Shown one piece after another: positions 1-64,000 of a DNA stretch of 64,000 nt (the first letter of the stretch is position 1; every line of letters begins with the position of its first letter). The notes under the pieces were generated by a model that made no database searches, had not been told where the DNA came from, and saw only the letters and a list, made by a program, of their open reading frames with translations. The position numbers were made by a program, and so were the translations under genes. The DNA lies in assembly GCA_040766885.1 (NCBI GenBank), contig JAXGPP010000008.1, positions 373,659 through 437,658 of the forward strand. The letters are read 5' to 3'. Origin of the DNA: Thermoguttaceae bacterium (GTDB lineage Bacteria; Planctomycetota; Planctomycetia; Pirellulales; Thermoguttaceae).

Positions 1-320
1 TTGGCTGAGGATGTAGCTTGTAGCGAGAGTGTCGCTGGCGGCGGCCCGGCGGTCGGTGATCAAGATCGCTCGGTCGGCGCCCCGGTACAAGCAAGCGCGA
101 AGCACGTCCCCCGCCTTGGGCGGACCCATGCTCACCGCGGTTACCGTCCCGCCGAAACGGTCGCGGACCTCCAGGGCGGTCTCCAGGGCGTTTAAATCTT
201 CAGGATTGAAGATCGCCGGCAGCGCCGCACGGTTCACCGTCCCGTCTTCCTTCATGGAGTCGGCGGTCACGTTCGCCGTGTCGGGAACCTGTTTGACCAG
301 CACAATACTGTCGTAAGCCA
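1..320 (-). CDS. etfB: Electron transfer flavoprotein beta subunit (EtfB/FixA-like). N-terminal part only; the gene continues beyond the window start.
   Basis: The reverse-strand translation from a GTG at 320 reads VAYDSIVLVKQVPDTANVTADSMKEDGTVNRAALPAIFNPEDLNALETALEVRDRFGGTVTAVSMGPPKAGDVLRACLYRGADRAILITD. This is the classic EtfB N-terminus (KQVPD ... NP.DL.ALE.AL). Confidence 0.6.
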
Positions 321-658
321 CAGATAGCGCTCCGCAAGCCGCGTTAGGTGAAAGTTGGGAAAATATCAGGCATCTACGGGTCGGTCAAGAGCCGATCGCT
401 GTGGCCTTAGGGCAAATTGGATAATTTGTTGGCTGTAGGAAGAATGCGGCCGCGCAGGTAGCCCTGCATGCGTACAAGAACTACCTCTGCGGCAGCGTTC
501 TCAACTCGAAAGGGTCCATCTTAGCCTCTAATCCTCGGTTGGGGCATGCATCTAATTGAGTTGCTATGCGAGGTCACATGTCCTAAAATCGACACCTTCA
601 GGTGACATCGGTTTGATTCAGCATTGCTAGCTCTTCTTTTTCACTATCCACCCTACAG

Positions 659-2599
659 ATGCATAACTCCCCTGATCTCACCTCTGCAGCCTCTGGTGGC
701 CATTGGTCGCCGACGTCCTGTGCAGCTATTACCGAGGTATTGTGGCTGGCGGGCCAAGCGACGGATCGAGGTGCGTTTCTCGGCACGGCTTTGCCGGTGG
801 TGGTTTCTGCAGTGGCGGCCGACTCGGCTGTGGTGATAACCGCGGTTTCGGGCCGGTGGAACATAGGGAGCCAGATCGGTCCGCGTCAGGTGCTTCCCAC
901 CGATCTCCTGGCCGATGCCCTCGACCGCGAGCAGTTGCGGACCGACGGCCTCTGGGTGGCGGCGCCGCTGCCTGGCGAGCGTGAGGCGGCCGAGTCGTTA
1001 GCCCTGCACTTTGGCAGCACGGCGGCCGCACGGCAGGGTGTGGAGATTGCGAGGGAACTCGTGCCGGTGTTGGCCGAAAGCCTGCGGGCGGTGGACCGGC
1101 GCCAGCGCGATTCGCGGCGACTTGAGCGCCTGGAGGCGATTCTGGAAATCGCCGGGCACTGGAACCGTTCCACGCAACTCGAACCGCTACTCATTGCCAT
1201 GGCTGAGGCCGCTACGCGGCTGTTCGGCGCCGACCGGGCAAGTATTTTTCTCTGGGACCGCGCCAGCCGCACTCTCGTCGGGCGGCCCGCTCTGGGCGCA
1301 CCGGGTGGCGAGCTTCGCATACCCGACAATCGCGGCATCGTCGGGCAGGTGATCCAATCGGGTGAGCCGCGGCGGGCCGACACCGCCACCGCCGCCAAAG
1401 AAATCGACCGCCAGGTCGATCAGAAACTGGGATACCAAACGCGGACTCTCCTCTGCGTGCCGCTCCGCAGCCGAGCAGGCGAACTGTTCGGAGCTTTCGA
1501 GCTCATCAACAAGCTATCGGGCAACTTCACGGCCGATGACGAGGAGGGGCTCATCGAGCTGGCGGACCACGCCGCCACCGCGCTGGAAAACGTCCGCGAT
1601 CGGGAACACCTGCTGCTCACGAGCCGACAGCTCAGCGAGCAGGCCGCCGGCAAGGTGCAGCTCATCGGGCAGAGCAAGGCGATCGATGCGCTGCGGTCGG
1701 TCGTCCGCCGCATCGCCGACACGGAACTGGCCGTGCTCGTCCTCGGCGAAAATGGCACCGGCAAAGAGGTGGTCGCGCAGTCCATTCATTACCTTAGCCG
1801 CCGACGGAATAAACCTTTCATTGCCGTCAACTGTGCAGCGATCCCCGACACGCTCGCCGAGAGTGAGCTGTTCGGCCATGAAAAAGGCGCCTTCACCGAC
1901 GCCCACGAGCCGCGGCTGGGCAAGTTCGAACTAGCCGCCGATGGCACGCTCTTTCTCGACGAGATCGGCGATCTCAGTCTCGCCGGGCAGGCCAAGCTCC
2001 TCCGCGTGCTTGAGGAGAAGGTTCTCGTCCGCGTCGGCGGCTCCCGACCGATCCACACCGACGCCCGTGTCTTGGCCGCCACGAACCAGGACCTTGCCGA
2101 AATGGTTCGGCAGAAGAAGTTCCGCGAGGACCTCTATTTCCGTCTCAACGTGGTGACGCTCGACATCCCGCCGTTGCGTGAGCGGCCGGAAGACATCATG
2201 CTATTGGCCGATTTCTTCCTGCAGGACTTTTGCCGCAAAGCCCGCCGGGCCGTTCCCCAATTCACTGCTGCCGCGCGCACTCGGCTTGAATCGCATTCCT
2301 GGCCGGGCAATGTCCGCGAACTGCGGAACCTCATGGAGCGGCTGGCGTACCTTTCTTCCGAGGACCGCATCGAAGCCAACGACGTGGCCTTTATTCTCTC
2401 TCCGCGCGGCGCCGCCGAGCCCAGTTTCCATGTCGACCGCCCCCTGGCCGACGCCACATCCGATTTTCAGGCCGAGTACATCCGCCGGGCAATCGAACGC
2501 TGCGGCGGCAACATGAGCCACGCCGCCACCCTCCTCGGCCTGCACCGCTCCAACCTCTATCGCAAGATGCGCCAACTCGGCATGCCCACTCCCAACTGA
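659..2599 (+). CDS. Sigma-54-dependent transcriptional activator (NtrC family): N-terminal GAF-like sensor region, AAA+ sigma-54 interaction domain, C-terminal Fis-type HTH.
   Basis: ORF of 646 aa. Motifs present: ELAVLVLGENGTGKEVVAQSIH (Walker A), ESELFGHEKGAFTDA (GAFTGA-type sigma-54 contact), DEIGDLSLAGQAKLLRVLEE and RLNVVTLDIPPLRERPEDI. The C-terminus has the Fis-like HTH NMSHAATLLGLHRSNLYRKMRQLG. The true start may lie downstream of 659. Confidence 0.8.
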   Translation: MHNSPDLTSAASGGHWSPTSCAAITEVLWLAGQATDRGAFLGTALPVVVSAVAADSAVVITAVSGRWNIGSQIGPRQVLPTDLLADALDREQLRTDGLWVAAPLPGEREAAESLALHFGSTAAARQGVEIARELVPVLAESLRAVDRRQRDSRRLERLEAILEIAGHWNRSTQLEPLLIAMAEAATRLFGADRASIFLWDRASRTLVGRPALGAPGGELRIPDNRGIVGQVIQSGEPRRADTATAAKEIDRQVDQKLGYQTRTLLCVPLRSRAGELFGAFELINKLSGNFTADDEEGLIELADHAATALENVRDREHLLLTSRQLSEQAAGKVQLIGQSKAIDALRSVVRRIADTELAVLVLGENGTGKEVVAQSIHYLSRRRNKPFIAVNCAAIPDTLAESELFGHEKGAFTDAHEPRLGKFELAADGTLFLDEIGDLSLAGQAKLLRVLEEKVLVRVGGSRPIHTDARVLAATNQDLAEMVRQKKFREDLYFRLNVVTLDIPPLRERPEDIMLLADFFLQDFCRKARRAVPQFTAAARTRLESHSWPGNVRELRNLMERLAYLSSEDRIEANDVAFILSPRGAAEPSFHVDRPLADATSDFQAEYIRRAIERCGGNMSHAATLLGLHRSNLYRKMRQLGMPTPN

Positions 2600-2755
2600 T
2601 CCCACCGATGGTGAGGTTGGCCAACCGCCGAACAAGAACCAGTTGCCGCAACCCGCCCGCCATCTTTCACTAAACCTCCCCGCTTCACCCGCCCGCCAAA
2701 AACCAAATCGAACCCTTGAGCGCCGCCCTGAAACGGGTATCATTAACCTTTTCCC

Positions 2756-2828
2756 GCCCCCTTAGCTCAATCGGCAGAGCATCTGACTCTTAATCAGAGG
2801 GTTGATGGTTCGAGTCCATCAGGGGGCA
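2756..2828 (+). tRNA. tRNA-Lys(CTT), canonical
   Basis: Acceptor GCCCCCT/AGGGGGC. D-arm TAGCTCAATCGGCAGAGCA. Anticodon stem TCTGA/TCAGA with loop CTCTTAA (CTT). T-arm GATGGTTCGAGTCCATC. Discriminator A; no encoded CCA. Confidence 0.85.
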
Positions 2829-3396
2829 CTCAACACAAAGCCTTTCGCAGAAATGATTTGCGAATGGCTTTTTCTGTGCGCTTGCCAAGGGCGTTGGATT
2901 CGCCATCTAATGCAGCTTGCCGATTGCCTGTCCGGAAGAGGGGGGCGGCAACTACATCCCGCCTGACTCCCGACGACGAACCAGCGCGGCACCGCGCCCC
3001 CTGTCGGTCTCCCCCTGCTGGAACTCGTGTCGTTGGATGCTGATCTCCCGCAGCTGCCGAAACTTGGCCCATCGTCGGCGGCAGAACGGCCGGATGATTT
3101 TCGTGCACCGGTGGGAATACACACCCGTCGAAGCGCGTCCTTATAAGAGGTGCAGCCGCTTCTGCACAAAAGCCGACGAACCTTTTCGTAGTTCGCGGCG
3201 TCTATCAGTATCAGACGGGTGGAGAGAGTTTCAGGCGATCCAAGAGACTGCGAGAAGGGTGATGACTTCGTTCCGGTTGGGTATTACGAGCGAACCAGGA
3301 TGCAAAGGGCGATATGCCGATCAACCGGCGAATACCCTGCCCATGCATCCTTTGCGCTTGTGACGCTTGACCTTACGTCAGCGAGGGAAATAGAAA

Positions 3397-3428
3397 CCCG
3401 GCGTCACAAACGACGCCGGGTTTTTTGT
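3397..3428 (+). terminator. Intrinsic (rho-independent) terminator: hairpin followed by a T-run, separating the upstream non-coding stretch from the tRNA array.
   Basis: CCCGGCGTC-acaaa-GACGCCGGG forms a 9-bp GC stem, followed by TTTTTTGTT. Confidence 0.6.
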
Positions 3429-3429
3429 T

Positions 3430-3502
3430 GGGCTGGTAGCTGAGACGGTGTAGCGCCTGGCTGAAGACCAGGAGACGAGGGTTCGATTCACCTCCCGGCC
3501 CA
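3430..3502 (+). tRNA. tRNA-Phe(GAA)-like with a non-canonical D-loop and T-loop
   Basis: Acceptor GGGCTGG/CCGGCCC (one G-U). Anticodon stem CCTGG/CCAGG with loop CTGAAGA (GAA). T region GAGG-GTTCGATTCA-CCTC, i.e. an enlarged loop. Discriminator A. Confidence 0.55.
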
Positions 3503-3560
3503 CTGCGATCCGCCTGCGCGCCACCAGTAATTTGGCCACGTGGAATGTGCGCGCCGACAC

Positions 3561-3634
3561 GGCTCGTTCGTCTATCGGTACGAGGACGCCGGCCCTTCAA
3601 GCCGGAAAGGCGGGTTCAACTCCCGCACGAGCTA
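3561..3634 (+). tRNA. tRNA-Glu(TTC)
   Basis: Acceptor GGCTCGT/ACGAGCT. Anticodon stem CCGGC/GCCGG with loop CCTTCAA. T-arm GCGGG-TTCAACT-CCCGC. Confidence 0.65.
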
Positions 3635-3744
3635 CTGAGGACCGAACGGGGCAAAGGAAAGGGTATCGCCTGGTCGTTGGGAGCACGTAGACGCAACCTT
3701 CGAGACCTGCCATCCCGACTGGATTGGCAACGACTTTGGCACAT

Positions 3745-3816
3745 GGTAGTCGAGGGCCGGTTGCCCGAACACGGCTGATAACCGCGTAGTGCTGAGTTCG
3801 ACTCTCAGGGCTACCA
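3745..3816 (+). tRNA. tRNA-Ile(GAT)-like
   Basis: Acceptor GGTAGTC/GGCTACC (one G-U). D-arm GGGC-CGGTT-GCCC. Anticodon loop CTGATAA on a 4/5-bp stem. T-arm CTGAG-TTCGACT-CTCAG. Confidence 0.55.
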
Positions 3817-3881
3817 CTGGACGCGAGGAGCAATGGCATGACACATAGACGACTCAAACGCATACATCCGGCCCGAATTTC

Positions 3882-3953
3882 GGGGTCGTGGTGCAATGGC
3901 AGCACACCGGACTTTTAATCCGGCAGGTGAAGGTTCAAGTCCTTTCGGCCCCA
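3882..3953 (+). tRNA. tRNA-Lys(TTT)
   Basis: Acceptor GGGGTCG/CGGCCCC. D-arm TGGTGCAATGGCAGCACA. Anticodon stem CCGGA/TCCGG with loop CTTTTAA. T-arm GAAGG-TTCAAGT-CCTTT. Confidence 0.65.
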
Positions 3954-3963
3954 CTCATGAGCG

Positions 3964-4036
3964 TGCAGGCCAAAAGAAGAGCAGATTCGTTGGAATAGCG
4001 TGGCCGGAAGTTCGACTCTTCCCGCGCCTGCTGCCA
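3964..4036 (+). ncRNA. Aberrant tRNA-like element: acceptor plus an extended T-arm, with an encoded 3' CCA, but no recognisable D-arm or anticodon arm.
   Basis: T-arm GCCGGAAG-TTCGACT-CTTCCCGC. The 3' side GCCTGCT-G-CCA pairs with the 5' TGCAGGC. The 32-nt body does not fold into D and anticodon arms. Confidence 0.35.
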
Positions 4037-4052
4037 ACGACATGTACAGAAA

Positions 4053-4125
4053 GGGATCAAGGTGTTAGCGGCAGCATAGCGGACTCTTAATCCGCGAGGT
4101 GAGGGTTCAAGTCCCTCTGGTCCCA
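4053..4125 (+). tRNA. tRNA-Lys(CTT), second copy
   Basis: Acceptor GGGATCA/TGGTCCC. Anticodon stem GCGGA/TCCGC with loop CTCTTAA. T-arm GAGGG-TTCAAGT-CCCTC. Confidence 0.7.
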
Positions 4126-4136
4126 CTGAGAGAATC

Positions 4137-4208
4137 GCACTGGTCGTCCAGTGGCAAGGACACCGCACTCGTAACGCGGCAACGTGGGTTCGACTCCCAC
4201 CCGGTGCT
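4137..4208 (+). tRNA. tRNA-Thr(CGT)-like
   Basis: Acceptor GCACTGG/CCGGTGC (one G-U). T-arm GTGGG-TTCGACT-CCCAC. Anticodon loop CTCGTAA on a 4/5-bp stem CCGCA/CGCGG. Confidence 0.55.
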
Positions 4209-4240
4209 CTTGATCTTTGACAATCCGACACGCTTGTAGC

Positions 4241-4311
4241 GCGCCCATGATGTAGCGGCAGCCTGCCGCCTTGCCGAGGCGGAAGTGCGGGTTCAACTCC
4301 CGCTGGGCGCT
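4241..4311 (+). tRNA. tRNA-Gly(GCC)
   Basis: Acceptor GCGCCCA/TGGGCGC. Anticodon stem CCGCC/GGCGG with loop TTGCCGA. T-arm GCGGG-TTCAACT-CCCGC. Confidence 0.65.
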
Positions 4312-4320
4312 CTTGATCGA

Positions 4321-4414
4321 CAGGACGTAGGAAAGTCTGGTATTCCGCCGGGCACCGACGCGCAGCGTTGGTTGCGGGCGCACGAGATCGCCGGTTCAAA
4401 TCCGGCCGTCCTGA
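4321..4414 (+). tRNA. Class-II-length (94-nt) tRNA-like gene; anticodon arm not resolvable
   Basis: Perfect 7-bp acceptor CAGGACG/CGTCCTG. D-arm GGAA-AGTCTGGTA-TTCC. T-arm GCCGG-TTCAAAT-CCGGC. The internal 40 nt does not give a canonical anticodon stem-loop. Confidence 0.4.
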
Positions 4415-4421
4415 CTCTCGT

Positions 4422-4496
4422 TGCGGTGGGACCCGTGCTGGTACGGGTAGGCGGCTGTTAACCGCCCCGACGCAGGTTCGATTCCTGCCACCGCAG
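4422..4496 (+). tRNA. tRNA-Asn(GTT)
   Basis: Acceptor TGCGGTG/CACCGCA. D-arm CCCG-TGCTGGTA-CGGG. Anticodon stem GGCGG/CCGCC with loop CTGTTAA. T-arm GCAGG-TTCGATT-CCTGC. Confidence 0.7.
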
Positions 4497-4559
4497 CCTT
4501 TGGGAGAAAACAGAAGGTCAAGCCGGACCACCGCCGCGCGGCAGCACCCGCGATGCCAC

Positions 4560-4616
4560 TACGTTCGAAGCGGGACGAGCTTTGCGGTCTGGAGGGTTCG
4601 GCTCCCTCACCTTCCG
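4560..4616 (+). ncRNA. Truncated tRNA-like fragment (T-arm plus a short acceptor-like helix)
   Basis: T-arm GAGGG-TTCGGCT-CCCTC. The flanking AAGCGGG ... CCGCTT could pair as a minihelix. No D or anticodon arms. Confidence 0.3.
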
Positions 4617-4624
4617 CTTGCGAC

Positions 4625-4697
4625 GCGCCCTTGGCCGATCGGCACGAGGCATCAGCCTTCCACGCTGAACAGGCGGGTTCGACTCCCGCAGGGCGCT
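4625..4697 (+). tRNA. tRNA-Gly(TCC)
   Basis: Acceptor GCGCCCT/AGGGCGC. Anticodon stem TCAGC/GCTGA with loop CTTCCAC. T-arm GCGGG-TTCGACT-CCCGC. Confidence 0.65.
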
Positions 4698-4713
4698 CTC
4701 GCAGCGACAATGA

Positions 4714-4784
4714 TCGGGGATCGGCTAGCGGCAGGCCATCTGGCTTTGAACCAGAAAGTGGAGGTTCGACCCCTCCTCCCCGAA
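4714..4784 (+). tRNA. tRNA-Gln(TTG)
   Basis: Acceptor TCGGGGA/TCCCCGA. Anticodon stem TCTGG/CCAGA with loop CTTTGAA. T-arm GGAGG-TTCGACC-CCTCC. Confidence 0.65.
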
Positions 4785-4822
4785 CATGCAGGCGGACGAC
4801 TGTGTCTCGATAGGCAACACAA

Positions 4823-4893
4823 TGCGGGATCATCCAACGGCAGGATGCGACGCTCTGAACGTCGTCATGTTGGTTCGAGTCCAGCTCCCGCAG
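4823..4893 (+). tRNA. tRNA-Gln(CTG)
   Basis: Acceptor TGCGGGA/TCCCGCA. Anticodon stem CGACG/CGTCG with loop CTCTGAA. T-arm GTTGG-TTCGAGT-CCAGC. Confidence 0.65.
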
Positions 4894-5003
4894 CTTGGTA
4901 TGACGAACAACAAAGTCCGTGAGGGCCTGGAAATCGCGAAACCCGAATAATGACGCGCAACTCTGTTGTTCATTATTCGTCATCCGAATTCCTGCTTCCC
5001 CTC

Positions 5004-5074
5004 GGGGTCATGGTCCAACAGGACGACGCTGGCTCCGCAAGCCAGAGATCCGGGTGCGATTCCCGGTGACTCCA
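5004..5074 (+). tRNA. tRNA-Ala(CGC)-like; the T-loop reads TGCGATT rather than TTC...
   Basis: Acceptor GGGGTCA/TGACTCC (one G-U). Anticodon stem CTGGC/GCCAG with loop TCCGCAA. T-arm CCGGG-TGCGATT-CCCGG. Confidence 0.6.
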
Positions 5075-5085
5075 CTTGAAAGCGC

Positions 5086-5157
5086 AGCCCCGTGGTCCAA
5101 CGGCCACGACGCCTGGCCTACACCCAGGAAACGATGGTTCAACTCCATCCGGGGCTA
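5086..5157 (+). tRNA. tRNA-Val(TAC)
   Basis: Acceptor AGCCCCG/CGGGGCT. Anticodon stem CCTGG/CCAGG with loop CCTACAC. T-arm GATGG-TTCAACT-CCATC. Confidence 0.7.
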
Positions 5158-5253
5158 CTGTGGCAATGATGGAGTAGCAGCGCTGAATGATGAAACGTGA
5201 GCTCCCCCTGGGCACTTCATCATTCATCCTTCGATATTCATCATTCTGCGTCC

Positions 5254-5328
5254 GTCCTCGTGGAGCAGTCCGGAGTGCTCGCCTGCCTGTCACGCAGGAG
5301 ATCGCGGGTTCAAATCCCGTCGAGGGCG
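5254..5328 (+). tRNA. tRNA-Asp(GTC)
   Basis: Acceptor GTCCTCG/CGAGGGC (one G-U). D-arm GAGC-AGTCCGGAGT-GCTC. Anticodon stem CCTGC/GCAGG with loop CTGTCAC. T-arm GCGGG-TTCAAAT-CCCGT. Confidence 0.65.
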
Positions 5329-5342
5329 CTTTCGACAGTAGC

Positions 5343-5417
5343 GGCGCGGTACGCAAACCGGCAAAGCGGCGAAGCTCAAATCTTCGTGACCTGCGGGTTC
5401 GACTCCCGCCTGCGCCA
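5343..5417 (+). tRNA. tRNA with a Leu anticodon (CAA) but a type-I body (short variable loop)
   Basis: Acceptor GGCGCGG/CTGCGCC (one G-U). Anticodon stem CGAAG/CTTCG with loop CTCAAAT. Variable region only ~6 nt. T-arm GCGGG-TTCGACT-CCCGC. Confidence 0.55.
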
Positions 5418-5427
5418 CTGAGAACAT

Positions 5428-5511
5428 GCGTCGGCTGGGCATCGGCGTGCCCAACTGCCTGTAAAGCAGCCAGCCCGCAAGGCTATGCAGGTTCAACTCC
5501 TGCCCGGCGCA
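5428..5511 (+). tRNA. tRNA-Tyr(GTA), class II with a long variable arm
   Basis: Acceptor GCGTCGG/CCGGCGC (one G-U). Anticodon loop CTGTAAA. Long variable arm CCAGCCCGCAAGGCTAT. T-arm GCAGG-TTCAACT-CCTGC. Confidence 0.7.
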
Positions 5512-5521
5512 CTTTCAACAT

Positions 5522-5594
5522 GGCCCGTTCATCTATTGGCGAAGGACATCGGCCCCTCACGCCGGAAAGGCGGGTTCGATTCCCGCACGGGCTG
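5522..5594 (+). tRNA. tRNA-Glu(CTC)
   Basis: Acceptor GGCCCGT/ACGGGCT. Anticodon stem TCGGC/GCCGG with loop CCCTCAC. T-arm GCGGG-TTCGATT-CCCGC. Confidence 0.65.
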
Positions 5595-5602
5595 CTGAGC
5601 AT

Positions 5603-5684
5603 GACCAAGTGGCGCAACTGGAAGACGCGCGACGCTCAGAACGTCGTGCCGCAAGGCATGGGAGTTCGAATCTCCCCTTGGTCA
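5603..5684 (+). tRNA. tRNA-Leu(CAG), class II
   Basis: Acceptor GACCAAG/CTTGGTC. Anticodon stem CGACG/CGTCG with loop CTCAGAA. Long variable arm TGCCGCAAGGCAT. T-arm GGGAG-TTCGAAT-CTCCC. Confidence 0.7.
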
Positions 5685-5793
5685 CTCTTGGTTACGTGGT
5701 TGGTTGTGCGGCACTTCCCTGCGGTCTCGACCGCGAAGCCGGGCTCGTTACACTCGCCCTTGCCTCATTCTCGGCCCGGCAACCAAAAGGCAT

Positions 5794-5863
5794 TGCAGGC
5801 GCGGCAGGTGCCGAACTGGCTCCCATAAGGCCGGTGCGCCCGGTTCGATACCGGGGCCTGCAA
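5794..5863 (+). tRNA. tRNA with a CAT anticodon (Met or Ile2), with an unusual CC at positions 32-33
   Basis: Acceptor TGCAGGC/GCCTGCA. Anticodon stem TGGCT/GGCCG (two G-U) with loop CCCATAA. T-arm CCCGG-TTCGATA-CCGGG. Confidence 0.55.
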
Positions 5864-5879
5864 CTTTGAAAAACACGCT

Positions 5880-5948
5880 GCGGGTGGGCGCAGGCTCAAC
5901 CGGGCTTCATAAGCCTGGAATGTCGGGTGCAACTCCCGGACCCGCCAC
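5880..5948 (+). tRNA. Second CAT-anticodon tRNA-like gene (69 nt, degenerate)
   Basis: Acceptor TGCGGGT/ACCCGCC (one mismatch). Anticodon region GGC-TTCATAA-GCC. T-arm TCGGG-TGCAACT-CCCGG. Confidence 0.45.
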
Positions 5949-5953
5949 TTGCG

Positions 5954-6027
5954 ACCGGGTACGCGAATTGGCATAGCGACGAGGTCGAGGGCCTCGTGTC
6001 TGTGGGTTCGACTCCCACTCCGGTCAC
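5954..6027 (+). tRNA. tRNA with a Leu anticodon (GAG) but a type-I body
   Basis: Acceptor GACCGGG/TCCGGTC (one G-U). Anticodon stem (A)CGAGG/CCTCG(T) with loop TCGAGGG. 5-nt variable loop. T-arm GTGGG-TTCGACT-CCCAC. Confidence 0.55.
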
Positions 6028-6040
6028 TGACTGCACGACG

Positions 6041-6111
6041 GGCTCGTGGTCCAACGGGACGACACCAGCGCGGCATGCTGGAAACGCGGGTTCAACTCCC
6101 GCCGGGTCCAT
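6041..6111 (+). tRNA. tRNA-Ala(GGC)-like
   Basis: Acceptor GGGCTCG/CGGGTCC (two G-U). Anticodon stem CCAGC/GCTGG with loop GCGGCAT. T-arm GCGGG-TTCAACT-CCCGC. Confidence 0.55.
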
Positions 6112-6117
6112 TGGTTA

Positions 6118-6215
6118 AAAGCAATCAGCTTTCAGCTTTCAGCTTTCAGCTTTCAGTGATGAGTGTAAATCGGACGGCTGAAAGCTGACCGCTGAGAGCT
6201 GATAGCTGCCCATAT
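6118..6215. repeat. Heptamer tandem repeat (TCAGCTT)x4 followed by its imperfect inverted complement, which could form a long hairpin
   Basis: The sequence is cagctttcagctttcagctttcagctttcag ... ggctgaaagctgaccgctgagagctgatagctg. Confidence 0.7.
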
Positions 6216-6290
6216 GGTGTTCGTGGTGTAGCGGTCGCTGCATGGCTGGCTGTGAACCAGCAGGTGGGAGTTCGACTCTCCCCGGGCACC
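6216..6290 (+). tRNA. tRNA-His(GTG) with the G-1:C73 hallmark
   Basis: An extra 5' G(-1) at 6216 faces discriminator C6290. Acceptor GTGTTCG/CGGGCAC. Anticodon stem GCTGG/CCAGC with loop CTGTGAA. T-arm GGGAG-TTCGACT-CTCCC. Confidence 0.75.
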
Positions 6291-6311
6291 CCTTTCGGAA
6301 AGGAGATCACG

Positions 6312-6908
6312 ATGGTCGCCAAGGTACTTGAGCAACCGACGCTGGTGCTGAACCGCAACTGGCAGCCGGTCCACGTGGCAACCGTGGAGCGTGCGCTCGT
6401 GCTGCTCTGGAACGACTCGGCCCGCGTGGTCGATCCGGCCGACTTTCAGCTCTACGACTGGGCCGACTGGTCGAAGCTGCAGCCTGGCCATGGCGAGGCG
6501 TTCGTCCAGGCGGTCCGGTTCAAGCTGCGCGTGCCGGAGGTCGTTGTCCTCAGCGGCTACGACCGCCTGCCGGTGGCCCGCGTGACGTTCAGCCGGCGCA
6601 ACATCTTCAAGCGCGACCACTACACCTGCCAATACTGTAGCGCCCGACCGGGCAGCGAGGAATTGACCGTGGACCACGTGGTGCCGCGGGCGCAGGGTGG
6701 TGTATCAAGCTGGGAGAACTGCGTGCTGGCCTGCACGGCCTGCAACAAGCGGAAGGCCGACCGCACGCCGGAGCAGGCGGGCATGAAACTTCGCAAGAAG
6801 CCGGTCCGCCCGGAGTGGAAGCCGCTTTACGCGGACCGCGAGGTGCGGATCGCCAGTTGGTCGAAGTTCATCAGCGAAGCCTACTGGAACGTGGCACTGC
6901 GCGAGTAG
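6312..6908 (+). CDS. HNH endonuclease embedded in the tRNA array
   Basis: Strong RBS GGAAAGGAG 6 nt before the ATG at 6312. The HNH motif reads DHYTCQYCSARPG ... LTVDHVVPRAQGG ... NCVLACTACNKRKADRT (His-Asn-His with CxxC/CxxC zinc ligands). Confidence 0.85.
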   Translation: MVAKVLEQPTLVLNRNWQPVHVATVERALVLLWNDSARVVDPADFQLYDWADWSKLQPGHGEAFVQAVRFKLRVPEVVVLSGYDRLPVARVTFSRRNIFKRDHYTCQYCSARPGSEELTVDHVVPRAQGGVSSWENCVLACTACNKRKADRTPEQAGMKLRKKPVRPEWKPLYADREVRIASWSKFISEAYWNVALRE

Positions 6909-6916
6909 TGCCGTTA

Positions 6917-6948
6917 CGCCCGGTCCCCGATCACTGATCGGGGACCAC
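6917..6948 (+). terminator. Perfect 11-bp GC-rich hairpin immediately after the HNH stop; no T-run (likely a terminator or RNA-processing hairpin)
   Basis: GGTCCCCGATC-actg-GATCGGGGACC. Confidence 0.45.
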
Positions 6949-6951
6949 TAC

Positions 6952-7021
6952 AGGAGTGTCCTCCTGGGAGAGGAAGCGGTCTCCAAAGCCGCCCGACAGG
7001 GTTCGAATCCTTGCACTCCTG
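6952..7021 (+). tRNA. tRNA-Trp(CCA)
   Basis: Acceptor AGGAGTG/CACTCCT. Anticodon stem GCGGT/GCCGC (one G-U) with loop CTCCAAA. T-arm CAGGG-TTCGAAT-CCTTG. Confidence 0.65.
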
Positions 7022-7047
7022 CTTTTGGAAGATGAGAACGAAGAACT

Positions 7048-7119
7048 GCCGGCGTGGCCGAACAGCGAGGCGGCGGTCCTGTAAACCGCACAATGCTGGT
7101 GCAATTCCAGCCGTCGGCT
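7048..7119 (+). tRNA. tRNA-Thr(TGT); T-loop TGCAATT
   Basis: Acceptor GCCGGCG/CGTCGGC (one G-U). Anticodon stem GCGGT/ACCGC with loop CCTGTAA. T-arm GCTGG-TGCAATT-CCAGC. Confidence 0.65.
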
Positions 7120-7187
7120 CTGAAAAGAGCTCTCAGCAGTCCTGATTTGAGCTGATCGCTGAGGGTTGGCGGCTCACGGGCCGCGAT

Positions 7188-7259
7188 GTCCCGATAGTGT
7201 AGCGGATCGCATCGGAGCCTCCGAAGCTCCAGGCCCTGGTTCGAATCCAGGTCGGGATA
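7188..7259 (+). tRNA. tRNA-Arg(CCG)
   Basis: Acceptor GTCCCGA/TCGGGAT. D region TAGTGTAGCGGATCGCAT. Anticodon stem GGAGC/GCTCC with loop CTCCGAA. T-arm CCTGG-TTCGAAT-CCAGG. Confidence 0.7.
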
Positions 7260-7301
7260 CTCAAGAGGGTGAGACATCGTTGTGCATCCACTCTACTGCT
7301 T

Positions 7302-7374
7302 GTCCTCGGAGTGTGCCGGATCAGCACGCGACCGTGCGAAGGTCGTAGACCAGGTTCGACTCCTGGCGAGGACG
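7302..7374 (+). tRNA. tRNA-Arg with an unusual GCG anticodon
   Basis: Acceptor GTCCTCG/CGAGGAC. Anticodon stem CGACC/GGTCG with loop GTGCGAA. T-arm CCAGG-TTCGACT-CCTGG. Confidence 0.6.
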
Positions 7375-7422
7375 TTTTCGAAGCGTGCGGCCACCGCGAA
7401 ACGGCGGCGGTCGCACGCGAAG

Positions 7423-7494
7423 GGCGCTGGAGCCAGACGGCAAGGCAACCGCCTGCAAAGCGGTTTTACGCGGGTTCGACTCCCGCCTGCGCCT
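7423..7494 (+). tRNA. tRNA-Cys(GCA)
   Basis: Acceptor GGCGCTG/CTGCGCC (one mismatch). Anticodon stem ACCGC/GCGGT with loop CTGCAAA. T-arm GCGGG-TTCGACT-CCCGC. Confidence 0.65.
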
Positions 7495-8075
7495 CTGAGG
7501 CGGTCCGACTGCCGGTTCAGACTACATCCGTTGAAAAGGTGAACCGGTCCGAACCAATTCTCGTCGGCCTTCCTCTAACAAAGATGTCCAACTGCCTGCC
7601 GGGACTACATTCACTGTAACTGAACCGTCTCGGCGAAAACTTCGTTGGGCGTTGTGAGAACACATCGGGCGACTGCCCGGTTGGAGTACATATCGGTTCA
7701 AATCCGGTCGCCCCGACTGAACACTTGCGCGAGCGGGGCGTGGCTCAACGGTAGAGCACCTCTGGCCACCACCTCGTCGCCTATTGAATACAGACCGACT
7801 GCCGGTTGGAGTACATGCCTGAAGAGCCGGGGGTTGTGGGTTCGAATCCCACCAGCGCCACTCACTCACTTGAGCGCTGTAGCTCAATGGTAGAGCACCG
7901 TAAAGTTCTCTGACCAACCCCTCGTCGGTCCTTTTGAGACAACAGGAGACACGACCCGACTGACCGAGTGGAGTACATCCACCATCACCAAGCCTGGGAG
8001 GCGGGAGCTTCCCAATACGGACGGATCTGCGGATTCGACCGTACGGCGCCTCTGCTCATCCCTCGTCGGGTCATG
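7495..8075 (+). ncRNA. Cluster of 4-5 repeated tRNA-like modules sharing a bipartite conserved motif; candidate Y-RNA (YrlA-like) genes directly upstream of the Ro60/Rsr gene
   Basis: The motif GACTGCCGGTTGGAGTACAT and its variants occur at 7507, 7591, 7671, 7797 and 7958. Each is preceded 25-37 nt upstream by CTCGTCGG-like boxes at 7561, 7640 (variant), 7772, 7921 and 8063. Units C (about 7734-7860) and D (about 7872-8050) carry canonical D-arms (GCTCAACGGTAGAGC and GCTCAATGGTAGAGC). Unit C has a T-arm GTGGG-TTCGAAT-CCCAC and an acceptor-like pairing GGCGTGG/CAGCGCC around a ~78-nt insert in place of the anticodon arm. Unit B (about 7675-7726) is an acceptor (TCGGGCG/CGCCCCG) plus T-arm (ATCGG-TTCAAAT-CCGGT) mini-structure. 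GGTCCGA occurs twice in unit A. Confidence 0.4.
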
Positions 8076-8091
8076 CTATGTGAAGGAGGTC

Positions 8092-9723
8092 ATGATGGCC
8101 AACAAGAACCTGTTCGCCAGCCTGAAGAGCCGTTTCGTCCGGGCCGATGCTCGGAATGAGGCAGGAGGCCGCGCGTACGCGCTGGAGCCGAAGCACGCCC
8201 TGGCGCAGCTTGCCGCCACGGGCTGCTTCAACGGCGCCTACTACGCCGGCGCCGACGAGCAATTGGCCACGCTGAAGACGCTCGTCGAGCAGGTGGCCGA
8301 CAATGCCTTCCTCGCGAAGCTGGCGGTTTACAGCCGCCAGCGGGCGATGATGAAGGACATGCCGGTGGCCTTGCTGGTCGTGCTGTCGAAGCGCGATCCG
8401 GCCTTGTTCCGCAAGGCGTTCAATCGCGTGGTGGACAACGGCCGTACCCTGCGCACGATGGTGCAATTCGTCCGCTCGGGCCAGTTCGGCCGCAAGAGCC
8501 TGTCGTACGCCCTGCAGCGGGCTGTCCAGCGGTGGCTGAACTCGGCTTCGGTCGAGAAGCTGCTGTCGGCCTCGATCGGCAACGATCCGAGCCTGCGGGA
8601 CGTGCTGCGGCTGGCGCGGCCGACCCCGGCCGACAACGCTCGGCGTGCCCTGTTCGGCTGGCTGACCGATAAGCCGGTTGAGAAGTGGGCGCCGGCCACC
8701 GAGGCCGACCTGCCGGAGGAGGTCCGTGCGCTAGAGGCGTTCCGCCAGGCGGAGACGGCCGAGGTGCAACTCCAGGCTCTCGGCAAGCTGCGCGCTCGCT
8801 GGGACCTCTTGGCCGATGCGGCCAAGGGTCCGGCGGTTTGGGCGGAGGTTGCCCGGAAGATGGGGCCGCAGGCGCTGCGGATGAACCTCAACACGCTGGT
8901 CCGCCAGGGCGTCATCGGCCCGGATGCCAAGGGAGAGATGGTCGACTATGTGGCGGCGCGGCTGGCCGATGCCGAGGAGATCCGCCGCTCGCGGCAGTTC
9001 CCGTACCAGTTCCTCGCTGCATACCTTAACGTCGGTGACGGCGTTCCGCAGAAGATCAAGTCCGCCCTGCACAAGGCGGCGGAGATCGCCTGCGGCAACG
9101 TGCCGGAATTGCCGGGTCCGATCGTGATCGGACTCGACGTATCGGGCTCGATGAGCATGCCGGTTACGGGTAACCGCGGCCGGGGCGCGACGAGCAAGAT
9201 GCGCTGCGTGGACGTAGCGGCCCTGTTCGCCGCTGCCATCCTGCGCCGCAATCCGGAGAGCGTGGTCATCCCGTTCGACACGTCGGCTTACGAGGCCAAG
9301 GTTGATCCGAGCGACTCGGTCCTCAGCCTGGCCGATCGGCTGGCCCGTTTCGGTGGTGGCGGCACGAACTGCTCGCTGCCGTTGGCCGCGGCCAATGGCT
9401 GGTACGCAAGCCGGAAGTTCGCCGGCTGTGTGCTGGTGAGCGACAACGAGAGCTGGGTCGGCACAGGCCGCGGCGGCTCAACGGCCGTCATGACCGAGTG
9501 GCAGGCGTTCGTCCGCAACCAGGTGCGGTTGCACGGCCGGGGTTTTTCAGGCCCGAAGCTGGTCTCGATCGACCTCCAGCCGTACACCACGACCCAGGCC
9601 CCGGAGCGCAGCGACATCCTGAACGTCGGCGGCTTCAGTGACGCCGTGTTCAGCGTCGTGGCTGCCTTCCTGGCCGGCGACGGCGGCCGGTTCGTCGCCG
9701 AGGTCGAAGCGGTCGAGCTGTAG
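8092..9723 (+). CDS. rsr: Ro60/Rsr orthologue: TROVE-domain ribonucleoprotein with a C-terminal von Willebrand A (MIDAS) domain
   Basis: Strong RBS AAGGAGG at 8083-8089; the ORF opens with a GTG at 8080 and in-frame ATGs at 8092 and 8095. The N-terminal ~350 aa has a Ro60-like pattern ([22 protein letters not shown] ... [33 protein letters not shown]). The C-terminus is vWA-like with [14 protein letters not shown] ... GGGT ... SDNESW. Confidence 0.7.
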
Positions 9724-9744
9724 ACCGGCAGAACCTGATGCAAG

Positions 9745-9778
9745 TCAGCCAGCGCCCATTCGGGGCGCTGGCTGACAC
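9745..9778. terminator. 14-bp perfect hairpin between the convergent rsr and glycoside hydrolase genes (bidirectional terminator-like)
   Basis: GTCAGCCAGCGCCC-attcg-GGGCGCTGGCTGAC. Confidence 0.5.
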
Positions 9779-9803
9779 ATCAGCCGCAGTAGAGAGACCA
9801 CGT

Positions 9804-11816
9804 TCACTCGACCGGCACGACTTCAAAAACCGCTGTCTCAAACGGCGCCAGTTCGACCCTCGCCGACTCTCCGGCTCGAACGGTCATCTCCGACCGCGGT
9901 GGACTGCCGCTCCACGGCCAGACCAGCCGGTACTCGCGCGCGGCGCCCTCGGGTAGCTCCAGCGCACCTCCGATGTCGAGCGAGAAATTTGCCGGCGACG
10001 CGGACGGGTTGCGTAGCATGAGCGTGCCCAGACGCGGCGACCAGGCCGCAAATCCGTAGACTTGCCCCTCCGCCGGATCGCCTCCGATCCAGTGCGCGTC
10101 CACGAGCACGTCGGCATTCTTCCGCAACCAGGCCGCCCCCTCGGCCAGCGAGTCCCACATCTCGGGCGTCAGCTTCTGCGGCGTGATGTATAGCTCCTGG
10201 AGCTGCGTGCCGGTGGCGAAGAACGAGCGGACTTCGTCGTTCCAGTCTTTCAGCTCGGTGCTCATCCGGGCGGCGGGGCCCAGTTGCGCGTGGACGATCC
10301 CCTGCGTCATCAGCGAGTTGACCGGATAGAGCGGCGCCCGCCGGACGATGCCCTTGTAGGTGTGCATGTCGCGGTAGGTGATCCACTGCTGCCGCATCGT
10401 GCCCGGTCCGAAGAAGTCCATATCGCTGCCGTTGCGCCACACCGAGTCGCCAAAGAACAGCCAGTAGGGCGACGGCCACGTACCGGTAGTGATGCTCAGA
10501 TAGAGATCGGGGCGCAGGCCGCGCAGCTCGCGGCAAAGTCGCAGCAGTGCGTCGACGTCGGCGGCAAATGACTCACCCGCACCGGTGGAAGAAAGCCCCT
10601 GGGCAATGCCGTCGAATTTGAAGTAGTTTACGCCGTAACGCTCGACCATCTCACGGCAAACCTCACGGAAACGGCCGTAGTATTTCGGGCCGGCCAGCGC
10701 AAATCCGCGGGCGTTGGTTTCGAATCCCTGCGTCTTGCCGTACTCCATCCGTTCGGCCTTCGCCCCACCGTACCCTCCCCACGGCGAGAGCCACACACCG
10801 ACGGCCGTCTGGTGCCGTGCGGCGGCTGCGGAGAGCGGCGAAAAACCGTGCGGGAAACCGTCATGGAACCGCCACAACGTGCGGTTGTCGTCCCAGCCGT
10901 CGTCGAAGACGGCCGAATCGAGCTTGCCTCCCCGTCGATCGACAAACTCGCGCCCGAAGGCCTCGATCACCTCGATGCACTGGGCTTCGTTCATCTTTCG
11001 ATCGCCCCAGGCGATGTCGTACCACGAGTTGTAGTGCAAGAACGGCGCGTAGGGCCGCGGCCGCTCGCGCTCCAGGTAGTAAAGAAACCCGCGGCGCAAC
11101 TGGCCCGGCGGTACAACTCCCACGACGGTGCTCCGTACACACTCTCGCGGCTCGTCGGCGTTGGGGTATGTGCCCACGCTGCAAACGATCCGCCCTTCGT
11201 CGACGCGATTGGAAGCCATTGGGTGCTCGCAAGCCAGGAATAAGTTGCCGCAGACCACCGGCGAGCCGTCCACTTCGCCCGCCACGCGGGCCTCGGTCGC
11301 CGGCAGATCAATAAGCAACAGGCGTTCGACTTTGGCCGCTTCCGGCGAAGGCAGCAGCGTGACTTCCTGGCGGATGTAGTTCGAATCGTCGCGAAGCACT
11401 GCCTTCCATCGCAACCGAACCGCGTCGCTGCCGAGACTCAGGTTCGCTATTGCGCTGAACCCGCCTGAGCGTTCCGCGGCCGAGACGGCATCGGCACGGG
11501 AAGCGATGCGTTCGATCCGCAGTCCGTCGACTACACGGGCGGCGGAGAGCTTCAACGTCGCACCGTCCGCCGGCCCGGAATCGTTCGCGCCCGCGCGAAG
11601 TACGCTTCCGGTGGCCAGGTCGGCCACTTCCATCAGCGTCAGCCGCCCGTCGGCCAGGCTCCAAGTGGCCGCGAGCAACTGGTTTCTCATCACGAGCCGT
11701 CCCTCCTTCAGCTCGGCGGTCGCGGCGCCGGGCCTCGCACCCGGCAGTTCCAGAGCGCCGGCGGCCGTGGCGCCAAAGATCGTGACTACGCTTACGCCAA
11801 TGAGCAGGCTTCGCAT
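9804..11816 (-). CDS. Secreted glycoside-hydrolase-like protein (TIM-barrel, GH27/GH36-like); family uncertain
   Basis: ORF of 670 aa. N-terminal signal peptide MRSLLIGVSVVTIFGATAAGA. Internal NYFKFDGI and WLSPWGGYG motifs are reminiscent of the melibiase-type catalytic region. Confidence 0.55.
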   Translation of the reverse strand: MRSLLIGVSVVTIFGATAAGALELPGARPGAATAELKEGRLVMRNQLLAATWSLADGRLTLMEVADLATGSVLRAGANDSGPADGATLKLSAARVVDGLRIERIASRADAVSAAERSGGFSAIANLSLGSDAVRLRWKAVLRDDSNYIRQEVTLLPSPEAAKVERLLLIDLPATEARVAGEVDGSPVVCGNLFLACEHPMASNRVDEGRIVCSVGTYPNADEPRECVRSTVVGVVPPGQLRRGFLYYLERERPRPYAPFLHYNSWYDIAWGDRKMNEAQCIEVIEAFGREFVDRRGGKLDSAVFDDGWDDNRTLWRFHDGFPHGFSPLSAAAARHQTAVGVWLSPWGGYGGAKAERMEYGKTQGFETNARGFALAGPKYYGRFREVCREMVERYGVNYFKFDGIAQGLSSTGAGESFAADVDALLRLCRELRGLRPDLYLSITTGTWPSPYWLFFGDSVWRNGSDMDFFGPGTMRQQWITYRDMHTYKGIVRRAPLYPVNSLMTQGIVHAQLGPAARMSTELKDWNDEVRSFFATGTQLQELYITPQKLTPEMWDSLAEGAAWLRKNADVLVDAHWIGGDPAEGQVYGFAAWSPRLGTLMLRNPSASPANFSLDIGGALELPEGAAREYRLVWPWSGSPPRSEMTVRAGESARVELAPFETAVFEVVPVE

Positions 11817-12007
11817 GGCTGTGCACCTCGCTTGCAGGACAGGCCTTCGCCCCGGTTCACGCCGGCAGTCGCCCGGCGCGTCCTATCCTGGCAGGCGGTC
11901 GAGCACAATTCAAGCGGGCACGACCGAACGAATTGCCGCCACCGGTGCGGTGTGTTACCGTGGTGACGCGCGTTATCGCCGAATTCTGACCGAGAGGAGC
12001 CCTCGCC

Positions 12008-14836
12008 ATGTCTATCCGACGCGGCATCGTGATTGCTGTCCTGGCCGGCATCTGCGGCTTTCCCGCGCCGTTGTCTTCGGCAGCTTCGGCTGAACCGCCG
12101 GCCGCGGGCCGTATCGACTCTCTGGAATCCATTCCCGACGCCCGTTGGCAGCTTGAGGGCTTCGTCGGCCGCCGCGTCCAGGCCAATGTCGACCACTGGC
12201 TGATCCCCGCGCCCGCCAACAATCCGGGCTTGCTCGAGATGTTCGCCCGCCGCGACAGCGGCACTCCGCCCGACCTGGTGCCCTGGGCCGGTGAATTCGT
12301 GGGCAAATATCTCATTTCGGGCGCGCAGGCCATGCGCATGTCGGACAGCCCGGAGCTCAGAGCCACGCTTGAGCAAGTCGTCGGGCGGCTACTCTCGCTG
12401 CAGGACGCCGACGGCTATCTGGGGCCCTGGCCCAAGGACCAGCGGCTCCGCGGCCAATGGGACCTGTGGGGCCACTACCACATCATGCTCGGGCTGCTCC
12501 TCTGGCACGACGAGACGGGCGACAAGAAGGCCGAAGAGGCGGCACGGCGCATCGCTGATCTCGTTTGTAGCACCTGCTCCGGCGGCGACTTCCGCGTCAT
12601 CGATGCCGGGTCGCACGAAATGAACATGAGCATCCTGCACGGCCTCACCATCCTCTACCGGCGAACCGGCGAAGACCGCTACCTGGCCATGGCCCGCGAG
12701 GTGCTCAAGGATATCGAGCGGGCCGGCGACTATCACCGGGTCGGGCTGGAGGGACGCGAGTTCTTCCGCTCGCCGCGGCCGCGCTGGGAGAGCCTGCACT
12801 GCCTGCAAGGTCTGGCCGAGATGCATCGCATCACGGGCGACCCGGCGTTCCGCCAGTCGTTTCTCCACCATTGGGCGAGTATTCGCCGCTTCGATCTCCG
12901 CAATACGGGCGGATTCTCTTCCGGCGAACAGGCCACCGGCAACCCGTTCGTCAACGACGCCATCGAAACCTGTTGCGTCATCGCCTGGCAGGCAGTGATG
13001 ATCGATGCCCTGGCACTGACTGGCCAATCCTTGATCGCCGACGACCTTGAACGGGCCACGCTCAATGCGGCGCTCGGAGCCCAGCACCCATCGGGCGCTT
13101 GGTGCACCTACAATTCGCCCATGGCCGGACAGCGAATCCCCTCGCACATCGACATCAGCTTCCAGGTTCGACCCGGCACGCCACACCTCAATTGCTGCTC
13201 CGTCAATGGCCCGCGCGGCTACGGCTCGATTAGCGACTGGGGCCTGATGCGAACGGCTGACGGCCTGGCACTCAACTATTATGGTCCGGGCACGATCCGG
13301 GCCAACCTCGCCGATGGCACGCCGCTCGCCATTCGCCAACAGACCGATTACCCCATTAGCGGCCGCGTGATCGTGAGCTTCGAGATGGCGGCGGCCAGCC
13401 CGTTTGAGCTCGCATTGCGGATCCCGGCCTGGTCGCGCACCACCGGCGTTCGCATCAACGGCGAGCTTGTATCAGGCGTCGTGCCGGGCGAATACCTGAA
13501 GCTCGCACGAACGTGGCAGCCGAGCGACGAGATCACGCTCGATCTCGACATGCAGACCCGGTACGAGCCGGGTGATCGGGAGCAGTTCGGCAAGGCTTCT
13601 TTCTATCGCGGCCCGATCCTGCTGGCTGCCGACAGTCGCATCGAACAACAAGACGGCCTCACGAATGTCGATGAACTGCCCGTGATCGACGTCAATCAAA
13701 TCGACAAGACTCGGCTCGTGGAGCCACCGGTCGGCGGCGACTCTCCATGGGTCACGGTCGACGTCCCGGCATCCGGCGGCACGATCCGGCTGATCGATTT
13801 CGCCAGCGCCGGAAAGACGACACTGGAAGGCCAGCCGCAGAGCCGATACGCAACCTGGCTGCCGGCCGCCAACATGCGTCCGCCGCTTCCCGTCGCCTGG
13901 ATACCCGCCGACGGTGCGGCAGTCGGCACGGGCGACATCCTTTTTGCGTGGCGACAGCCTGCGCACGACGACACGGCCCGGCGCCATGCGGTGGTAATCG
14001 CCGATTCGCCCGCGTTCGACCATGAGCTGTTGCGATATGGCGACGAGGGGGGCTCGTCGCTGGTGCTGCCGGTCAACGCGGCGACGGCGCTCAAGCCGCA
14101 TGCCGTGTATTACTGGAAGATCGTCGCCCGCAATGAGCATGGGCGGGCAGAGAGCATCGCGCCGCACAAGCGATTTCGGATCGATCCCTCGGCTCCACCT
14201 TCGCCCACGAACTGGCCGTACGGCCAGCGCAAAGAAGACTCGATGCTGGTCGCAGCGACGCTCGCCGGAGATGTCGAGCCGTCGTACGGCACGCTCGAAG
14301 ACGCCCGCGGCTGGAAGCCGGCGACGGGACCAGACGGCGCCCCCGCCAGCGCCATCGAGCTTGATGGTCAGAGCGGCATGGTGCGGTACAGGCTGTCGGC
14401 TTTTCCCGACAAAGACTACACCGTGGCAATCCGCGTCTGCGTCAGTCCCGCCCAGAGCGATCGCTTCGGCCAGATCTTCAGCGGTTGGTCCCGCGGCATG
14501 GATGATCCGCTTCGGGTATGTCTTGCCGGTGGCAAGCTGGCAGCGCGAATCGAGGCCGGCCGATTCTTCAGCACCCCGACCGTTCCGCTGGAGATCGGCC
14601 GGTGGCACCATGTGGCTGCCGTCAAGAATGGCGACAAGCTCATCCTCTATCTCGACGGCCAGCCGGCCGGCACGGCCGCCGTGCCGACGCGGATCTCGAC
14701 CGCGACGGAAGTCGTTGCCATCGGCGGCAACCCGCTTTACACGGGCGGACCGGAGTATCTCGCCGGCCGCTTTACCGACTTGCGCCTGTTTGCCCGCGCC
14801 TTGACCGATGACGAAGTAAGGAAGCTCGCCGAATAA
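12008..14836 (+). CDS. GH127-family (DUF1680, beta-L-arabinofuranosidase-like) glycoside hydrolase with a C-terminal LamG/concanavalin-like domain
   Basis: ORF of 942 aa with a signal peptide. It has the E-x-C (ETCCV) and adjacent Cys-Cys (NCCSVNG) features typical of the GH127 Cys-Glu zinc site, plus WDLWGHYH. The C-terminal LamG signature reads GNPLYTGGPEYLAGRFTDLRLFARALTDDEV. Confidence 0.6.
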   Translation: MSIRRGIVIAVLAGICGFPAPLSSAASAEPPAAGRIDSLESIPDARWQLEGFVGRRVQANVDHWLIPAPANNPGLLEMFARRDSGTPPDLVPWAGEFVGKYLISGAQAMRMSDSPELRATLEQVVGRLLSLQDADGYLGPWPKDQRLRGQWDLWGHYHIMLGLLLWHDETGDKKAEEAARRIADLVCSTCSGGDFRVIDAGSHEMNMSILHGLTILYRRTGEDRYLAMAREVLKDIERAGDYHRVGLEGREFFRSPRPRWESLHCLQGLAEMHRITGDPAFRQSFLHHWASIRRFDLRNTGGFSSGEQATGNPFVNDAIETCCVIAWQAVMIDALALTGQSLIADDLERATLNAALGAQHPSGAWCTYNSPMAGQRIPSHIDISFQVRPGTPHLNCCSVNGPRGYGSISDWGLMRTADGLALNYYGPGTIRANLADGTPLAIRQQTDYPISGRVIVSFEMAAASPFELALRIPAWSRTTGVRINGELVSGVVPGEYLKLARTWQPSDEITLDLDMQTRYEPGDREQFGKASFYRGPILLAADSRIEQQDGLTNVDELPVIDVNQIDKTRLVEPPVGGDSPWVTVDVPASGGTIRLIDFASAGKTTLEGQPQSRYATWLPAANMRPPLPVAWIPADGAAVGTGDILFAWRQPAHDDTARRHAVVIADSPAFDHELLRYGDEGGSSLVLPVNAATALKPHAVYYWKIVARNEHGRAESIAPHKRFRIDPSAPPSPTNWPYGQRKEDSMLVAATLAGDVEPSYGTLEDARGWKPATGPDGAPASAIELDGQSGMVRYRLSAFPDKDYTVAIRVCVSPAQSDRFGQIFSGWSRGMDDPLRVCLAGGKLAARIEAGRFFSTPTVPLEIGRWHHVAAVKNGDKLILYLDGQPAGTAAVPTRISTATEVVAIGGNPLYTGGPEYLAGRFTDLRLFARALTDDEVRKLAE

Positions 14837-15025
14837 CGGGCGGGCAGAGCCGAGGGACGCGGCCTTAAACACGCCCACGCCCGACCGAGTCGGCGACGCC
14901 GCCGTGCTCGGCGGGCACCTCCCATACCCTTGTATCGCTTCTCGCGGCTCGCCACAATGAGGGCCGATCGCGCCGTTTGTGGCGCACGTACACTCATTCG
15001 CACCTCAGTCTGCCGGGAGGGGATT

Positions 15026-16591
15026 ATGAGCGGGTCCGATCGTCGTCACGACCAACCGGGGCATTGCTTGTGCTGCTCCGGCGACGGGCATTTCGCCGGC
15101 GGTGAACCGTTCACCCGGCGTGTGTTTCTGGCTACCGGTTCGGCCGCGGCGGCCACCTGGATGCTGGCTTCGGCCCCGGCGGCCGCCGGCGAGGCGACTC
15201 GCCGCCAGCGCGAGCGACCGCCGGTGAAGCCCCTCCGCGTGCAACCGGTCTTCAATTGCGAGATCTACGAGCCCAAGCCGGCGACGAGTTGGCGGGTCAC
15301 CGGTGCGATCCAGAACGAAGACGAACTGCGCCAGGAGGAGGAGCACATTCGCCACGATCTGGCGGCCATGGCTGCCGCCGCCGAATTTCCGCTCGAGATG
15401 CTCCCTCTCGTCACGGTGCGGAACGTCGAGCAGGCGTCTGCCGTCCCCAAGGGAGAGTACGATGTGCTCATCATCTACGCGGCCCGGCGGAATCTCCCGG
15501 TACTCGAAGCACTTGCCGTCCCCGACCGCTGGAACCTGATGTTCGTCCGCCACCGCAGCGGTCCCCTGTACTACATGTATATCGGCGCCCATACCCACTT
15601 CCTCCGCAAGCGGACCGACGAGATGCTTCATCCGGGTATGGATGTCAACGACATTGTCGTCGACGACCATGGTGAACTGCTGTGGCGGCTGCGATCCTTC
15701 TTCGCACTCAAAAACACGCTTGGCAAACGGATTGTCGCGGTGGGCGGGCCGGGCGGATGGGGAGCCGACGGGCGGGCAGCGCCGGACCGGGCCCGGCAAA
15801 CCTGGCGATTCGACATCCGCGACGTCACCTACGCCGATCTGGAAACGCGGATCGTGGCCGCGCGGCAGAACGCACCGCTCGTGGCACGCTGCCGTGCCGA
15901 CGCCCAGGCCTATCTCGCCGCGCAGGGGGTGACGCTTGATACGACCCACGAGTTCGTCGAGAAGGCGTTTGTGCTCAACGAGGTGTTTCTCGATCTCCTC
16001 GAAGAAGCCGAAGCCGACGCGATCACGATCAACAACTGCATGAGCACGATCATGCCCGTCTCGGAGACGACGGCTTGCCTGCCGCTGACGTTGTTGAACG
16101 ACGACGGCTACCTGGCGTTCTGTGAATCGGATTTCGTCGCCATCCCGGCGGGCGTGCTTATGCACCACGTATGCGACAAGCCGGTCTTTCTCTGCAATCC
16201 ATCGATGCCCCACCGCGGCGTGCTCACTGTTTCTCACTGCACGGCGCCGCGGCGGATGGACGGCAAGACGCTCGAGCCGGTTCGTGTGCTGACGCACTAC
16301 GAGTCGGACTTCGGCGCGGCCACGAAGGTCGAGATGCGCAAAGGGCAGGCAATCACGGTGATCGATGCCGATTTCTCCGGCCGCCGCTGGCTGGGCTTCG
16401 AAGGGGAGATCATCGACACCCCCTTCTTTCCCATCTGCCGCACCCAGCTCGATATGCGGATCAAGGGAGACTGGCAGCGGCTGGCTGAAGAGATCCGCGG
16501 CTTCCACTGGATGGTGGCCTACGGCAGCCATCTCCGCGAGTTCGGCTACGCCGTGAAGAAAGCCGGCTTGGACTGGCTGACGCTGACATGA
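15026..16591 (+). CDS. Hypothetical exported protein with a TAT-type signal (TRRVFLATGSAAAA)
   Basis: RBS GGGAGGGG lies 4 nt before the ATG at 15026. Twin-arginine motif plus a hydrophobic stretch and an AxA cleavage-like site. No recognisable catalytic family. Confidence 0.55.
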   Translation: MSGSDRRHDQPGHCLCCSGDGHFAGGEPFTRRVFLATGSAAAATWMLASAPAAAGEATRRQRERPPVKPLRVQPVFNCEIYEPKPATSWRVTGAIQNEDELRQEEEHIRHDLAAMAAAAEFPLEMLPLVTVRNVEQASAVPKGEYDVLIIYAARRNLPVLEALAVPDRWNLMFVRHRSGPLYYMYIGAHTHFLRKRTDEMLHPGMDVNDIVVDDHGELLWRLRSFFALKNTLGKRIVAVGGPGGWGADGRAAPDRARQTWRFDIRDVTYADLETRIVAARQNAPLVARCRADAQAYLAAQGVTLDTTHEFVEKAFVLNEVFLDLLEEAEADAITINNCMSTIMPVSETTACLPLTLLNDDGYLAFCESDFVAIPAGVLMHHVCDKPVFLCNPSMPHRGVLTVSHCTAPRRMDGKTLEPVRVLTHYESDFGAATKVEMRKGQAITVIDADFSGRRWLGFEGEIIDTPFFPICRTQLDMRIKGDWQRLAEEIRGFHWMVAYGSHLREFGYAVKKAGLDWLTLT

Positions 16592-19005
16592 GCATCCGGA
16601 GAAACCCAATGCATTGGCGAGTGTTGACTATCGTCGCCGTAATGTCTGTCGCTCTCTGCGATAGGCCGCTGGTTCTGGCCGCGGCAGCCGATCCGGAGGG
16701 CAAGGTCGAAGTGATCCGCGACCGCTGGGGCATCCCGCACGTGTCTGCCGAGACCGACGCCGGGGCGATGTACGGCTTGGGCTACGCGGCGGCCGAAGAG
16801 CGGTCGTTCCAGATGTACTACAACCTGCGGATCATTCAAGGACGGCTGGCAGAGATCCTGGGAGACCGGCCCGCGGGGCGGGAGGATTCGCCTGTTGAAC
16901 ATGACCGCATGATGCGAACGTTCGGTTTCTATCGTGCCGCCAAAGTGGTTGCGGAGCGGCTCGACGCCGACACCCGGGCGATGCTCTCCGCGTATTCCGA
17001 CGGCGTCAATCGCTACATCGAAGAGCATCGCGACGCGCTGCACCCGATGTTCGAGATCATGGACTTGGAGCCGGAACCCTGGACGCCGGCCGACTGCATC
17101 GCAAGCTGGTGGCACCTGGGACAGTTCTTCGCCACCGACGGCACCCGGGAGTTGATCCAGTACCGCAACCGGCAACAGCCGGCTGCCGCGGCTCGCGGCG
17201 GGCCCGGGGGGCGCGGAGCAGTGGCCCCACCAAAGCCGCTGCCTACCTGGTACGACGACGAGGCCGCGGTTGTCCAGCGCGCCGACGTGTCCGACGAGTG
17301 GCTCGACCGGGTCAATGCCTTCTCCCGACAAGCTGGCTCCCAAGATGCCGCGGCCCGGTCGGCGGGGCCGCGGTTCAGCCACGCCTGGGTCGTGGGCAAG
17401 GCAAAGACGAGCACCGGTTCTGCCGTGCTGGTGAGCGATCCGCAGACCACGGTCTGGGCGCCTTCGCTGTTTCACGAGTTCCATGTTTGCGGCAAGACGT
17501 TCAACGCCCGCGGCGTGGGCGTGCCCGGCTCGCCTGCGCTGCTCATCGGTTTCAGTCGCCACTTCGCCTGGGGCGCCACGGCACTCGGAGCCGACCAGGC
17601 CGACCTCTTCCGGCTCACGACCGATGCCGACCACCCAAACCAGTACCTGCTCGACGGGCAGTGGCAGCCGATGGAAGTGATCCGCGAGACGATTCAAGTT
17701 AAGGATGGCCGGCCGGTTGAGCTGGCGATCCGCGAGACGGTCTTCGGCCCGGTTGTCACGCCGTTCGCCTTCGCCGCGCTCGGCGATCCCGAAGTAGCCC
17801 TGCGCCGCGTGCCTGTCTGCCAGACCGACCGCGAGACGATCCAGGCTGCGCTTGGCATGATGCGAGCCCAGAGTCTCGACGACTTCACCCGGGCCATCGC
17901 CGCCTGGCAGTTCCCCAGTCTGAATCTGGTATTCGGCGACCGCGAGGGCAACATCGGTTACTGGCTCCTTGCCGCGATACCCGTTCGCTCGCCCCTGGAT
18001 CGCGAGGCCGGCACGGCGACGACCGACGGCAGCACTTCCGAGAGTGCGTGGCGGAGCTTCGTGCCGCACGATCTCCTGCCGCACGTTGTCAACCCGGGCC
18101 GCGGCTGGATCGCCAGCGCCAATCATCGTGCGATCGGCTCGTTCTATCCGGTAACGCTGGGACTAAGCACCGGCAGCATGGGGCATACGGTCCGCTCGTG
18201 GCGGCTCTACGAGCGCCTGTCGGCACGCGAGTCGTTCACGCCGGAAGAGGTTCTCGACATCCATTTCGACTGCGTCAATCCGGCACGGCGGCACCTCGTT
18301 CAAATGGGTCTTGCGCTCCGCGGCCAGTCCGACCGCCGTCTGTCGCCCGATGCCGCCAAAGCGCTGGAACGCCTGGAGGCATGGCATGCGGCGGGAGCAC
18401 GATCCGATCTGAACCAGCCCGGTGCGGCATTGGCCGGCGAGATCCCCACGATGTTCCGCTTCGTGACCACGCCTCTGGCCGAACGCTACGGCGGCGGAGA
18501 ATCGGGGCTCGTGCGGTTCCTGCGCAACCTGGAAGACCGGCAAGCTCGCGACCCGAAGTCCGAAATCACGGCCGAAGAGGCAGCCTTCATCGACCTCTGC
18601 CTGTCGGGCGCATGGAGATCGGCCCAGGCGAAGTTTGGCGCCGACCCGGCGGCGTGGGACGAAACGGCTCGCCGGCAGGTTGGCCAGCGTCGTCTGGAGT
18701 ATTTCGGCAGCCTTGACGGATTCGGCTCGCTCGCCCCGGCCCACGATGTCGCCATGCCGGCGCTGGAGTGCGTGGACGGCGGAACGATCCGCTCGCAGGC
18801 GGCGCAGTCCTACACGCAGTATGTGCCGCTGGACGATGTTGACCGAGCGCTCAGCCTGCTGCCGCCCGGTCATTCGGATCGGCCCAACGATCCACATTGG
18901 ACCAGCACGATGGAAACGTGGGCCGCCGGCCAACTGCACCCGGCGCCCCTCTCCCGCGAGGCGGTCGAACGTATCGCCGGCAGCCGGATCGAGTTGGAGC
19001 GGTAG
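16588..19005 (+). CDS. Penicillin amidase / acyl-homoserine-lactone acylase family (Ntn-hydrolase, S45)
   Basis: ORF of 805 aa with a signal peptide. The family signature is VIRDRWGIPHVSAETDAGAMYGLGYAAAEERSFQM. The size matches the alpha/beta precursor. Confidence 0.8.
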   Translation: MSIRRNPMHWRVLTIVAVMSVALCDRPLVLAAAADPEGKVEVIRDRWGIPHVSAETDAGAMYGLGYAAAEERSFQMYYNLRIIQGRLAEILGDRPAGREDSPVEHDRMMRTFGFYRAAKVVAERLDADTRAMLSAYSDGVNRYIEEHRDALHPMFEIMDLEPEPWTPADCIASWWHLGQFFATDGTRELIQYRNRQQPAAAARGGPGGRGAVAPPKPLPTWYDDEAAVVQRADVSDEWLDRVNAFSRQAGSQDAAARSAGPRFSHAWVVGKAKTSTGSAVLVSDPQTTVWAPSLFHEFHVCGKTFNARGVGVPGSPALLIGFSRHFAWGATALGADQADLFRLTTDADHPNQYLLDGQWQPMEVIRETIQVKDGRPVELAIRETVFGPVVTPFAFAALGDPEVALRRVPVCQTDRETIQAALGMMRAQSLDDFTRAIAAWQFPSLNLVFGDREGNIGYWLLAAIPVRSPLDREAGTATTDGSTSESAWRSFVPHDLLPHVVNPGRGWIASANHRAIGSFYPVTLGLSTGSMGHTVRSWRLYERLSARESFTPEEVLDIHFDCVNPARRHLVQMGLALRGQSDRRLSPDAAKALERLEAWHAAGARSDLNQPGAALAGEIPTMFRFVTTPLAERYGGGESGLVRFLRNLEDRQARDPKSEITAEEAAFIDLCLSGAWRSAQAKFGADPAAWDETARRQVGQRRLEYFGSLDGFGSLAPAHDVAMPALECVDGGTIRSQAAQSYTQYVPLDDVDRALSLLPPGHSDRPNDPHWTSTMETWAAGQLHPAPLSREAVERIAGSRIELER

Positions 19006-19134
19006 TCGAGCCCCATCGGCGGACAATCATGTGAACCATGAAGGCATCGAGCACGTCTACTACGAGTCGGAGGAATCAACGTGAGTGCGGGAGCATTCTG
19101 AACTTGAAGGCCAGGGCAGTCATCGTGGAAGGAC

Positions 19135-19869
19135 GTGATGGAAACGCGTGAAACCAGTCAAGTACACCAGTGGCCTGCATGGCAATGGAACGAGATTCAG
19201 CAGGTCGGCACCGACTATGCGGATGTCGCGGAAGTCGAGCGCTACGAGCAGCGGATGGGAGAATTCCGCAATCTGCCGGCCGAGGATGCCGCTATTCTCG
19301 ATCGACTCTCTTTGCCTGCCGGATCGCACATTCTGGAGATCGGTACCGGGACGGGGCATTTTGCCCGCGCGGCGGCACGCGCCGGTTATCGCGTCACGGC
19401 CCTGGACGTCTCGCCGGCCATGCTGCGATACGCCGCAGATCGCGCGAAGGCCGACCGACTGGCCGGCATCGAATTCTGCCACGCCGGGTTTCTCACCTTC
19501 ACCGCCGCGCCGGCCACGTTCGATGCGGCCGTCTCGGTCGCCGTGCTGCACCATCTGCCCGACCTGTGGAAGGCCGCGGCACTCGGCAACATCCACCGCG
19601 CCTTGAAGCCTGGAGGCCTGTTTCTCTTGTGCGACGTGGTCTTCTCGACGCAGCACGGCGATCCGTGCTCGCAATTCGAAGCCTTTATCGACGCCGTGCC
19701 CCAATCCATGCGTGACGGGGCGATCGGCCATATTGCACGGGAATACAGCACGCTGGATTGGATCATGGAAGGCTTGCTCACTCGCGCCGGCTTCACGATC
19801 GAGCGCATGGTGGACTCTCAAGCTCCGCTCGTTCAGTACCAGTGCAAGGTCGCAGGCCAGTTTGCGTGA
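19135..19869 (+). CDS. Class I SAM-dependent methyltransferase
   Basis: Motif I ILEIGTGTGHFARAAARAGYRVTALDVSPAML, and post-I LFLLCDVVF. Confidence 0.75.
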   Translation: MMETRETSQVHQWPAWQWNEIQQVGTDYADVAEVERYEQRMGEFRNLPAEDAAILDRLSLPAGSHILEIGTGTGHFARAAARAGYRVTALDVSPAMLRYAADRAKADRLAGIEFCHAGFLTFTAAPATFDAAVSVAVLHHLPDLWKAAALGNIHRALKPGGLFLLCDVVFSTQHGDPCSQFEAFIDAVPQSMRDGAIGHIAREYSTLDWIMEGLLTRAGFTIERMVDSQAPLVQYQCKVAGQFA

Positions 19870-19905
19870 CGGGACGTGCCGTGAGCCGTTACGGCAAGGA
19901 GACCG

Positions 19906-20541
19906 TTGCAGCCCCAGGGGTTGCCGGGAGGAATGATGGACGATTCGGTCAACGTGATTCAACGGGCACAGCATCGTCGGCAGACGGCCGAGGCCATTCT
20001 GCGAGACCTGGACCTGATGAGTCGATGGCGGCAATTCGGCCGGCCGGTCCTGGTAGGCGCGTTGTCGTTCGATCTGGCGGTCGCCCCCGATATCGACATG
20101 GAAGTCTACTGCCCCGAGCTCAAGATTGAACACGGGTTTGAGGTTCTCCGCGAATGCGCGCTGAACGCCCGCGTCACGTCCGCCTTGTTCCTCAACGCCC
20201 TGAACACTCCCGACCAGGCCCTGTATTGGCAACTGAAGTGTCGCGGCGACGATGGCGCGGAGTGGAAGATCGACATGTGGTCCGCGCCCGAGGATTATCC
20301 GCTTCCTCGCGGTGAGCACTTTGTCGGGCCGATGCAGCAGGCCCTGACGCCGGAAACCCGCATGGCGATTCTGACCCTGAAGGAAGCCCGGGCGGCGGGC
20401 GAGTTGCCAGGATTCCTTTCCATCGATCTCTACCGCGCGGTCATTGACGACGGCGTCCGCACCACCGACCAGTGGCGCCAGTGGCAGCAAACCCACGAGA
20501 CGGGTGTGTTGACCGCCTGGAAGCCGGCCCCTGTGGCATAG
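19906..20541 (+). CDS. Nucleotidyltransferase-fold protein (minimal NTase-like); function unknown
   Basis: GALSFDLAVAPDIDMEVYC resembles the GS-x(n)-D-x-D NTase core. The start is uncertain; 19933 is an alternative. Confidence 0.4.
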   Translation: MQPQGLPGGMMDDSVNVIQRAQHRRQTAEAILRDLDLMSRWRQFGRPVLVGALSFDLAVAPDIDMEVYCPELKIEHGFEVLRECALNARVTSALFLNALNTPDQALYWQLKCRGDDGAEWKIDMWSAPEDYPLPRGEHFVGPMQQALTPETRMAILTLKEARAAGELPGFLSIDLYRAVIDDGVRTTDQWRQWQQTHETGVLTAWKPAPVA

Positions 20542-20582
20542 CCGCTGACACGCATGCAGGAACCAACTCGGTCACCTTTTTC

Positions 20583-20900
20583 GGCCCTCGGCCCGGTGGC
20601 ACTGGCGCAGCCAGTGCTCTTCCCGTCCGTCTCTTGCAGCCAAGAACTGGCAACAACGCGTCCGCGAGGAGCGAAACCGTTCCAGGGGGCTTTCTCCTAG
20701 TATGATCGGGTGACACTGGCGAAGCCAGTGCTCTTCACGTGCGTCTCTTGCAGCCAAGAATTGCCGGAAACACGTCCGCGAAGATCGAAACCGTTCCAGG
20801 GAACTTTATCCTAGTATGATCTGGTGCCACTGGCGAAGCCAGTGCTCTTCCCATGCGTCTCTTGCAGCAAGAATTGCCGGAAATGTCTCCGCGTAGTCTA
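20583..20900. repeat. ~120-bp tandem repeat, 2.7 copies, each with an internal 7-bp hairpin
   Basis: Unit: GGTGnCACTGGCGmAGCCAGTGCTCTTCnCGTnCGTCTCTTGCAGCCAAGAAyTGsC...CGTCCGCGA.G..CGAAACCGTTCCAGGG..CTTT.TCCTAGTATGATC. Copies start at about 20583, 20707 and 20827. The hairpin is CACTGGC-gca-GCCAGTG. Confidence 0.8.
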
Positions 20901-21667
20901 GTCCTTTCCGCCAGGGACGGCATGAAGGGCCGAAACAGATCTCCCTCAGTTCCGGCTGCCATGAAACAGCCGGGTGTCCAAGACGACCCTCCACTCTCCC
21001 CCCAAAACATTCAACTCCGGCGGCTGCCACCTTTGTCGTCCCCGATAGGGCTGAATACTGCCGCTTAGCGGCAACTGCATGATTAGCCGGGTGTGCAGCG
21101 GAGCGCACGCCGCCACCCATCCCCATCGGCCTTGCCCGCCTCCGCTCATCCCTCTCCCAGCCGCGCACGCGGCGGCAGCCAATAGCCCACGGCGTAAGCC
21201 GTGGGACCCCGGCCCCGAAAGACGTTTTCTTCCCAAGCCCCATCAGGGGCGACAGCCTACACCGCCGAGCCGAGAACGCGCCGCGTGCCATGTCCTCGGC
21301 TCCGCCGTAGACATGCAGGAACCGCCGCGACCAACTCGCCGCGGAGGCTTTCAGAATCGACCTCCAACTCGCCGCCAGTCCGCTTGGGCAAGAGGAACAG
21401 AACCTTGCGCCAGGCCGTCGCGAAGGCCGCCGCCGTGACGGGGAAGTCTACTTCCGCATGGTTCGCGTTCTCCAGGTAGACGTACTGCCATCCCCGTTCG
21501 TGATCCCCCGAGTGTCTTACACCGGTGTAATAGCCCGTCAAGAGAGCCCCGGGCGTGTTCTGCCGCCGCGTTGGGCGGCATAGCACGCCGGCCCCGTGGG
21601 GCGTTGCTCCGCAACTGTTATCGTAGCCGTGACTTGTGCGGGCACGGACGAGAAGTCCTGGGAGTGT

Positions 21668-21700
21668 TCTGCCGCTCGGTCCGGCGGCAGAACACCCCGC
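21668..21700. promoter_or_regulatory. 12-bp perfect palindrome in a ~1-kb GC-rich ORF-less region, with repeated GCATAGCACGC and GTGTTCTGCCGC words
   Basis: GTGTTCTGCCGC-tcggtccg-GCGGCAGAACAC. The flanking repeats are gtgttctgccgccgcgttgggcggcatagcacgcc and cgcatagcacgctggcc. Confidence 0.4.
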
Positions 21701-21944
21701 CAAGTACAGGAGGCCTTCCGACGGGTAGTGAGGTCACAGGTGGGCTGCGTGTTCTACGCACCGCATAGCACGCTGGCCCACCTTGGGCGACGGGGCGCAA
21801 CTACTTGACTGGTGGGGATTTCAGAGTGAGAATGCGGGCCGTGGTATGGGTGCGATATGTTGCCGGAATCGCCGCGATAAAGAATGACCACGGTTCGCCG
21901 CCGGCGGCAGAATTACACAGTTATGTGCCCGAGGAAGCGTCAGC

Positions 21945-22397
21945 ATGTCCGACAACTGGATCGCGCTCGTGCCGGATGATCCGCGATTCGTTCCCGACGC
22001 GGCGAAACAGCGCAGGGCGCGTGATCGTCTGGCCGAGATTGCTCCTGATGCGGACGAAATCGAGATCAAGGTTTCTGAGAAAGTCGAGTTCTTCGATTGC
22101 GGTGCGAACTTGGAGCGCATTTGCTGTCCATCATGCGGCGCGGAGATTCCGGTCGATTGGTGGCAAGACCGAATGGATGAGGATTACGCCGACGGCTTTA
22201 AGCTGGCGTCCTATGCCACCCCGTGCTGCGGCAAGGAATCAACATTGCATGCACTTGTTTATGAATGGCCACAGGGCTTCGGCCGCTTCGCGCTCGATGC
22301 AATGAATCCCAACATTGGCAAACTATCCGACAAATACAAGCGCGAGTTCGAGAAAATCCTTGGCACAAAGTTGCGGGTCATCTATCAGCACATTTGA
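21945..22397 (+). CDS. Hypothetical small Cys-rich (zinc-ribbon-like) protein
   Basis: 150 aa. Cys motifs CCPSCGAE and TPCCGKE. No family assignable. Confidence 0.45.
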   Translation: MSDNWIALVPDDPRFVPDAAKQRRARDRLAEIAPDADEIEIKVSEKVEFFDCGANLERICCPSCGAEIPVDWWQDRMDEDYADGFKLASYATPCCGKESTLHALVYEWPQGFGRFALDAMNPNIGKLSDKYKREFEKILGTKLRVIYQHI

Positions 22398-22594
22398 CTT
22401 CCGAACACAACCAGCGGCTGAAGCTGACCCGGGCCGCCATCCTGGTTTCCGAAATTCAACGTTCTTGCGGGCGGCCCCGGCAGCTTAGCCGCATCGTTCG
22501 GCTCACCCCTGCTCGCTGCAACGATACGCTGGCGCACGCAAGTAGCGTTGGGGTGTTTAACGATCTGGTCAACGTCGACAGACGGGCTGCCTGG

Positions 22595-23020
22595 TCAGAA
22601 CGCTGCCTCCCAAATCCCTTGCCGGCCCGGCATCGACACCAGCTCGTCGAGCGCTTGCGCGTCTTCCAGGAGCCAGCACACTGGGCCGCTGGCCAGCGGA
22701 TGGGCCAGCCGCTCGTCGGGCCACAACTCGCCGGAGCCCTTACGGACGCAGTCGACCAGCTCCACCGTTCCGACGATCGCCGATCGTGGGACGTCGTCGG
22801 GAACCTTCACGCCCAGGCGTGCCAACTCGGCCCAGGCCCACTCGCCCTCGGCCGGATTGCCGCGCCCCGCGTGAATCGCAAGCCGCCCCGGTACTTGACC
22901 GGCCAGGCGCGGCACTGCACCGGCTTGTGACCGTACACCACCGCCCAGCCGCAGGCCGGATGCGGCGCAGGCGTTTTCACCGTGGCACTCCGACACTGCA
23001 AACCATCGCTCGCCGCCTGA
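22595..23020 (-). CDS. Hypothetical protein with an ASCH/PUA-like C-terminal region (start uncertain)
   Basis: The C-terminal ~100 aa read AIHAGRGNPAEGEWAWAELARLGVKVPDDVPRSAIVGTVELVDCV ... GPVCWLLEDAQALDELVSMPGRQGIWE. The upstream part of the listed 214-aa ORF is low-complexity. Confidence 0.35.
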   Translation of the reverse strand, partial: SGGERWFAVSECHGENACAASGLRLGGGVRSQAGAVPRLAGQVPGRLAIHAGRGNPAEGEWAWAELARLGVKVPDDVPRSAIVGTVELVDCVRKGSGELWPDERLAHPLASGPVCWLLEDAQALDELVSMPGRQGIWEAAF

Positions 23021-24375
23021 ATCCTCTCCCGAAATGCCCGAGGATTTCCTGTTGACATTTAGGCCACGCATCATGTATATCCGTATACTTACGAGCGCCG
23101 GGGTCGCGACACACGCGCGCCGGCATCTGAAGAGCCCCTCGCCGGGCCCGCGCTCAACCTGCGCGCCCGGCCCCCAATAATTCACCCCGAGATGAAAACA
23201 CCTACGATTCACGGAGCGACTCACCCATGTCCACTTCACCTCTTGCCTGCACCCGGCACGCGTCTCCCGCTGCCATCCCTGCCGGTTACAACTCCCCTCC
23301 CCGCAACCCTTTACAGCCGTCTAGAACCGCGCACACCTCTAGAGACTTCAACACTCGACCCAAAGGTGGCAGAAAACTTACGTCCGCGTCCCAGGTGCGA
23401 AAACCCTTTTCCGCAAGCACTTACCGCGACGCCCCTCGCCCAAGTCAACCGAAACACCCACGCATATTGTTTCGCTTCGATGGTACAAAGTACCATCCGC
23501 CGGCTGCCGAGATCGATCGGGTCGCCTCCCGGACCGGGCGCTGCCCGGCGCCACCGCCGTTCTCCGCGAAGTGCAGCGGGCTCGCTGGCGGCTCGAATGG
23601 GGGAACCTCGACCCGCGGTCGCTTCCGTTGGTCGCAGTCCTGCTGCCAAGGCCGCTCAGAGCCGATCCGATGCCGCAGCAGTGGTGCGCATGACGTCCGA
23701 TCTGCTCCGCCACTACCGCGAGGCCCGGTTGGCCGACTTCGCCAAAGCTCAGAATCCGGTGCACAAGCGGTGCAAAAGGCGGTGCAGCGACCTTCCGCGG
23801 CCATTCGAGAGCAACCGCAAGAAACGACGCAAGCCCTTGGATTTACAAGGGCTTGTGCTGATTCCTGCGAGTTGTCGCTGATCCCTGCCAGATCATCAGC
23901 GGAGAGGACAGGACTCGAATCGCTTGCCGTAACGACATGCAGCCAAGCAATTTACAGGATAGCGGCAAGCCGGGCGCTGCTGCCGGCGCTGCTATCGACG
24001 CACCAATCCCCACCGTAGACGACGAACTGGGCGAGGTGATAGCGGCGTGGGCGGGGCTGCCCTTGAGCATCCGGCAGGCGGTGCTGCGACTAGTGCGAGA
24101 GGCAAGCGGAAGTAAGGCATCGCAAGGGGACGTAAGGGGGTGAGTCTCACGGTAAGGAACAGCACCCGGCAGCAAGGGCACGACCGCTAACGCACAACCG
24201 AAGCGACAACGCCCCTTGCCCTACGGGCAGGCAACCCCGCCCCCGGCAGCCCCCCAATCGCAAGCCTGTATCATCTACCTTGACTGAGGGGATTTTTTTT
24301 ACCCCAAAAACCGTGAAGATAGGCAACCTGTTTACAACCCAATCACAACCCAGAGGCAATGGAAAGGCCAAAACG

Positions 24376-24660
24376 ATGCAGCCTGTAACGACAACGGAAG
24401 AGTACGAAACTTTCGCCGTGGTGGTGCGGAACGAGGTGAAGTCGCTGCGTGATTCAAAAGGCCGTGCCGTCCGCTTCGCCGAGAGGCTGAATCAGATGTA
24501 TCGGGAATATGGTGATTTGGAACGGGCATTCGTGCGGAGGGTGAGAGTCAAATACACAGTCACAAAGGTTTTGGAGTTTTGTGACGCTGACGGCTTGGAG
24601 TGGAGCGACGACGAGGCCCCGGCGGGCAGTGAAGCCGGGGATCACGTTGAAGGGGCCTGA
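24376..24660 (+). CDS. Hypothetical protein (island cargo)
   Basis: 94 aa from MQPVTTTEEYETFAVVVRNEVKSLRDSKGRAV. No family. Confidence 0.4.
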   Translation: MQPVTTTEEYETFAVVVRNEVKSLRDSKGRAVRFAERLNQMYREYGDLERAFVRRVRVKYTVTKVLEFCDADGLEWSDDEAPAGSEAGDHVEGA

Positions 24661-24888
24661 CGCATCGTCAGACGCGATCGGGCCCGAGGGGGCGGCTGCT
24701 GGGCCATGGTAGCCGGCGGGACGCTCCTGGGGCCAGCGTTGACGATCGGACGGGCAAGGGGATAGGCTACGACGATCAAACAACCCCGCGGTGGTAGCTC
24801 CCCGCGGCGGGCTGGCCCGGCCGGCGCGAAGTATCTTGCCTTTCGCTTCGCGCTGGCTGGCCGGCATTGAAAGAAAGGCAACTCTCCC

Positions 24889-25773
24889 ATGCGAGTGGAT
24901 CAAAGCCCGATCTTCACCGAGGACGGCACGGCCCTGTACCGATTCGCCTACCTTGCGGCGAAGGAATTGCTTGCGACCGTCCAGGAATGGCGGAACACAA
25001 TCGAGGGCAGTCGGCCGGCTGACTACTCCCGGGCGAGAGATGAACTTAAGGCTCTCTTGCGTCACCTTGAGTCATGGCTGTGCCCGCCAGTGCGGGACGG
25101 GGAACCGATCGACCCCCGCGATACGCCCGATTGGCGAGACCTGCCCGGCGTCTCGCAACTGAACCTCCGGGAGGAGTTTGTTCAAACTCGCAATGCTGTT
25201 TGCAGCGGATTGGGATTCTCGGCACTCTGCGCGCATGAGGTTGTCTGCGAGCTTGCGTTTGAAACGATCAGGGCCGTGACCATGTTGGCTGCCACAAAGG
25301 ATCGGGCAACCCTCGATTTCCTGCTGGGCCCGAAGTCTCCCCTCCGATTGAGCGGCGGTCTCGGGCCGATCGACCAGAAGGACGCGGAGCGGCTCGAAGC
25401 TGAGTGCTTGCAGGAAGCGGAGGAGGCTTGGCGGGCATCTCGGCCGGGCAAAAAGACGAAGGAGACGGCGCCCGTGGCATCCAAAGAAGCATCCCCGGTG
25501 GCCGCGAGTGTATGCGTGAAACTGTACGGGCTGAATGATTCGCCGATTGTCAACGGCAAGAAGAAACGCCGCCTGACTAGAGCGCGGTACGATCTCGTGT
25601 TGGCACTTGTTGAGGCCGGCGAAAACGGCCTGACAGGAGATGAACTAGTCAAAGCGAGCGGGCACGGCGATTCCGTGAAGACTATGAAGCGGCTGGCCGA
25701 CAGCGATACCGACTGGGAAGCCGTGCTGGTCTTCCCAGTCACAAACTACAGCGGCGGCTATCGCATCAAGTAG
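24889..25773 (+). CDS. Hypothetical protein (island cargo), possibly with a C-terminal winged-helix
   Basis: 294 aa. The C-terminus reads RARYDLVLALVEAGENGLTGDELVKASGHGDSVKTMKRLA. Confidence 0.45.
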   Translation: MRVDQSPIFTEDGTALYRFAYLAAKELLATVQEWRNTIEGSRPADYSRARDELKALLRHLESWLCPPVRDGEPIDPRDTPDWRDLPGVSQLNLREEFVQTRNAVCSGLGFSALCAHEVVCELAFETIRAVTMLAATKDRATLDFLLGPKSPLRLSGGLGPIDQKDAERLEAECLQEAEEAWRASRPGKKTKETAPVASKEASPVAASVCVKLYGLNDSPIVNGKKKRRLTRARYDLVLALVEAGENGLTGDELVKASGHGDSVKTMKRLADSDTDWEAVLVFPVTNYSGGYRIK

Positions 25774-25891
25774 GCGGCGAGCCTCGACCAGTCCCCACGT
25801 CTGCCCACCTTTTCCCCACCTTTTCGCCCACGTCTGCCCACCGCCGCGCGCCGTAAGTTACCTCCAGACATTTGCGACCCGTTGTCTGGAG

Positions 25892-26095
25892 GTGCTTATG
25901 AGTGACATGTTGACCGCGAAGGAACTGGCCGCGCGACTGCGCGTGACGGTGCCCACCGTACACGCGTGGCATCGACGCGGTTGGATTCCCTGTCTGCGAG
26001 CGGGCCAGCGGCCGGTGTTGTTCGACCTGCCGGCCGTGGAGTCAGCATTGCGAGAGCGCGCCGAAAGGCGGCAGGGGGCGGCCGATGCAAGCTGA
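25892..26095 (+). CDS. AlpA/MerR-like HTH excisionase-family protein
   Basis: LTAKELAARLRVTVPTVHAWHRRGWIPCLRAGQRPVLFDLPAVESAL. Confidence 0.65.
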   Translation: MLMSDMLTAKELAARLRVTVPTVHAWHRRGWIPCLRAGQRPVLFDLPAVESALRERAERRQGAADAS

Positions 26096-26294
26096 CCCCA
26101 CCCACACAATCAAGCTCCTGCTTTCGGCGCGCGAAGCGGCGAAAGCCCTATCCATTTGCGAGAAATCGCTATGGTCGGCGACTGCCCCGCGCGGTCCGGT
26201 CCCCTGCGTCCGCATCGGTGCGCGGGTGCTCTACGCGGTATCCGATCTTGAGCGGTGGATTGATGGCGCGAAAGGAAACAGCGATGAGCGGTAA
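26085..26294 (+). CDS. Second AlpA-like HTH excisionase-family protein
   Basis: LLSAREAAKALSICEKSLWSATAPRGPVPCVRIGARVLYAVSDLERWI. Confidence 0.6.
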   Translation: MQADPTHTIKLLLSAREAAKALSICEKSLWSATAPRGPVPCVRIGARVLYAVSDLERWIDGAKGNSDER

Positions 26295-26484
26295 GCTAAC
26301 GGCGATCATCCAGTCAGCCCATGCCACGGCGCGCGAGTGCGACGAGCGGGAAATTAGACGGCTCCTTTCCACCGACGCTGCGCTTTTGATGGGGGCGGCG
26401 ATTCTGGCCGACGCGATCGACCGCGCGGCTGAGCGAATTTCGGACGCGATCAAAACCAGCGGAGGGCGGCGCAATGGCAAATAA
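26284..26484 (+). CDS. Hypothetical small protein
   Basis: 66 aa, MSGKLTAIIQSAHATARECDEREIRRLL..., translationally coupled with its neighbours. Confidence 0.35.
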   Translation: MSGKLTAIIQSAHATARECDEREIRRLLSTDAALLMGAAILADAIDRAAERISDAIKTSGGRRNGK

Positions 26485-28615
26485 TGAGACACTGCTGGCC
26501 GATGATCGGCCCGCCGATATTCTCCCGCATCATTGGACGAAACTACTAGGGTCTGACCTGACCGCGGAAATCGTACGGGCGGCGGGCATTCGCTCCGAAA
26601 CGGAGGCCCCGAGGGCTTCCGCCATGCTGGGCGTCCCGCGATTCTCCCCGCGATGCCTGCCGGCGCTAGTGATCCCTTACCGGGATGCGGCCGGGCAGAA
26701 CGGCTATTGTCGGCTTCGCCCTGATCATCCCCGGACCAGCGGCGGGAAGCCCGTCAAGTACGAGAGCCCGCGCGGCCGGCCCAACGAAGTCTACATCCCG
26801 CCGGGCGTGCATCCGGTTCTGCCCGACCCGCAACGCGAGTTGCTTATTACCGAGGGCGAGTTGAAGGCCCTGGCAGCGGTGCGAAATGGTTTCCCGTGCA
26901 TCGGGCTGGTGGGTGTGTTCGGCTGGAAGCCGAAGAAGCGGGAAACGCTACTGGCCGCGCTGGAGCAAATTGCGTGGCGCGGCCGGCTGGTATACATCGT
27001 TTTTGACAATGACGGCGACGGCTTGAAGCCCGAGGTAGCGGACGCGGTAAGCCGGCTGGCCGCGCAGTTGGTGAACCGTGGGGCGGTGGTTCGCGTGGTG
27101 CGACTACCGGCCGGCGAGCCTGGCGCCGACGGCAAACAGACCAAGATGGGCCTGGACGATTTTTTGGTATCGTGCCGAGCCCGCGGTTTGGATCCGGCCG
27201 GCGAATTGCGGGCCCTGCTGGACGCGGCGGAAGACCCCGAGCCGGTGGAGGGCGGGCGGGCAAAGGAACCGGCAAGCAGCTGTGACGCGGTGTTGTCGGC
27301 AAGCGACCTATTGGCCAAGACTACACGGGATGGTGTGCCCAAGCTGCGATTTTGGCGCGGCGACTGGTGGTATTGGCAGGCCGGCGCTTACCGCGAAATG
27401 CCGGCTTCCGAGGTTCGGGGTATTGTGATTGAACATCTGGATAAGTCCTACTACAAAATCACCACCGGGACGACAACCAACGTACTCGATGCGCTGAAGG
27501 CGAAGGCTCGGCTGTCCCATCGCGTTGTGCCCCCGGCATGGATCGGCGGCGATCCGCCCGAGGGTTGGAGGCCGGGGGATGTGCTTGTGGCCAAGAACGG
27601 GGTGATTCACCTACCTACGTTGACGGCCGGCGGGGATGACTACATCCGGTTTGCCACCCCGCGGTTATTCACGACCTGCGCTGTCGATTACGAGTTTCGC
27701 ATCGACGCCCCGGAGCCGGCGGCTTGGCTAGGGTTCCTCGACCAACTATGGGGCCGTGACCCCGAGAGCATAGAAACGCTGCAAGATTGGTTCGGGCTTT
27801 GCTTGACCCCTGATACCAGCTTCCAAAAGGTCTGCCTACTCATTGGCCCCACGCGATGCGGCAAGGGAACTATTAGCCGTGTGCTGCGGGCAATGATTGG
27901 CCCCGAGAACGTATGCGGTCCGACCCTGGCGTCTCTCGGCGGCAACTTCGGGCTTGAGCCCCTGCTGGGCAAATCGTTGGCGGTGATTAGTGACGCACGG
28001 CTGGGACATCGCACGGACCAATCGATTGTCACCGAACGGCTGCTGTCTATTTCGGGCGAGGATGCGCTTACGGTAGACCGCAAAAATCGGGAGTCGGTGA
28101 CCTGCAAACTCGATTCTCGGTTGATGATTCTCAGCAACGAGCTTCCCCGATTGTCCGATGGGAGCGGGGCGCTGGCGGGGCGAATGATCATTCTCCGGTT
28201 TACGGAGAGTTTTTACGGGCGTGAGGATCGGGAGCTAACCGACAAACTGCTTGCCGAGTTGCCCGGCATTTTGTTGTGGGCGATTGCCGGCTGGCAACGA
28301 CTGCGGGAGCGGGACCACTTGATTGAGCCGGCGAGTGCGAGGCAACTGGCCGGCGATCTGGCCGACTTGGCTTCCCCAATTTCAGCTTTCGTGCGGGACC
28401 GCTGCATCGTCTCGCCCGGCTACCGCGTGCCCACCGATGACCTCTATGCAGCGTGGCGGCGGTGGTGCGAGGCTAACGGGCGGCGGGAGCCGGGAACGGT
28501 TCAGACGTTCGGCCGCGATCTGCTGGCAGCGGTACCAGGTTTGGAAGGTACTCGGCCGCGCGACGGCGACGCGCGGTACAGAGCCTATGAGGGCATCGGG
28601 CTGGTGGCTGGATAG
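26474..28615 (+). CDS. Phage/plasmid primase-helicase (P4/D5 family: N-terminal primase-like, C-terminal SF3 NTPase)
   Basis: 713 aa. Acidic DNDGDG motif. Walker A LLIGPTRCGKGTISRV and Walker B MILSNELP. Confidence 0.75.
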   Translation: MANNETLLADDRPADILPHHWTKLLGSDLTAEIVRAAGIRSETEAPRASAMLGVPRFSPRCLPALVIPYRDAAGQNGYCRLRPDHPRTSGGKPVKYESPRGRPNEVYIPPGVHPVLPDPQRELLITEGELKALAAVRNGFPCIGLVGVFGWKPKKRETLLAALEQIAWRGRLVYIVFDNDGDGLKPEVADAVSRLAAQLVNRGAVVRVVRLPAGEPGADGKQTKMGLDDFLVSCRARGLDPAGELRALLDAAEDPEPVEGGRAKEPASSCDAVLSASDLLAKTTRDGVPKLRFWRGDWWYWQAGAYREMPASEVRGIVIEHLDKSYYKITTGTTTNVLDALKAKARLSHRVVPPAWIGGDPPEGWRPGDVLVAKNGVIHLPTLTAGGDDYIRFATPRLFTTCAVDYEFRIDAPEPAAWLGFLDQLWGRDPESIETLQDWFGLCLTPDTSFQKVCLLIGPTRCGKGTISRVLRAMIGPENVCGPTLASLGGNFGLEPLLGKSLAVISDARLGHRTDQSIVTERLLSISGEDALTVDRKNRESVTCKLDSRLMILSNELPRLSDGSGALAGRMIILRFTESFYGREDRELTDKLLAELPGILLWAIAGWQRLRERDHLIEPASARQLAGDLADLASPISAFVRDRCIVSPGYRVPTDDLYAAWRRWCEANGRREPGTVQTFGRDLLAAVPGLEGTRPRDGDARYRAYEGIGLVAG

Positions 28616-28623
28616 GCATTGGT

Positions 28624-28741
28624 CCGCGATGGTCCGCGGACCACTTATCTATATGGCAACTTTGGTAGTAAGAAATAAAATTCCCGCGAACATATGTGTG
28701 TAAAGAGAAGAGTGGACCGCGGACCACTGCGGACCAACTGG
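28624..28741. promoter_or_regulatory. Pair of perfect palindromes TGGTCCGCGGACCA flanking a short AT-rich stretch downstream of the primase; putative operator or origin
   Basis: Sequence: gatggtccgcggaccacttatctatatggcaactttggtagtaagaaataaaattcccgcgaacatatgtgtgtaaagagaagagtggaccgcggaccactgcggacc. Confidence 0.45.
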
Positions 28742-29117
28742 CCGCCCCCGTGGCTGCCTGCCGGTCCGGCAACTGCCCCCGAGCCGGCGAAAATCGAGCC
28801 CGTGGCGGCGGTTTCCGCCCCGATTCTCCCGCCCGCCCCGAGCGATCCGCCCCGGCTATCCCTGCCCATTCCGGCGGCCGGCGGCGGGCGACCTGCCCCG
28901 CAGTGGCCGGCGGCGCTGGCTGACTGGGCGTTGCTTCTCACCCCTGACGATCTCCCCGAGCGGCTCCGGCTGCGTCCGGGAACCGTGGTGATTGACCGGC
29001 GGCGATTCCTGGCATGGCTGCGGGCTGACATCCTCCGGGGACCAGAGGGGCCGCGGGCCATGTACGGGGCGATCCAGTCCGACTTGCGTTGTCTGCGCAA
29101 GGCTTTGATTCCAGACC

Positions 29118-30251
29118 GTGAGGAACCCTATGTTGAATGAACCAGTAATTCAAACCTCGAAAGACGGCCGGCGCATGGTTTCGGTCCTTAACCCGCCCAT
29201 GCGATCGACGGGCCCGAGACAGTACCAGCCCTGGCGGTTTACTGATCTTCAGCCCGGCCGGTGGCGAGTCTACGCAACCTGGCTGCCCGATCCGGCGTAT
29301 GCCACCAATGCGCCGTTTGCGATCATCGACGGCCGCGAGCGCCTTGGCGTGGTCCGGGTCAACCAGCGATTGGCGCCGAGCGATCTTGTCGCCACGGCTG
29401 CCGACGCGGCACCTTGGGCCCTCCTGGGCGCGTTCGACATCTTGAGTGGGACGCTGCAAGTCATCCTGACGACCAGCGAAGCCGATGGCGTGGTCAACGG
29501 CGAGGCTGTCATGATCGCTTACGACGGCCCGATTCTCACGGCAAGCCGCCCTCTCCTGGCTGCCTCCCCGCTCGATAGCCCGGGCACCATTGCGGGCGAG
29601 TGGCAGAAGCTCCCCCCGCCCTGTGAGTTGCGCAACCTCGACGTGAGTTGGCATATCGTGCGGGATCCTTACGACCCTTTGCAGGATCTCGACATCACGA
29701 TCCGCTGTGCGACATGCGGCGAGGATTGCGGGCCGTCCGACAACGCCGAATGCCAGTGCGACGATGGTATCACCCAGCGGCGGTTGCCGAAAAACCTGAC
29801 GCTGACGCTGACCAACAAGCTGTTCTGTAGCCGGCTCGACGGCTCGTATCCAATGACCTACCACACCGACCCCGAGCCGCCGACACCGGGGTCAAGCTTC
29901 TTTGAGTTTTGGGATTCGCCAATCTTCCAATGCCACTTCAACACCGGGTTCTTCTTGCGTCTGTTCTGCGCCGAAGCCGGGGTCCAGAGTTTCATCCTGC
30001 AAGCGATTGTCGCCCCCGGCGCGACGCTTCATACGATGTACTTCGCCAATGAGTGCAACGGGGCATTCACGCAAGACCAGACCAGCGATTCCGCCTGGGC
30101 CTGCGCGGCGAGTACCTGTGACCCCCTGCGAATCGTTTTCCCCGACCTGTTGGAAGAGGGCGTTTCGGGCGGTTTTGCCAACAACTGTTGCCAAGAGGAT
30201 CACGAGGGGGACGACCGAGAGCCTCGTCTAGCCGTGGAGATTACCGAATGA
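29118..30251 (+). CDS. Hypothetical Cys-rich protein (island cargo); no recognisable family
   Basis: 377 aa. Multiple Cys clusters: RCATCGEDCGPSDNAECQCDDG and FANNCCQEDHEGDD. Confidence 0.5.
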   Translation: MRNPMLNEPVIQTSKDGRRMVSVLNPPMRSTGPRQYQPWRFTDLQPGRWRVYATWLPDPAYATNAPFAIIDGRERLGVVRVNQRLAPSDLVATAADAAPWALLGAFDILSGTLQVILTTSEADGVVNGEAVMIAYDGPILTASRPLLAASPLDSPGTIAGEWQKLPPPCELRNLDVSWHIVRDPYDPLQDLDITIRCATCGEDCGPSDNAECQCDDGITQRRLPKNLTLTLTNKLFCSRLDGSYPMTYHTDPEPPTPGSSFFEFWDSPIFQCHFNTGFFLRLFCAEAGVQSFILQAIVAPGATLHTMYFANECNGAFTQDQTSDSAWACAASTCDPLRIVFPDLLEEGVSGGFANNCCQEDHEGDDREPRLAVEITE

Positions 30252-30772
30252 ACATGGGCCGTTGTCGTGATTGTCCGGTTCCACCGGAGGGTGAGCGGTT
30301 TTGGTGCCAGCGACATGGGGTCTGGAAGACCGCGCATCACCGGGAGCTATGCCGCACGAAGCCGAGCTACTTTGCCGCGTGGGAACGCGGCGATGGGCCG
30401 GGGCAGCCCGGCTGGCCGATCCGCCCGAAGTGGGCGTCCATTGGCTGGCCGGAGTTGCTGTACGCCTATCTGCGGCGTGGTGACGAGTGGATCGAATTTC
30501 GGATGGAGTTTCGGGCCGGCTGGTTCAGCGGTGCGGTGGACGCGGCCGGCAAACGGCTGGCCGTCTGGCTGTCCACCGAGGAACCCAAGCTAGTGTACGC
30601 GATTGGCGCCGAGCCGACCGACGATCCTCCCGCCGATGCCCCGACGATCTTGCTACCGCTGGCCGCGGACGGGCAAACGTGGAATCCCGAGGTTTCGTCG
30701 CTCTGGCCGGACCCTCCAATCCTCTGGGCGAGAGACGTTGGCGGATTCGGCGGGGTGATTGCGACGGTCTGA
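30248..30772 (+). CDS. Hypothetical protein (island cargo)
   Basis: 174 aa from MNMGRCRDCPVPPEGERFWCQRHGVW. Overlaps the previous stop codon. Confidence 0.4.
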   Translation: MNMGRCRDCPVPPEGERFWCQRHGVWKTAHHRELCRTKPSYFAAWERGDGPGQPGWPIRPKWASIGWPELLYAYLRRGDEWIEFRMEFRAGWFSGAVDAAGKRLAVWLSTEEPKLVYAIGAEPTDDPPADAPTILLPLAADGQTWNPEVSSLWPDPPILWARDVGGFGGVIATV

Positions 30773-30823
30773 AACGGACGATTCCCCCTGCGGTTGACAA
30801 TTGGACAAGTAACGGATAGGATA

Positions 30824-31045
30824 ATGTCGATGAGCAAAAAACCGCGACTACTCACCGAGCAACTGCGGCAAGCGATCCTCGATGCCGGGGAAACTCGCTA
30901 CGCGATCTGCAAGGCGACGGGTATCGGGCAGGACGTGTTGAGCCGATTTATGAGCGGCGAGCGCGGCCTGTCGAACCGCGTCATGGATCGGCTGGGCGAG
31001 TACCTTAAGTTGGAACTGGTGAGCCGGCGGCAGAAAGGCAGGTGA
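30824..31045 (+). CDS. Small HTH DNA-binding protein (phage regulatory/XRE-like)
   Basis: MSKKPRLLTEQLRQAILDAGETRYAICKATGIGQDVLSRFMSGERGLSNRVMDRLGEYL. Confidence 0.55.
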   Translation: MSMSKKPRLLTEQLRQAILDAGETRYAICKATGIGQDVLSRFMSGERGLSNRVMDRLGEYLKLELVSRRQKGR

Positions 31046-31049
31046 CACG

Positions 31050-32381
31050 ATGGCGAGCATTCTGGGACGCAACGGCCGCCGAAGCGTGCAATTCTACGGG
31101 CCCGACGGCGCCCGCAAGACGCTTTCGCTTGGCAAGGTTTCTCAGCGGCAGGCGGAAACCGTCCGGCTGAAAGTCGAATCCCTCCTGGCGTCGGCAATCA
31201 CGGGCTGCGCTCCAGACCGGGAAACGGCGGCTTGGCTGACCACGCTGGACGACGTGATGACTGACAAACTGGCGAGCGCTGGCTTGATTGCCCGGCGATC
31301 GTCGGCGACCCTGGGGGGCTTCCTTGCCGAGTACCTGACAAGCCGGATCGACGTGAAGCCGGCAACCCGGGAAGTTTGGTCGCAAGTCGAGCGAAACCTC
31401 AAAGAGCATTTCAGCGAAGGCCGGGCGCTGCGGACGATCACTCCCGGCGATGCGGAAGGCTTCCGGTTGTACTTGGTGGCCCAAGGACTAGCCCCGACCA
31501 CGGTTTCCAAGCGGCTGCAATTCGCCCGGCAATTCTTCCGCGCGGCGATGAAACACAAGCTGATCACCGAGAACCCGTTTGCCGAAGTGCGATCGAAGGC
31601 GGCGACGGATTCGGGCCGGCAGCGGTTCATCAGCCGGGACGACACGGCGAAGCTACTGGAAGCCTGCCCGTCCCTGGATTGGCGGCTGATCGTCGCCCTT
31701 GCCCGTTACGGCGGGCTGCGGTGCCCGAGCGAAGTCCTGTCGCTCCGCTGGCAGGACGTGGACGCGGCCCGCGGCCGGCTGACCGTGACGAGCCCCAAAA
31801 CCGAGCATCACCCGGGCAAGGATACGCGGGTCATTCCCCTGTTCCCCGAACTGCGGTCGATCCTCCAGGATGCTTTCGACGCGGCTCCTGACGGATCCGT
31901 GTACGTCGTCAACGAACGGTTCCGGCAATCGTCCCAAGGCAAGGCCGGCTGGAGGAACTGCAACCTCCGCACCAGCTTTGAGAAGATCATCCGGCGGGCC
32001 GGGCTGACCCCCTGGCCCCGGCTGTTCCACAACCTGCGATCCTCCCGCGAAACGGAACTGGTCCAGGCTTATCCCGTCCAGGTGGTCACGGCTTGGCTGG
32101 GCAACACCCCGGCGATCGCTTTGAAACACTACCTCCAGACAACGGATGAGCACTTCGCCCAAGCGTTGTCCGGCAGCGCGCTGCTGCCGGCGCTGCCGTA
32201 CCCGTCCGCAAACGTCACCCCGAGCGGAACATTGCCCGTCGTAACCTGTGGTAAGGCTTCGCAAGAAAACGAAACAACCCCTTGCGAAACAAGGGGTTGT
32301 ACTGAAACTTACGACCGTTTACCAAGCCTTACGAAAATCATCAGCGGAGAGGACAGGATTCGAACCTGCGGACCCCTTTGA
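31050..32381 (+). CDS. int: Tyrosine-type site-specific recombinase / phage integrase
   Basis: 443 aa. The catalytic region has RLIVALARYGGLRCPSEVLSLRWQDV, HNLRSSRETELVQ and AWLGNTPAIALKHYLQ (R..H..R..Y). The 3' end abuts tRNA-Ser. Confidence 0.85.
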   Translation: MASILGRNGRRSVQFYGPDGARKTLSLGKVSQRQAETVRLKVESLLASAITGCAPDRETAAWLTTLDDVMTDKLASAGLIARRSSATLGGFLAEYLTSRIDVKPATREVWSQVERNLKEHFSEGRALRTITPGDAEGFRLYLVAQGLAPTTVSKRLQFARQFFRAAMKHKLITENPFAEVRSKAATDSGRQRFISRDDTAKLLEACPSLDWRLIVALARYGGLRCPSEVLSLRWQDVDAARGRLTVTSPKTEHHPGKDTRVIPLFPELRSILQDAFDAAPDGSVYVVNERFRQSSQGKAGWRNCNLRTSFEKIIRRAGLTPWPRLFHNLRSSRETELVQAYPVQVVTAWLGNTPAIALKHYLQTTDEHFAQALSGSALLPALPYPSANVTPSGTLPVVTCGKASQENETTPCETRGCTETYDRLPSLTKIISGEDRIRTCGPL

Positions 32382-32443
32382 GGAGGTCACGGGTTTAGCA
32401 AACCCGCGCTTTCGACCACTCAGCCACCTCTCCAAGTGCGTGC
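32355..32443 (-). tRNA. tRNA-Ser(GCT), class II; integration target
   Basis: The reverse complement reads GGAGAGGTGGCTGAGTGGTCGAAAGCGCGGGTTTGCTAAACCCGTGACCTCCTCAAAGGGGTCCGCAGGTTCGAATCCTGTCCTCTCCG. Acceptor GGAGAGG/CCTCTCC, anticodon loop TTGCTAA, long variable arm. Confidence 0.8.
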
Positions 32444-32676
32444 GGCTCAGCCAAGGGGCTGTGCCCTCTTTATTGTATCGCTTCAGGCACCACCCGCAAG
32501 TCGGCACGTCCCCACCCAACCGTTCCGTGACGGGGTGTTGGCGGCCAGCTCGCGTCTGGCAGAACAAAGGCGAATAAATTATGATTAAGGTTCGGCGGAA
32601 CAACAGTTTTCGCTCATTCTTCCGTGGGGAGACGCCTGGGCGCCCGACGGCAAAACCATTACTCCGAGGGGTTTGC

Positions 32677-32988
32677 ATGGCTCGTAACCGAATCGTCAAT
32701 CGCAAGGAGTTGCGGGCAGTCAACGAAGCCGCCGAGCAGAAGGGGGCCGCGGCGGCAAAGGCAAGCCCGGTGGCCAAGAAGGCGCCAGCCAAGCGAAAGC
32801 CTCGCACCAAGGTGGTCAAGGAGGTCCGGCTGAAGGCATTCTGGGGCGTCTTCAGCCAGTCGATGACTCCGGTGGTGATGTTCGAGTACAGCCAGCGAAA
32901 AGAAGCCGACCAGAAAGCCGCCGAGCTCTCCGAATCACGGAAGACGCCGCATTTCGTGCAGTTGGTCAAGAAAGTGATCGAGGAATAG
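32677..32988 (+). CDS. Hypothetical basic, Lys/Ala-rich protein
   Basis: MARNRIVNRKELRAVNEAAEQKGAAAAKASPVAKKAPAKRKPRTKVVKEVRLKAFWGVF..., histone-like composition. Confidence 0.4.
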   Translation: MARNRIVNRKELRAVNEAAEQKGAAAAKASPVAKKAPAKRKPRTKVVKEVRLKAFWGVFSQSMTPVVMFEYSQRKEADQKAAELSESRKTPHFVQLVKKVIEE

Positions 32989-33401
32989 TCTGGGGTCGGG
33001 ACATTCCCCGTGGCGACGCACTTCGCCGGGCCATGCCGGGAGATCTGTCTGGCAGGACGATCCCCTGCGGCATGCTCCACCTCGCCGCTTTCGGCGCCAG
33101 CCCAGCCGGCTACCCGATAAGCTCCTTGACGCGCACGATCGGCCCCGATTAGCCTATTGATTCCGTGGTTAATTGCCGAGCACTGCGGTCGGTATCGGCC
33201 GGAAGATCGGGCCCGTCTCAGTTGTCTTCGTTCTGCAATCAATCCGGGACCGGGTGAAGGACCGAAATTGCCGGTGCGCCTTGTTGAAGACAGCACTGGA
33301 AGCGGTTGCACGGCCCCGCCTTCCATTGCAGACCGGCACTGTAGCTTCGGGGTCCATATCCCAGGCGAACACCGATCGACGCACGAGCCATCGAGGGAGA
33401 G

Positions 33402-34979
33402 GTGACGATGTTTTTCAAAGACGGCCAGACAGTGGGGATCGACCTGGGTACGACCTATTCGACGGTGGCTCAGGTGAACGACGATGGGCAACCCGTGGCT
33501 CTGCCCAACGACGATGGCGATGTCGAGACCGCCAGCGTGATCCTGCTGGCCGCCAATGGGCACGTGGTCGTGGGCCCCAACCGCATGCGGGCCGCGATGG
33601 AAGACCCTGAGAATGTGGTCGAACGGGTGAAGCGCTACATGGGCTCGATTGAGTTCCAGCGGACGTTCGACGGCCGCGAGATCACCCCGGAGTTCTTCTC
33701 AGCGCTGATCCTCAAGAAGCTCCGCCAGGACGGGGAGAAGCGGATCGGCACCATCGGCAACGCGGTGATCACCGTGCCCTACTACTTCAACGACGCCCGC
33801 CGCAAGGCCACCCAGGACGCGGGGCGGATCGCCGGCGTCAACGTCGTCGACATCATCAACGAGCCAACCGCGGCCACGTTGACCTACGCCTGGCACAAGG
33901 GAGAGTTGGGCGTGGGGAGCGAAGACAACCCGAAGCGGGTGTTGATTTACGACCTGGGCGGCGGCACGTTCGACGTAACCGTGGTCCAGTACACGCCGAC
34001 CCACTTCCAGGTGCTGGCCACCGATGGCGACGTTCAATTGGGCGGCGTCGATTGGAACGATCGCTTGCTGGACTACGTTGCCGACGAGTTCAAATCCCGG
34101 CACGGCGCCGATCCGCGCGAGTCGGCGCAGACCGTGCAGATGCTCCGTAACGACTGCGATCTGGCCAAGATGGAGCTCACGGAGAAGCCGGAGACCACGA
34201 TCACCTGCCGCCATGGCGGCAGGGCGACCACCGTGAAGATCACCGCCGAACAATTCGAGAACCTCACCGCCGACCTGCTGCAGCGGACGGCGGACACCAC
34301 GCACCTGGTGATCGACCAGGCCGGCCTCAAGCCCCAGCAGCTCGACGCCATTGTGCTCGTCGGCGGCTCGACGCTGATGCCGCCGGTGCGGCGGATGATC
34401 AAGCAGGTGACGGGCATCGAGCCGTACACGGGTCTCTCGCCATACACTTCCGTCGCCCAGGGAGCGGCAATCCACGCCGCGATCCTGGAGGTGAAGCACC
34501 GCGGCGACGCCAGCGGGATGTCGGAGAAAGTCCGCAAACTGCTCGGCAATATCAGGCAGGAGAACGTCAATTCGCACGGCCTGGGAGTGGCGGCGGTGAA
34601 TCCCAAGTCGGGCAAGCTGATCAACCACGTCATGATCCCGCGGAACACGCGGCTTCCCGTGCAGGCCAGCCAGGTGTTCAAGACCACTCGAGACAATCAG
34701 GAGCGCGTCAGCGTGCAGGTCCTGGAGGGAGACGCTCCCGATCCGGCCGCCTGCTCGCTGCTGGGCAAGTGCCGCATCACGGAGTTGCCGGGCGACCTGC
34801 CGCGCGGTTCGTTGATTGAAGTTACCTATGCGTTTGACGCCTCGGGGCGGATTACCGTCAAGGCCCGCGACAAGACGGGCGGCAAAGAAGCACGGATCTC
34901 CATTGAGCGCCGCGGCCGGCTCACCGAGGAGCAGGTCGACGCCTACGGCAAGCTGGCCTCGGAGTACCACGTGGAGTAG
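33402..34979 (+). CDS. Hsp70-family ATPase (DnaK/HscC-like, short form)
   Basis: [22 protein letters not shown] and LVGGSTLMP motifs. 525 aa with a truncated lid. Confidence 0.8.
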
Positions 34980-34989
34980 TGAACGACCC

Positions 34990-36006
34990 ATGCCCAAACA
35001 GCAGATCGACGTCTACCGCGATTGGCTCGGCATCAAGGAATCGGCCCGGCCGCTGAACTATTACCAGATCCTGCGGCTGAAGCAGTTCGAGGACAATGTC
35101 GAGAAGATCCGCGAACACTACCGCAAGATGAACGCGCACGTGCGGAAGTTCTCCACGGGCGAGTTCGCCACCGAGTCGCAGCAGTTGCTCAACGAACTGG
35201 CCCGAGCAATGCTCGGACTCACCGACCAGCAGCGGAAGCGGGAGTACGACGCCAGCCTCGGCCGGCAGCAGGCCGAGGAGGGACGCCGCCGGACCTTGGA
35301 AGAGATTCTGCTGGCCAACAAGGCGCTCACCCAGGAGCAACTGGCCAAAGCTCGCAACTTCGCGAATGCCGTGGGGCTCGATACCCGCGACGCAATCCTG
35401 CAGCAGAAACTCGCCACGCCGGAAACCGTCTGGCTCGCCTACGCGGAGTCGGTGGGCCTGCCCTATCTGGAGTTGGAAGATATCGGCGTCGATGAGAGTC
35501 TCGTGCCGGCCGTCCCGGCGCCCCTGGCACGGCAGCATTCATTCGTGCCGGTCATGGTCGATCGCGGGCAACTGCTGGTCGCTTCGCCCAATCCGGTCGT
35601 GCCTGATGTGGAGGAGGAACTCCGTCTGCGGATGGGCATGCCGGTACGGTCTATTCTCTGCACGCCGTCGCGGATCAACGACGCGATCACCAGGTATTAC
35701 GGCAAAGACGCGCCGATTGTGGCCGCTCCCGTGATCGGCAAGGCCACGGCGGCGCCGGCGGCAGCAGCGCCCGCCGCCACCGTCGAGCCCGCCGGCCCGG
35801 CCCTCTCGGCGCAGGAGCAGATGAAACGGTACGGCATGTTCGCGCTGATCGCATTCAACATCACCGTGGTGGCCTTCGTCTTTGGCAGTGCCCTGCTGAC
35901 CGGGCCGCTGGCCGGGCGATTCACCGGCGTAGCCATAATGGCGATCATCGCGGGGCTGGTCGTGGGCGGGATCACTTTCGTCACTGCCAAATCGCTCAGG
36001 CTGTAG
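34990..36006 (+). CDS. J-domain-like N-terminus, GspE/MshE N-terminal (T2SSE_N) domain, C-terminal membrane anchor
   Basis: [24 protein letters not shown] is J-like. [48 protein letters not shown] is T2SSE_N. Two C-terminal TM helices. Confidence 0.6.
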
Positions 36007-36047
36007 CACGGCTTGTCTGGCAGCCGGTTCGTGCGATACTTGTCGGC

Positions 36048-37283
36048 ATGAACCAACACCCTGGCGCCTCCTCGCACCCCGCCCCGGCCGGTCTGCCTGA
36101 CGCCCTGCGCTCGCTCGTCGGCCAGCCGCTCATGTGGCTGCTGGCCGCGATCCCGTTGGCGGTTGGATTGGAACTGGCGCATGTCGGCGAGCTGTGGGTC
36201 TTCATCGCCTCGGCGGTGGCGATCATTCCCTTGGCCGGATTGATGGGGAGGGCCACCGAGAATCTCGCCGAGACGCTCGGCGCGGCGGTCGGCGGCCTGC
36301 TCAACGCCACGTTCGGCAATGCCGCCGAGCTGATTATCGCCCTGATCGCGATCTCGAAGGGGCCGGCGATGTATCCGCTCGTGAAGGCTTCGATCACGGG
36401 TTCGATCATCGGCAACGTCCTGTTGGTGCTCGGCCTGTCGATTCTGCTGGGCGGGCTCAAATTCGACCGCCAGCAGTTCAATCGCACTGCGGCCAGCATG
36501 GGAGCGACCCTGCTGGCCCTGGCGGCGATCGGGCTGTTGATGCCCACGATGTTCTTCTATCAGTCGCGGTTCAACCTCGACCAGATTGAAAAGACCGCGC
36601 CCGCCGCGTCGCAGGCGGAAGCTGGACCCGAGGATGCCGGAGTGGCCACGGTCGACCAAGCGAGCCTTGTCCACCTGAGCGAGGAGATCGCCGGCATCCT
36701 GGCCTTCATCTACCTGCTCAGCCTGGTGTTCTCGTTGCGTACGCACCAGCATCTCTTCGCCGGTCCTCAGGAGAGCCTGCCGACGACCGGCGCCCATCAC
36801 CAGCCTGAGTGGAGCCGCACCACTTCGATCACCATGCTGGTCATTTCGACGGCCGGAGTGGCGTGGATGAGCGAATTGCTGGTCGGCTCAGTGGAACATG
36901 CCGGGCACGCCCTGAGTATGAACGCCGTGTTCGTCGGCGTAATCGTGGTGGCGGTGATCGGCAACGCGGCCGAGCACTCGACCGCAGTCCTGGTGGCAAT
37001 GAAGGACAAGATGGATTTGGCCGTGAACATCGCCGTCGGCAGCGGCATCCAGATCGCCCTGTTTGTCGCCCCGGTGCTCGTCTTCGCCAGCCTGTTGATG
37101 AACGACCAGCCGCTCGACCTGCATTTCACCGTTCTGGAGATGGTCACGGTGATCCTGGCGGTGGGCGTGTTGGCCTTGGTATGCCAGGACGGCGAGACCC
37201 ACTGGATGGAAGGCGTCATGCTGTTGGGCGTGTACGTGATCCTCGGATTGGGGTTCTATCATCTCCCCTCCGCGAATCCGTAG
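36048..37283 (+). CDS. Ca2+/H+ antiporter (CaCA family, ChaA-like)
   Basis: Two GNAAEL/GNAAEH alpha-repeat motifs and 10-11 TM segments. Confidence 0.8.
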
Positions 37284-38687
37284 CGAGTCGATACTTCGCT
37301 CTCACGGCGGTCGACGTGCGCGACTCGATCGTCTTGCCGGTCCGTTTCGCCCGGTTTCGGAAAGCTTGTCTGCTGGTGAAATCCTGCGCCCGGTCGGGCC
37401 GTGACGCGATGCAAAGTTTTTCTCAAGTCGCAAGCCGCTTCGATTCCGGCACTTAGCGCTGCGAGGCGTGCAAGCGACAAAGAAATCCGAAAAGCGTTCT
37501 TTGACTTTGCGTCTGCGTCGTGTATATCCACTTGCCGGAGGACAACGACGCACGAAAGCCCGAATTCGAAAGCGTGACGGCGTGTCTTCTTTATTAGCCG
37601 ACGTTTGGTGAAAGGAACCAGCGATGCGGTGCACGTGCTCGGCCCGCGTTCTGCGGGCGACGATGTCGCCAAGGAGACGTTTCCGCTCCGGGCCTGGGTA
37701 GCGGGCGTCCGGTCAAGAATGGCCGGATGCCCCTGACGACGGTGGTCGCCAACCCAATCCCAACGCCAGGAGCCACGAGTCGTTCACAAGTACCAACCGC
37801 TTTCCGCCGGCTGTCGTGCGGGTGTACGGCTTCGTCCGCCCGATGCAAGATTGCCGGCCCAGCCTGGTCGAGCCCACGGGCTCCCAGGCTGCCGCAACAC
37901 GCGCCCAACAGGCGATGCAGGTGCGACGCAAGTCGTCCGGCGGTGGCAGCGGAAGGCGGTTGGCGGGCGGGTTGCCGCGTGACACGTGCAAGCGCATTCG
38001 GCCTCGCCAGAGCCGACTTCCAAAGGCCGTTTTGGCCCGGCGGAACCGGCGAAAAATCGCTTATTTTTGCGCTTGCCATCGATTCGTTCGGCGTTAGAAT
38101 GAAGTCGTTGCCAGGGTTAAAGTCGCCCGGCCACATCTGAGTGCCAGCCATTCGGCTTCCCTCTGATGGGTTCTGCGGCGAAGTGACTCAATATCCTGGC
38201 ACGGCTGGAATAAACGAGGGTGCTCATCATGGTAATGAGGTTCGCCCGTTCCTGTCCGCTTTTTTAGGCACTCGGCAATCGTACCGGGTGCCTTCTCGTC
38301 CGCCGACGCTGGCGGAGCATGCACGCAGCTCTCGGCGACAAATCCGGCGCGAGCCGGTGGCCGGCAACGCGGGCGTGGCTGATCACCTCGTCTCGAAGCC
38401 CGGTTTGGCTCCTTCATTTTGGCCTTGTATTGAGGAGTCGCACGTTTAACCCTGCTTTAGTGGATTTGTCGGCGCGTTTGGCGCTTGTGGACGAGATCGG
38501 TTACGGCTGGGTTATGCCCTCTTAGGTGTGGCACGACCCCGACAACATGCGAGTGCATGTGACCCGTCCCCCGCGTCAAACGCGCCTATCTTTTATCTTT
38601 TTGCGCAGATTGAACCCCTGAAAACGTAGGTGGCGAGTCCCCGGGCAACGGCTCAAGACGCTTCGCGGACGACACTGCAAACGCCGT

Positions 38688-39830
38688 CTATTTCACCTCA
38701 AGCATGCGCTCGAGCGCCACCAACGCGTCCGACGCAGTCTGGTCGTCGACGCGGATCACGTTGACTGGAGTGCCGGCCTCCAGGCTCTCCAGCGCCCAGC
38801 AGAGATGCGCCAAGTCGATGCGGTACATCGTCGCGCACATGCAGACCAGCGGCGACAGGAAATGGATTTCCTGTTCCGGGTGTTCGTGCTTGAGCCGGTT
38901 CACCAGGTGAAGTTCGGTGCCGATAGCCCACTGTGTACCCGGCGGGGCCTCGCGAACGGCGGCGATGATCCTGCCGGTTGAGCCGATGACGTCGGCTTTT
39001 CCCACAACCTCCATCGTGCATTCGGGGTGAACCAGAATCCTGATCCCCGGATACTTCGCGCGGAACTGGTCGACGTGTTCCGGGCGGAACATCTGGTGAA
39101 CACTGCAGTGCCCGCGCCACAAGACCACACGGCTGGACTGAATCGCCGCAGGGGAGTTGCCGCCAAGTTTTTCCTGATGCGGATCCCATACGGGCATTTC
39201 ATCGACCCCGATGCCCAGTCCGAGGGCCGTATTGCGGCCCAGGTGCTGGTCGGGGAAGAACAGCACGCGACGCCGGCGCGCAAACGACCACTCCAGCACC
39301 GCCCGGGCGTTGGCCGAGGTGCAGACAATCCCGCCGTGCTGCCCGCAGAATGCCTTCAGGCTGGCCGCCGAGTTGACGTAAGTGACAGGCATGACGTCAT
39401 CGGCATCGATCACTTCGCCCAGTTGCCGCCAGCAGTCCTCGACCTGTTCGATCTCGGCCATGTCCGCCATGGAGCACCCGGCACTCAGATCAGGCAGGAC
39501 AACCGTCACCCGCTCGCCTCCGCGCGAGGCCAACCGTTGTGGCCGGTTGGCGAGAATGTCGGCAGTCTCGGCCATGAAGTGCACGCCGCAGAAGGCGATC
39601 GCGCGGCACTCCTCGTTGGCGGCCGCCAAGGCGCTGAGCTGGTAACTGTCTCCGCGGAGATCCGACAGCGCGATCACCTCGTCGCGCTGGTAGTGGTGGC
39701 CGAGGATCAGCAGCCGCTGTCCCATCCGTTGCTTGACTGCCTTGATGCGTGCCGTCAGCACGCCGTCCTCCAGGGACTTGTACTCGCGCAAATGGGAAGC
39801 AGATGCCGCGTGATCGGCCAGAGTGCTCAT
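38688..39830 (-). CDS. nadA: Quinolinate synthase NadA
   Basis: 380 aa. LILGHHYQRDEVIALSDLRGDSYQLS ... AFCGVHFMAETADIL ... conserved Cys ligands. Confidence 0.85.
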   Translation of the reverse strand: MSTLADHAASASHLREYKSLEDGVLTARIKAVKQRMGQRLLILGHHYQRDEVIALSDLRGDSYQLSALAAANEECRAIAFCGVHFMAETADILANRPQRLASRGGERVTVVLPDLSAGCSMADMAEIEQVEDCWRQLGEVIDADDVMPVTYVNSAASLKAFCGQHGGIVCTSANARAVLEWSFARRRRVLFFPDQHLGRNTALGLGIGVDEMPVWDPHQEKLGGNSPAAIQSSRVVLWRGHCSVHQMFRPEHVDQFRAKYPGIRILVHPECTMEVVGKADVIGSTGRIIAAVREAPPGTQWAIGTELHLVNRLKHEHPEQEIHFLSPLVCMCATMYRIDLAHLCWALESLEAGTPVNVIRVDDQTASDALVALERMLEVK

Positions 39831-39909
39831 GCTATTTCAAACGGGCGTGAATGTGGCGAATTGGAACCTTCTGGGTACAACATGGCCTGCCGGCAATTGG
39901 GACGCAGAC

Positions 39910-40335
39910 CTACTCAATATCAATAATATCGTCTTCGGACCGATAGGGCGCTGTTCGCGGGACGGCGCGCACGATCAGCTTCGAGGCTACCCGCCGGGCA
40001 ACATAGCGGCGAATGCGCCGACGGATCGCCGGCACCAACAGCAGAAGCGCTGCCGCGTCGGTGATCACTCCGGGAGTGACGAGCAGGACACTCGCCAGCA
40101 ACACCATAACGCCGTCAAACAGCGAATCCGCCGGCAATTCGCCGCGTGTGGTCTCCGCCTTGATCCTCCTCCAACACCGCAGCCCTTCCCGCCGGGCCAA
40201 CCATGCCCCGGTGAACCCGGTACCGATCACGATCACTAGGGGAACCCACCAACTCGTGTTGCCGCCGATCCAGAGCAGCAGGACCAGCTCCAGAAAAGGG
40301 ACGACGGTGAATAATACCAGGAGTCGAAGCAGCAC
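39910..40335 (-). CDS. fxsA: FxsA family membrane protein
   Basis: MLLRLLVLFTVVPFLELVLLLWIG... Confidence 0.7.
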   Translation of the reverse strand: MLLRLLVLFTVVPFLELVLLLWIGGNTSWWVPLVIVIGTGFTGAWLARREGLRCWRRIKAETTRGELPADSLFDGVMVLLASVLLVTPGVITDAAALLLLVPAIRRRIRRYVARRVASKLIVRAVPRTAPYRSEDDIIDIE

Positions 40336-40542
40336 AGGCGCGCCATCGGGGGTTTCCTTATTCTATTCTCCGTTCAGGTGGGGTCAATTGAACGCCAAAT
40401 CGCGTGTATGCGGCGAATGCTGCGGAAACGAGCCCCGACGAGGCGTCCTAGCTGTGTTGACTACCGGCAGCCGGACCATTGCGATTTATGCCCTCAGGAG
40501 CCAGAATGGCAGAGCCGTATTGTTACTGCGGGAGGCGATGCA

Positions 40543-42306
40543 ATGACGACGAGGGCGGAAAGGGCCGATCCCCGGGCGCAAGCACTGCCGAAGTGCCCGA
40601 CAGGCATTCGGGGGTTCGATGAGATTACCGATGGCGGGCTGCCGCGGGGGCGGCCGACACTCGTCTGCGGGGCGGCCGGTTGCGGCAAGACGCTCCTGGC
40701 GATGGAATTCCTGCTCCGCGGCATCCTCGATTATGGCGAGCCGGGAGCCTTTGTCGCCTTCGAGGAAACGGCCGAGGAACTGGCCAGCAACGTTCGCTCG
40801 CTGGGCTTCGACCTCAACGCGCTGGTCGCCCAAGACAAGCTCCTGGTGGATCACGTCCGCGTCGAGCGGAGCGAGATCGAGGAGACGGGCGAATATGACC
40901 TGGAAGGGCTTTTCATCCGACTCGGCCTGGCGATCGACACGGTAGGCGCCAAGCGGATCGTGCTCGACACGTTGGAATCGCTGTTCAGCGGCTTTTCCAA
41001 CACGGCGATCCTGCGGGCCGAACTGCGGCGGCTCTTCCGCTGGCTCAAGGACCGGGGTGTCACGGCGGTCATCACCGGCGAGCGGGGCGACGGCGCCCTG
41101 ACGCGCCACGGGTTGGAAGAATATGTCTCCGATTGTGTGATTCTCCTGGACCATCGCGTCAACGAGAATATCTCCACGCGGCGGCTCCGCGTGGTGAAGT
41201 ACCGCGGGTCCACGCATGGGACGAATGAGTACCCGTTCCTTATCGACGAAGACGGGATTTCGGTAGTTCCGATCACGTCGCTAGGCCTGACGCACGCGGC
41301 TTCCGAAGAGCGAATCCCAACCGGCGTGTCGCGGCTGGACACGATGCTGGGAGGCGAAGGGTTCTACCGGGGAAGCAGTGTCCTGGTCTCCGGCACGGCG
41401 GGCACCGGCAAGACAAGCCTTGGGGCGCACTTCGCCGCCGAGACCTGCCGCCGCGGCGAGCAGTGCCTGTACTTCGCCTTCGAGGAATCGGCCAGCCAGT
41501 TGGTACGGAACATGCGGTCGATCGGGATCGATCTCCAGCCGCATATCGATGCGGGGCGGCTCAGGTTCCATGCCTCCCGGCCGACGCTGCACGGCCTGGA
41601 GATGCACCTGGCGCAGATCCATCGCGAGGTCGAGCGGTACCAACCCCGGGTAGTGGTCATCGATCCGATAACCAATTTCACCTCGGCCGGCAGCACGCGG
41701 GAAGTGAACTCGATGCTGCTGCGGATCATCGACTTTTTCAAGGCCCGGCAGATCACCGCGATGTTCACCAGCTTGATGGCGGGGGGCGAGGCGATCGAGA
41801 GCACCGAGGTGGGCGTCTCGAGCCTGATGGATACCTGGCTGCTGCTCAAGATGCTGGAAACCAACGGCGAGCGGAACCGCGTTCTGTACGTGCTCAAGTC
41901 GCGGGGCATGTCGCATTCCCGCCAGGTTCGCGAGTTCTTGCTGACCGAACGAGGCATCGAACTGGTCGACGTGTACACCGGCCCGGAGGGCGTGCTCACC
42001 GGATCGGCACGGCTGGCGCAGGAGACCCGCGGCCGCCTGGCAGAGCAACAAGAGTGCGAGGAGATGGAGCGGCGGAGACGCGAACTGAGTCGCAAGAGAC
42101 AGGTGATCGAGTCGCAGATTGCCGATATGCAGGCTGAGCTCGAGGCCCAGGAAGAGGAGTTTGCCCAGGCGGAGGCAGAGCGTCAGGCGCACCGCAAACA
42201 GAAGGAGGCTGGTCGCCAGGCGATGGCGGCGTTTCGCCAAGCGGATGGCGGCAACGGTGATGCGAGCGCTGATCGTGGCACGAAAGAAGAGGTGATCAAT
42301 GAGTGA
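40543..42306 (+). CDS. kaiC: KaiC (double RecA-like domain) with a C-terminal coiled-coil extension
   Basis: RBS GGGAGG 8 nt before the ATG at 40543. Two Walker A motifs, [14 protein letters not shown] and [14 protein letters not shown]. The last ~80 aa are [43 protein letters not shown]. Confidence 0.85.
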
Positions 42307-42640
42307 CTCGACACGCACCGCACCGTTCGAAGAGCTGGGAGGACCGGCAGTCCTGGGCCAGGAGCACTGGGACTTGCGGCTCTATGTGGCGGGTCAGACG
42401 CCCAAGTGCGTCACGGCCTTCATGAACCTGAAGCGGATCTGCGAGGAGCACCTGGCAGGCCGCTACCATATCGAGGTCGTCGACCTGCTGGAGCATCCGC
42501 AATTGGCGCGAGGCGATCAGATCCTGGCCGTGCCCACGCTGGTTCGCAAGTTGCCCGAGCCGGTGCGGAAGATTATCGGCGACTTATCCAATGCGGAGCG
42601 CGCGCTGGTCGGCCTCGATCTCCGCCCCCACCGTGCATGA
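42299..42640 (+). CDS. kaiB: KaiB (thioredoxin-like)
   Basis: [57 protein letters not shown]. Confidence 0.8.
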
Positions 42641-42653
42641 AAGAAGGCGGTTT

Positions 42654-43049
42654 ATGACCGACGAGCCGAGCACCGATTCCGACGAGCATAGCCGCAAACC
42701 ACTCGATAAGAGTTGCGACTTCGAAGCGATCCTGGCCCACCGCGATGGCGACCGCTACCGGTTGCGGTTGTTCGTCACGGGGATGACCGCACGGTCGATC
42801 CGGGCGATTTCCAACCTCAAGGCGATCTGCGAGGAGTGGCTCCCCGGCCGCTATGACCTGGAAGTGCTCGACATCCATCAGCACCCCGAGATGGCCCGCG
42901 AGCAGGACGTTATCGCGGCGCCGACGCTGGTCAAGGAATTACCGCCGCCGCTGCGGCGGCTGATCGGCGACCTGTCGGACAGCGAGCGGGTGCTCGCCGG
43001 GTTGGGGCTGGAGAAGATACCCGGTTCGCATCCGACGGATGAGGCATGA
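42654..43049 (+). CDS. kaiB: KaiB paralogue
   Basis: LRLFVTGMTARSIRAISNLKAICEEWLPGRYDLEVLDIHQHPEMAREQDVIAAPTLV. Confidence 0.75.
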   Translation: MTDEPSTDSDEHSRKPLDKSCDFEAILAHRDGDRYRLRLFVTGMTARSIRAISNLKAICEEWLPGRYDLEVLDIHQHPEMAREQDVIAAPTLVKELPPPLRRLIGDLSDSERVLAGLGLEKIPGSHPTDEA

Positions 43050-45487
43050 CGAACGAGGCCACCACCAACGCGAGCCTTCAGCGCGAGCTCGACGACGTCC
43101 GGCAGCGGTTGGTCGAGGCGGAAGAGCTGATTGCGGCGATCCGCGCCGGCGCGGTGGACGGGTTAGTCGTGGATGGCCCGGCCGGTGACCAGGTCTTTCT
43201 GCTTCACGACGCCGACCGGCCGTACCGTGTGTTCGTCGAGGAAATGCAGCAAGGCGCGCTCACGCTGAGCGCCGAGGGGACGATTTATCACTGCAACCGC
43301 CGGATGGCCGAGATTCTGCGGCTGCCGGTGGAACGCCTTCGCGGCCGCACATTGGCCGAGTTTGCTGCATCCGGCAAGCGCAACGAACTCCAGGCCCTGC
43401 TCAAAAAGGCGGGCAGCGGCCGTTACCAGGCCGAGCTTGTGCTGGCGGCCGACGATGGGGGGGAGGTGCCGGCTTACGTGACGGCCAACCCGCTTCCCGG
43501 TGGCGAGGCGGCCATCTGCCTGGTGGTGACTGACTTGACCGAACAGAAGCGCCACGAACAACTCGTGGACAGCGAGGCCTTGACGCGGTCGGTACTTGAG
43601 CAGGCGGTAGACCCGATGATCGTCTGCGACCGCACGGGCACGATCATCCGGGCCAACGAAGCGGCGCGGCAGTTGTGCGGTGCGAACCCACTTTGGCAGC
43701 CCTTTCACGCCGCGTTTGCGCTCGAAGAGGCGGTTGGAGGCTGCGAAACCGGCGAGCGCCCAGGCAAGCCAGTTTCGCTGGCGCCGCTCTACCAGGGCCA
43801 AACGGTCGCCGGGTGCGAAGTCTGCCTGAAGGGCCCGGTCCAGAACCGCGACCTTCTGCTGAATGCCGCGCCTCTGCACCGCGGCGATTCGGGCACGATC
43901 GAAGGTTTCGTAATCTCGCTCGTCGATGTGACCCCGCTACGGGCGGCGCAGCGTGCGGTCGCCGCCTCTCAGCGCGAGGTGCAAGAGATACTGACCAGCA
44001 TCACCGATGCGTTCTTTGCGCTCGATCGCCAATGGCGGTTCCAGGAAATCAATCCGGCCGCTGAGAGAGTATTCGGCAAGCCGCGCCAGGAACTGCTGGG
44101 CGCGGTGTTCTGGGAGCTGTTTCCGTCGGCGGTCGGTAGCGAGTTCTACCGGCAGTACCATCGTGCGATGGCCGAGCAGCGGACAGTGCATTTCGAGGCG
44201 GTTTCGAAAATCGCGCCGGGCTGCTGGTACGAGGCCCACGCCTATCCCAATCCGGAGCGGCTTACGGTCTACCTTCGCGACGTCACCGATCGCAAGCGGG
44301 CCGAAGAGGAACTTCGCGCCCTTAACGAAGACCTGGAGCGGCGGGTCGCCGAGCGGACCGCGCTGGCCGAGCGGCGGTCGGAGCAACTGCGTGCCCTGGC
44401 GGCCGAACTGACGCAGGCCGAGCAGCGCGAGCGCCGCCGCCTGGCACAAGTGCTCCACGACCACCTCCAGCAATTGCTCGTGGCGGCGAGGATGAAAATG
44501 GGCTCGCTGGCGCGCCGCATCACCGAGCCCAAGCTCCAGGCGTCGCTCGGCCAGATCGATCACCTGGTGGGCCAGTGCCTCACTGAATCCCGATCGCTGA
44601 CCGTTGAACTCTGCCCCCCCGTGCTCTACGACGGCGGCCTGGTGGCCGCCGTGGAATGGCTCGCCCGGAGGATGGAGGAACAGCATTCGCTGCGCGTCGA
44701 CGTGCGGGCATGCGATGACGTGGAGCCGCTCGACGAGACCATCCGCCTGCTGCTGTTTCAAGGGGCGCGCGAGCTGCTATTCAACGTGGTGAAGCATGCC
44801 AAGGCCGAACGGGCGGAAATCGAGCTGCAATGCGATGGGCCGGACTCGGTATGCCTGACCATTCGTGACCGCGGTGTCGGATTTGACTCCGCCAAGATCG
44901 ACGGCCAGGGGGCCAATCGCGGCTTTGGGCTGTTCAGCATCCGCGAACGGGTCGAACTGCTGGGTGGAAGGATGGAGGTCGAGACCGTTGCGGGCCAGGG
45001 GACGCAAGTCCGCCTGGTCGTCATGCGCCAGACCCCGGCGGCCGCCGCTCTCACCGCCGCCGACGATACACCAGCAATGAAACGCCGCACGACGAAGCCC
45101 AAACCCACCGAAGGCACGCGGCGGATCCGCGTGCTTCTGGCCGATGATCACGAGATCCTCCGCGACGGTCTGGCGGGCGTGTTGCAGGAAGAGCCGGATC
45201 TCGAGCTGGTCGGCGAGGCGGCCGATGGCCAGGAAGCCGTGGAACTCGCTTTAATCACCCAACCCGATGTCGTGCTAATGGACATTACCATGCCGCGGGT
45301 CAACGGCATCGAGGCCACGCGCATGATTACGGCTCGTCATGCGGAAGTGCGCGTCATTGGTCTTTCCATGCACGACGATCCCAGTCTCACCGAGAGGATG
45401 TACGAGGCGGGGGCCGTGGCCTATATCAGCAAGAGCGGTCCGACCACGGAACTGATCAAAGTAATCCGCAGCCTGGGACCCGCATGA
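43046..45487 (+). CDS. PAS-domain hybrid sensor histidine kinase (HisKA_3 / HATPase_c) with a C-terminal NarL-type receiver
   Basis: 813 aa with multiple PAS repeats. H-box LHDHLQQLLVAARMKM. ATPase DRGVGFD ... GFGLFSIRERVELLGG. Receiver IRVLLADDHEILRDGL ... VVLMDITMP. Confidence 0.8.
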   Translation: MTNEATTNASLQRELDDVRQRLVEAEELIAAIRAGAVDGLVVDGPAGDQVFLLHDADRPYRVFVEEMQQGALTLSAEGTIYHCNRRMAEILRLPVERLRGRTLAEFAASGKRNELQALLKKAGSGRYQAELVLAADDGGEVPAYVTANPLPGGEAAICLVVTDLTEQKRHEQLVDSEALTRSVLEQAVDPMIVCDRTGTIIRANEAARQLCGANPLWQPFHAAFALEEAVGGCETGERPGKPVSLAPLYQGQTVAGCEVCLKGPVQNRDLLLNAAPLHRGDSGTIEGFVISLVDVTPLRAAQRAVAASQREVQEILTSITDAFFALDRQWRFQEINPAAERVFGKPRQELLGAVFWELFPSAVGSEFYRQYHRAMAEQRTVHFEAVSKIAPGCWYEAHAYPNPERLTVYLRDVTDRKRAEEELRALNEDLERRVAERTALAERRSEQLRALAAELTQAEQRERRRLAQVLHDHLQQLLVAARMKMGSLARRITEPKLQASLGQIDHLVGQCLTESRSLTVELCPPVLYDGGLVAAVEWLARRMEEQHSLRVDVRACDDVEPLDETIRLLLFQGARELLFNVVKHAKAERAEIELQCDGPDSVCLTIRDRGVGFDSAKIDGQGANRGFGLFSIRERVELLGGRMEVETVAGQGTQVRLVVMRQTPAAAALTAADDTPAMKRRTTKPKPTEGTRRIRVLLADDHEILRDGLAGVLQEEPDLELVGEAADGQEAVELALITQPDVVLMDITMPRVNGIEATRMITARHAEVRVIGLSMHDDPSLTERMYEAGAVAYISKSGPTTELIKVIRSLGPA

Positions 45488-46089
45488 TTTCCGATTCGGC
45501 GCGCTTCGATGCGGCGATCGCTGCTTTCGACTCCGCCAATGCCGGCGATCGCAACCACGTGCGCTATCACGGCCAGGAATTTCCGGAGCAGTTGTTCTAC
45601 GGCCAGCGGATGACGTGGTGGCTGGAGCACCTGGAGTCGGACCCTTCGGAGGCGTTGCGGCTGGCGGCGCGGTCGCAACACATCCGGCGATGGGAAATAC
45701 CCCGCGACAGCTATCCTCGCGATCGCCAGGGCTATCACCGCTGGCGGCAGCGGCTCTATGAGTTCCACGCGGAAACAGCCGGCGAGATCCTGCGGCGCGT
45801 CGGCTACGACGAGCCGATCGTGGCCCGCGTGCAGGAGCTGCTGCGCAAGAAGGGGCTCAAGACCGATCCGGAGATGCAGATTCTGGAGGACGTGATCTGT
45901 CTCGTCTTCCTGGAGCACTACCTGGCCGGCTTCTCCCAACAGCACGATCGCGCGACCTTGCTGCGCATCCTCCGCAAGACGTGGGGCAAGATGTCGGCCC
46001 GGGGGCGTGACGCGGCCAGGCACCTCGAGCTGCCGGACGCGGCCCGCCAGCTGGTTGCCGAGGCGGTGGAAGACGCGGAGGAGCGGTGA
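45484..46089 (+). CDS. DUF4202-family protein
   Basis: 201 aa, MISDSARFDAAIAAFDSANAGD ... WWLEHLESDPSEALRLAARSQHIRRWEIPR. Confidence 0.5.
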   Translation: MISDSARFDAAIAAFDSANAGDRNHVRYHGQEFPEQLFYGQRMTWWLEHLESDPSEALRLAARSQHIRRWEIPRDSYPRDRQGYHRWRQRLYEFHAETAGEILRRVGYDEPIVARVQELLRKKGLKTDPEMQILEDVICLVFLEHYLAGFSQQHDRATLLRILRKTWGKMSARGRDAARHLELPDAARQLVAEAVEDAEER

Positions 46090-46138
46090 CGCCGCGCACT
46101 CGTTGACAAGCCCGGCAGAGTTGCCGGAAACACTCCCT

Positions 46139-47200
46139 TCACTCCCGGACAACGACAAGGTCGTGTTCGCCGCGCGGAAGAACCTCGCCGATCCGCCACC
46201 AGGATTCGTTGCGGCGCGACATTTCGGCGGTGAACGAATCGATGCTCTCGCTGGGCAAGGCGATGAGCAGGCCTCCACTTGTCTGTGCGTCGAACAGAAG
46301 CATCTGCTCCGGCTCGCTCACACCGGGGCCAAAAGCGGTTCCGCCGCCGAAGTGTCGGCGGTTGTCTCGCGAACCGCCCGGGAAGACGGCCTGGTCGGCA
46401 TACTGGCGGGCGCCCGTCATCAGCGGGATCGCATCGCAATCCAGTTGCAGCGTCACGCCGCTCGCGCGGGCCATTTCGCTGGCGTGCCCCAGGAGGCCGA
46501 ATCCTGTGACGTCGGTGGCGCTGCGCCCCCCGACCGCCAAAGTCGCCTCGCTGGCGGCGCCGTTCAGCCGCATCATCCATTCGACGGCCTCGGCCACGTG
46601 GGCCGCCTCGGCCTGCTGCAGCTTCGCCGCCGTGGTGATCGTGCCGGTGCCGAGCGGCTTGGTGAGCACCAGCGCATCGCCGGGCCGGGCGCCGCCCTTG
46701 GTCAGCAGGCGGTCGGGATGAGCCAGCCCGATGACCACCAGTCCGAACTTCGGCTCGCGATCCTGAGCGCTGTGGCCGCCGGCGATCACCGCCCCCGCCT
46801 GCCGGACCTTCTCGGCGGCGCCGCGGAAGATCCCGCCGGTGACGTGCTCCGGCAGATCGTTGGGCAGGGCCGCGAGGTTCAAAGCCAGGATCGGCCGGCC
46901 GCCGGTCGCGTAGACGTCGCTCAGGGAGTTGGCGGCGGCGATGGCGCCGAAATCGTAGGAATTGTCGACGATCGGCGTAAAGAAATCGGCCGTGACGACC
47001 AGCGCCTGCTGGGCATCGAGTCGATAGACTGCGGCGTCGTCCGGCTCCCCGAGCCCGACGAGCAGATCGGGGTGCTCGCCCGGCGGAAACATCGACTGTA
47101 GGGGACGCAGGACCTGCGCCAGGGCCGCGGGCGCCAGCTTCGACGCTCAGCCCGCGCACGCCGTGAGGGCGGTCAGTTTGAAGATCTCTTCGCGTGTCAT
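46139..47200 (-). CDS. selD: Selenide, water dikinase SelD; a selenoprotein with an in-frame TGA (Sec) at codon 18
   Basis: The listed ORF (start at 47092) lacks the conserved N-terminus. Reading from the ATG at 47200 gives MTREEIFKLTALTACAG-U-ASKLAPAALAQVLRPLQSMFPPG..., with TGA at 47149-47147 at the canonical Cys/Sec site. Downstream is AIR-synthase-related domain sequence (DAAVYRLD ... VVTADFFTPIVDNSYDFGAIAAANSLSDVYA). Confidence 0.7.
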
Positions 47201-47204
47201 GTGC

Positions 47205-48491
47205 CTACTCGCCTGAGAACCGTTCCACGATCAGCGAAATGTTCTGGCCGCCGAAGCCGAAACTGTTCGACAGGGCAACGTCGCAACGGGCTTCGCGGGC
47301 CTGGTTCGGCACGTAATCCAGATCGCATTCGGGATCGGGATTCTCGTAGTTGATCGTCGGCGGGAGGACGTTGTCGCGGATCGCCAGCAGGCAGATGATC
47401 AGCTCGGTCGCTCCGGCGGCGGCGATCAGGTGGCCCATCATGCTCTTCGTGCTCGAGACGGGCAGCTTCCGGGCGTAGTCGTTGAAAGTCTGCTTGATGG
47501 CGAGAGTCTCGACGCGATCGTTCACCGCGGTGCTCGTGCCGTGGGCGTTGACGTAATGGACGTCCTCCGGATTCCGTCCCGCGTCGCGCAGAGCCATCTT
47601 CATGCAACTGATTGCGCCGCGTCCCTCGGGATGCGTGTCGGTGATGCGGTAGGCGTCGGCCGTCGATCCGTAGCCGGTAAGCTCGCCGTAGATCTTCGCG
47701 CCGCGGGTCCGGGCATGCTCCAATTCCTCGAGCATGAGCATTCCCGCCCCTTCTCCGAGCACGAACCCGTCGCGGAGCCGGTCGAAGGGCCGCGATGCCT
47801 TCTCCGGCGGATCGTTGGAGGTACTCAGCGCGGTGAGAAGCACGAACCCGCTGACGCCGAAGGGGTGGATCATTGTATGGGTGCCGCCGGCCAGCATCAC
47901 GTCGGCCTCACCCCGGCGAATCAATTCCGACGCTTCGCCGACGGCCTGGCTGCTGGCCGCGCAGGCGGTCAGGCAGTTGAGATTCGGCCCCTGGGCGCCG
48001 AACAGGCTCGCCAGGTGACCCGCCGGCATGTTCGGTTCCTGCTCCAACTCGATGGTGGGATGGAGGATCTCGAGCCCCTTCTTAGTGAACTTGGCGATGT
48101 CGAGCGTGCCATCCTCCAGCGCGGCGACCATCATCTGGGTGAAGCTGTCGAAGTCCTGCTGGCCCTCGCCGCTGCCGGTGTAGACGCCAAACCGCGTGGG
48201 GTCGAGCGGCCGGTCGAGAATCCCGGAATCCGCGACCGCCTTCTTGGCCGCGCCGACGGCAAACCGGGTGTGGCGACCCTGGAATTTCCAGTCCTCGGGG
48301 TCTTCTCCAACGTCGGAGACGTCCCAGTCGCGCACTTCGGCCGAGATCTTCGTGGGAAAGTTGCTGGCATCGAACAGGCTGATGTAGCCGACGCCCGACT
48401 CGCCCTTGAGCAGCCGCTTCCAGACCTGCTCCACCTCGGCGCCCATGGGCGTGACGCAGCCGACGCCGGTGACTACAACCCGTCTTCTCAT
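47205..48491 (-). CDS. fabF: Beta-ketoacyl-ACP synthase II (FabF-like)
   Basis: MRRRVVVTGVGCVTPMG ... catalytic Cys (NLNCLTACAASS) and His-His (NAHGTST, SMMGHLIAAAG). Confidence 0.85.
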   Translation of the reverse strand: MRRRVVVTGVGCVTPMGAEVEQVWKRLLKGESGVGYISLFDASNFPTKISAEVRDWDVSDVGEDPEDWKFQGRHTRFAVGAAKKAVADSGILDRPLDPTRFGVYTGSGEGQQDFDSFTQMMVAALEDGTLDIAKFTKKGLEILHPTIELEQEPNMPAGHLASLFGAQGPNLNCLTACAASSQAVGEASELIRRGEADVMLAGGTHTMIHPFGVSGFVLLTALSTSNDPPEKASRPFDRLRDGFVLGEGAGMLMLEELEHARTRGAKIYGELTGYGSTADAYRITDTHPEGRGAISCMKMALRDAGRNPEDVHYVNAHGTSTAVNDRVETLAIKQTFNDYARKLPVSSTKSMMGHLIAAAGATELIICLLAIRDNVLPPTINYENPDPECDLDYVPNQAREARCDVALSNSFGFGGQNISLIVERFSGE

Positions 48492-48510
48492 CGCTACCCA
48501 GTCCGTTAAG

Positions 48511-49056
48511 CTATTGGTTCCTGCCGAGCGCGGACGAATTGCCCACGCCGCCTTCGTCCACATCGGGCTCCCTCAGTGGCGAGCCATCGGCCGCGATTCC
48601 CACCTCAAACACCCTCAGGATCCGCATCATGTGCAGCAGCATCCGCGGATCGAACAGCGTCTTCGCCTGATAACCGCTGTTGAGATGGGCGAAAACGATC
48701 TCCATTTCGGCCTGCAGCTCAGCGCCGCGATGGCTGGTGGCGGTAACCATCGCGCCATCCTTATGGATGTAGTCGACCGTCGTGGTGTAGACGAGCGTAT
48801 CGCCCGGCCTGGCTTCAAGGTAGAACCGGGCGCGGGGCACCTTCGCGAGCACGACCTTCTCCCGCAGGTGGTTGTGCTCGCAAACCAGTAGCCCGCCCGT
48901 CTGCGCCAGTCCCTCGATGATCAGGGAATTCGGCATCACCGGGTAACCGGGAAAATGGTCGTGCAGGTGATCCTCGGCGAGGGAAACGTTTTTGATCGCC
49001 CGGGCCCGCCGCCCGCTCTCGAACTCAATGAATCGGTCGATCCAATACCAGCGCAT
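48511..49056 (-). CDS. FabZ/FabA-like hotdog dehydratase
   Basis: HLHDHFPGYPVMPNSLIIEGLAQTGGLLV. Confidence 0.7.
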   Translation of the reverse strand: MRWYWIDRFIEFESGRRARAIKNVSLAEDHLHDHFPGYPVMPNSLIIEGLAQTGGLLVCEHNHLREKVVLAKVPRARFYLEARPGDTLVYTTTVDYIHKDGAMVTATSHRGAELQAEMEIVFAHLNSGYQAKTLFDPRMLLHMMRILRVFEVGIAADGSPLREPDVDEGGVGNSSALGRNQ

Positions 49057-49170
49057 GGCGATTGTTCGTTACCTGAAGCCTGTCGGGCGAACGACGACGC
49101 CGCGCGATCCTGGGCTGGCCCGGGATCGCGCCCGCAATGACGGCCTCCGGGTGAGACGCGCCGGCGCGCT

Positions 49171-49572
49171 TCACCCGGTCACTTCGACCTTGGTTTCGAC
49201 AAAGCGGCACATATCGGCCACCGTCAGCACGTTGCCGAAGTCCTGGACGACCGGGTTCTTGGCGAAGTCGTCTAGATTGGCGAACGGCATACGGCGGCGC
49301 AATTCAGCCAGTCCGGCGTCGGTAACCTTTCCGTCCTGGATGTATTCGGCGTTGGTGAGCACGTCCTCGGGAAACAGCTCGCCGCGTGGGATCTTGATGT
49401 CGAAGGCCTTCTCCAGGCGGAACACGATATCGAGGAAATCGATGGACTCGGCGCCCAGGTCGCCGACCAGCGTGGCCTCGGGGGTCACTTCGTCCTCGTC
49501 CACGCCCAGGGCTTCGACCAGGGCATTGCGGATCTTTTCAAAGATCTCGTCCTTTGTCGGCATGTCGCTCAA
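49171..49572 (-). CDS. Acyl carrier protein (long form, 133 aa)
   Basis: The phosphopantetheine site is LGAESIDFLD. A ~50-aa C-terminal extension follows. Confidence 0.65.
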   Translation of the reverse strand: MSDMPTKDEIFEKIRNALVEALGVDEDEVTPEATLVGDLGAESIDFLDIVFRLEKAFDIKIPRGELFPEDVLTNAEYIQDGKVTDAGLAELRRRMPFANLDDFAKNPVVQDFGNVLTVADMCRFVETKVEVTG

Positions 49573-49644
49573 CCTCCAAGCCGCAATGTGTAGTAATTCC
49601 GTTGCGCCGGCACATCGACTTGCGGCGCGACCAATCTTCCACGA

Positions 49645-50397
49645 TCAGTATCCACCCAGACTCAGCCCGCCATCCACGCGCAGCACCTGGCCGGTCATGT
49701 AGCTCGAATCGTCGCTGGCCAGGAAGGCCACCACGCGGGCGATCTCCTCCGCCTGCCCGATCCGTTTCATGGGGATGACTTCCTTGATCTTGTCGCCAGC
49801 CAGCCCGCGAACCGCCTTGCTCATGTCGGTTTCAATCATGCCAGGGGCCACGGCGTTCACTCGCACCTTGCGCGGCGCCAGCTCCTTGGCCATGGCCCGG
49901 GTGAGGCCATCGATACCACCCTTGCTGGCCGCGTAGTTCACCTGGCCCCGCGATGCGAACTCGGAGGCAGTGCTGGAAAGGTTCACCACCGCCCCGCTCC
50001 GCTGATACATCATCTGCTGCACAGCCGCGCGGCAGTAGTTGTACGTTCCGAAGAGGTTGGTCTCCAGCACGTCTCGCCATTGCGCCGCGGTCATGGAACC
50101 CAACAACCCGTCCTGCACGATCCCCGCCGAATTCACCAGCACGTCGAGCCGGTTGCGGGTCTCGACGAGCTGATCGACGATCTCTTGCGCCCGCTGCGGA
50201 TCGCGGACGTCGGCCTGCTCGGCGCGGACCGTGCGCCCCTGGGCCTGAAGTTCGGCCGCCAACGCTTCGGCAACTTCACGGTTGCTGTTGTAGAGAAACA
50301 GCACCTCAGCCCCCTCTGCGGCAAGCTCGACCACGCAGGCGCGGCCGATGCCTCGGCTGCCGCCGGTTACCAGGGCTATCTTTCCTTCGAGTCGCAT
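49645..50397 (-). CDS. fabG: 3-oxoacyl-ACP reductase (FabG, SDR family)
   Basis: From the ATG at 50397: MRLEGKIALVTGGSRGIGRA. The catalytic motif is NYAASKGG ... PGMIETDM. Confidence 0.85.
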   Translation of the reverse strand: MRLEGKIALVTGGSRGIGRACVVELAAEGAEVLFLYNSNREVAEALAAELQAQGRTVRAEQADVRDPQRAQEIVDQLVETRNRLDVLVNSAGIVQDGLLGSMTAAQWRDVLETNLFGTYNYCRAAVQQMMYQRSGAVVNLSSTASEFASRGQVNYAASKGGIDGLTRAMAKELAPRKVRVNAVAPGMIETDMSKAVRGLAGDKIKEVIPMKRIGQAEEIARVVAFLASDDSSYMTGQVLRVDGGLSLGGY

Positions 50398-50494
50398 CGG
50401 CCGTGTCGCTGTTTCTCGGTTTGTATTGTGTTTGATATCGCGTACGGCGGAAACGGTCCGCACTACGAGATTCGCGCTCGAGCCGCCCGTCGTC

Positions 50495-51013
50495 TCAGAC
50501 CGGTGACCGCCGCGTTGCCTCCCCGTTGGCCAGAGCCCCGCTGCCGGGCTGCCAGAGCAGGGCGAACATCTCGCGCATCTGGTGGCGGACAATCGCGTCG
50601 GCTGCCGCCTGCTCCGGATGGGCCTCCGTCAGGTTATATCGCTCAAGCACCAACCGCGCGCTGACTGTGGATCGGTCGCCCACCATTCCGCGCGTCTTGA
50701 CGACCGTCTCGCGTTCCGTCTGACTGACCATCTCGGCGGTGACGCTGAGCGTCTGGCCCGGTTCGACAAACTGGCCATACTTGACGTTGCGGGCTTCCTT
50801 GAGCACTACCATGCTGTGCTCGAAATCCTCGCTGGCGCGGACCAGCCAGGCCGCAGCCTGGGTCATCGCCTCGAGCATCAGCACGCCCGGCATCACGGGA
50901 AATCCGGGGAAGTGGTCGGCCAGGTATTCCTCGGCCATCGACAGCGCTTTGACCGCGGTGAGCTTCACCCCTGGCTCAAGCTCATCAATCCGGTCTATGA
51001 GCGAGAATCGCAT
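50495..51013 (-). CDS. Second FabZ/FabA-like hotdog dehydratase
   Basis: YLADHFPGFPVMPGVLMLEAMTQAAAWLV. Confidence 0.7.
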   Translation of the reverse strand: MRFSLIDRIDELEPGVKLTAVKALSMAEEYLADHFPGFPVMPGVLMLEAMTQAAAWLVRASEDFEHSMVVLKEARNVKYGQFVEPGQTLSVTAEMVSQTERETVVKTRGMVGDRSTVSARLVLERYNLTEAHPEQAAADAIVRHQMREMFALLWQPGSGALANGEATRRSPV

Positions 51014-51375
51014 GGCAAACCTGACACCATCCCCCAGGGCGGCCCTACCAGGGGCGTCCGCCGCCCAATTAAGCTATCCAGTATAGTTTTCCAACTCGGT
51101 TGTCACAACCGGCCCACAGAATAACCGCCCGGCAGGTTTAAAGTCAACGCCACTAATGGCTTACATTCGTCCCATCATTCAAGCTCGATCGCTGCCAGAA
51201 TGGCAGTCCTGGATTAAGGGGGGTTCGCCTGCGAGTGCCTAAATTCTTTCGCCCATGCAGGTTACCGCTTCACCTCAAGACGGTATGTGCTTTGCATAAA
51301 GCTGCCGTGTGGCCTAGCGGCCGATGAAGTCCCGGCTTCTGCCGATGTTTCTTCGCACGAAGGAGGATCTGCGCA

Positions 51376-51815
51376 TGGTACCGCGTACCCCTGGCTTCCG
51401 ACATCCGCTCCAAGACTTTCGGCGCGAAATGGACCGCTTGATGTCCGACGTCCTCCAGGCCGCTTCGGAAAGCGGTTGGCCGTTTCCCGCCCGCAATCAG
51501 CCGGCCGTCAACATGTGGGAGACGGCGGATTCCCTGCATCTCGAGGTCGAGGTGCCGGGCATCAAGGCCGACCAACTGGATATTTCGGTCGTCGGCAACG
51601 AGGTCACACTCCGCATCGCGCGGGTCGATACGGCGGATGAGAATGTGACCTATCACCGCCGCGAGCGGCCGGTGGGAGAGTTCTCGCGGATCTTGCGGCT
51701 GCCGACGGAGGTGGACGCCGATCACATCTCGGCCGAACTTCGCAACGGGGTGCTTACCGTAACGCTTCCCAAAGCTCAGGCCGCGCGGCCGCGCAAGATT
51801 CAGGTTAGTGGTTAG
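51376..51815 (+). CDS. Hsp20/alpha-crystallin family small heat-shock protein
   Basis: RBS GAAGGAGG 10 nt upstream of the ATG at 51376. ACD signature VNMWETADSLHLEVEVPGIKADQLDISVVGNEVTLRIA ... GVLTVTLPKA. Confidence 0.75.
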
Positions 51816-51870
51816 CGATCCGTTCGGTAGGGTTCATTCCATAAACTGACTTGCCACACGAGGTCCATCC

Positions 51871-52272
51871 ATGGCTGACGAAACCCCCATCACCAAACCA
51901 GAGGCCCCTGAAGCACAAGGGGCGGAATACACCCGAGGCGGGAACATCTACCGTCCCAATGTCGACATCGTGGAACGCGAGGATGAATTGCTGGTTCTGG
52001 CCGACATTCCCGGCACGGCCGGCGATCTGATCGATATCGATTTCGAGGACGGCGACCTGACGATCCATGCCCGCGTTCCCCCGCGGCAGCAGTCGGGGGC
52101 CGAGTACCTGTTGCGGGAGTATGGTGTCGGCGACTATCTCCGCACGTTCCGCGTGAGCGAGAAGATCGACGCCACCAGGATCAGTGCCGAATATGGCGAT
52201 GGCGTATTGACGCTGCACCTGCCCAAGGCCGAGGCATTGCGGCCGAGAAAAATTTCCGTACGAGCCGAGTAG
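51871..52272 (+). CDS. Hsp20 family protein
   Basis: PNVDIVEREDELLVLADIPGTAGDLIDIDFEDGDLTIHA ... GVLTLHLPKA. Confidence 0.8.
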   Translation: MADETPITKPEAPEAQGAEYTRGGNIYRPNVDIVEREDELLVLADIPGTAGDLIDIDFEDGDLTIHARVPPRQQSGAEYLLREYGVGDYLRTFRVSEKIDATRISAEYGDGVLTLHLPKAEALRPRKISVRAE

Positions 52273-52297
52273 CGCGATTTGCACAAGGAGAGGGAAC

Positions 52298-52822
52298 ATG
52301 AGCGGAATTCCGTGGCGAGGCAAACAGCGCACAGGAGCCCAAGGCGAGATGTCCCCCTTGGCGGCGCTGCGCGCCGAGATGGACCGCCTGTTGGAGACCT
52401 ACGTTCGCGAACCGGTGGCCGGCTTCGAGTGGCCGTTCGGCGACCGCGGATGGTCGCCGCCCATCGATGTCGGCGAGAACGAGCAGGAAGTCATCGTTCG
52501 AGCCGAGGTGCCCGGCATGTCACCCAGCGACATCCAGGTGACCGTCTCAGGCGGGCAATTGGTGCTGGCCGGCGAGAAGAAACCGCCCGTCGAGCAGGCC
52601 AAGGACTTCTATCAGACGGAAAGCCGTTACGGAACGTTCCGGCGCAGCGTGCCGTTGCCTGAATCGGCTGATCCGGACGGAGTCGACGCCGAGTATTCCG
52701 GCGGTGTGCTTCTGGTCCGAATCAGGAAGACGGTGTCGACGCCGCCCAAGCGGGTCGAGGTGAAGGTCAAACCGGAAGCGGCCGGCGCTACTCCCGTCGA
52801 AGTGGCGCCACCGCCGGCCTGA
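52298..52822 (+). CDS. Hsp20 family protein
   Basis: PPIDVGENEQEVIVRAEVPGMSPSDIQVTVSGGQLVLAGEKK ... GVLLVRIRK. Confidence 0.8.
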   Translation: MSGIPWRGKQRTGAQGEMSPLAALRAEMDRLLETYVREPVAGFEWPFGDRGWSPPIDVGENEQEVIVRAEVPGMSPSDIQVTVSGGQLVLAGEKKPPVEQAKDFYQTESRYGTFRRSVPLPESADPDGVDAEYSGGVLLVRIRKTVSTPPKRVEVKVKPEAAGATPVEVAPPPA

Positions 52823-52970
52823 AACCGGCCGCGCCGATCGCGAACGATCCAACGTGCGATGCGGTTGGCCATTGGCCGTCTTACGAGTGTAAGGCGGCCC
52901 TGGGATTCCGCGGATCGGTGTCATACACTGGTGGTTATTCGATCGAGGTATCGACTGCCAGCAGGAGAAG

Positions 52971-53426
52971 ATGATGCCGTGCCGTGGAATCCGGGGGGCG
53001 ACAACCGCCGACGACAACACGGGCGAAGCGATCCTCAAGGCGACGCGGGAACTGCTCGCACTGTTGATTCGGCAGAATGACATCCAACCGGAGGATGTGG
53101 GCAGCGCGATTTTTACCACCACTTTCGACCTGGATGCCGAGTTTCCCGCCTTGGCTGCCCGCCAATTGGGCTGGATGAACGTAGCCCTCATGTGCGGCCA
53201 CGAGATGGATGTGCCCGGCTCCCTGCGTCACTGCATCCGGGTGCTCATCCTCTGGAACACCGACCGCAGCCCGGAGGAAATTGTCCACGTCTATATCAAG
53301 GGCGCCTCGAAATTGCGCCCGGATCTTTGTGATATCCCCCCCGTAGATTGGGCAGAATTGGAAGGCTGGATCAATTCGCACCTGAACCAATCGGCCAGGC
53401 CCATTCGGCAAGGGAGTGACCAGTGA
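52971..53426 (+). CDS. aroH: AroH-class monofunctional chorismate mutase
   Basis: RGIRGATTADDNTGEAILKATRELLALLIRQNDIQPEDVGSAIFTTTFDLDAEFPALAAR ... CIRVLILWNT. Confidence 0.7.
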   Translation: MMPCRGIRGATTADDNTGEAILKATRELLALLIRQNDIQPEDVGSAIFTTTFDLDAEFPALAARQLGWMNVALMCGHEMDVPGSLRHCIRVLILWNTDRSPEEIVHVYIKGASKLRPDLCDIPPVDWAELEGWINSHLNQSARPIRQGSDQ

Positions 53427-53765
53427 CCAGACCACAGCCCGCCCGGTCATAGAGCCGACGAGTGGCATCCTGGTAATTGGAGTTTCATCTCGTCGCTTGC
53501 TTTCGCGGTACGCAACGCCTCAACTAACCCCCTCTTCCGTACTATCGTCGTTTGACAAACCGGGTGGAACACCGCAGTATACTGTTATTGCCAAGCGGGG
53601 CGGCCGGATGCCGGCAAGATCGGCAGTCAAGGGGCGAATAGCTCTTCAAACTGAGAGTCTTCGCCGGATTTGCCCCGGCGGATGTTCGCCCGGTCTGCGG
53701 CGTGTCCATGCTGTCACACCTCTCGGTCGCTGGCCACGATCGCGGCCCTAATCGGAGAATTGCGC

Positions 53766-54461
53766 ATGACCACGCTCACCGTCCTGTTTCTCGTCTGTGC
53801 CGCACTAGGCGGCACCATCCTGGTGTGCCAGTTCGTTCTCACGGCAATCGGCTTGGGAGGCGATCTGGAAGTGCACGACGGCGGGGGCGGCGACATGCTC
53901 CATGGCGACATGGGAGGTCACGGCGGCGCGGATTTCTCTGGCCATACCGATGTCGACGGCTCCGGGCTGCACCCCGATGGCGGCGCGGCCTATGAAGCGC
54001 ACGCCAATGCCACCAGCCACGCCTCCAGCCATTTGCTGGGGATGATCTCGTTTCGCACCGTGGTCGCGGCGCTGGCCTTCTTCGGCATCGGCGGCTTGGC
54101 CTCGCAAGGCGCGGGACTGTCAGCTCCCTGGACTGTAGTGATTGCAGTGACCGCCGGCTTCGGCGCGATGTACGGTGTTTACTGGGTGATGCGAAGCCTG
54201 TGGCTCTTGCAGGCCGAAGGCACGGCTCGCGTGCAGGGGGCAGTGGGGAAGCTGGGCGCCGTCTACCTTCGCGTGCCAGGTTACAACCAGGGCAGCGGGA
54301 AGATCCAGATCAATCTGCAGAATCGGACTATGGAGTACACCGCGGTCACGGCGGGCGACGCGATCCCCACGGGAGCTAAAGTTGTCGTAGTCGACGTGGT
54401 TTCACCCGATACGGTCGAAGTTGAGCCGGCCTTGGAGCCGGAAAGGATCGAAAATGCTTAG
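53766..54461 (+). CDS. NfeD-like membrane protein (flotillin partner)
   Basis: N-terminal TM helices and Gly-rich linker. The C-terminal beta-barrel reads GAVGKLGAVYLRVPGYNQGSGKIQINLQNRTMEYTAVTAGDAIPTGAKVVVVDV. Directly upstream of the flotillin gene. Confidence 0.6.
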   Translation: MTTLTVLFLVCAALGGTILVCQFVLTAIGLGGDLEVHDGGGGDMLHGDMGGHGGADFSGHTDVDGSGLHPDGGAAYEAHANATSHASSHLLGMISFRTVVAALAFFGIGGLASQGAGLSAPWTVVIAVTAGFGAMYGVYWVMRSLWLLQAEGTARVQGAVGKLGAVYLRVPGYNQGSGKIQINLQNRTMEYTAVTAGDAIPTGAKVVVVDVVSPDTVEVEPALEPERIENA

Positions 54462-56055
54462 TCCCCTCTTCGCACAAGAGCTTGAGCTTGGCGGTGCCGT
54501 CATGTGGATCGTGGTCGGCGTGATCCTGGTGGCGATGATGACCGTCACCGTCTTCGGCCTGATCAGCCGGCAGTATAAACGTTGCCCGAGCAACCGCATC
54601 CTGGTGATCTATGGTCGGTCCGGGCGTGGCGAAGCGGCCACGTGTGTGCACGGCGGCGCGAGGCTGGTGATCCCGTTGCTGCAAGACTACGGCTGGTTGA
54701 GCCTGGAGCCGATGCAGATCGAGATCCCGCTCCGCGGCGCGCTGTCGATGGAGAACATCCGCGTCAACGTGCCGAGCGTGTTCACCGTGGCCATCGGCAC
54801 CACGCCCGAGTTGATGCAGAATGCGGCCATCCGCCTCTTGGGCCTGGGCAACCAGGAGATCAAGAAGCAGGCCGAGGACATCATCTTCGGCCAGTTGCGC
54901 CAAGTGATTGCCTCGATGCTCATCGAGGACATCAACCGCGACCGCGACAAGTTCCTGGAAGCGATCCAGAGTTCGCTCGAGCCTGAATTGAAGAAGATTG
55001 GCCTGGTGCTGATCAACGTCAATATCACCGACATTACCGACGAGTCGGGCTACATCGAAGCCATCGGCCAGAAAGCCGCTTCGCAGGCTATCCAGAAGGC
55101 CCGCGGCGACGTGGCCGACAACGAGAAGATGGGCGAGATTCGCGTCGCCGAAGCCGAACGCGAGAAGGCCGTGCAGGTGGCGGGCAATACCAAGATTAAA
55201 GCGGTCGGCGTTCGCGAGGCAGCCCGCGATCAGGCGATTTCGATCGCCACCATGGACAAAGAGCAGCAGGTCGGCGAGCAGCGGGCCGCGTTCGAACGCG
55301 AGGCGTCGGTGAAGGACGCCGAACGCGAGATGCGGATCAAGCTGGCCGAGGCCAACGCCCGCGCGGTCGAAGGCGAAAACACGTCCAAGGCGGCCATCGC
55401 CGCCTCGCAAGCGGAACTTCAGGTCAAGCAGGCCGAAGCCTACCAGGTCGGCGAGACCCGGCAGCGCGTGGCGCAGGCCGCCGTGCTTGAAGCCCAGCAC
55501 CGCGCCATGGCCAAGGCGGCACTGGCCGAAGCCGAGGAGATCGAGGCCAAGCGGCGCGCGGAACTGGAAGCCCCGGCCAAGGCCGAGAAGGCCCGCGTGA
55601 TCGTCGATGCCGAGGCCGTCGCCGAGCGCCGGCGACTGGAGGCCGAAGGCGAGGCGAAGGCGATCTTCGCCAAACTGGAAGCCGAGGCCCGCGGCCAGTA
55701 CGAGATCCTCGCCAGGAAGGGCGAAGGTCTGCGGCAAATCATCGACGCCTGCGGCGGCGCCGAGGAAGCGTTCAAGATGCTTATGCTCGAACACTTCGAT
55801 AACCTGGTCGAGGCCTCGGCCAAGGCGATCTCGAACATCAAGTTCGATAAGGTGGTCGTGTGGGAAGGCAATGGCCAGAACGGGACCACCGCCACGGCCA
55901 ACTGGCTGCACAACATGGCCCGCACCCTGCCTCCAATGATGCAGGTGATGAAGGACATCGGCGGTGTGGAGATTCCTGAGACGCTGGCCAACTTGGCCGG
56001 CGTCCAAAAGGAAGGGGCGGCGGTGAGCGACCACATTTCGCCCGACGGCAAGTAA
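54454..56055 (+). CDS. Flotillin (SPFH/Band-7 family)
   Basis: An N-terminal TM helix, an SPFH domain, and a long Ala/Glu-rich coiled-coil (EAxxEAE repeats). Confidence 0.8.
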   Translation: MLSPLFAQELELGGAVMWIVVGVILVAMMTVTVFGLISRQYKRCPSNRILVIYGRSGRGEAATCVHGGARLVIPLLQDYGWLSLEPMQIEIPLRGALSMENIRVNVPSVFTVAIGTTPELMQNAAIRLLGLGNQEIKKQAEDIIFGQLRQVIASMLIEDINRDRDKFLEAIQSSLEPELKKIGLVLINVNITDITDESGYIEAIGQKAASQAIQKARGDVADNEKMGEIRVAEAEREKAVQVAGNTKIKAVGVREAARDQAISIATMDKEQQVGEQRAAFEREASVKDAEREMRIKLAEANARAVEGENTSKAAIAASQAELQVKQAEAYQVGETRQRVAQAAVLEAQHRAMAKAALAEAEEIEAKRRAELEAPAKAEKARVIVDAEAVAERRRLEAEGEAKAIFAKLEAEARGQYEILARKGEGLRQIIDACGGAEEAFKMLMLEHFDNLVEASAKAISNIKFDKVVVWEGNGQNGTTATANWLHNMARTLPPMMQVMKDIGGVEIPETLANLAGVQKEGAAVSDHISPDGK

Positions 56056-56251
56056 CCCGGCGGCAAGGGCACGGGTAAGTACGACAGGGTGTGCCTCGGC
56101 AGCGAGACACACCCTGTCGGTGTTTCTTGGGGCATGTCGGCTCCCGGGTCGGCTTGGCCATTAACGGGAAGTGCCTGGGATGCGGTGCGCTCCAAGGGGT
56201 GGTCTTGCCCCACACACATGCTCATCCGGCTTCACTGGGAGGATTTCTCTG

Positions 56252-57604
56252 ATGGTCCCGGTCGGGTGTTTTGAGCGCGCTGCGATCGCGTCGCTCGTTT
56301 GCGCCGTGATTGCCGCTTCGTGCTCGGCGGTCATGGCCCAGAATGATTTGCGGCTGATGAGGGTTCCCGATCCGCTCTCGGGCGAGAATCCGCCCCTGCG
56401 GCTGTTGCCGCAACCGGTGCCATTGCCGGGGGTACCTTCTGTCGACTCCCGTTTCGGCACGCAACTGACTCGCGTCACGCGCCAGCCGGGCATCCGGCAC
56501 GAATACGCGCGCTTCGACCCGTTTAACAAGGACCAGTCGCTGATCATGCTGCTCGTTCCGTCGGCGGGCGAATTCCGCGTATACCGCACCTATCCGCTCC
56601 CATTCGACGATGCAGGCAACTTCGTTCGCACCGTCGATTTTGAGGAGCCGCGGTGGGATCCGTACAACGCGAATCTGCTGTGGGGATTACGTGAGTTCCG
56701 CATCGTGACTTTCGACGTAACGACTGGTGAGACCACGACGGTCAAGGATTTTGCGCTCGATCCGCGAATCGGCCCCCTGCTCCGGTCCGAACCCGACCTC
56801 TACCGGATCACCACCAAGGGCGAAGGGGAGTCATCGCGCGACAACCGTTACTGGGCCTTGATGCTGCAAGGAAGCAAGGACGATTACAACCCGCGTTACG
56901 TGTTTGTCTGGGATCGGCGGCAGGATCGGGCCCTGGGCCTGCACGCGCTGCCGCCGGGCGGACGGGAAGTCGATTGGGTGGGAATGTCGCCCCTGGGCAA
57001 CTGGGTTCTTCTCGGTGGCGAACCGGACAACGGCGGCCAGATCGTCGGACAGCAGATTTCCAACCCGCTGCTCACCGAGTTCCATCAAATCGACGCCGCG
57101 GGTGGTCACGGCGATGTCGGCCTCGACGCCGACGGCCGTGAGGTGTTCGTGGTACAGAACTCGCGGACCGATTACATCGACATGCTTCCTTTGAGCGGCT
57201 CAACAAAGGCCATCACGGACGGAAACGAGGGCTGCGAAGGGACGAACCGCATACCGCTGGTTCGCCTTTTCTATGCCTCGGATTCACCGGTCGGTTTCAA
57301 CAGCGGCGTTCACATCTCGTGCAACTGCCCGGGCTGGTGCGTCGTTTCAACGTACATCGAGCCCGGCACGGAAGCGCGGAATTGGCTGGACCGCAGCCTG
57401 ATCCTTGTTCGGTTGGATGCCCGGCATCCCGAAGCCTTTTACCTGGCCAAACTGCACAACACGACGGGCACCTACTGGGAAGAGACGCACGCCACGATCA
57501 GCAATGACGGCGCACGAGTGGTCTGGGCCGATAACTGGGGACAGTCTGTCGGCCAGGAGAAATGCTTCCTCATGCAACTCGACAGGCCGCCTGCCGGCCG
57601 ATGA
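56252..57604 (+). CDS. Hypothetical secreted protein
   Basis: Signal peptide MVPVGCFERAAIASLVCAVIAASCSAVMAQ. No family assignable. Confidence 0.5.
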   Translation: MVPVGCFERAAIASLVCAVIAASCSAVMAQNDLRLMRVPDPLSGENPPLRLLPQPVPLPGVPSVDSRFGTQLTRVTRQPGIRHEYARFDPFNKDQSLIMLLVPSAGEFRVYRTYPLPFDDAGNFVRTVDFEEPRWDPYNANLLWGLREFRIVTFDVTTGETTTVKDFALDPRIGPLLRSEPDLYRITTKGEGESSRDNRYWALMLQGSKDDYNPRYVFVWDRRQDRALGLHALPPGGREVDWVGMSPLGNWVLLGGEPDNGGQIVGQQISNPLLTEFHQIDAAGGHGDVGLDADGREVFVVQNSRTDYIDMLPLSGSTKAITDGNEGCEGTNRIPLVRLFYASDSPVGFNSGVHISCNCPGWCVVSTYIEPGTEARNWLDRSLILVRLDARHPEAFYLAKLHNTTGTYWEETHATISNDGARVVWADNWGQSVGQEKCFLMQLDRPPAGR

Positions 57605-57629
57605 TGCCAGGCTCGGCGATCGGACACTG

Positions 57630-58928
57630 TTACGGCGCGCGATTCCAATAGATCACCAGGTTGTGTGTCGAGCGGCCGCTGGCGATGATGTCGAGGCGGG
57701 AATCGCCGTCGAGGTCGGCCACTTGCAGGTCTTCGCAGGCCATCGCATTGTCATCGACGGTTTGAGATGCCCATCGCTCACCCGAATCGTCGCTCGGCTG
57801 GAATAGCCTGATTCCCACCTTGCCATCCGCGTTCGGCCGACGCCAGCCAACGACAATCTGGTCGGAGCCAAGGCCGAGCAGGTCGGCGCACGCCAGGGCA
57901 TGGCCTTCCTTGAGATCTTCAGTGATCGCGATGCGGCGGTAGGTCGCGCCGTCGCTCTGCGGCAGGTAGATGGCGAGCGTGTTGCCATGCAGCGGTTCGA
58001 TCGTGGCGAAGAAGTGAAGGCCATGCAGTCGACCGAACCGGACTTCGCTCACGCCGCCATGTTCTCCGGAGCCAATCAAGCGTTTTTCCCAGCCGGTTGC
58101 CGAGCGGTTCAAGAGGCTGATTCCCTCGCGTGCGCCGATCGCGACTTCCTCATCGGAGTCGCGGTCCCACTGGAACACATCAAGGTTGTGGGTGACGTGC
58201 AGCGAGTCGTCGATCAACGAGGTGGTTGTGCGGGCGGGGTCGTCAAGCGGGATATCGTAGGCCAGTGTCCGAACGCCTGCCCCTTGGCCCTCGTTATTCC
58301 CGCGGCCATGAAGCGGGACAACCACAAGCCGGTACTCTCCCTTTCCATCGCGGACCCATCGCATCCGGTGCACGGTAGGCTCGTGGGGTAGCCGGACCGG
58401 GCGCCAGGGCTGGTGTGGGTCGTCGGGTCGGACCATGTGGAAGACCGCGCCGCTCGCCTCGAGATCGGCGGTCTCGCCTGGATTCCAGTTGGCGCCGACG
58501 GCGATCTCAACGCGATTGTCGCCGTCGAGGTCCCGGGCGGCGATGCACACATTGTCGCGAACGGTAAGGTTCTCGGCGATGACCGACTTTTTCCAGTCGC
58601 CATTGCGATACCAGACGATGCGCGACTTGTCGGCCAGGAGGATGTCGGGCCCGCCATCCCCATCGACGTCCCCGACAGCCAGTCCATAACCAATCGCAAC
58701 ATCGGCATCAATCGTCTGGGGCTCGAAGCGTACGGGCGGATCGGCAGCCTCGCCGGATCCTCCAACGAAGCTTGCCAGCGCCACCGCGATTGCGCCGATA
58801 CCCGATACATGGAACCTGTCTGGCCGATTGGACATCGCAAGAGACTCCCAGGACGCGAAAAGCGGATCGGGGGAATCATAGACGCCGAGCGGGATTCGGC
58901 CAGTTCCGCGAAGCTTTCGCCCGCTCAA
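57630..58928 (-). CDS. FG-GAP repeat (beta-propeller) protein
   Basis: Repeated D-x-D-G-D-G motifs: VGDVDGDGGPDILLADK, ARDLDGDNRVEIAVG and ADLDGDSRLDIIASG. Confidence 0.7.
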   Translation of the reverse strand: MSGRKLRGTGRIPLGVYDSPDPLFASWESLAMSNRPDRFHVSGIGAIAVALASFVGGSGEAADPPVRFEPQTIDADVAIGYGLAVGDVDGDGGPDILLADKSRIVWYRNGDWKKSVIAENLTVRDNVCIAARDLDGDNRVEIAVGANWNPGETADLEASGAVFHMVRPDDPHQPWRPVRLPHEPTVHRMRWVRDGKGEYRLVVVPLHGRGNNEGQGAGVRTLAYDIPLDDPARTTTSLIDDSLHVTHNLDVFQWDRDSDEEVAIGAREGISLLNRSATGWEKRLIGSGEHGGVSEVRFGRLHGLHFFATIEPLHGNTLAIYLPQSDGATYRRIAITEDLKEGHALACADLLGLGSDQIVVGWRRPNADGKVGIRLFQPSDDSGERWASQTVDDNAMACEDLQVADLDGDSRLDIIASGRSTHNLVIYWNRAP

Positions 58929-60406
58929 TCAGCCGATGGAAGCGCGACCCGGACGGCGTCCAGGAGCATCTGGGCCTGACGCTGCTGGTCTTCGCTGGGG
59001 GCGGAAGTCGGCGGGGGGAGCACGCCGTTGTCGAGCACGCCGTCCGGCCCCAGCACGTGGATGGAACCGCCACCCGGCAGATCGAGAATGAGTTTTCCGG
59101 GCGTCTCGCGCGGCGTGGACCGTTCGGCCGCGGCTTGATCCAGGATCTGGCCGATCGCCCCGTTCTCATCCCAGAGGAGTTGGCGTTCCGCGTTCAGAAT
59201 GAGGATGTTCTTTCCGTCCCGAAGGTGTCGCGCAGCCGCTTGAGCCACGCTGGTTTCGACCTTCTGTTCGTTGAAGGCGAAGACCACCAGGTCGGCAGGC
59301 GCCGACAGGTCGTCGCTGGCGAATGTCCAGTAGTGCCGGCTCAAGAGAACGAGACTGTTGTAGAGTCCCTGCGGTTCGCAATTGCCGAAGACAGGGTCAT
59401 CGGCCGGTTCATGGAGCACGATTCGCGGCCGGCGCCATTGCCGATAGGCAGAGGCATCGCGGAGGCGTTCGTCGTGCAACAGCCACGCCACAATATTGAG
59501 CCAGAGCCGGTAGTTGTCGGCATAGTGCAGAAAGCTCTCGCCAAAGAGGTTCTGATCGCCGACGATGACGATCCGGCCGCGCTCGAACTCCTTGGCCAGA
59601 ACGATGCCCAGCGGGCCGGCGGGCTCGTCGGCATCGGCGACGAAGTTGCCGTAGAAACCGGGGGCGTTCTCCTCGCCGAAAGGCCCGCTGATCCAGGCAT
59701 CGGCCCAGGACTGGTCGCTGGACCATGCCACGGCCCAACGCGAGTCCACCGGCCCGCCCGTCTGCAGCGCGATTCGCCGCAGGCCCTCGGTCACCGGGTG
59801 CGGATCAAACCGGGTAACAGTGATCCAGCCGGGACCTTTGGCGAGCGTATGGGGCGGCTGGTCGCAGGCCGTGTCGGTATACGACTCGATGCCCAATTCT
59901 GTCAGCAGCGGCTTGAGCCGCCAGGCGTGATAGTAGCAGTTGGTGTGGTCCGTGATCACGAGCATCGATCCGCCCCGGGCGATGAACGACCGGATGGCCG
60001 CGATCTCGGACACCAGCAGCGGAGGCCGCTCCGCCGACACGAGGTTGACAAACAGCATCCGGTAGCCGGCCAGCCGCTCGACATCGAGCACCCCTTCCGT
60101 GACGCGGTCGTAGCGTATGCCCTGGGCGCGGAGGTACTCGAACGGCCGTTGATAACCGGCCGTCTCATGGTACGCGTAAACGTCGGATCGCAGCCCCACG
60201 GTCGTCAGGTCATTCGCGTGGATTCCGTCGATCAGGACGCCCGTGCCCATGAGTGAATCCACCGGCAACTTCTCGTCCGCCAGACCGGTAGCCGCCATCG
60301 TCACGAGCAAGGCCAGACACACCCCTGCGCTGCCGCGGGCGGCCTTGTCACAAAGAACAGTGGGATGGGTTTCGGTCATCGATCGAGCCCTCGAGTGCCT
60401 ACACAA
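58925..60406 (-). CDS. Hypothetical exported protein
   Basis: 493 aa with an N-terminal hydrophobic segment. No recognisable catalytic motif. Confidence 0.45.
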   Translation of the reverse strand: MCRHSRARSMTETHPTVLCDKAARGSAGVCLALLVTMAATGLADEKLPVDSLMGTGVLIDGIHANDLTTVGLRSDVYAYHETAGYQRPFEYLRAQGIRYDRVTEGVLDVERLAGYRMLFVNLVSAERPPLLVSEIAAIRSFIARGGSMLVITDHTNCYYHAWRLKPLLTELGIESYTDTACDQPPHTLAKGPGWITVTRFDPHPVTEGLRRIALQTGGPVDSRWAVAWSSDQSWADAWISGPFGEENAPGFYGNFVADADEPAGPLGIVLAKEFERGRIVIVGDQNLFGESFLHYADNYRLWLNIVAWLLHDERLRDASAYRQWRRPRIVLHEPADDPVFGNCEPQGLYNSLVLLSRHYWTFASDDLSAPADLVVFAFNEQKVETSVAQAAARHLRDGKNILILNAERQLLWDENGAIGQILDQAAAERSTPRETPGKLILDLPGGGSIHVLGPDGVLDNGVLPPPTSAPSEDQQRQAQMLLDAVRVALPSAD

Positions 60407-60642
60407 GAATAGCCCACGGCAGTGGTCAAGAGACGCTGCTTCCGCGATTGGCGGCGGCGCGGTAGGCTACTCGCAGCCCGCGAGTCGAGGGCTGGCCCCC
60501 TCCGCCGCATCTGCCGCCCCCGGCGGAGCCCAGCTGCCGTGGATCATTGTTTTTCATCTGCTGGCCCGTCTGTTGGCTGACCACACCACGGCTTTTGTCA
60601 ACAATACACAGACTCCACTCGAATAACCTCCCGGAGAATGAT

Positions 60643-61797
60643 ATGCCCCCTCGCATCCTCGTGCTCTCCGCCTCGGTTGGCGCGGGACATCTCCGCGCGG
60701 CTCAGGCCGTCGAATTGGCGCTTCGCGAACTCGACCCGGCGGCGACGGTGAAGAACCTCGACGTCATGGAGCACACCACCGCCGCATTCCGCAAGGTGTA
60801 CTGCCGCGCGTACCTCGACCTGGTCAACAAGGCCCCGTACGTGCTCGGCTATTTCTACGACCTCATGGATCGCGAGCCCTCGCCACACCGCAAACGGGAT
60901 CAGCTCCGGCTGCTCGTCGAAAGGATCAATCTGCGGTCGTTCGTCCGCGTGCTCGAGGAAGAACCGTGGGACGTGATCGTCAACACGCACTTCCTGCCGG
61001 CGGAAATGATCGCCGTGCTGCGTCGCGAGGATCGGATCGCCACGCCCCAGTTCACCGCGACGACCGATTTCGAGACGCACCGGCTGTGGATCAACCAGCC
61101 CTGCGATCACTACTTCACCGCGACCGCCGAAGGGGCGGCAAACCTGGCGCGCTGGGGGGTGCCCGAGGCTGATATCACGGTCACGGGCATCCCGATCCAT
61201 CCGGCATTTGCGACCGCCAAAGACCGCGCGGCGTGCCTCGCCCGGCAGGGGCTGGTCGGCGACCGTCCGGTGCTCCTGCAACTGGCGGGCGGCTTTGGAG
61301 TCGGGCCGGTGGAGCAGATTCTCGACGAACTGCTCCGGATCGAGACGCCACTGGAGATCGCCGTGGTCGCCGGGCGGAACGAGGAACTGAAGAGTCGTCT
61401 CGAAGCGATTGCTCCGCCTGACCGCCACCGCGTGAAGGTATTCGCGTTCACCACCGAGATCGACGAACTGATGACCGCGGCCGACGTCGTGTTGTCGAAG
61501 CCCGGCGGGCTGACCAGCTCCGAGGCACTTGCCCGCGGCACGGCGATGGTGGTGATCAACCCAATCCCCGGCCAGGAGAGCCGCAACAGCGATTTCCTGC
61601 TTGAGAATGGAGCGGCCATCAAGGCGAATAACCTCGCCACGCTCGGATTCAAGCTCGGCGAGCTTCTACGCGACCCCGCCCGGCTCGCTCAGTTGCGGCA
61701 AAACGCCACCCGGATCGGCCGGCCGCAAGCGGCGTTTGAAATCGCACGAATGGCGCTCCAGTGGGCGCAGCGGGCCCGCTCAGGAAAGGAAAGTTAG
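60643..61797 (+). CDS. MGDG-synthase-family glycosyltransferase (GT28; processive diacylglycerol glycosyltransferase-like)
   Basis: MPPRILVLSASVGAGHLRAAQAVELAL ... C-terminal SKPGGLTSSEALARGTAMVVINPIPGQE. Confidence 0.75.
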   Translation: MPPRILVLSASVGAGHLRAAQAVELALRELDPAATVKNLDVMEHTTAAFRKVYCRAYLDLVNKAPYVLGYFYDLMDREPSPHRKRDQLRLLVERINLRSFVRVLEEEPWDVIVNTHFLPAEMIAVLRREDRIATPQFTATTDFETHRLWINQPCDHYFTATAEGAANLARWGVPEADITVTGIPIHPAFATAKDRAACLARQGLVGDRPVLLQLAGGFGVGPVEQILDELLRIETPLEIAVVAGRNEELKSRLEAIAPPDRHRVKVFAFTTEIDELMTAADVVLSKPGGLTSSEALARGTAMVVINPIPGQESRNSDFLLENGAAIKANNLATLGFKLGELLRDPARLAQLRQNATRIGRPQAAFEIARMALQWAQRARSGKES

Positions 61798-61871
61798 TGG
61801 AACAGAAGAGCGGGGAAACGGCTGGACGCCGCTTCCCCGTTTTCGATGGGCGAACAGAAGGCAGTTGCCCG

Positions 61872-62429
61872 CTATTCGGCCTTCTTCGCTTTGCCTTTGC
61901 CCTTGCCGGGCTTCTTCGCCTTCACCTGGCCGTCGACGAATTCCTGCAGGCTGATCTTCTTGTCGCCGTTCGTGTCCATCCGATTGAAGTTCTTCTCGGT
62001 CCGTTCAATCGCTTCGGGTTTCTGCTGCCTTCCCTTCATCTCCTCCAACGTCAAAACGCCGTCGCCGTCGCTGTCCATCATCTTGAAGCGGGCCTCCGCC
62101 GGCTTGTCAGTGAACTCCTGGAGGTTGAGCGTGCCGTTGCCGTCTTTGTCGAGCAACTTGAACACCTCTTCGGCCATCGCAACCGCCTCCGCCTTGCGGC
62201 GTCGCCCCTTGAATTCATCGACCGTCAACTGACCGTTGCCATCGGTATCCAACTTCTTGAACTGCTCCGCGGCCGCTTTCGCCGCCGGATTTTCGGCCGC
62301 CTGCTTCTCCGCCGCCGGTTTCTCCGCCGCCGGCTTGTCCTGCGCAAGCGCGCTGCCAGACGCGACCACGCCGGCGATTATCGCCGCCGTCACAACCCAT
62401 CCGATTCGCACCATGACTGCAACTCCCAT
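61872..62429 (-). CDS. Secreted EF-hand calcium-binding protein (4 EF-hand loops)
   Basis: DTDGNGQLTVDEF, DKDGNGTLNLQEF, DSDGDGVLTLEEM and DTNGDKKISLQEF, after an N-terminal signal peptide. Confidence 0.75.
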   Translation of the reverse strand: MGVAVMVRIGWVVTAAIIAGVVASGSALAQDKPAAEKPAAEKQAAENPAAKAAAEQFKKLDTDGNGQLTVDEFKGRRRKAEAVAMAEEVFKLLDKDGNGTLNLQEFTDKPAEARFKMMDSDGDGVLTLEEMKGRQQKPEAIERTEKNFNRMDTNGDKKISLQEFVDGQVKAKKPGKGKGKAKKAE

Positions 62430-63253
62430 TGAGGTTGGTGTTGGAAATGAAGTCCCTGCGCAGCGGGGCCGGAACTGCGGGCGAAAACCATTGCGGCAGC
62501 GATCATTCCAACCGGATACCGAAAACGCCCACGAAGATCAAACGGGAAACCGCGGGTCGATCGCCCTCTGCCGGGGCGGCGACGCACGGCTGCCATGCCA
62601 TGCCATCATAACTCAGGCAAGGCGGGCAACAACTGCCCGTGCGCTTTTTTGTCGCCGGTCCGCCGCGGCGGATGAAATGGGGCAGCGATGGGGAGGCGCG
62701 TGGTGCACCGGATAGATGATGGGCCGGCCCGGCCCCCGGACGCTCACGTTCAAGCAGCCTGCTCTGCGGCTTCTTCCGTCACGTCCTTGATGCCCAGGAG
62801 GCGCCCCCCCGCACGGAAGAACACTACAATGCGGCGTCCGGGCAGCCATACTGCCCGGTTTGCACCACAGTGGTAACGATATCCCGCGGAGTGTGAACGT
62901 CCACCCACCTTGATGCCATCGAAATCCGGCGTGGGGAACGCAGGATCTGCCGCGCCCCCGCGTGGAGCGAAAGAAGCGTCGGCGTGGTACATGAGAGACT
63001 CCCACCCGCAATCGGTGTTGGTTCCGTTCGCAAACTCGCAGTCGTCTACTGGAAGTGCTATTCGCACCACACGGTGGATTCTTGGCTCCCAAGCGATCGC
63101 TATGCCCTTCCCTGGAGGGAAGTGCGGCGGGCAGGACGCCGTACTGCGATCGCAAGTGAAGACACGAACTCGGCGACGCCGGTTCGCTGGAGCCGTGTGT
63201 CCGTCATTCTGGAACGCGACGCCTGCCCATGGGAAGACAGCGTCTGGCTCGTG

Positions 63254-63865
63254 TCATTTCTTGGGGCGCATCACGTAGGTGATCTCTTCCGCCGGCCAGA
63301 GCCAGCAGAAGCGCCGTTCATAGGCGTGCTGAGTGGCGAAACTCAGGTTGACCGCCGCCCGGACTAGACGCCCCAGCACGGCATCGATCGCACCGTGGCG
63401 GAAGAAGTTGATGCGCACGCGGTCGACAAAGAAGCGGGTGGGTGCATAGTGCGTTGGCACCCGGCGGCGAGGTTGATCCTCCGGATCGCAGAAATAGTAC
63501 ATGCTGAACAGGCCGAACTGGCGCACGTGCGTCGGATCAGACCAGGCGTAGGGATTGGAAAAGTGCGGCACGGTGACGGCGATCCGGCCGTCGCGGCGGA
63601 CGATGCGGTGCAACTCGGCCAAGAGCGGCACGAGGTTCTCGATGTGCTCCAGCGTGTGCCGGCTAACCACTTCGATCGCGCAATCGTCCGGCAGGGCGTC
63701 AAGCGGCCGATTCAGGTCGGCGACGATGTCGACGTTGTCCAGCGCGGCAACGTCGAGATTGTAGAAGCCGTCGCGGTTTCGCGGGCCGCTGCCCAGGTTC
63801 AGCCGCAGTCCGAATCCGGCGCGGAGGTCATCCAGGACAGCCGCGTTGACAATTCGCATCGCCAC
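63254..63865 (-). CDS. Class I SAM-dependent methyltransferase (type 11)
   Basis: LRLNLGSGPRNRDGFYNLDV ... LEHIENLVPLLAELHRIVRRDGRIAVTVP. Confidence 0.65.
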   Translation of the reverse strand: MAMRIVNAAVLDDLRAGFGLRLNLGSGPRNRDGFYNLDVAALDNVDIVADLNRPLDALPDDCAIEVVSRHTLEHIENLVPLLAELHRIVRRDGRIAVTVPHFSNPYAWSDPTHVRQFGLFSMYYFCDPEDQPRRRVPTHYAPTRFFVDRVRINFFRHGAIDAVLGRLVRAAVNLSFATQHAYERRFCWLWPAEEITYVMRPKK

Positions 63866-64000
63866 GGCCCGTCACCACGAACGCTCGGAAGACGCGCCGT
63901 CGCATGGAAACTCGACAGTGATCCGTGTTCCGTGCCCGGGTGCGCTGTCGACGACGGCGCGGCCGCCGACGGCCGCAGCCCGAGCGCGGAGTCCGGACAC

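Follow-up and report, generated by a model that had tools for sequence, protein, structure and literature searches.

The targets of bacterial Ro60 proteins and of their tRNA-like Y RNAs, and the purpose of long supernumerary tRNA arrays, are long-standing questions. In the window analysed here, a stretch of 64,000 nucleotides from the genome of a Thermoguttaceae bacterium (Planctomycetota), both systems are joined in a single conserved cassette that seems to be headed by a switch sensing translation. An earlier note on this DNA had placed an Ro60/Rsr gene directly after a 30-gene tRNA array and had suggested a co-transcribed module for the surveillance and repair of tRNA or structured RNA. The hypothesis offered here is that ribosome stalling would release spare tRNAs together with an Rsr-Y RNP. 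Judged from its sequence, the region at about 3178-9723 is one self-contained cassette of about 6.5 kb that recurs in many Planctomycetota. It consists, in order, of a promoter motif, a leader ORF with a terminator switch, 28 tRNAs with an HNH gene, five Y RNAs and rsr. The features of the cassette and its borders are as follows.

2756-2829, outside the array: stand-alone tRNA-Lys(ctt) with its own promoter-like site and terminator
3178..3203, + strand: promoter-like motif GAACC-N16-CGTCT, recurring across loci
3262..3363, + strand: leader ORF of 33 codons, MTSFRLGITSEPGCKGRYADQPANTLPMHPLRL and stop, conserved in other loci
3397..3426, + strand: predicted intrinsic terminator CCCGGCGTC-ACAAAC-GACGCCGGG-T6, ending 3 nt before tRNA-Phe
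3430..7495, + strand: tRNA array of 28 genes (ARAGORN and Rfam)
6252..6908, + strand: HNH (homing-type) endonuclease ORF between tRNA-His and tRNA-Trp (Pfam HNH, E 1.5e-14)
7497..7575, + strand: Y RNA 1, simple hairpin type (Rfam YrlB-like, 17.5 bits; own model R1, 25.3 bits, E 7e-5)
7581..7653, + strand: Y RNA 2, simple hairpin type (Rfam YrlB-like, 18.6 bits; R1, 25.9 bits, E 5e-5; fold z = -3.0)
7666..7786, + strand: Y RNA 3, YrlA-like (Rfam YrlA, 35.2 bits, E 6e-6; R1, 70.6 bits, E 1e-16)
7792..7934, + strand: Y RNA 4, YrlA-like, the best conserved (Rfam YrlA, 54.5 bits, E 1.5e-11)
7953..8072, + strand: Y RNA 5 (R1, 21.8 bits, E 6e-4), its 3' end 10 nt before the rsr ribosome-binding site
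8083..8089, + strand: Shine-Dalgarno AAGGAGG of rsr, read from the sequence
8095..9723, + strand: rsr, Ro60/Rsr orthologue of 542 aa, TROVE HEAT-repeat ring and vWA with MIDAS
9744..9776, no strand: perfect 14-bp GC-rich hairpin between rsr and a convergent gene ending at 9804

The ORF at 8095-9723 encodes a genuine bacterial Ro60/Rsr orthologue, as the earlier note had claimed. The Pfam search that it proposed, in which a missing TROVE match was to count against the assignment, returned TROVE (PF05731) at 50.3 bits (cut-off 23, E 2.8e-13) and, in the C-terminal part, vWA_Ro60 (PF25045) at 46.1 bits (cut-off 27.7). A phmmer search of the PDB aligned residues 15-530 with the Rsr of D. radiodurans (2nvo, E 7e-25), LDVSGSM falling on LDVSGSM, and the MIDAS described in the earlier note is indeed intact, residues D349, S351, S353, T425 and D451 being unchanged in 20 homologues. 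The structural check agrees: the 13 best Foldseek PDB matches of an AF2 model (mean pLDDT 79.6) are all Ro60/Rsr/TROVE proteins (E 1e-14 to 1e-17, TM 0.64-0.76). The NCBIfam equivalog NF041674 ('RNA-binding protein Rsr') matched over model positions 18-530 of 531 with 103.6 bits, short of its cut-off of 900 bits, and relative to that family the window Rsr is, by these scores, a distant subfamily. The description of Rsr as uncommon fails in this lineage, since more than 5,900 database proteins are related to it at E<=1e-10 and relatives are encoded in 378 matching stretches of a species-representative genome collection.

The reading frame of rsr is open from a GTG at 8080 (547 aa) and also contains ATG codons at 8092 (543 aa) and 8095 (542 aa). 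The ORF of 547 aa previously placed at 8092 is real, but that length belongs to the frame from the GTG. The likeliest start is the ATG at 8095, because an identical database protein (P0001) has 542 aa and the homologues begin with MANK; the ATG at 8092 is the alternative. The AAGGAGG reported as ribosome-binding site is present, and the ATG at 8095 is placed 5 nt after it. Downstream of rsr lies a convergent, unrelated gene, and the hairpin at 9744-9776 is a possible terminator; it has no U tract and is absent as a conserved element in other loci.

That rsr follows the array is correct, but it does not do so directly: the spacer between tRNA-Cys and rsr measures 596 nt and is occupied by five tandem Y-RNA-like genes (7497-8072). 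An Rfam scan at gathering threshold gave no Y RNA in the window. The five were detected through a permissive Rfam scan and a covariance model of our own (R1), whose top five matches in the window are exactly these elements. Y RNA 4 combines a predicted Ro-binding stem with a permuted tRNA-like domain, and its alignment covers the full Rfam YrlA model (positions 1-114); both Y RNA 4 (54.5 bits) and Y RNA 3 (35.2) miss the YrlA (RF02553) gathering score of 69 bits. Aligned with 28 orthologues, Y RNA 4 has a T arm GGGUUCGAnUCCC and a D arm AGCUCAAUGGnAGAGC, with compensatory changes in the T arm and the acceptor-like stem, and T arm, acceptor-like stem and D arm are likewise present in Y RNA 3. 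The YrlA-type order is anticodon-loop-like hairpin, T arm, acceptor 3' strand, loop, acceptor 5' strand and D arm. Y RNA 1 has a Ro-binding-like stem (GGUCCGACUGCC...CUCGUCGGCC) and a 5' motif in common with the other Y elements. In the window this closing-stem 5' motif is the variant GNCGACUG, as against the GNCGAA(N)G type, and the motif has 159 matches in the 108 kb just upstream of rsr versus 27 in the other 2.25 Mb.

Y-RNA genes adjoin rsr in nearly every locus. Across loci, R1 gave 325 matches at E<=0.01, lying on the rsr strand for 300 of 300 among the matches listed, and in about 60 loci it exceeded 100 bits, always on that strand; it matches tRNA junctions weakly. A last Y element that measures 90-130 nt and lies no more than 45 nt from rsr was found in 27 loci, window included; in these it ends 19-34 nt before the rsr ATG, and its Ro-binding stems P1 and P2 have compensatory changes at 7 of 14 pairs. 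All five window elements lie at most 600 nt from rsr on the same strand, the YrlA criterion being a distance within 4 kb. By homology and covariation, the five spacer RNAs are Y RNAs with a covarying predicted Ro-binding stem, two of them with a tRNA-like domain. Because they score below the Rfam gathering threshold, Planctomycetota Y RNAs would be overlooked at the curated cut-off, which is of consequence for annotation. The permuted-tRNA layout of YrlA-type RNAs beside tRNA arrays also suggests how Y RNAs may have originated.

In the array itself, ARAGORN found 27 tRNAs on the + strand (3430-7495), and Rfam together with relaxed ARAGORN added tRNA-Ala(cgc) at 5004-5074, giving 28. The previous figure of 30 genes was close; the array has 28, and one tRNA-Lys(ctt) stands alone. 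The density is 6.9 per kb (28 genes in 4,066 nt, all +), which agrees with an L-array in number, density and orientation (20 or more tRNA genes, 2 or more per kb, one orientation). The array covers 18 amino acids, is without a Pro or Ser decoder and encodes CCA in none of its tRNAs. The array tRNA-Lys(ctt) at 4053 and the stand-alone tRNA-Lys(ctt) at 2756 are identical at 46 of 74 positions. We infer that the array is a spare, sequence-divergent tRNA set beyond the housekeeping tRNAs. Part of this set may be non-decoding, because seven of its tRNAs fail to reach the Rfam tRNA threshold and there is an insertion in one. A 95-nt call at 4321-4415, 'tRNA-Gly(acc)', was rejected as Gly and is a tRNA-Pro homologue with an insertion. 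The embedded HNH ORF probably starts at about 6300, because a start at 6252 runs into tRNA-His. Relatives of it were found by tblastn in 24 other loci, on the + strand and with 60-81% identity, and lie within the array where compared with a tRNA map (e.g., L002).

Conservation was counted over those Planctomycetota rsr loci, 43 of 80 in all, for which 5 kb or more of upstream sequence was available. Co-oriented tRNAs stand directly upstream of rsr in 30 of the 43, and 20 have 10-42 such tRNAs; opposite-strand upstream tRNAs number only 2 in all loci. The remaining 13 have Y RNAs and no tRNA array within 10 kb. The isotype order of the window array is syntenic with the arrays of other loci, and array, HNH gene, Y RNAs and rsr keep their order and strand across loci with 68-87% Rsr identity. 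The proposal of rsr and the tRNA array as a module is borne out in part, as a conserved co-oriented unit with the same tRNA order, HNH gene and rsr position in many Planctomycetota; this conservation and the anatomy of the locus suggest co-transcription and a role in tRNA surveillance. Two loci (L003 and L051) have an array reduced to 3 tRNAs and retain the leader ahead of the Y RNAs and rsr. Terminator prediction for 3430-9723 gave no credible candidate on the + strand.

The borders of the cassette are sharp. DNA homology with other loci begins at about 3300 and ceases at 9725-9734. Five flanking proteins compared by tblastn with the 80 loci gave nothing syntenic, and downstream flanks had DNA in common for 15 of 1,830 locus pairs by blastn, a weak measure, as species-level representatives may be too diverged. 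The presence of the cassette is patchy, and some MAGs have two copies per genome. Site-specific integration at tRNA-Lys(ctt) was considered and found no support, as 2700-3300 and 9690-10000 have no direct repeat of more than 9 nt in common and no integrase is adjacent; an integrase/primase region at 26-32 kb is a different element beside tRNA-Ser, unrelated to the cassette.

Neither the Y RNAs nor the promoter, leader peptide and terminator switch before the array figured in the earlier note. The promoter-like motif at 3178-3203 resembles the AAC/CGT consensus of ECF-sigma promoters; a scan of the large ORFs of the window gave no ECF sigma gene near the cassette. In 10 of 12 other leader-bearing loci the motif is found 179-211 nt before the leader stop codon, the exceptions being a distance of 289 nt (L035) and a CATCT variant (L006). 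It has 61 matches in 2.49 Mb versus about 19 expected from base composition, precedes arrays or Y RNAs in further loci, and stands directly before the first array tRNA in L021 and L057. Extra promoter-like motifs also stand before the Y RNAs at some loci, so that rsr may have transcripts of its own as well.

Twelve other loci likewise carry a leader ORF of 31-33 codons, always 70-185 nt ahead of the first tRNA of the array; of about 19 arrays with the 5' end captured, it was found in only 10. The ATG codons fall in one alignment column and the stops in GTGAC, and indels within the ORF are all multiples of 3, unlike those downstream of it. The leader peptide motif has just 2 further matches in a six-frame translation of all loci, and no regulatory codon run is seen in any of 13 leader peptides. 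The UGA stop sits within UUGUGACGC (3358-3366), the 5' strand of a proposed antiterminator, to which the 5' arm and loop of the terminator at 3401-3409 (GCGTCACAA) are complementary. The terminator hairpin is kept in 12 loci with compensatory changes, and the gap between it and the first tRNA is too short for a promoter. The 9-bp antiterminator pairing has 90.7% of cells paired versus 19-55% when slid, and in the window a three-way change (A>G, T>C, A>G) preserves both alternative helices. Antiterminator and leader self-pairing have 2 compensatory pairs each, most columns being simply conserved. The leader has a fold z of -6.1, and its long hairpin is present in every single-sequence fold, with weak covariation; an RNAalifold consensus of the leader recovered the terminator and a small hairpin and nothing else. 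Taken together, we infer that the region has the anatomy of a ribosome-sensing attenuator.

Control by sigma-54 through the upstream activator (659-2599; GAF, AAA+ and HTH_8 by Pfam, no CARF domain detected) was also considered and was rejected. The pattern TGGCAC-N5-TTGCW has chance-level matches and none at 2600-3430, before the array, and in other loci the cassette is not accompanied by this activator. No RtcB or RtcA was found among 28 large ORFs scanned and none adjoins the cassette. With these results, the suggested role in repair is not upheld. As for nucleases, no PNPase or other partner of Rsr was identified.

On balance we consider it somewhat probable that the cassette is a translation-stress-inducible operon that delivers spare tRNAs and an Rsr-Y RNA particle. 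In this model the whole cassette would be a single transcription unit from an ECF-sigma-type stress promoter, gated by ribosome-mediated attenuation. During normal translation the ribosome would arrive at the UGA in the antiterminator strand, the terminator would form and the operon would be off; with no translation the leader would fold on itself and the terminator would form as well. An early stall in the leader, caused by scarce or damaged charged tRNAs or by inhibited translation, would let the antiterminator form and RNA polymerase read into the array. The outcome of read-through would be a spare, divergent tRNA set and Rsr-Y RNA particles, which by analogy with D. radiodurans and Salmonella might deliver RNAs that are structured, misfolded or damaged to a 3'-5' exonuclease, for instance PNPase. 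The likeliest RNA clients would be tRNAs or the long poly-tRNA precursor. Physically, Ro60/Y RNA biology appears to be tied to a spare tRNA set, and the tie is probably regulatory too. A bolder version, which we hold only tentatively and regard as doubtful in its full form, is a Planctomycetota 'translation emergency kit', in which a stall-sensing leader and a stress-sigma promoter would activate Rsr, five Y RNAs that mimic tRNAs and a full set of spare tRNAs, the Y RNAs having arisen in situ from tRNA-tRNA junctions. If true, the proposed mechanism would be the first in which leader-peptide attenuation governs tRNA and non-coding RNA genes, and it would connect Ro60/Y RNA directly with the regulation of tRNA supply for the first time.

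Other readings of the same cassette have to be weighed. It could be a counter-defence island derived from a phage or mobile element, of which the host is a mere carrier, with divergent tRNAs replacing host tRNAs cut by anticodon nucleases and with Rsr-stabilised Y RNAs acting as decoys or PNPase recruiters. Ro-like proteins occur in 377 phage records, and the closest phage relative, from Myxococcus phage Mx1 (42% identity), is encoded amid at least 17 tRNA genes with a peptidyl-tRNA hydrolase and an HNH endonuclease. The homing-type HNH endonuclease inside the window array, the patchy presence with two copies in some MAGs and the variable flanks point in the same direction. An anti-defence role has been proposed for tRNA arrays (PMC12803027, PMC10264068), and the Ro60 of phage phiLo, with Y-like RNAs, binds host PNPase (PMC12135203). 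The borders of the cassette in the window, however, carry no integrase, phage structural gene or att-like repeat, and the sole integrase (at 31050) is that of another element 21 kb away. The cassette is narrowly delimited to 6.5 kb, and each of the 80 loci comes from a contig assigned to a bacterial MAG; the predicted host-type regulated promoter and leader are consistent with domestication. We regard a mobile origin of this kind, with the host as bystander, as unlikely.

A different possibility is that Rsr and the Y RNAs serve the array alone, in quality control of the poly-tRNA precursor, trimming of 3' ends or disposal of misfolded array tRNAs, with no general role in stress or RNA decay. 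The linkage is tight, with rsr always at the 3' end of the array, and the array tRNAs are in part non-canonical (the seven below the Rfam cut-off and the one with an insertion in the anticodon region). The central cavity of Ro60 is known to bind misfolded small RNAs, and PDB entries 2i91 and 9nep are among the best structural matches. Because the 13 loci lacking an array nevertheless have Y RNAs, Rsr and Y RNA are kept without one, and in other bacteria Rsr has roles in rRNA and stress survival (PMC4201824, PMC12135203), so that service to the array alone is improbable. More improbable still is that YrlA-type Y RNAs arose at tandem tRNA junctions and stayed there with rsr by historical accident, with no functional or regulatory coupling to the array. 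Their elements follow one another as they would across a tRNA-tRNA junction, tRNA dimers are noted as false positives for YrlA by Chen et al. (PMC4201824), and R1 has weak matches at tRNA junctions. Against mere accident, order and strand are maintained across diverged loci, leader and promoter are kept in the shrunken-array loci, and the array runs on into the Y RNAs and rsr with no terminator in between; an origin of this kind would, moreover, be compatible with a present function.

Attenuators of the trp, his and pheL type have a short leader ORF, a self-paired leader, an antiterminator over the end of the ORF and a terminator before the first gene. All these parts are predicted in the window from its sequence. 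Unlike in those attenuators, the window switch has no regulatory codon run and precedes tRNAs, Y RNAs and rsr instead of biosynthetic enzymes. A literature search found no link between Rsr or Y RNA and a bacterial tRNA array, and none between a leader peptide and a tRNA operon; in both cases an earlier mention is possible in the Sim/Wolin reviews or the supplement of Chen 2014.

Chen et al. (2014, PMC4201824) have described RYPER, the Rsr-Y RNA-PNPase RNP of Deinococcus radiodurans, and YrlA/YrlB beside rsr in more than 250 bacteria and phages. As in these systems, the window has a ring-shaped TROVE and vWA protein with intact MIDAS, several same-strand Y RNAs immediately 5' of rsr, and at least one Y RNA with T arm, acceptor-like stem and D arm and a GNCGA-type motif in the Ro-binding stem. 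It differs in having five tandem Y RNAs in place of two to four, the variant GNCGACUG in place of GNCGAA(N)G, an extra anticodon-loop-like hairpin, RNAs below the YrlA gathering score, and a locus joined to a 28-gene tRNA array and a leader/attenuator. The rsr-yrlBA-rtcBA RNA-repair operon of Salmonella is controlled by RtcR and triggered by tRNA damage or translation trouble (PMC7790460, PMC9879122). There too, rsr and Y RNAs belong to one stress-induced operon, as is proposed here, and a sigma-54 activator gene lies upstream in the window. The window cassette, in contrast, is without rtcB/rtcA beside it and without a sigma-54 promoter; the activator has a GAF sensor where RtcR has a CARF domain and is not conserved beside the cassette, and the proposed control is leader-peptide attenuation.

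Phage tRNA regions, such as those of Mx1 and of cluster C mycobacteriophages like Bxz1, also have a Ro-like gene near tRNAs, HNH and peptidyl-tRNA hydrolase genes, and the Ro60 of Thermus phage phiLo binds phage Y-like RNAs as well as host PNPase (PMC12135203). The phage Ro-like proteins have 23-42% identity and the phage tRNAs are interspersed with many ORFs, whereas the window cassette is compact and chromosomal and has its own predicted regulated leader. Seven phyla, Planctomycetes among them, are reported to have long tRNA arrays, with links to HNH and rtcB genes (PMC8421152). In common with the window array, their tRNA genes are co-oriented, number 20 or more at a density above 2 per kb and have a linked HNH gene, with RNA-metabolism genes close by. 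They are also supernumerary and patchily distributed, as is probable for the window array; Ro60, TROVE and Y RNAs, all present in the window, go without mention in these papers (PMC4758250, PMC8421152). Santamaria-Gomez et al. (2021, PMC8421152) have shown that in Anabaena the array is expressed only under impaired translation and is regulated by DNA repeats at its promoter, in place of which the window has a leader peptide and a terminator. In archaea, Morgado and Vicente (2019, PMC6333295) have reported a TROVE gene with 20 of 29 tRNA clusters, an identical physical linkage in another domain of life; their report is descriptive and gives no Y RNAs, regulatory leader or conserved gene order. 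The linkage of TROVE genes to tRNA clusters is already known from archaea, and the planctomycete cassette is a variant of it.

In the window, rsr (8095-9723) is the last part of a conserved cassette (about 3178-9723) consisting of a promoter-like motif, a leader ORF, a terminator, a tRNA array with an HNH endonuclease ORF, and five Y RNAs. The identity of these parts and their conserved arrangement are established, and confidence in the parts list is high. The cassette appears to form a single operon. Its features are as follows.

Features of the cassette
3178-3203, + strand: promoter-like motif GAACC-N16-CGTCT, ~60 nt upstream of the leader ATG
3397-3426, + strand: intrinsic terminator, a strong hairpin followed by T6, ending 3 nt before tRNA-Phe
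3430-7495, + strand: array of 28 tRNA genes (tRNA gene prediction)
6252-6908, + strand: HNH endonuclease ORF (Pfam)
7497-7575, + strand: Y1, weak match to Rfam YrlB
7581-7653, + strand: Y2, weak match to Rfam YrlB
7666-7786, + strand: Y3, Rfam YrlA at 35.2 bits
7792-7934, + strand: Y4, Rfam YrlA at 54.5 bits (E 1.5e-11)
7953-8072, + strand: Y5, recognised by reading the sequence
8083-8089, + strand: ribosome-binding site AAGGAGG of rsr, followed by ATGATGG (sequence)
8080-9723, + strand: rsr reading frame, open from GTG 8080 to TAG 9721-9723 (ORF scan)

The earlier note had identified the ORF as Ro60/Rsr, and the identification holds: the TROVE domain, the Ro60-type vWA domain, an alignment to Deinococcus radiodurans Rsr and the matches of an AlphaFold2 model all agree. 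TROVE scored 50.3 bits against a Pfam cut-off of 23, and the Ro60-specific vWA domain 46.1 bits against 27.7. Residues 15-530 aligned to D. radiodurans Rsr (2nvo, E 7e-25) in a phmmer search of PDB sequences, which also matched Thermus phage, human and Xenopus Ro60. The 13 best PDB matches of the AlphaFold2 model (mean pLDDT 79.6) were Ro60, Rsr or TROVE structures over the full length (TM 0.64-0.76), followed by isolated vWA domains. The MIDAS, described as intact, has residues that are invariant in 20 homologues. The length of 547 aa given previously belongs to the ORF from GTG 8080; because the identical database protein has 542 aa and relatives begin with MANK, ATG 8095 is the likely start codon. 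The score against the NCBI equivalog model (103.6 bits) lies far under the cut-off of 900, which marks the protein, by its sequence, as a divergent subfamily. The earlier statement that Rsr is uncommon does not hold; the protein is abundant, with >5,900 matching entries in the protein database at E<=1e-10. The nearest named relatives in the database protein search are from Thermoguttaceae and Pirellulales MAGs. A scan of the species-representative genome collection yielded 80 rsr loci (Rsr identities of 68-87%), all of them in Planctomycetota MAGs or on contigs binned with these.

The gene had been placed directly after the tRNA array; 596 nt separate it from tRNA-Cys, and these are filled by the five Y RNAs, which had been missed. 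An Rfam scan of the window at the gathering threshold gave no Y RNA because all YrlA and YrlB matches fall under their gathering scores. Y1-Y5 share a 5' motif, GNCGACUG(C/A)C...GGAGUACAU, and a 3' CUCGUCGnnn. Over the 80 related loci, the 5' motif has 159 occurrences within 1.5 kb upstream of rsr (108 kb in total) versus 27 in the other 2.25 Mb, both strands. The closing 7-bp stems covary (GACCGAC/GUCGGUC, ACUCGAC/GUCGAGU, AUCCGAC/GUCGGAU, GGGCGAC/GUCGCCC and others); when the rsr-proximal elements are aligned, 7/14 base pairs in the two basal helices have compensatory changes. Y4 and 28 orthologues have a T arm, a loop-closed acceptor-like stem and a D arm, with compensatory changes, a layout that matches the YrlA architecture of Chen et al. 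2014 (PMC4201824). From this alignment a covariance model (R1) was built, which gave 325 matches in the loci at E<=0.01, with all 300 of the matches listed on the rsr strand, and matches of >100 bits in ~60 loci. Without filters, a run of R1 over the whole window ranked exactly Y1-Y5 as its top five matches (138.8, 70.6, 25.9, 25.3 and 21.8 bits). In 27 loci, the window included, the last Y element ends 19-34 nt upstream of the rsr start codon, counting only loci where a 90-130-nt element was found <=45 nt from rsr. In its overall layout, the YrlA-type RNA is like the point where one tRNA of a tandem pair meets the next, a hint that Y RNAs originated within tRNA arrays. In YrlA-type RNAs a hairpin of 2-4 bp (window 7818-7830; columns 29-40 of the Y4 alignment) immediately precedes the T arm on its 5' side; its 7-nt loop, of pattern Y-U-NNN-R-A, resembles an anticodon loop and most commonly has the triplet CAU. 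One locus (L032) has a second Y-RNA-like cluster at 19484-20293, ~8 kb downstream of rsr, scoring up to 130 bits.

Upstream of the Y RNAs, the tRNA array announced in the earlier note is real, with 28 genes and not 30. Among the 43 loci with >=5 kb upstream, 20 have 10-42 tRNA genes directly upstream of rsr, 10 have 1-9 and 13 have none; only two upstream tRNAs on the opposite strand were found across all loci. The common isotype order, with losses, is F E P I K I K T G P N S G Q Q S W V L D L Y E L M L V T A A S R S H W T R R R R C, and the last gene is nearly always tRNA-Cys(gca). The HNH endonuclease ORF was found again on the same strand in 24 other loci, and lies inside the array where it was compared with the tRNA map (e.g., L002). 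The window and the loci are similar in DNA sequence from ~3300 to 9725-9734, just past the rsr stop. A search of the loci with five proteins that flank the cassette in the window found no syntenic counterpart, and likeness among the downstream flanks of the loci is rare. Some genomes have two rsr copies (L003/L004 on the same contig, CAWDQE010000014.1; L018/L055; L012/L080), one with a full array of 33-36 tRNAs and the other with a reduced array or none; the reduced copy in L003 retains 3 tRNAs and an intact leader. Only 46/74 positions are identical between the array copy of tRNA-Lys(ctt) and the stand-alone copy 1.2 kb upstream of the array. On these grounds the array looks supernumerary and of separate ancestry, which fits the L-arrays known from seven phyla including Planctomycetes (PMC8421152; PMC4758250).

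The array tRNAs at 3745, 4422, 5428, 5794, 6952 and 7301 (Ile, Asn, Tyr, Met, Trp and Arg-gcg) were found by ARAGORN and fall under the gathering score of the Rfam tRNA model; the stand-alone tRNA-Lys (73 bits) outscores the array tRNAs. Encoded CCA is absent from every tRNA gene in the window. A 95-nt tRNA-Gly(acc) called by ARAGORN at 4321-4415 was rejected because it is homologous to tRNA-Pro genes, 75 nt long, in other arrays. Its anticodon region is interrupted by a ~23-nt hairpin, CACCGACGC-GCA-GCGUUGGUG; this sequence occurs elsewhere in L004, L033, L022 and L002 and is kept in the reduced array of L003. The insert may be intron-like or a very small mobile hairpin.

There is no room for a promoter between the terminator and tRNA-Phe, and transcription of the array must therefore cross the terminator. 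No credible + strand terminator was predicted between 3430 and 9723. The region upstream of the terminator could be aligned in 12 loci. It contains a leader ORF of 31-33 codons with its ATG in one alignment column, its stop always within GTGAC, and indels only in multiples of three, unlike the downstream segment. The peptide motif A[DG]QPANTLP...LRL* occurs in the 12 loci and the window, in every case at a distance of 70-185 nt upstream of the first array tRNA; a six-frame translation of all loci gave only two other, unrelated-looking matches. In L003 and L051 the leader is kept with just three tRNAs between it and the Y RNAs and rsr. The leader stop sits within UUGUGAC(A/G)C, the reverse complement of the terminator 5' arm and loop. 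The resulting 9-bp helix, the proposed antiterminator, is paired in 90.7% of alignment cells versus 19-55% when slid, with two compensatory pairs. The window carries three matched changes, A>G in the upstream strand, T>C in the terminator 5' arm and A>G in its 3' arm, which together keep both alternative helices. Single-sequence folds of every leader give the terminator and a long hairpin sequestering the stop-codon region (z = -6.1 for the window). Covariation is weak for the long hairpin, and the RNAalifold consensus retained only the terminator and a small apical hairpin. The motif GAACC-N16-CGTCT lies at the same distance in 10/12 other leader loci, and elsewhere before arrays or Y RNAs. 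It resembles the consensus of ECF-sigma promoters and may be a promoter of this type. A second conserved box, GCGTC(C)TTATA (~3134-3146), lies ~45 nt upstream of the -35-like GAACC in most leader-bearing loci and may be either another promoter element or the site of a regulator.

A regulatory model, held with moderate confidence, can be proposed. In unstressed cells, a ribosome completing the leader would cover the antiterminator strand and the terminator would form; with no translation, the leader hairpin would sequester the same strand with the same outcome. A ribosome stalled early in the leader would free the strand, the antiterminator would form, and the polymerase would read into the tRNAs, Y RNAs and rsr. 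The tRNAs would be cut out by RNase P and RNase Z from a precursor that would have the rsr message as its 3' end. The physiological role we infer, by analogy with D. radiodurans and Salmonella, is that Rsr-Y RNPs would hand structured or damaged RNAs to an exonuclease. An Rsr-Y RNP with an exonuclease has been reported in D. radiodurans (PMC4201824), and the Ro60 of phage phiLo binds host PNPase (PMC12135203). The weak points of the model are that the leader peptide has no single-codon run, that only about half of the arrays with a captured 5' end have a leader, that additional promoter-like motifs lie near the Y RNAs in some loci, and that some array tRNAs are non-canonical.

Other features of the window
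659-2599, + strand: sigma-54 enhancer-binding protein (GAF, AAA+, HTH_8), just upstream of the stand-alone tRNA-Lys
2756-2829: stand-alone tRNA-Lys(ctt) with its own promoter-like site and terminator
26474-28615: primase/helicase of an integrated element (DUF3854, DUF5906, Pox_D5 domains)
31050-32381: tyrosine integrase of the same element
40378-42306: KaiC-like double-domain ATPase
43046-45487: PAS histidine kinase/response-regulator hybrid, next after the ATPase (pair at 40378-45487)

In other genomes the sigma-54 enhancer-binding protein does not accompany the cassette, and a search for a sigma-54 promoter nearby found none. The integrated element is separate (20500-32433), lies beside tRNA-Ser(gct) (32344-32433, - strand) and has many ORFs without a Pfam match. 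An Acido-Lenti-1 RNA (21159-21205, - strand; 42 bits against an Rfam gathering score of 37) falls inside this putative element.

The cassette could also be a mobile counter-defence island, a reading that we consider unlikely. Ro-like genes are common in phages, and tRNA arrays have been proposed as anti-defence systems (PMC12803027), yet nothing phage-like or integrative borders the cassette in the window. The nearest phage gene, at 42% identity, is that of Myxococcus phage Mx1; in the stretch of Mx1 covered (47915-67510) it is surrounded by at least 17 tRNA genes and by genes for an HNH endonuclease, a peptidyl-tRNA hydrolase and a small vWA protein. The only R1 match in Mx1, at 27 bits, is a tRNA-Lys/tRNA-Asn junction, a dimeric-tRNA false positive.

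That Rsr and the Y RNAs serve as a dedicated accessory for maintenance of the array is quite improbable, being contradicted by the 13 loci with rsr and Y RNAs and no array. Mere historical adjacency of array and rsr has very little probability: the resemblance of YrlA-type RNAs to tRNA-tRNA junctions may explain their origin, but the conserved operon layout is left unexplained.

Rsr, YrlA-type Y RNAs and long tRNA arrays are each already known separately. Nothing found in the literature searched, which did not extend to two Ro60 reviews, describes a bacterial (Planctomycetota) array-Y RNA-rsr cassette, its block of five Y RNAs, or a switch of leader peptide and terminator before a tRNA array. 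Archaeal tRNA clusters contain a TROVE gene in 20/29 cases (PMC6333295), and phages have the same neighbourhood of a Ro-like gene and tRNA genes as the cassette. In Anabaena the L-array stays silent unless translation is impaired and shares its regulation with rtcB (PMC8421152), and the rsr-yrlBA-rtcBA operon of Salmonella is reported to be induced by damaged tRNAs (PMC7790460). The logic proposed for the cassette parallels that of the Anabaena array and of the Salmonella operon; the control device proposed here, a leader/terminator switch, differs from both.

Follow-up and report, generated by a model that had tools for sequence, protein, structure and literature searches.

A three-unit array of a hairpin-bearing intergenic repeat in a Thermoguttaceae bacterium, with copies in a second planctomycete genome

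Downstream of a plus-strand gene in a Thermoguttaceae bacterium, DNA units of a little over 100 nt, each with a short perfect hairpin, follow one another in tandem, which raises the question of what is being repeated. We analyzed this locus within a stretch of 64,000 nt (hereafter, the window). A sequence-only reading had placed a ~120-bp tandem repeat here, starting at position 20583, and had offered tandemly duplicated small RNAs, attenuator-like elements or a REP-like family as candidate identities. Using Tandem Repeats Finder, we located by far the strongest array of the window at 20595-20878 (period 114, 2.5 copies, 88% matches, score 428), and an independent repeat search gave the identical register of 114-nt frames. 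The array is real, although according to Tandem Repeats Finder and the unit alignment its period is 114 bp instead of ~120 bp and its start is 20595 instead of 20583. Because the third unit is of full length but diverged in its last third, the array extends to ~20936-20942, so that it comprises three units at 20595-20942:

20595..20708, plus strand: repeat unit 1, 114 nt, first hairpin (H1) with loop GCA; covariance model score 122.8 bits
20709..20822, plus strand: repeat unit 2, 114 nt, H1 loop GAA; 86% identical to unit 1
20823..20942, plus strand: repeat unit 3, ~114-120 nt, H1 loop GAA; covariance model score 97.2 bits

The units mutually differ by 12-14%, and their global alignments stood well apart from those of shuffled sequences (z = 31 for units 1 and 2, 19 for units 2 and 3, and 13 for units 1 and 3). 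Unit 3 carries a 1-nt deletion within the second hairpin (H2) and a strongly diverged last third, yet it was alignable throughout, with three successive 114-nt frames aligned. The 3' tail CGAAACCGTTCCAGGG, formerly regarded as conserved in each unit, is common to units 1 and 2 only, and unit 3 has CTAGTCCTTTCCGCCAGGG in its place. GGGTG motifs occur 117 nt apart after unit 3, which prompted us to look for diverged fourth and fifth units; no similarity was found, and past ~20942 no sequence was alignable to the unit. The units abut directly, as had been noted before, and since there are no spacers between them, the array is not a CRISPR, a candidate that we rejected on the grounds that the 114-nt units follow one another without unique spacers.

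Each unit contains two hairpins, located as follows:

20600..20616, no strand assigned: H1 of unit 1, CACTGGC-GCA-GCCAGTG
20714-20730, no strand assigned: H1 of unit 2, CACTGGC-GAA-GCCAGTG
20828-20844, no strand assigned: H1 of unit 3, CACTGGC-GAA-GCCAGTG
20627..20650, plus strand: H2 of unit 1, CCG-TC-TCTTG-CAGC-CAAGA-AC-TGG
20741-20764, plus strand: H2 of unit 2
20855-20877, plus strand: H2 of unit 3, with the 1-nt deletion

The 7-bp perfect H1 stem that had been described for every unit is present in all three, but the loop GCA given with it belongs to unit 1 only. In the whole 64 kb, the pattern CACTGGC-N3-GCCAGTG occurs only at these three unit sites, against 0.06 matches expected by chance. 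Folded alone, H1 reaches -14 to -16 kcal/mol (z of approximately -3). When the three window units were compared with two further full copies from an uncultured Planctomycetaceae genome (copies A and B of the MAG described below), the H1 stem was invariant and its loop variable. The sequence CTCTTC between H1 and H2 and the H2 apex CTTGCAGCCAAGAA were likewise invariant in all five copies. The outer pair of H2 changes from C-G to G-C between subfamilies, and a G-U pair within H2 is possible on the plus strand only. H2 is weak in the window copies as judged from folding energies; in MAG copy A, its internal loop is closed, giving a 9-bp stem of -12.5 kcal/mol. The covariation score observed was reached by 9/500 and 23/500 shuffles, a result from few sequences, which makes it thin evidence. 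The general order of the element is GGTG or GTGG, a stable hairpin of 7-9 bp, a pyrimidine-rich CTCTTCC, the weaker H2 and a less conserved tail. Folding of the whole unit, a check that had been proposed for this locus, did not single the units out: most folded no better than shuffled sequences (z from -0.5 to -1.3, with one at -2.6).

A consensus scan of 20300-21000 revealed neither a sigma-70-like promoter nor an intrinsic terminator, and because H1 is followed by no U-tract, the scan lends no support to a terminator role. On reading the sequence, we noticed that the two internal unit junctions, and only these, have a -10-like TATGAT 9 nt ahead of H1; it is missing before unit 1 and before each of the MAG copies. 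We also searched the units and their flanks for terminal inverted repeats and target-site duplications, and found internal hairpins only.

The array lies between the following features:

19936..20541, plus strand: upstream gene, 201 aa, identical to P0001, with its stop codon 54 nt before unit 1
21159-21205, minus strand: match to Acido-Lenti-1 (RF01687), 42 bits (gathering score 37), situated 220 nt away from the array
21257..21520, minus strand: small ORF with a coding-type GC3 signal and a weak Pfam hint only

The upstream gene has many homologues in Planctomycetota, with up to 78% identity. It had been called nucleotidyltransferase-like, a label that draws on a G-x(n)-DxD-type motif read from the sequence, because the protein had no Pfam match and no significant match among solved structures (best E 0.024). 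Beyond the array come ~320 nt of non-coding DNA, the Acido-Lenti-1 match and the minus-strand ORF. Since the upstream gene on the plus strand and the ORF at 21257-21520 on the minus strand converge, the array is situated between convergent transcription units. An integrated element of 8.4 kb at 23.9-32.4 kb encodes an integrase, an HTH protein and a primase-helicase-like protein, and is bounded by att direct repeats of the tRNA-Ser 3' end (23892-23921 and 32337-32366). We considered whether the array is an edge of this tRNA-Ser island and rejected the idea, as it lies 3 kb outside and no third att copy occurs near it. Coding density and GC3 are lower over 20.5-33 kb than elsewhere in the window. 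A Pfam scan of ~45 ORFs of the window and the MAG revealed no RAYT, and no transposase was present among the window ORFs scanned.

The description of the locus as non-coding held. The GC3 periodicity collapses from 20500 to ~21280, whereas it is strong in the flanking genes, the unit core is open in all six frames, and among the copies neither an excess of synonymous changes nor a coding-type pattern was evident in any frame; because of these three observations together, we regard the array as non-coding. It is accordingly extremely improbable that each unit encodes a small protein, for which units 1 and 2 offer a 34-codon GTG-to-TAG frame on the plus strand (MALAQPVLFPSVSCSQE...). This frame is uninterrupted in both MAG copies as well as in units 1 and 2, but the open core extends to all six frames and is not peculiar to that one, unit 3 is frameshifted, and the array region lacks a GC3 signal. 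Substitutions within the frame were 13 synonymous versus 56 non-synonymous, and non-synonymous changes predominated whichever frame was considered. Searches of two protein databases yielded no homologous ORF product. An exhaustive HMMER search with a 61-aa ORF within the units gave a single match, P0121, which is a translated CRISPR-like array and was judged to be due to chance. We also looked for copies translated as spurious ORFs by aligning six-frame chimeras with and without linkers; at least 8000 word-sharing candidates were obtained for each, none of which scored.

To determine whether the unit is found elsewhere, we scanned one genome for each of 185,579 species with the pattern ACTGGCGNAGCCAGTGCTCTT. 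Three loci were returned, two of which are contigs (L002 and L003) of one uncultured Planctomycetaceae MAG, binchicken_co43_353; the third was a chance match within a coding sequence and was rejected. The copies in the MAG are as follows:

L002 4684-4792: MAG copy A, complete, H1 loop CCC
L002 contig end: left part of MAG copy B, first 53 nt, 133 nt past copy A
L003 start: MAG copy B, aligned to unit 1 at L003 3-86

L002 and L003 share an overlap of 56 nt that falls exactly within the element; this probably reflects a break of a k=55 assembly graph at the repeat. Unit 1 is 96% identical to MAG copy B over 84 nt, loop included, compared with 85% to MAG copy A and 86% to unit 2. That unit 1 is nearer to a copy in another genome than to the adjoining unit suggests spreading subfamilies instead of a recent local duplication. 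The DNA flanking the MAG copies bears no relation to that of the window, on the left right up to GGGTG, and the genes neighboring them are ordinary chromosomal ones, encoding a sulfatase, a PP2C-like phosphatase, membrane proteins and a glycoside hydrolase. The orientation of the element relative to its neighboring genes differs between loci. Its left boundary is sharp at (G)GGTG in all copies and its right boundary lies at GCTGCA in the MAG, giving a length of ~108 nt; because the 114-nt period approximates this length of the free-standing MAG element, the array must consist of whole elements. All copies in the window and the MAG are direct repeats. The earlier supposition that the unit might be confined to this locus, in which case it would be a recent duplication without function, does not apply, because the unit occurs in a second genome. 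In two genomes, the element thus occupies intergenic sites that are unrelated to one another, and its subfamilies are common to both.

The family is real but narrow. With the exact pattern, the 64 kb of the window yielded one locus and the MAG two or three copies, and a covariance model derived from the five copies and run unfiltered added no further full copy in either the window or the contigs of the MAG. The nearest homologues of the upstream gene (76-78% identity) are encoded on contigs L011-L024, which are not syntenic with the window, and in the ~109 kb of these contigs neither the unit nor the block of shared DNA described next was present. The full unit was absent from our viral scans, and blastn against plasmids returned nothing. 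A metagenome scan with the pattern CTCTTC-N9-11-CTTGCAGCCAAGAA gave seven matches, all due to chance, which is a weak negative, as the exact H2 apex was demanded. The conserved strings of the unit were also absent from 200 of the 438 supplementary files of Weinberg 2010.

Apart from the element, the sole non-coding DNA alignable between the window and the MAG is a block, here termed block X (window 23040-23480; L003 5819-6361), which is 75-89% identical. The element lies within 2-6 kb of block X in both genomes, and this shared proximity could mean that the window and MAG loci are related after all. Insertions within block X of the MAG consist of a short hairpin repeat, GTGGCACGGGCTTCCAGCCCGTG, of which at least five copies occur in L003. 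This hairpin resembles the 5' 30 nt of the element (GGTGg-CACTGGC-loop-GCCAGTG), the two having in common GTGGCAC-GGC and GCC-GTG followed by CTTCCC. Between the stem of the element and that of the GTGGCACGGGCTTCCAGCCCGTG type, T-A is replaced by G-C on both sides, and one copy pairs through U-G.

The exact 21-mer of the GTGGCACGGGCTTCCAGCCCGTG hairpin was found in five phage contigs, which we judged to be far above chance. Two of these, L025 and L026, were examined and carry tail and portal genes; in both, there is an inverted doublet, GTGG-hairpin-A/T-hairpin-CCAC, with the 21-mer as its first half. A scan for the H1 stem of the window itself gave 12 matches, most of which are estimated to be at about the chance level for 18 specified bases. 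Among them, contig L040 carries a doublet like that of L025 and L026 with the stem of the window and a 5-nt loop, and contig L039 contains four GTG(G/C)CACTGGC-N3-GCCAGTG copies within 10.9 kb, two of them abutting. Loop length varies among the element and the related free-standing hairpins, and the occurrence of the same stem with differing loop lengths argues for a single-stranded hairpin and against a double-stranded site for a dimer.

With moderate confidence, we interpret the element as a lineage-restricted interspersed repeat of the REP/MIRU kind that has been locally amplified into a short array, its hairpins acting as 3'-end barriers for convergent transcription units. It would be a small, non-autonomous element of ~108-114 nt in a narrow planctomycete lineage, and the array would consist of three abutting copies. 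Presumably, the element moves or is duplicated as a whole, and wherever two copies adjoin, the array may grow or shrink by unequal recombination or replication slippage, as minisatellite-like repeats of bacteria such as MIRUs do. Any effect on the host would be exerted through the hairpins. Because the array is flanked by the 3' end of a plus-strand gene (stop codon at 20541) on one side and by the minus-strand ORF with the Acido-Lenti-1 match on the other, transcripts from either side would include three strong palindromic hairpins. REP elements in enterobacterial 3' untranslated regions are barriers to exonucleases or read-through, and by analogy, and from the position between convergent genes, the H1 hairpins may similarly bar 3' exonucleases or read-through. 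The units would then not be independent small-RNA genes. The term interspersed rests on few copies, because there is one locus in the window and there are two or three copies in the MAG. Moreover, the invariant H2 loop and CTCTTC would also fit a functional RNA. Of the three identities offered previously, the REP-like family fits best; the small RNAs had no support from promoters, terminators or Rfam, and an attenuator is unlikely. An alternative pairing between the H1 3' arm and AACTGGC is available only in the subfamily of unit 1 and MAG copy B, and the orientation of the element to genes varies between loci, for which reasons the attenuator was rejected.

We compared the element with known families of bacterial repeats. 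Its hairpin module comes closest in behavior to REP/BIME elements, and its head-to-tail arrays of a dispersed unit come closest to MIRU-type or neisserial mosaic repeats. Classical REPs are preceded by the tetranucleotide GTAG, and REPs and REPINs are mobilised by RAYT (Y1) transposases and occur in tens to hundreds of dispersed copies per genome, with inverted pairs. The present element resembles them as an intergenic short palindrome with a tetranucleotide 5' of the stem (here GGTG or GTGG): GGTG(N)-CACTGGC-N3-GCCAGTG was found in all copies, and the related hairpins have GTGG, not GTAG. As in REPs, the loop varies while the stem is kept, and the element sits in a gene 3' flank between convergent genes. 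The REPIN-like inverted doublet GTGG-hairpin...hairpin-CCAC is a property of the related hairpin of the phage contigs only (L025, L026 and L040). Unlike in REPs, the unit is 108-114 nt long with only its first ~30 nt REP-like, the copies in the window and the MAG are arranged directly head-to-tail instead of in inverted pairs, the copy number appears to be low, and no RAYT was found among the ~45 ORFs scanned.

MIRUs are reportedly, after Supply et al., interspersed units of 40-120 bp at several intergenic loci of a high-GC genome, typically with spacer-free head-to-tail copies. The element resembles them as a non-coding unit of this size; here, the head-to-tail array was observed in the window, and copies at a non-orthologous site were observed in one second genome. 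However, MIRUs carry small ORFs coupled to flanking genes and no prominent hairpin, and there is no sequence similarity. In the neisserial mosaics, dRS3 inverted repeats, which are targets of prophage integration, alternate with RS blocks of 50-150 bp. The array similarly alternates the H1 palindrome with a less conserved block of ~95 nt between convergent genes, but the sequences are unrelated, no link to a prophage was found here, and the nearby island uses a tRNA-Ser att. The element shares with MITEs such as Correia, ERIC and RUP a length of about 100-150 nt, an intergenic, non-coding location and a recurrence in related genomes, whereas it is without terminal inverted repeats or a target-site duplication; MITEs normally form no abutting direct arrays. 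An integron attC site is a single long imperfect hairpin with R''/L'' and L'/R' boxes (RYYYAAC ... GTTRRRY) that bounds cassettes. We rejected this candidate, since the unit folds into separate short hairpins, R boxes were not seen on reading and no cassette ORFs lie between the units.

Among the other explanations, tandem genes for a trans-acting small RNA of ~110 nt are a minor but real possibility. In such an RNA, H1 would be protective, a CU-rich CUCUUCCCGU would pair with purine-rich target mRNAs, and H2 would present a conserved loop. The conservation of the stems alongside a variable H1 loop, one compensatory pair in each hairpin, G-U pairs that are compatible with the plus strand only, the invariance of CTCTTC and the H2 apex and the conservation of the sequence in a second genome are all consistent with this idea, as is the -10-like TATGAT at both internal junctions. 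The length of ~110 nt, the intergenic tandem arrangement, the hairpins and the C/U-rich stretch recall the tandem families of Listeria LhrC1-4, Vibrio Qrr and Nostoc NsiR1; however, every gene of those families is equipped with its own promoter and Rho-independent terminator, and neither signal was detected in the array. A conserved promoter for a plus-strand RNA is lacking, because TATGAT is missing before unit 1 and the MAG copies and the left flanks are unrelated up to GGGTG. The whole units fold approximately as shuffled sequences do, and Rfam, which had been suggested as a check, gave no match to the array, whether the entire window was searched at the gathering threshold or the locus at E<=10. 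The identity of 96% between unit 1 and MAG copy B spans positions that are free to vary among the paralogous units, and therefore looks like recent copying, not selection. In favor of small RNAs, the known candidate small RNA Acido-Lenti-1 lies 220 nt away, and in Lentisphaera it occurs inside tandem units of ~200 nt, as given in supplementary file 61 of PMC2864571. One Lentisphaera tandem unit in that supplementary material has a hairpin resembling H2 (GUCUCUUGG...CCAAGAAC; PMC2864571), a resemblance for which BLAST and nhmmer gave no support. The units of the array do not themselves match the Rfam model, and the motif here lies on the opposite strand.

It is rather unlikely that the array is a neutral local duplication, that is, a functionless and immobile minisatellite or VNTR, with the MAG copies being the orthologous segment in a rearranged neighborhood. 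One locus was seen per genome region sampled, and no mobility machinery was present among the ORFs scanned; the distance of 2-6 kb to block X in both genomes keeps this reading alive. Against it, the units differ by 12-14% while unit 1 and MAG copy B differ by only 4%, and since unit 1 is closer to a MAG copy than to its neighbors, the duplication would be older than, or independent of, the split of the genomes. Furthermore, the immediate flanks and gene neighbors are unrelated, the period coincides with the boundaries of the element, and the H1 module is common to free-standing hairpin repeats elsewhere. Decidedly unlikely, in our assessment, is a palindrome that serves three times, at a spacing of 114 bp, as an operator- or centromere-like DNA site of a dimeric protein. 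Comparable arrays are known from the sopC repeats of plasmid F and the dispersed operators of phage repressors, and a perfect CACTGGC-N3-GCCAGTG that is invariant in all copies, four such palindromes in one 10.9-kb phage contig (L039) and an integrated element 3 kb away would agree with such a site. However, loops of 3 nt and 5 nt on one stem (window versus L040 and the MAG hairpins) shift the half-sites, which is ill-suited to a dimer, and one copy pairs only via a U-G wobble. In addition, the array lies outside the att-bounded island with no partition or repressor gene adjoining, and ~95 nt of further conserved sequence per unit would be left unexplained.

As an interspersed repeat of the REP/MIRU kind, the element is a further small intergenic repeat; it modestly extends a class that is already well known and introduces no new mechanism. 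We assign a low probability to a more novel outcome, either a new structured ncRNA family of Planctomycetota and related PVC bacteria with tandem genes, perhaps acting jointly with Acido-Lenti-1, or a new non-autonomous element with GTGG-hairpin ends that inserts head-to-tail via a single-strand transposase. To our knowledge, there are hardly any descriptions of small interspersed repeats from Planctomycetota. Cataloguing them would benefit assembly, because the MAG contigs break at this very element, and could in addition improve annotation and yield markers for strain typing. The hairpin module could point to a REP/RAYT-like system with a different recognition tetranucleotide, and if it is true that the module spans planctomycete chromosomes and phages, it could serve as a marker of phage-host links. 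The main value of the finding is descriptive, together with a hint of a GTGG-hairpin family that may be common to planctomycete chromosomes and their phages.

H1, the 5΄ hairpin of the array unit (CACTGGC-N3-GCCAGTG), has counterparts on a 10.9-kb viral contig (L039), where the same palindrome is present four times as (G)GTG(G/C)CACTGGC-N3-GCCAGTG. Two of the four copies abut with a period of 27 nt.

H1 palindrome copies on the viral contig L039
919-935
7970-7986
8661-8677
8688-8704

Block X, a non-coding stretch alignable between the window and the MAG (the uncultured Planctomycetaceae genome binchicken_co43_353), is surrounded in the MAG by at least five copies of a short hairpin repeat, GTGGCACGGGCTTCCAGCCCGTG (contig L003, 5758-6436, minus strand), and these copies are partly arranged as 33-nt tandem units. 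The 21-mer was also present, without mismatches, in five phage contigs (L025-L029), and the two that were checked, L025 and L026, both contain tail-tube and portal genes. On L025, L026 and a further contig, L040, the hairpin belongs to an inverted doublet: its own half, GTGG-CAC(G/T)GGC-TTCCA-GCC(C/A)GTG, comes first and is followed by an A/T-rich linker and CACGGnCA-GGAT-GnCCGTG-C(C/T)AC. This layout looks like that of a REPIN or a bidirectional terminator.

Inverted doublets on phage contigs
L025, 6359-6430
L026, 6925-6995, minus strand
L040, 5138-5190

Block X itself aligns between window positions 23040-23498 and L003 positions 5795-6361 (minus strand), with an identity of 75-89%. At its start is a promoter-like TTGACA-N17-GTATAT (window 23053-23081), and it ends with a hairpin whose sequence is not alike in the window and the MAG. 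Block X matched no Rfam family and has no reading frame that is conserved; it may represent an undescribed RNA of ~400 nt or a long leader.

A second local repeat (21545-21699 and 21893-21912), located in the non-coding stretch upstream of a 150-aa ORF (21945-22397), is made up of long GTGTTCTGCCGC...GCGGCAGAACAC hairpins, with two copies spaced 109 nt apart and a partial third. The Acido-Lenti-1 RNA motif (RF01687) matched positions 21159-21205 on the minus strand with 42 bits, compared with a gathering score of 37; this occurrence in a planctomycete lies beyond both phyla that give the motif its name. In the original alignment (PMC2864571, supplementary file 61), the Koribacter copy has a hairpin beside it in the equivalent position, and the hairpin CGCCCCUGAUGGGGCU (21236-21251), 30 nt upstream of the match in the window, agrees with it at 15 of 16 bases. 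In Lentisphaera araneosa (NZ_ABCK01000026 and NZ_ABCK01000002), Acido-Lenti-1 motifs are found within tandem units of ~192-200 nt, one of which contains a hairpin, GGUCUCUUGG-GAUCG-CCAAGAACC, similar to H2, the second and weaker hairpin of the array unit (PMC2864571, supplementary file 61). This likeness received no statistical support from BLAST or nhmmer.

The tRNA-Ser(gct) gene (32344-32433, minus strand) is the site of an integrated element of ~8.4 kb (23892-32366), bounded by the 3΄ end of the tRNA as a direct repeat (23892-23921 and 32337-32366).

Cargo of the tRNA-Ser element
26474-28615, DUF3854/DUF5906/Pox_D5 primase-helicase-like protein
30794-31045, HTH protein
31050-32381, integrase

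The sole canonical terminator-like site near the array locus (23830-23855, minus strand) is placed shortly to the left of this island's left att site, and comprises a 10-bp stem, CAAGCCCTTG...CAAGGGCTTG, with a T-rich tail after it.

At the start of the window (659-9723), the gene layout is reminiscent of Rsr/Y-RNA loci, but no Y RNA was detected by Rfam.

Genes at window positions 659-9723
659-2599, sigma-54-dependent activator with a GAF domain
2756-7495, 28-gene tRNA array, after the activator
6252-6908, HNH endonuclease ORF, inside the tRNA array
8080-9723, Ro60/TROVE-vWA protein, after the tRNA array

Homologues of the 201-aa gene upstream of the array, some of which are fused to DUF3795, were located on five planctomycete contigs (L016-L018, L023 and L024), where their neighbours are small accessory-type genes encoding GrpB, acetyltransferases, methyltransferases, glyoxalase and nitroreductase. 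A tyrosine recombinase gene is found near these accessory genes in L016, L017 and L023. The 201-aa gene appears to reside in variable regions of the genome.

Follow-up and report, generated by a model that had tools for sequence, protein, structure and literature searches.

The region between nucleotides 23892 and 32364 of the window, i.e. the whole 64-kb stretch of DNA that was analysed, is an 8.4-kb element in tRNA-Ser(GCT), which entered by tyrosine-integrase recombination between the 3′ end of the tRNA and an attP core. As judged from the sequence, attP lies inside the integrase gene (int), and integration swaps the C-terminal 74 residues of the integrase. The explanation as a whole, an integrative plasmid of a planctomycete (Pirellulales-type) host with attP inside int, is considered probable.

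The 28-mer ATCATCAGCGGAGAGGACAGGAYTCGAA was present in two copies, and no more, in the window and in none of 100 dinucleotide-preserving shuffles of it, and a 21-mer search with up to 3 mismatches located no third copy in the window. The two copies match at 27 of 28 positions and span the last 21 nt of tRNA-Ser and 7 nt downstream. The tRNA is complete at one end of the element, and its 3′ fragment has been moved to the far end.

23892..23919, unstranded, attL core: a displaced duplicate of the 3′-terminal 21 nt of tRNA-Ser with 7 further nt (ATCATCA); C at position 23
32337..32364, unstranded, attR core, with T at position 23
32344..32433, minus strand, tRNA-Ser(GCT): intact, 3′ end regenerated by the element; identified by ARAGORN and by Rfam (32345-32433, 61 bits)

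A preliminary description of this DNA had reported a 28-bp direct repeat duplicating the tRNA-Ser 3′ end, with which the exact-match count and the shuffles agree. Its tRNA span of 32355-32443 was about 10 nt off the ARAGORN position, and 7 downstream nt were counted in the repeat instead of 8.

Gene families were searched in Pfam, PHROGs, NCBIfam and PADLOC, and the results agree with the gene list proposed earlier (an integrase, a 713-aa primase-helicase, two Xis-like proteins, an HTH protein and ORFans). All genes of the element are co-directional, and the main ORFs are all intact with coding-type GC3. Upstream of int the following features were identified.

24376..24660, plus strand, small ORF of 94 aa: no family match, kept as an 84-aa gene in the related element L084
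24889..25773, plus strand, ORFan of 294 aa: two partial homologues only in 5.8 billion proteins, one of them in L084
25794..25893, unstranded, candidate operator or origin repeats (putative function) upstream of the Xis-like genes
25892..26095, plus strand, first HTH_17 (AlpA/excisionase-type) protein, 67 aa: 28 bits against Pfam HTH_17 (cut-off 27)
26085..26294, plus strand, second HTH_17 protein, the conserved one, 69 aa: 29.5 bits against Pfam HTH_17 (cut-off 27)
26284..26484, plus strand, small 66-aa ORF, preceded by the second Xis-like gene and followed by the primase gene: kept in L084
26474..28615, plus strand, replication protein of 713 aa: N-terminal Toprim-like DUF3854 and D5/P4-type SF3 helicase (DUF5906, Pox_D5)
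28620..28643, plus strand, terminator-like hairpin directly 3′ of the primase-helicase gene
28694..29140, plus strand, ORF of 148 aa: C-terminal half kept in an L003 gene that follows a DUF3987 replication protein
29118..30251, plus strand, 377-aa cargo protein with a Golvesin_C-like domain at residues 37-140
30794..31045, plus strand, HTH (HTH_31-like) protein of 83 aa: Pfam 23 bits, below cut-off; its end is 5 nt from the start of int

Two kinds of repeat are present in the candidate operator or origin region: the 16-nt sequence CCCACGTCTGCCCACC occurs twice in direct orientation without a mismatch (25794-25809, 25827-25842), and a sequence of 11 nt recurs in inverted orientation (25860-25870, 25883-25893). 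The two HTH_17 ORFs overlap. The first, assigned to phrog_66 (excisionase and transcriptional regulator), has no similarity to the gene at its position in L084, and the second has a closely similar counterpart there and homologues in 29 related loci. The 713-aa protein scored 154 bits (cut-off 108.7) against TIGR01613 (phage/plasmid primase, P4 family) and matched the DNA primase phrog_6088 at 1.6e-68; homologues are present in L001 (42%) and L052 (53%). The C-terminal half of the 377-aa protein is Cys-rich, and this half has one homologue, which is 80% identical. A possible further ORFan of 194 aa was also observed. In 30 related loci a homologue of the HTH_31-like protein is encoded immediately before int, as part of a conserved integration module.

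In the preliminary description the element was labelled a PICI/P4-like satellite or an integrative mobilisable element. A satellite would excise, replicate by its primase-helicase and be packaged in the capsids of an unknown helper, a reading with which the size of 8.4 kb, the integrase at a tRNA, the AlpA-type HTH_17 proteins, the P4-family primase C-terminal domain above its curated cut-off and the co-directional genes are all compatible; several ORFans could conceal hijacking functions, and the circular relatives, derived from bulk metagenomes, may be of virion origin. The integrase, the AlpA-like HTH proteins and the primase domain are only the generic parts, and neither a packaging gene nor a relaxase was found with them. 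Nothing similar to psu, sid, delta, portal, cos or a packaging function was found in Pfam, PHROGs and NCBIfam. With PADLOC included, the earlier statement that no capsid, terminase or conjugation gene is present holds for capsid, terminase, relaxase and T4SS, the sole exception being a small-terminase PHROG, to which a 62-residue HTH in the first Xis-like ORF has a weak match. The Golvesin_C-like domain of the 377-aa protein, the largest ORFan, occurs in tandem copies in giant (1,000–7,800 aa) multi-repeat proteins and not in a capsid-like family, and no prophage is evident in the window. Moreover, in sister elements the same integration module is combined with other replication proteins (DnaB/AAA_25, Prim-Pol with D5, DUF3987, family A polymerase) and different cargo, and these elements shrink to 6 kb; unlike replication proteins on one integration module are the pattern of small integrative plasmids and not of a helper-adapted lineage. 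Neither the satellite label nor that of a mobilisable element is therefore supported; a satellite is regarded as unlikely, and an integrative plasmid is the preferred reading.

In its three-domain layout the integrase resembles lambda Int, and its N-terminal beta-sheet domain is of the arm-binding type. The int gene crosses the attachment core into the tRNA; core and antisense tRNA strand together supply its final 15 codons (…KIISGEDRIRTCGPL, then stop), with the stop codon (32379-32381) inside the tRNA gene.

31050..32381, plus strand, integrase in its integrated, shortened form, 443 aa: Phage_integrase and Phage_int_SAM_5 domains, catalytic Tyr Y361 (32130-32132)
23920..24143, plus strand, int(C) stump: 74 codons and a stop after the core in the int frame, by computed frame continuity

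All catalytic residues are retained in the 443-aa form. When the circle junction was reconstructed (predicted sequence …CTTACGAAA-core-TCGCTTGCC…), int was computed to be in frame with ORF 23937-24143, which begins at the stump's own ATG, and to encode 512 aa. The stump is without a stop in this frame and ends in an intact, conserved helix-turn-helix-like motif, DELGEVIAAWAGLPLSIRQAVLRLVREAS (about 24021-24110), a 30-residue two-helix unit with the consensus AWPxLPxxIRxxIL. Between the catalytic domain and the motif lies a linker of about 70 residues, low in complexity and predicted to be disordered. In the AlphaFold model of the full-length relative P0028, pLDDT exceeded 90 for most of residues 1–380, the linker (406–465) was disordered and the C-terminal helices reached 83–86; the best PDB matches of this model were full-length lambda Int and Tn1549 Int. 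Neither the reading of int through the core into the tRNA nor an attP inside int was part of the preliminary description.

The whole attP falls within the 3′ 400 nt of the circular-form int ORF, downstream of the catalytic tyrosine, in the order P-arm repeat, hairpin (putative tRNA terminator), core and P′-arm repeat.

32178..32196, unstranded, P arm-type repeat GCGCTGC-N5-GCGCTGC: within the coding part of int, 159 nt ahead of the core
32274..32300, minus strand, intrinsic-terminator-like hairpin: 12-bp stem, tail TTCGTTTTCT, antisense within the int coding sequence
23974..23992, unstranded, P′ arm-type repeat GCGCTGC-N5-GCGCTGC: 19-mer identical to that at 32178-32196

The arm-type 19-mer has only these two occurrences in the window. 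A bipartite repeat flanks the core at equivalent offsets in L001, L009 and L037, the attP anatomy being common to four elements. The hairpin sits 43–69 nt downstream of the tRNA 3′ end on the tRNA strand, and stems of 9–14 bp occupy its position in the tRNA-Ser(GCT) elements L007, L008, L009, L028, L029 and L050, where the stem sequences differ yet are mutually complementary; similar hairpins are visible in L078-L083. The hairpin within int seems to serve as the terminator for the regenerated tRNA. As a separate observation, conservation of the linker lies partly at the DNA level (arm repeats, terminator), and the long form of the integrase may therefore be tolerated and not needed.

More than 3,000 integrase homologues were retrieved, and those with a named source were from Planctomycetota, mainly Pirellulales. 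The C-termini of most are tRNA-antisense peptides, e.g. SGEDRIRTCG, DGEGFEPPV and AGTGFEPATSRL, and of 54 genome loci at which a tRNA adjoins int in antisense orientation (Ser-TGA, Ser-GCT, Ser-GGA, Val, Met, Gln, Ala, Arg), 45 had the int stop inside or past the 3′ end of the tRNA. The circular form was reconstructed for the 8 integrated elements with both att copies in hand. In all eight, the int ORF ran more than 50 codons past the core and ended in a related motif, which was in the int frame in 8/8 cases and in 0 of the other 16 frames; the cores derived from four different tRNAs with differing reading phases, and the chance of the frame agreement alone is about 1.5e-4. An open ORF after the core is not discriminating in this GC-rich DNA, whereas the motif and the frame agreement are. 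The tail is contiguous with Int in P0028, P0065, P0113 and L046, and in these natural full-length genes the frame stays open from the catalytic domain to the motif (4/4). Identity within the motif by codon position was 0.48/0.60/0.38, and the greatest variation at third positions indicates that selection acts on the protein.

The motif could instead belong to an independent small gene beside attP, with the integrase ending before or at the core and the read-through incidental. Such a gene would have its own ATG at 23937, the linker is predicted to be disordered and is largely constrained at the DNA level, and the tail-profile search returned 1,616 proteins, the best 120 of which were all stand-alone ORFs of 47–107 aa. 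Many of the inspected stand-alone ORFs, however, start with core-encoded residues at varying positions and have no conserved start, as is expected of a gene caller's output from a severed 3′ end. Together with the agreement of frame across four tRNAs and the uninterrupted natural genes, this makes a separate gene quite improbable, and the motif is best read as the severed tail of the integrase.

To the left of attL, a stretch absent from the preliminary description was recognised as an old integrase scar, which abuts the left core copy.

23700..23891, plus strand, older element's scar: the last ~65 codons of an integrase, surviving as a frameshifted remnant (…LLRHY… then AVQKAVQRPSAAIREQPQETTQALGFTRACADSCE…)
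23830..23855, minus strand, terminator-like hairpin of the old scar: 10-bp stem, tail CGTCGTTTCT

The remnant is from an integrase of the same family, its peptide being 52% identical to the tail of P0028 (28/54 aa) and 59% to that of P0060 (26/44 aa), with an E-value of 3e-10, and the family HMM matched nowhere else within 19000-24300. The hairpin of the scar follows the displaced tRNA fragment on the tRNA strand and is homologous to that at 32274-32300 in position and sequence, and a homologous scar adjoins tRNA-Ser in the relative L082. The insertion target was not virgin chromosome but an attR scar that an earlier member of the same family had left behind, and this explains the repeat identity reaching 7 nt past the tRNA.

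Comparison with relatives, as suggested in the preliminary description, revealed an unoccupied site: in L082, one contig of 3.3 kb from a relative whose left-hand host gene has 77% nucleotide identity, only about 0.6 kb separates the orthologue of that gene from tRNA-Ser, and the element is absent there. A 77–80% identical copy of the left half of the element is located at a different tRNA beside unrelated host genes (L084), and the related elements L001 and L002 were assembled as tRNA-less circles. P0028 and P0065 are on contigs of 8.8 and 11.2 kb without a tRNA, each with a 30-nt terminal overlap indicative of circular assembly. The displaced tRNA fragment, L082, L084 and the circles uphold the earlier reading of a small site-specific element at tRNA-Ser with attL and attR. 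That this copy is an immobile relic, an old integration now fixed as a genomic island with genes kept by chance or domesticated, would fit the single mismatch between the repeats, the decay of the neighbouring older element to a scar, and the metagenome contigs scanned with the 28-mer, which held attR-type junctions of other elements only and neither an attP nor an empty attB of the present element, but is given little chance in view of the intact main ORFs, the 27/28 repeat match, the open, in-frame stump with its motif, the sister at another tRNA, and the only syntenic relative found, which is without the element.

The circular form of the integrative plasmid would encode the full 512-aa integrase with its conserved two-helix tail, and recombination with the tRNA carries the final 74 codons away to the opposite end of the element, leaving the 443-aa integrase with its tRNA-antisense end. 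The tail swap may be a built-in switch, in which the full-length form favours integration and the shortened form behaves differently; it would stabilise the integrated state and make excision dependent on the Xis-like/HTH proteins. Excision would restore the full int gene, and the excised element would replicate as a small plasmid. The layout resembles IntP/IntX of Mx8, where int contains attP and acquires a new 3′ end upon integration, altering specificity (PMC6070905). In Mx8 Int the order is Tyr, linker, core peptide STGLEPV and tail, as in the planctomycete integrase. Purely as a conjecture modelled on IntP/IntX, the tail may change the activity or directionality of the integrase. An attachment site in int with a severed tail is common across the phylum; this integrase-splitting layout was previously known from one myxophage and archaea.

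The 28-mer ATCATCAGCGGAGAGGACAGGAYTCGAA occurred in exactly two copies in the 64-kb window, at 23892-23919 (attL core) and 32337-32364 (attR core), which matched at 27 of the 28 positions and differed by one C/T exchange; no such repeat was present in 100 shuffled sequences. A 21-mer search allowing up to three mismatches gave no third copy of the core and no far attL of an older element. ARAGORN and Rfam agreed in placing the tRNA-Ser(GCT) gene at 32344-32433 on the minus strand, about 10 nt away from its position in the preliminary description, and the repeat therefore comprises the final 21 nt of the tRNA and 7 nt downstream (earlier counted as 8). The duplication of the tRNA-Ser 3' end as such was upheld by the two copies in the window and their absence from the shuffles.

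All convincing genes between the repeats were on the plus strand, and domain searches returned the gene content first described (integrase, 713-aa primase-helicase, two AlpA-like ORFs, HTH regulator and ORFans).

Genes of the element between the direct repeats
Within the element, plus strand, a 94-aa ORFan and a 294-aa ORFan
Within the element, plus strand, two overlapping HTH_17 (AlpA/excisionase-type) ORFs, then a 66-aa ORF
Plus strand, 713-aa replication protein with DUF3854/Toprim-like, DUF5906 and Pox_D5 domains
Within the element, plus strand, 148-aa ORF
Plus strand, 377-aa protein, the N-terminal domain of which is a repeat unit from giant multi-repeat proteins
Within the element, plus strand, 83-aa HTH protein
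31050-32381, plus strand, integrase with the R…K…HxxR…W…Y residues present

The C-terminal domain of the 713-aa protein scored 154 bits against TIGR01613 ("primase, P4 family"; cut-off 108.7 bits). No capsid, packaging, relaxase, type IV secretion or defence family was matched by the element genes in Pfam, PHROGs, NCBIfam and PADLOC, the PADLOC run on the ORFans giving zero defence matches, and the statement that capsid, terminase and conjugation genes are lacking agreed with the Pfam, PHROGs and NCBIfam searches. An Rfam search inside the element returned nothing.

The attP core lies inside the integrase gene. In the integrated form, the integrase ORF crosses the attR core and stops 37 nt inside the tRNA gene, on its antisense strand, with the end …KIISGEDRIRTCGPL*. 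When the right and left arms were joined in silico into the circle junction, the int frame remained open for 74 more codons through the ORF at 23937-24143, giving a reconstructed circular-form integrase of 512 aa with the C-terminus …DELGEVIAAWAGLPLSIRQAVLRLVREASGSKASQGDVRG, compared with 443 aa in the integrated form. ORF length after the core was considered as evidence and rejected, since control frames were often equally open in this GC-rich DNA; motif and frame agreement were therefore relied on instead. In all eight integrated elements with both att copies, the reconstructed int reached an amphipathic motif related to that of the window (AWPxLPxxIRxxIL). The cores of these elements (Ser-GCT, Ser-TGA, Val-TAC and Val-CAC) differed in reading phase, and the motif was in frame with int every time, the other two frames lacking it.

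The arrangement extends across the integrase family, in which more than 3,000 homologues were found, the named sources being Planctomycetota. The C-termini of most homologues are translated antisense tRNA 3' ends. Of 54 genome loci in which an antisense tRNA adjoins int, 45 had the int stop within or beyond the tRNA 3' end, nine tRNA species being used. The tail was contiguous with the integrase in four natural genes, namely the homologues P0028, P0065 and P0113 and the gene on contig L046, two of them on circular contigs. On L046, a MAG contig of 23 kb without a nearby tRNA, the gene (10001-11461) codes for an integrase of 487 aa that is full-length and includes the tail motif; this contig may represent an episome of larger size or an element in its attP form. 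Another member of the same family, P0111 (530 aa), runs in frame into an HTH_17 (excisionase-type) domain and not into the usual tail.

A profile search with the tail returned 1,616 proteins, and the best 120 of these 1,616 were "hypothetical proteins" of 47-107 aa. Many of the tail ORFs inspected start with core-encoded residues (GEDRIRT, AGTGLE, GDTGLEP…), and the stand-alone tail ORFs are therefore severed integrase 3' ends at attL. Conservation of the tail motif was lowest at third codon positions (0.38 vs 0.48 and 0.60), and the motif is therefore maintained as protein. The catalytic Y361 is located 69 codons upstream of the core, and the invariant catalytic columns of the family alignment all precede the core; with the split falling this far past the tyrosine, the integrated gene is catalytically complete.

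The layout of attP around the core was common to the window and to three related loci (L001, L009 and L037). A bipartite direct repeat, made up of two 7-mers at a 12-nt spacing, is present ca. 130-165 nt before the core and recurs ca. 65-80 nt past the core start; its form in the window is the 19-mer GCGCTGCTGCCGGCGCTGC, located at 32178-32196 and at 23974-23992 and nowhere else in the 64 kb. The recurring family peptides "AVQNPVQ" and "GAESGA" are these bipartite repeats read in different frames. Between the P-arm repeat and the core, the tRNA strand contains a hairpin (12-bp stem and trailing TTCGTTTTCT) at 43-69 nt past the tRNA end, and other tRNA-Ser(GCT) elements have a 9-14-bp stem in the equivalent position, the stem sequences being different and mutually complementary. 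We read this hairpin as a putative element-supplied terminator for the regenerated tRNA. As a family-wide feature the terminator hairpin was rejected; it was present in 14 of the 56 loci only, essentially the tRNA-Ser(GCT) subgroup, and is therefore claimed for that subgroup alone.

The AlphaFold model of full-length P0028, which is encoded on a circular contig, consists of a confident N-terminal three-stranded sheet with a helix, core-binding and catalytic domains, a disordered linker (406-465) and two C-terminal helices (pLDDT 83-86), and its closest PDB structures are full-length lambda Int and Tn1549 Int. The predicted fold fits an arm-binding, heterobivalent integrase. The AlphaFold alignment comprised integrases only; in a joint MAFFT alignment, the stumps were misaligned to an internal Trp.

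The region between the repeats was compared with three kinds of relative. The metagenome contig L082 carries an orthologue of the window host gene at 19906-20541 (77% nt and 76% aa identity), and its distance to the tRNA-Ser core is 11.8 kb in the window vs ca. 0.6 kb in L082, where an integrase 3' scar is the only feature in between. The planctomycete MAG contig L084 carries the left half of a sister element with 77-80% nt identity to that of the window and the same gene order (84-aa ORF, homologue of the 294-aa ORFan, HTH_17, small ORF, primase), next to an unrelated beta-helix gene and with an attL derived from a different tRNA fragment; the element-free site in L082 and the sister elsewhere in L084 are represented by one short contig each. 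The contigs L001 (8.8 kb) and L002 (11.2 kb) have 30-nt terminal overlaps and contain no tRNA, which is the signature of circular k=31 assembly. To judge by these three independent comparisons at the sequence level, the 8.4-kb region is an insertion. The preliminary description of a small integrative element with attL and attR at tRNA-Ser is sustained by the displaced 3' copy, by L082 without the element and by L084 at another tRNA; the region is not conserved in all relatives, an element-free tRNA-Ser site with only the scar being present in L082.

Neither an empty site nor a circle of the window's own copy was found by a 28-mer scan of metagenome contigs, in which six attR-type junctions were all of other elements, or by a scan of the genome collection, in which the closest match to the integrase was 64% identical. 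Exact copies of the integrase and of its Hsp70 neighbour as strain variants were not on record. Three further related loci (L003-L005), which are IS-ridden or larger islands, contained no distal repeat or tail motif within 10 kb and were thus uninformative. In L005, where a related integrase occupies tRNA-Ser, a Cas9-Cas1 locus (13229-17310) directly adjoins this tRNA gene on the host side.

In L084, the attL at 1700-2260 includes the tRNA fragment GGGGCGACAGGATTCGAA and the stump peptide …GATGFE…GELGEVITAWPHLPLEVRREVLRLV…; with attL from a different tRNA, close relatives therefore differ in their tRNA target yet keep the tail. Since the core is translated, a switch to another tRNA would oblige the protein tail and the site to evolve together, and L084 may show this under way in a close sister.

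Directly left of attL, a frameshifted coding sequence at 23700-23891 corresponds to the tail of another integrase of the same family, with a peptide 52-59% identical to the homologues P0028 and P0060 (E-value 3e-10) and a terminator-like hairpin of its own at 23830-23855. No more of the older integrase was detected left of 23700 by tblastn and the family HMM in six frames of 19000-24300. A homologous integrase scar is present in L082, and the element therefore entered an old attR scar, which is why the identity of the repeat extends 7 nt past the tRNA; the heptamer ATCATCA is conserved among attR sites of the tRNA-Ser(GCT) subgroup. In L082 (reverse complement, 2860-3160), tRNA-Ser is followed by a scar of ca. 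290 nt that starts shortly ahead of the catalytic "KHY" and contains both the arm repeats and the terminator hairpin; supply of the tRNA terminator may be the reason for its retention. In the window itself, the 3.2 kb that separate host gene and scar (20542-23700), absent from L082, had no convincing ORF and contained three tandem repeats of 114 nt (20595-20936), a spaced repeat of 109 nt (21545, 21654) and an Acido-Lenti-1 RNA motif on the minus strand (21159-21205; 42 bits, gathering score 37).

Elsewhere in the window, a dense array of 28 tRNA genes covers 4.7 kb of the plus strand (2756-7495), to which Rfam adds one tRNA at 5004-5074 and in which ARAGORN reports an odd 95-nt tRNA-Gly(ACC) at 4321-4415. 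An HNH endonuclease ORF is located inside the array, a Ro60/TROVE-vWA gene immediately after it and a sigma-54 activator upstream; the spans listed alongside the array are 659-2599, 6252-6908 and 8080-9723. The host region right of the element contains a gene for a KaiC-family double-domain ATPase (40378-42306).

Among known systems, the IntP/IntX integrase of the myxophage Mx8 (AF396866) has the same layout, with the attP core inside the int ORF past the catalytic tyrosine, a tRNA gene as the target, a small HTH/excisionase-type gene (uoi) directly upstream of int, and the same succession of tyrosine, linker of ca. 60 aa, core-encoded peptide (STGLEPV) and long tail. In Mx8, integration swaps the C-terminal tail of Int, which leaves an enzyme that is catalytically complete with altered properties (PMC6070905). 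The proteins themselves differ: blastp gave an E-value of 0.03 over 151 residues of generic tyrosine-recombinase core, the family HMM scored 0.2 bits against Mx8 Int (neither being significant), and the tail HMM matched an unrelated internal stretch only, the AWPxLPxxIR motif being absent from Mx8. Moreover, Mx8 is a 49.5-kb tailed phage, whereas the window element is 8.4 kb, capsid-less and from a different phylum.

In archaea, SSV1, pTN3 and pT26-2 encode SSV-type ("suicidal", type I) integrases, which likewise have attP within the integrase gene and a translated att. Once inserted into a tRNA gene, these small plasmid- or virus-like elements have int(N) at one end and int(C) at the other, close relatives differ in the tRNA that they target, and tRNA genes accumulate scars; the split falls within a region essential for activity and yields two inactive pseudogenes, and such integrases are said to occur in archaea alone (PMC7253208, PMC8371274). 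In the window, by contrast, the split follows a complete catalytic domain and is not suicidal, and Xis-like genes are present.

Tycheposons and similar small replicative islands at tRNA genes belong to another host phylum and another integrase family. To our knowledge, no int-embedded attP has been described for tycheposons. They resemble the element in that they are only a few kb in size, have a tyrosine recombinase next to a tRNA and a replication module of primase/helicase type, vary in their cargo and lack capsid and conjugation genes (bioRxiv 10.1101/2020.12.28.424599).

The satellite phage P4 shares an integrase at a tRNA, an AlpA-type HTH protein and a replication protein with a C-terminal domain of the P4 primase family (TIGR01613). 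It differs in the N-terminal domain of that protein, which is DUF3854 (Toprim-like) in the window and not the P4 alpha primase domain, and the window element has no known helper phage. No element ORF matched sid, psu, delta or epsilon in Pfam, PHROGs and NCBIfam; for the PICI packaging module (small terminase and capsid-morphogenesis genes), the sole match was a 34-bit, HTH-only hit of the 67-aa Xis-like ORF to phrog_57; and a relaxase, a coupling protein or type IV secretion component and an FtsK-like translocase were likewise found in none of the element ORFs. With the defining packaging and transfer genes not found, the label of a P4-like or PICI satellite or of a mobilisable element is unsupported; the observation behind it is real and its core interpretation right. 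Sister elements (6-11 kb) keep the HTH-Int-attP module and vary in their replication genes (DnaB/AAA_25, Prim-Pol with D5, DUF3987 or family A polymerase), some carrying other cargo instead, and "integrative plasmid" is the best description of the element. One 6-kb sister (L037, 3033-5191) carries DUF4041-T5orf172 and GYF_2-PspC proteins as cargo without a recognisable replication gene. In the literature searched, no paper describing this integrase or element family was found, which is absence of evidence only.

Integration at tRNA-Ser is site-specific and remodels the int gene with the R, K, HxxR, W and Y residues retained, and the element has a self-contained replication gene. By analogy with Mx8, full-length integrase made from the circle would drive integration, and the truncated chromosomal integrase would differ in activity or specificity, so that the element would stay stably integrated until excision is promoted by the HTH and Xis-like proteins; such excision would rebuild the full int gene. 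The sole experimental precedent for an altered Int is Mx8, the prophage-form Int of which has changed specificity (PMC6070905). Taken as one joint reading, which we put forward tentatively, small integrative plasmids with a complete attP in the int 3' end would form a very large and so far undescribed family in Planctomycetota, each integration reversibly detaching a conserved two-helix module that would act as a directionality or commitment switch; the family would then be a bacterial counterpart to the archaeal integrases that split their own gene, and the severed stump might act in trans.

As a tRNA integrative element, the insertion is ordinary and of a known kind, but its layout is less so, the new feature being an int-embedded attP with a conserved detachable tail that is widespread across a bacterial phylum. 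Reviews of archaeal recombinases regard integrases with attP in their own gene as confined to archaea (PMC7253208, PMC8371274), and Mx8 is the single well-studied bacterial case, usually viewed as a curiosity (PMC6070905). Here, attP within int is the rule in a family of thousands across a bacterial phylum, and the tail selected at the protein level exists in the episomal form alone. More than 1,000 "hypothetical" planctomycete ORFs of 50-100 aa are explained as severed integrase ends, and the family is a natural system in which the sensing of integration state by a recombinase could be studied. The Int-attP cassette is compact, targets a defined tRNA and contains a putative terminator of its own; it could also aid the genetics of Planctomycetota, for which tools are scarce.
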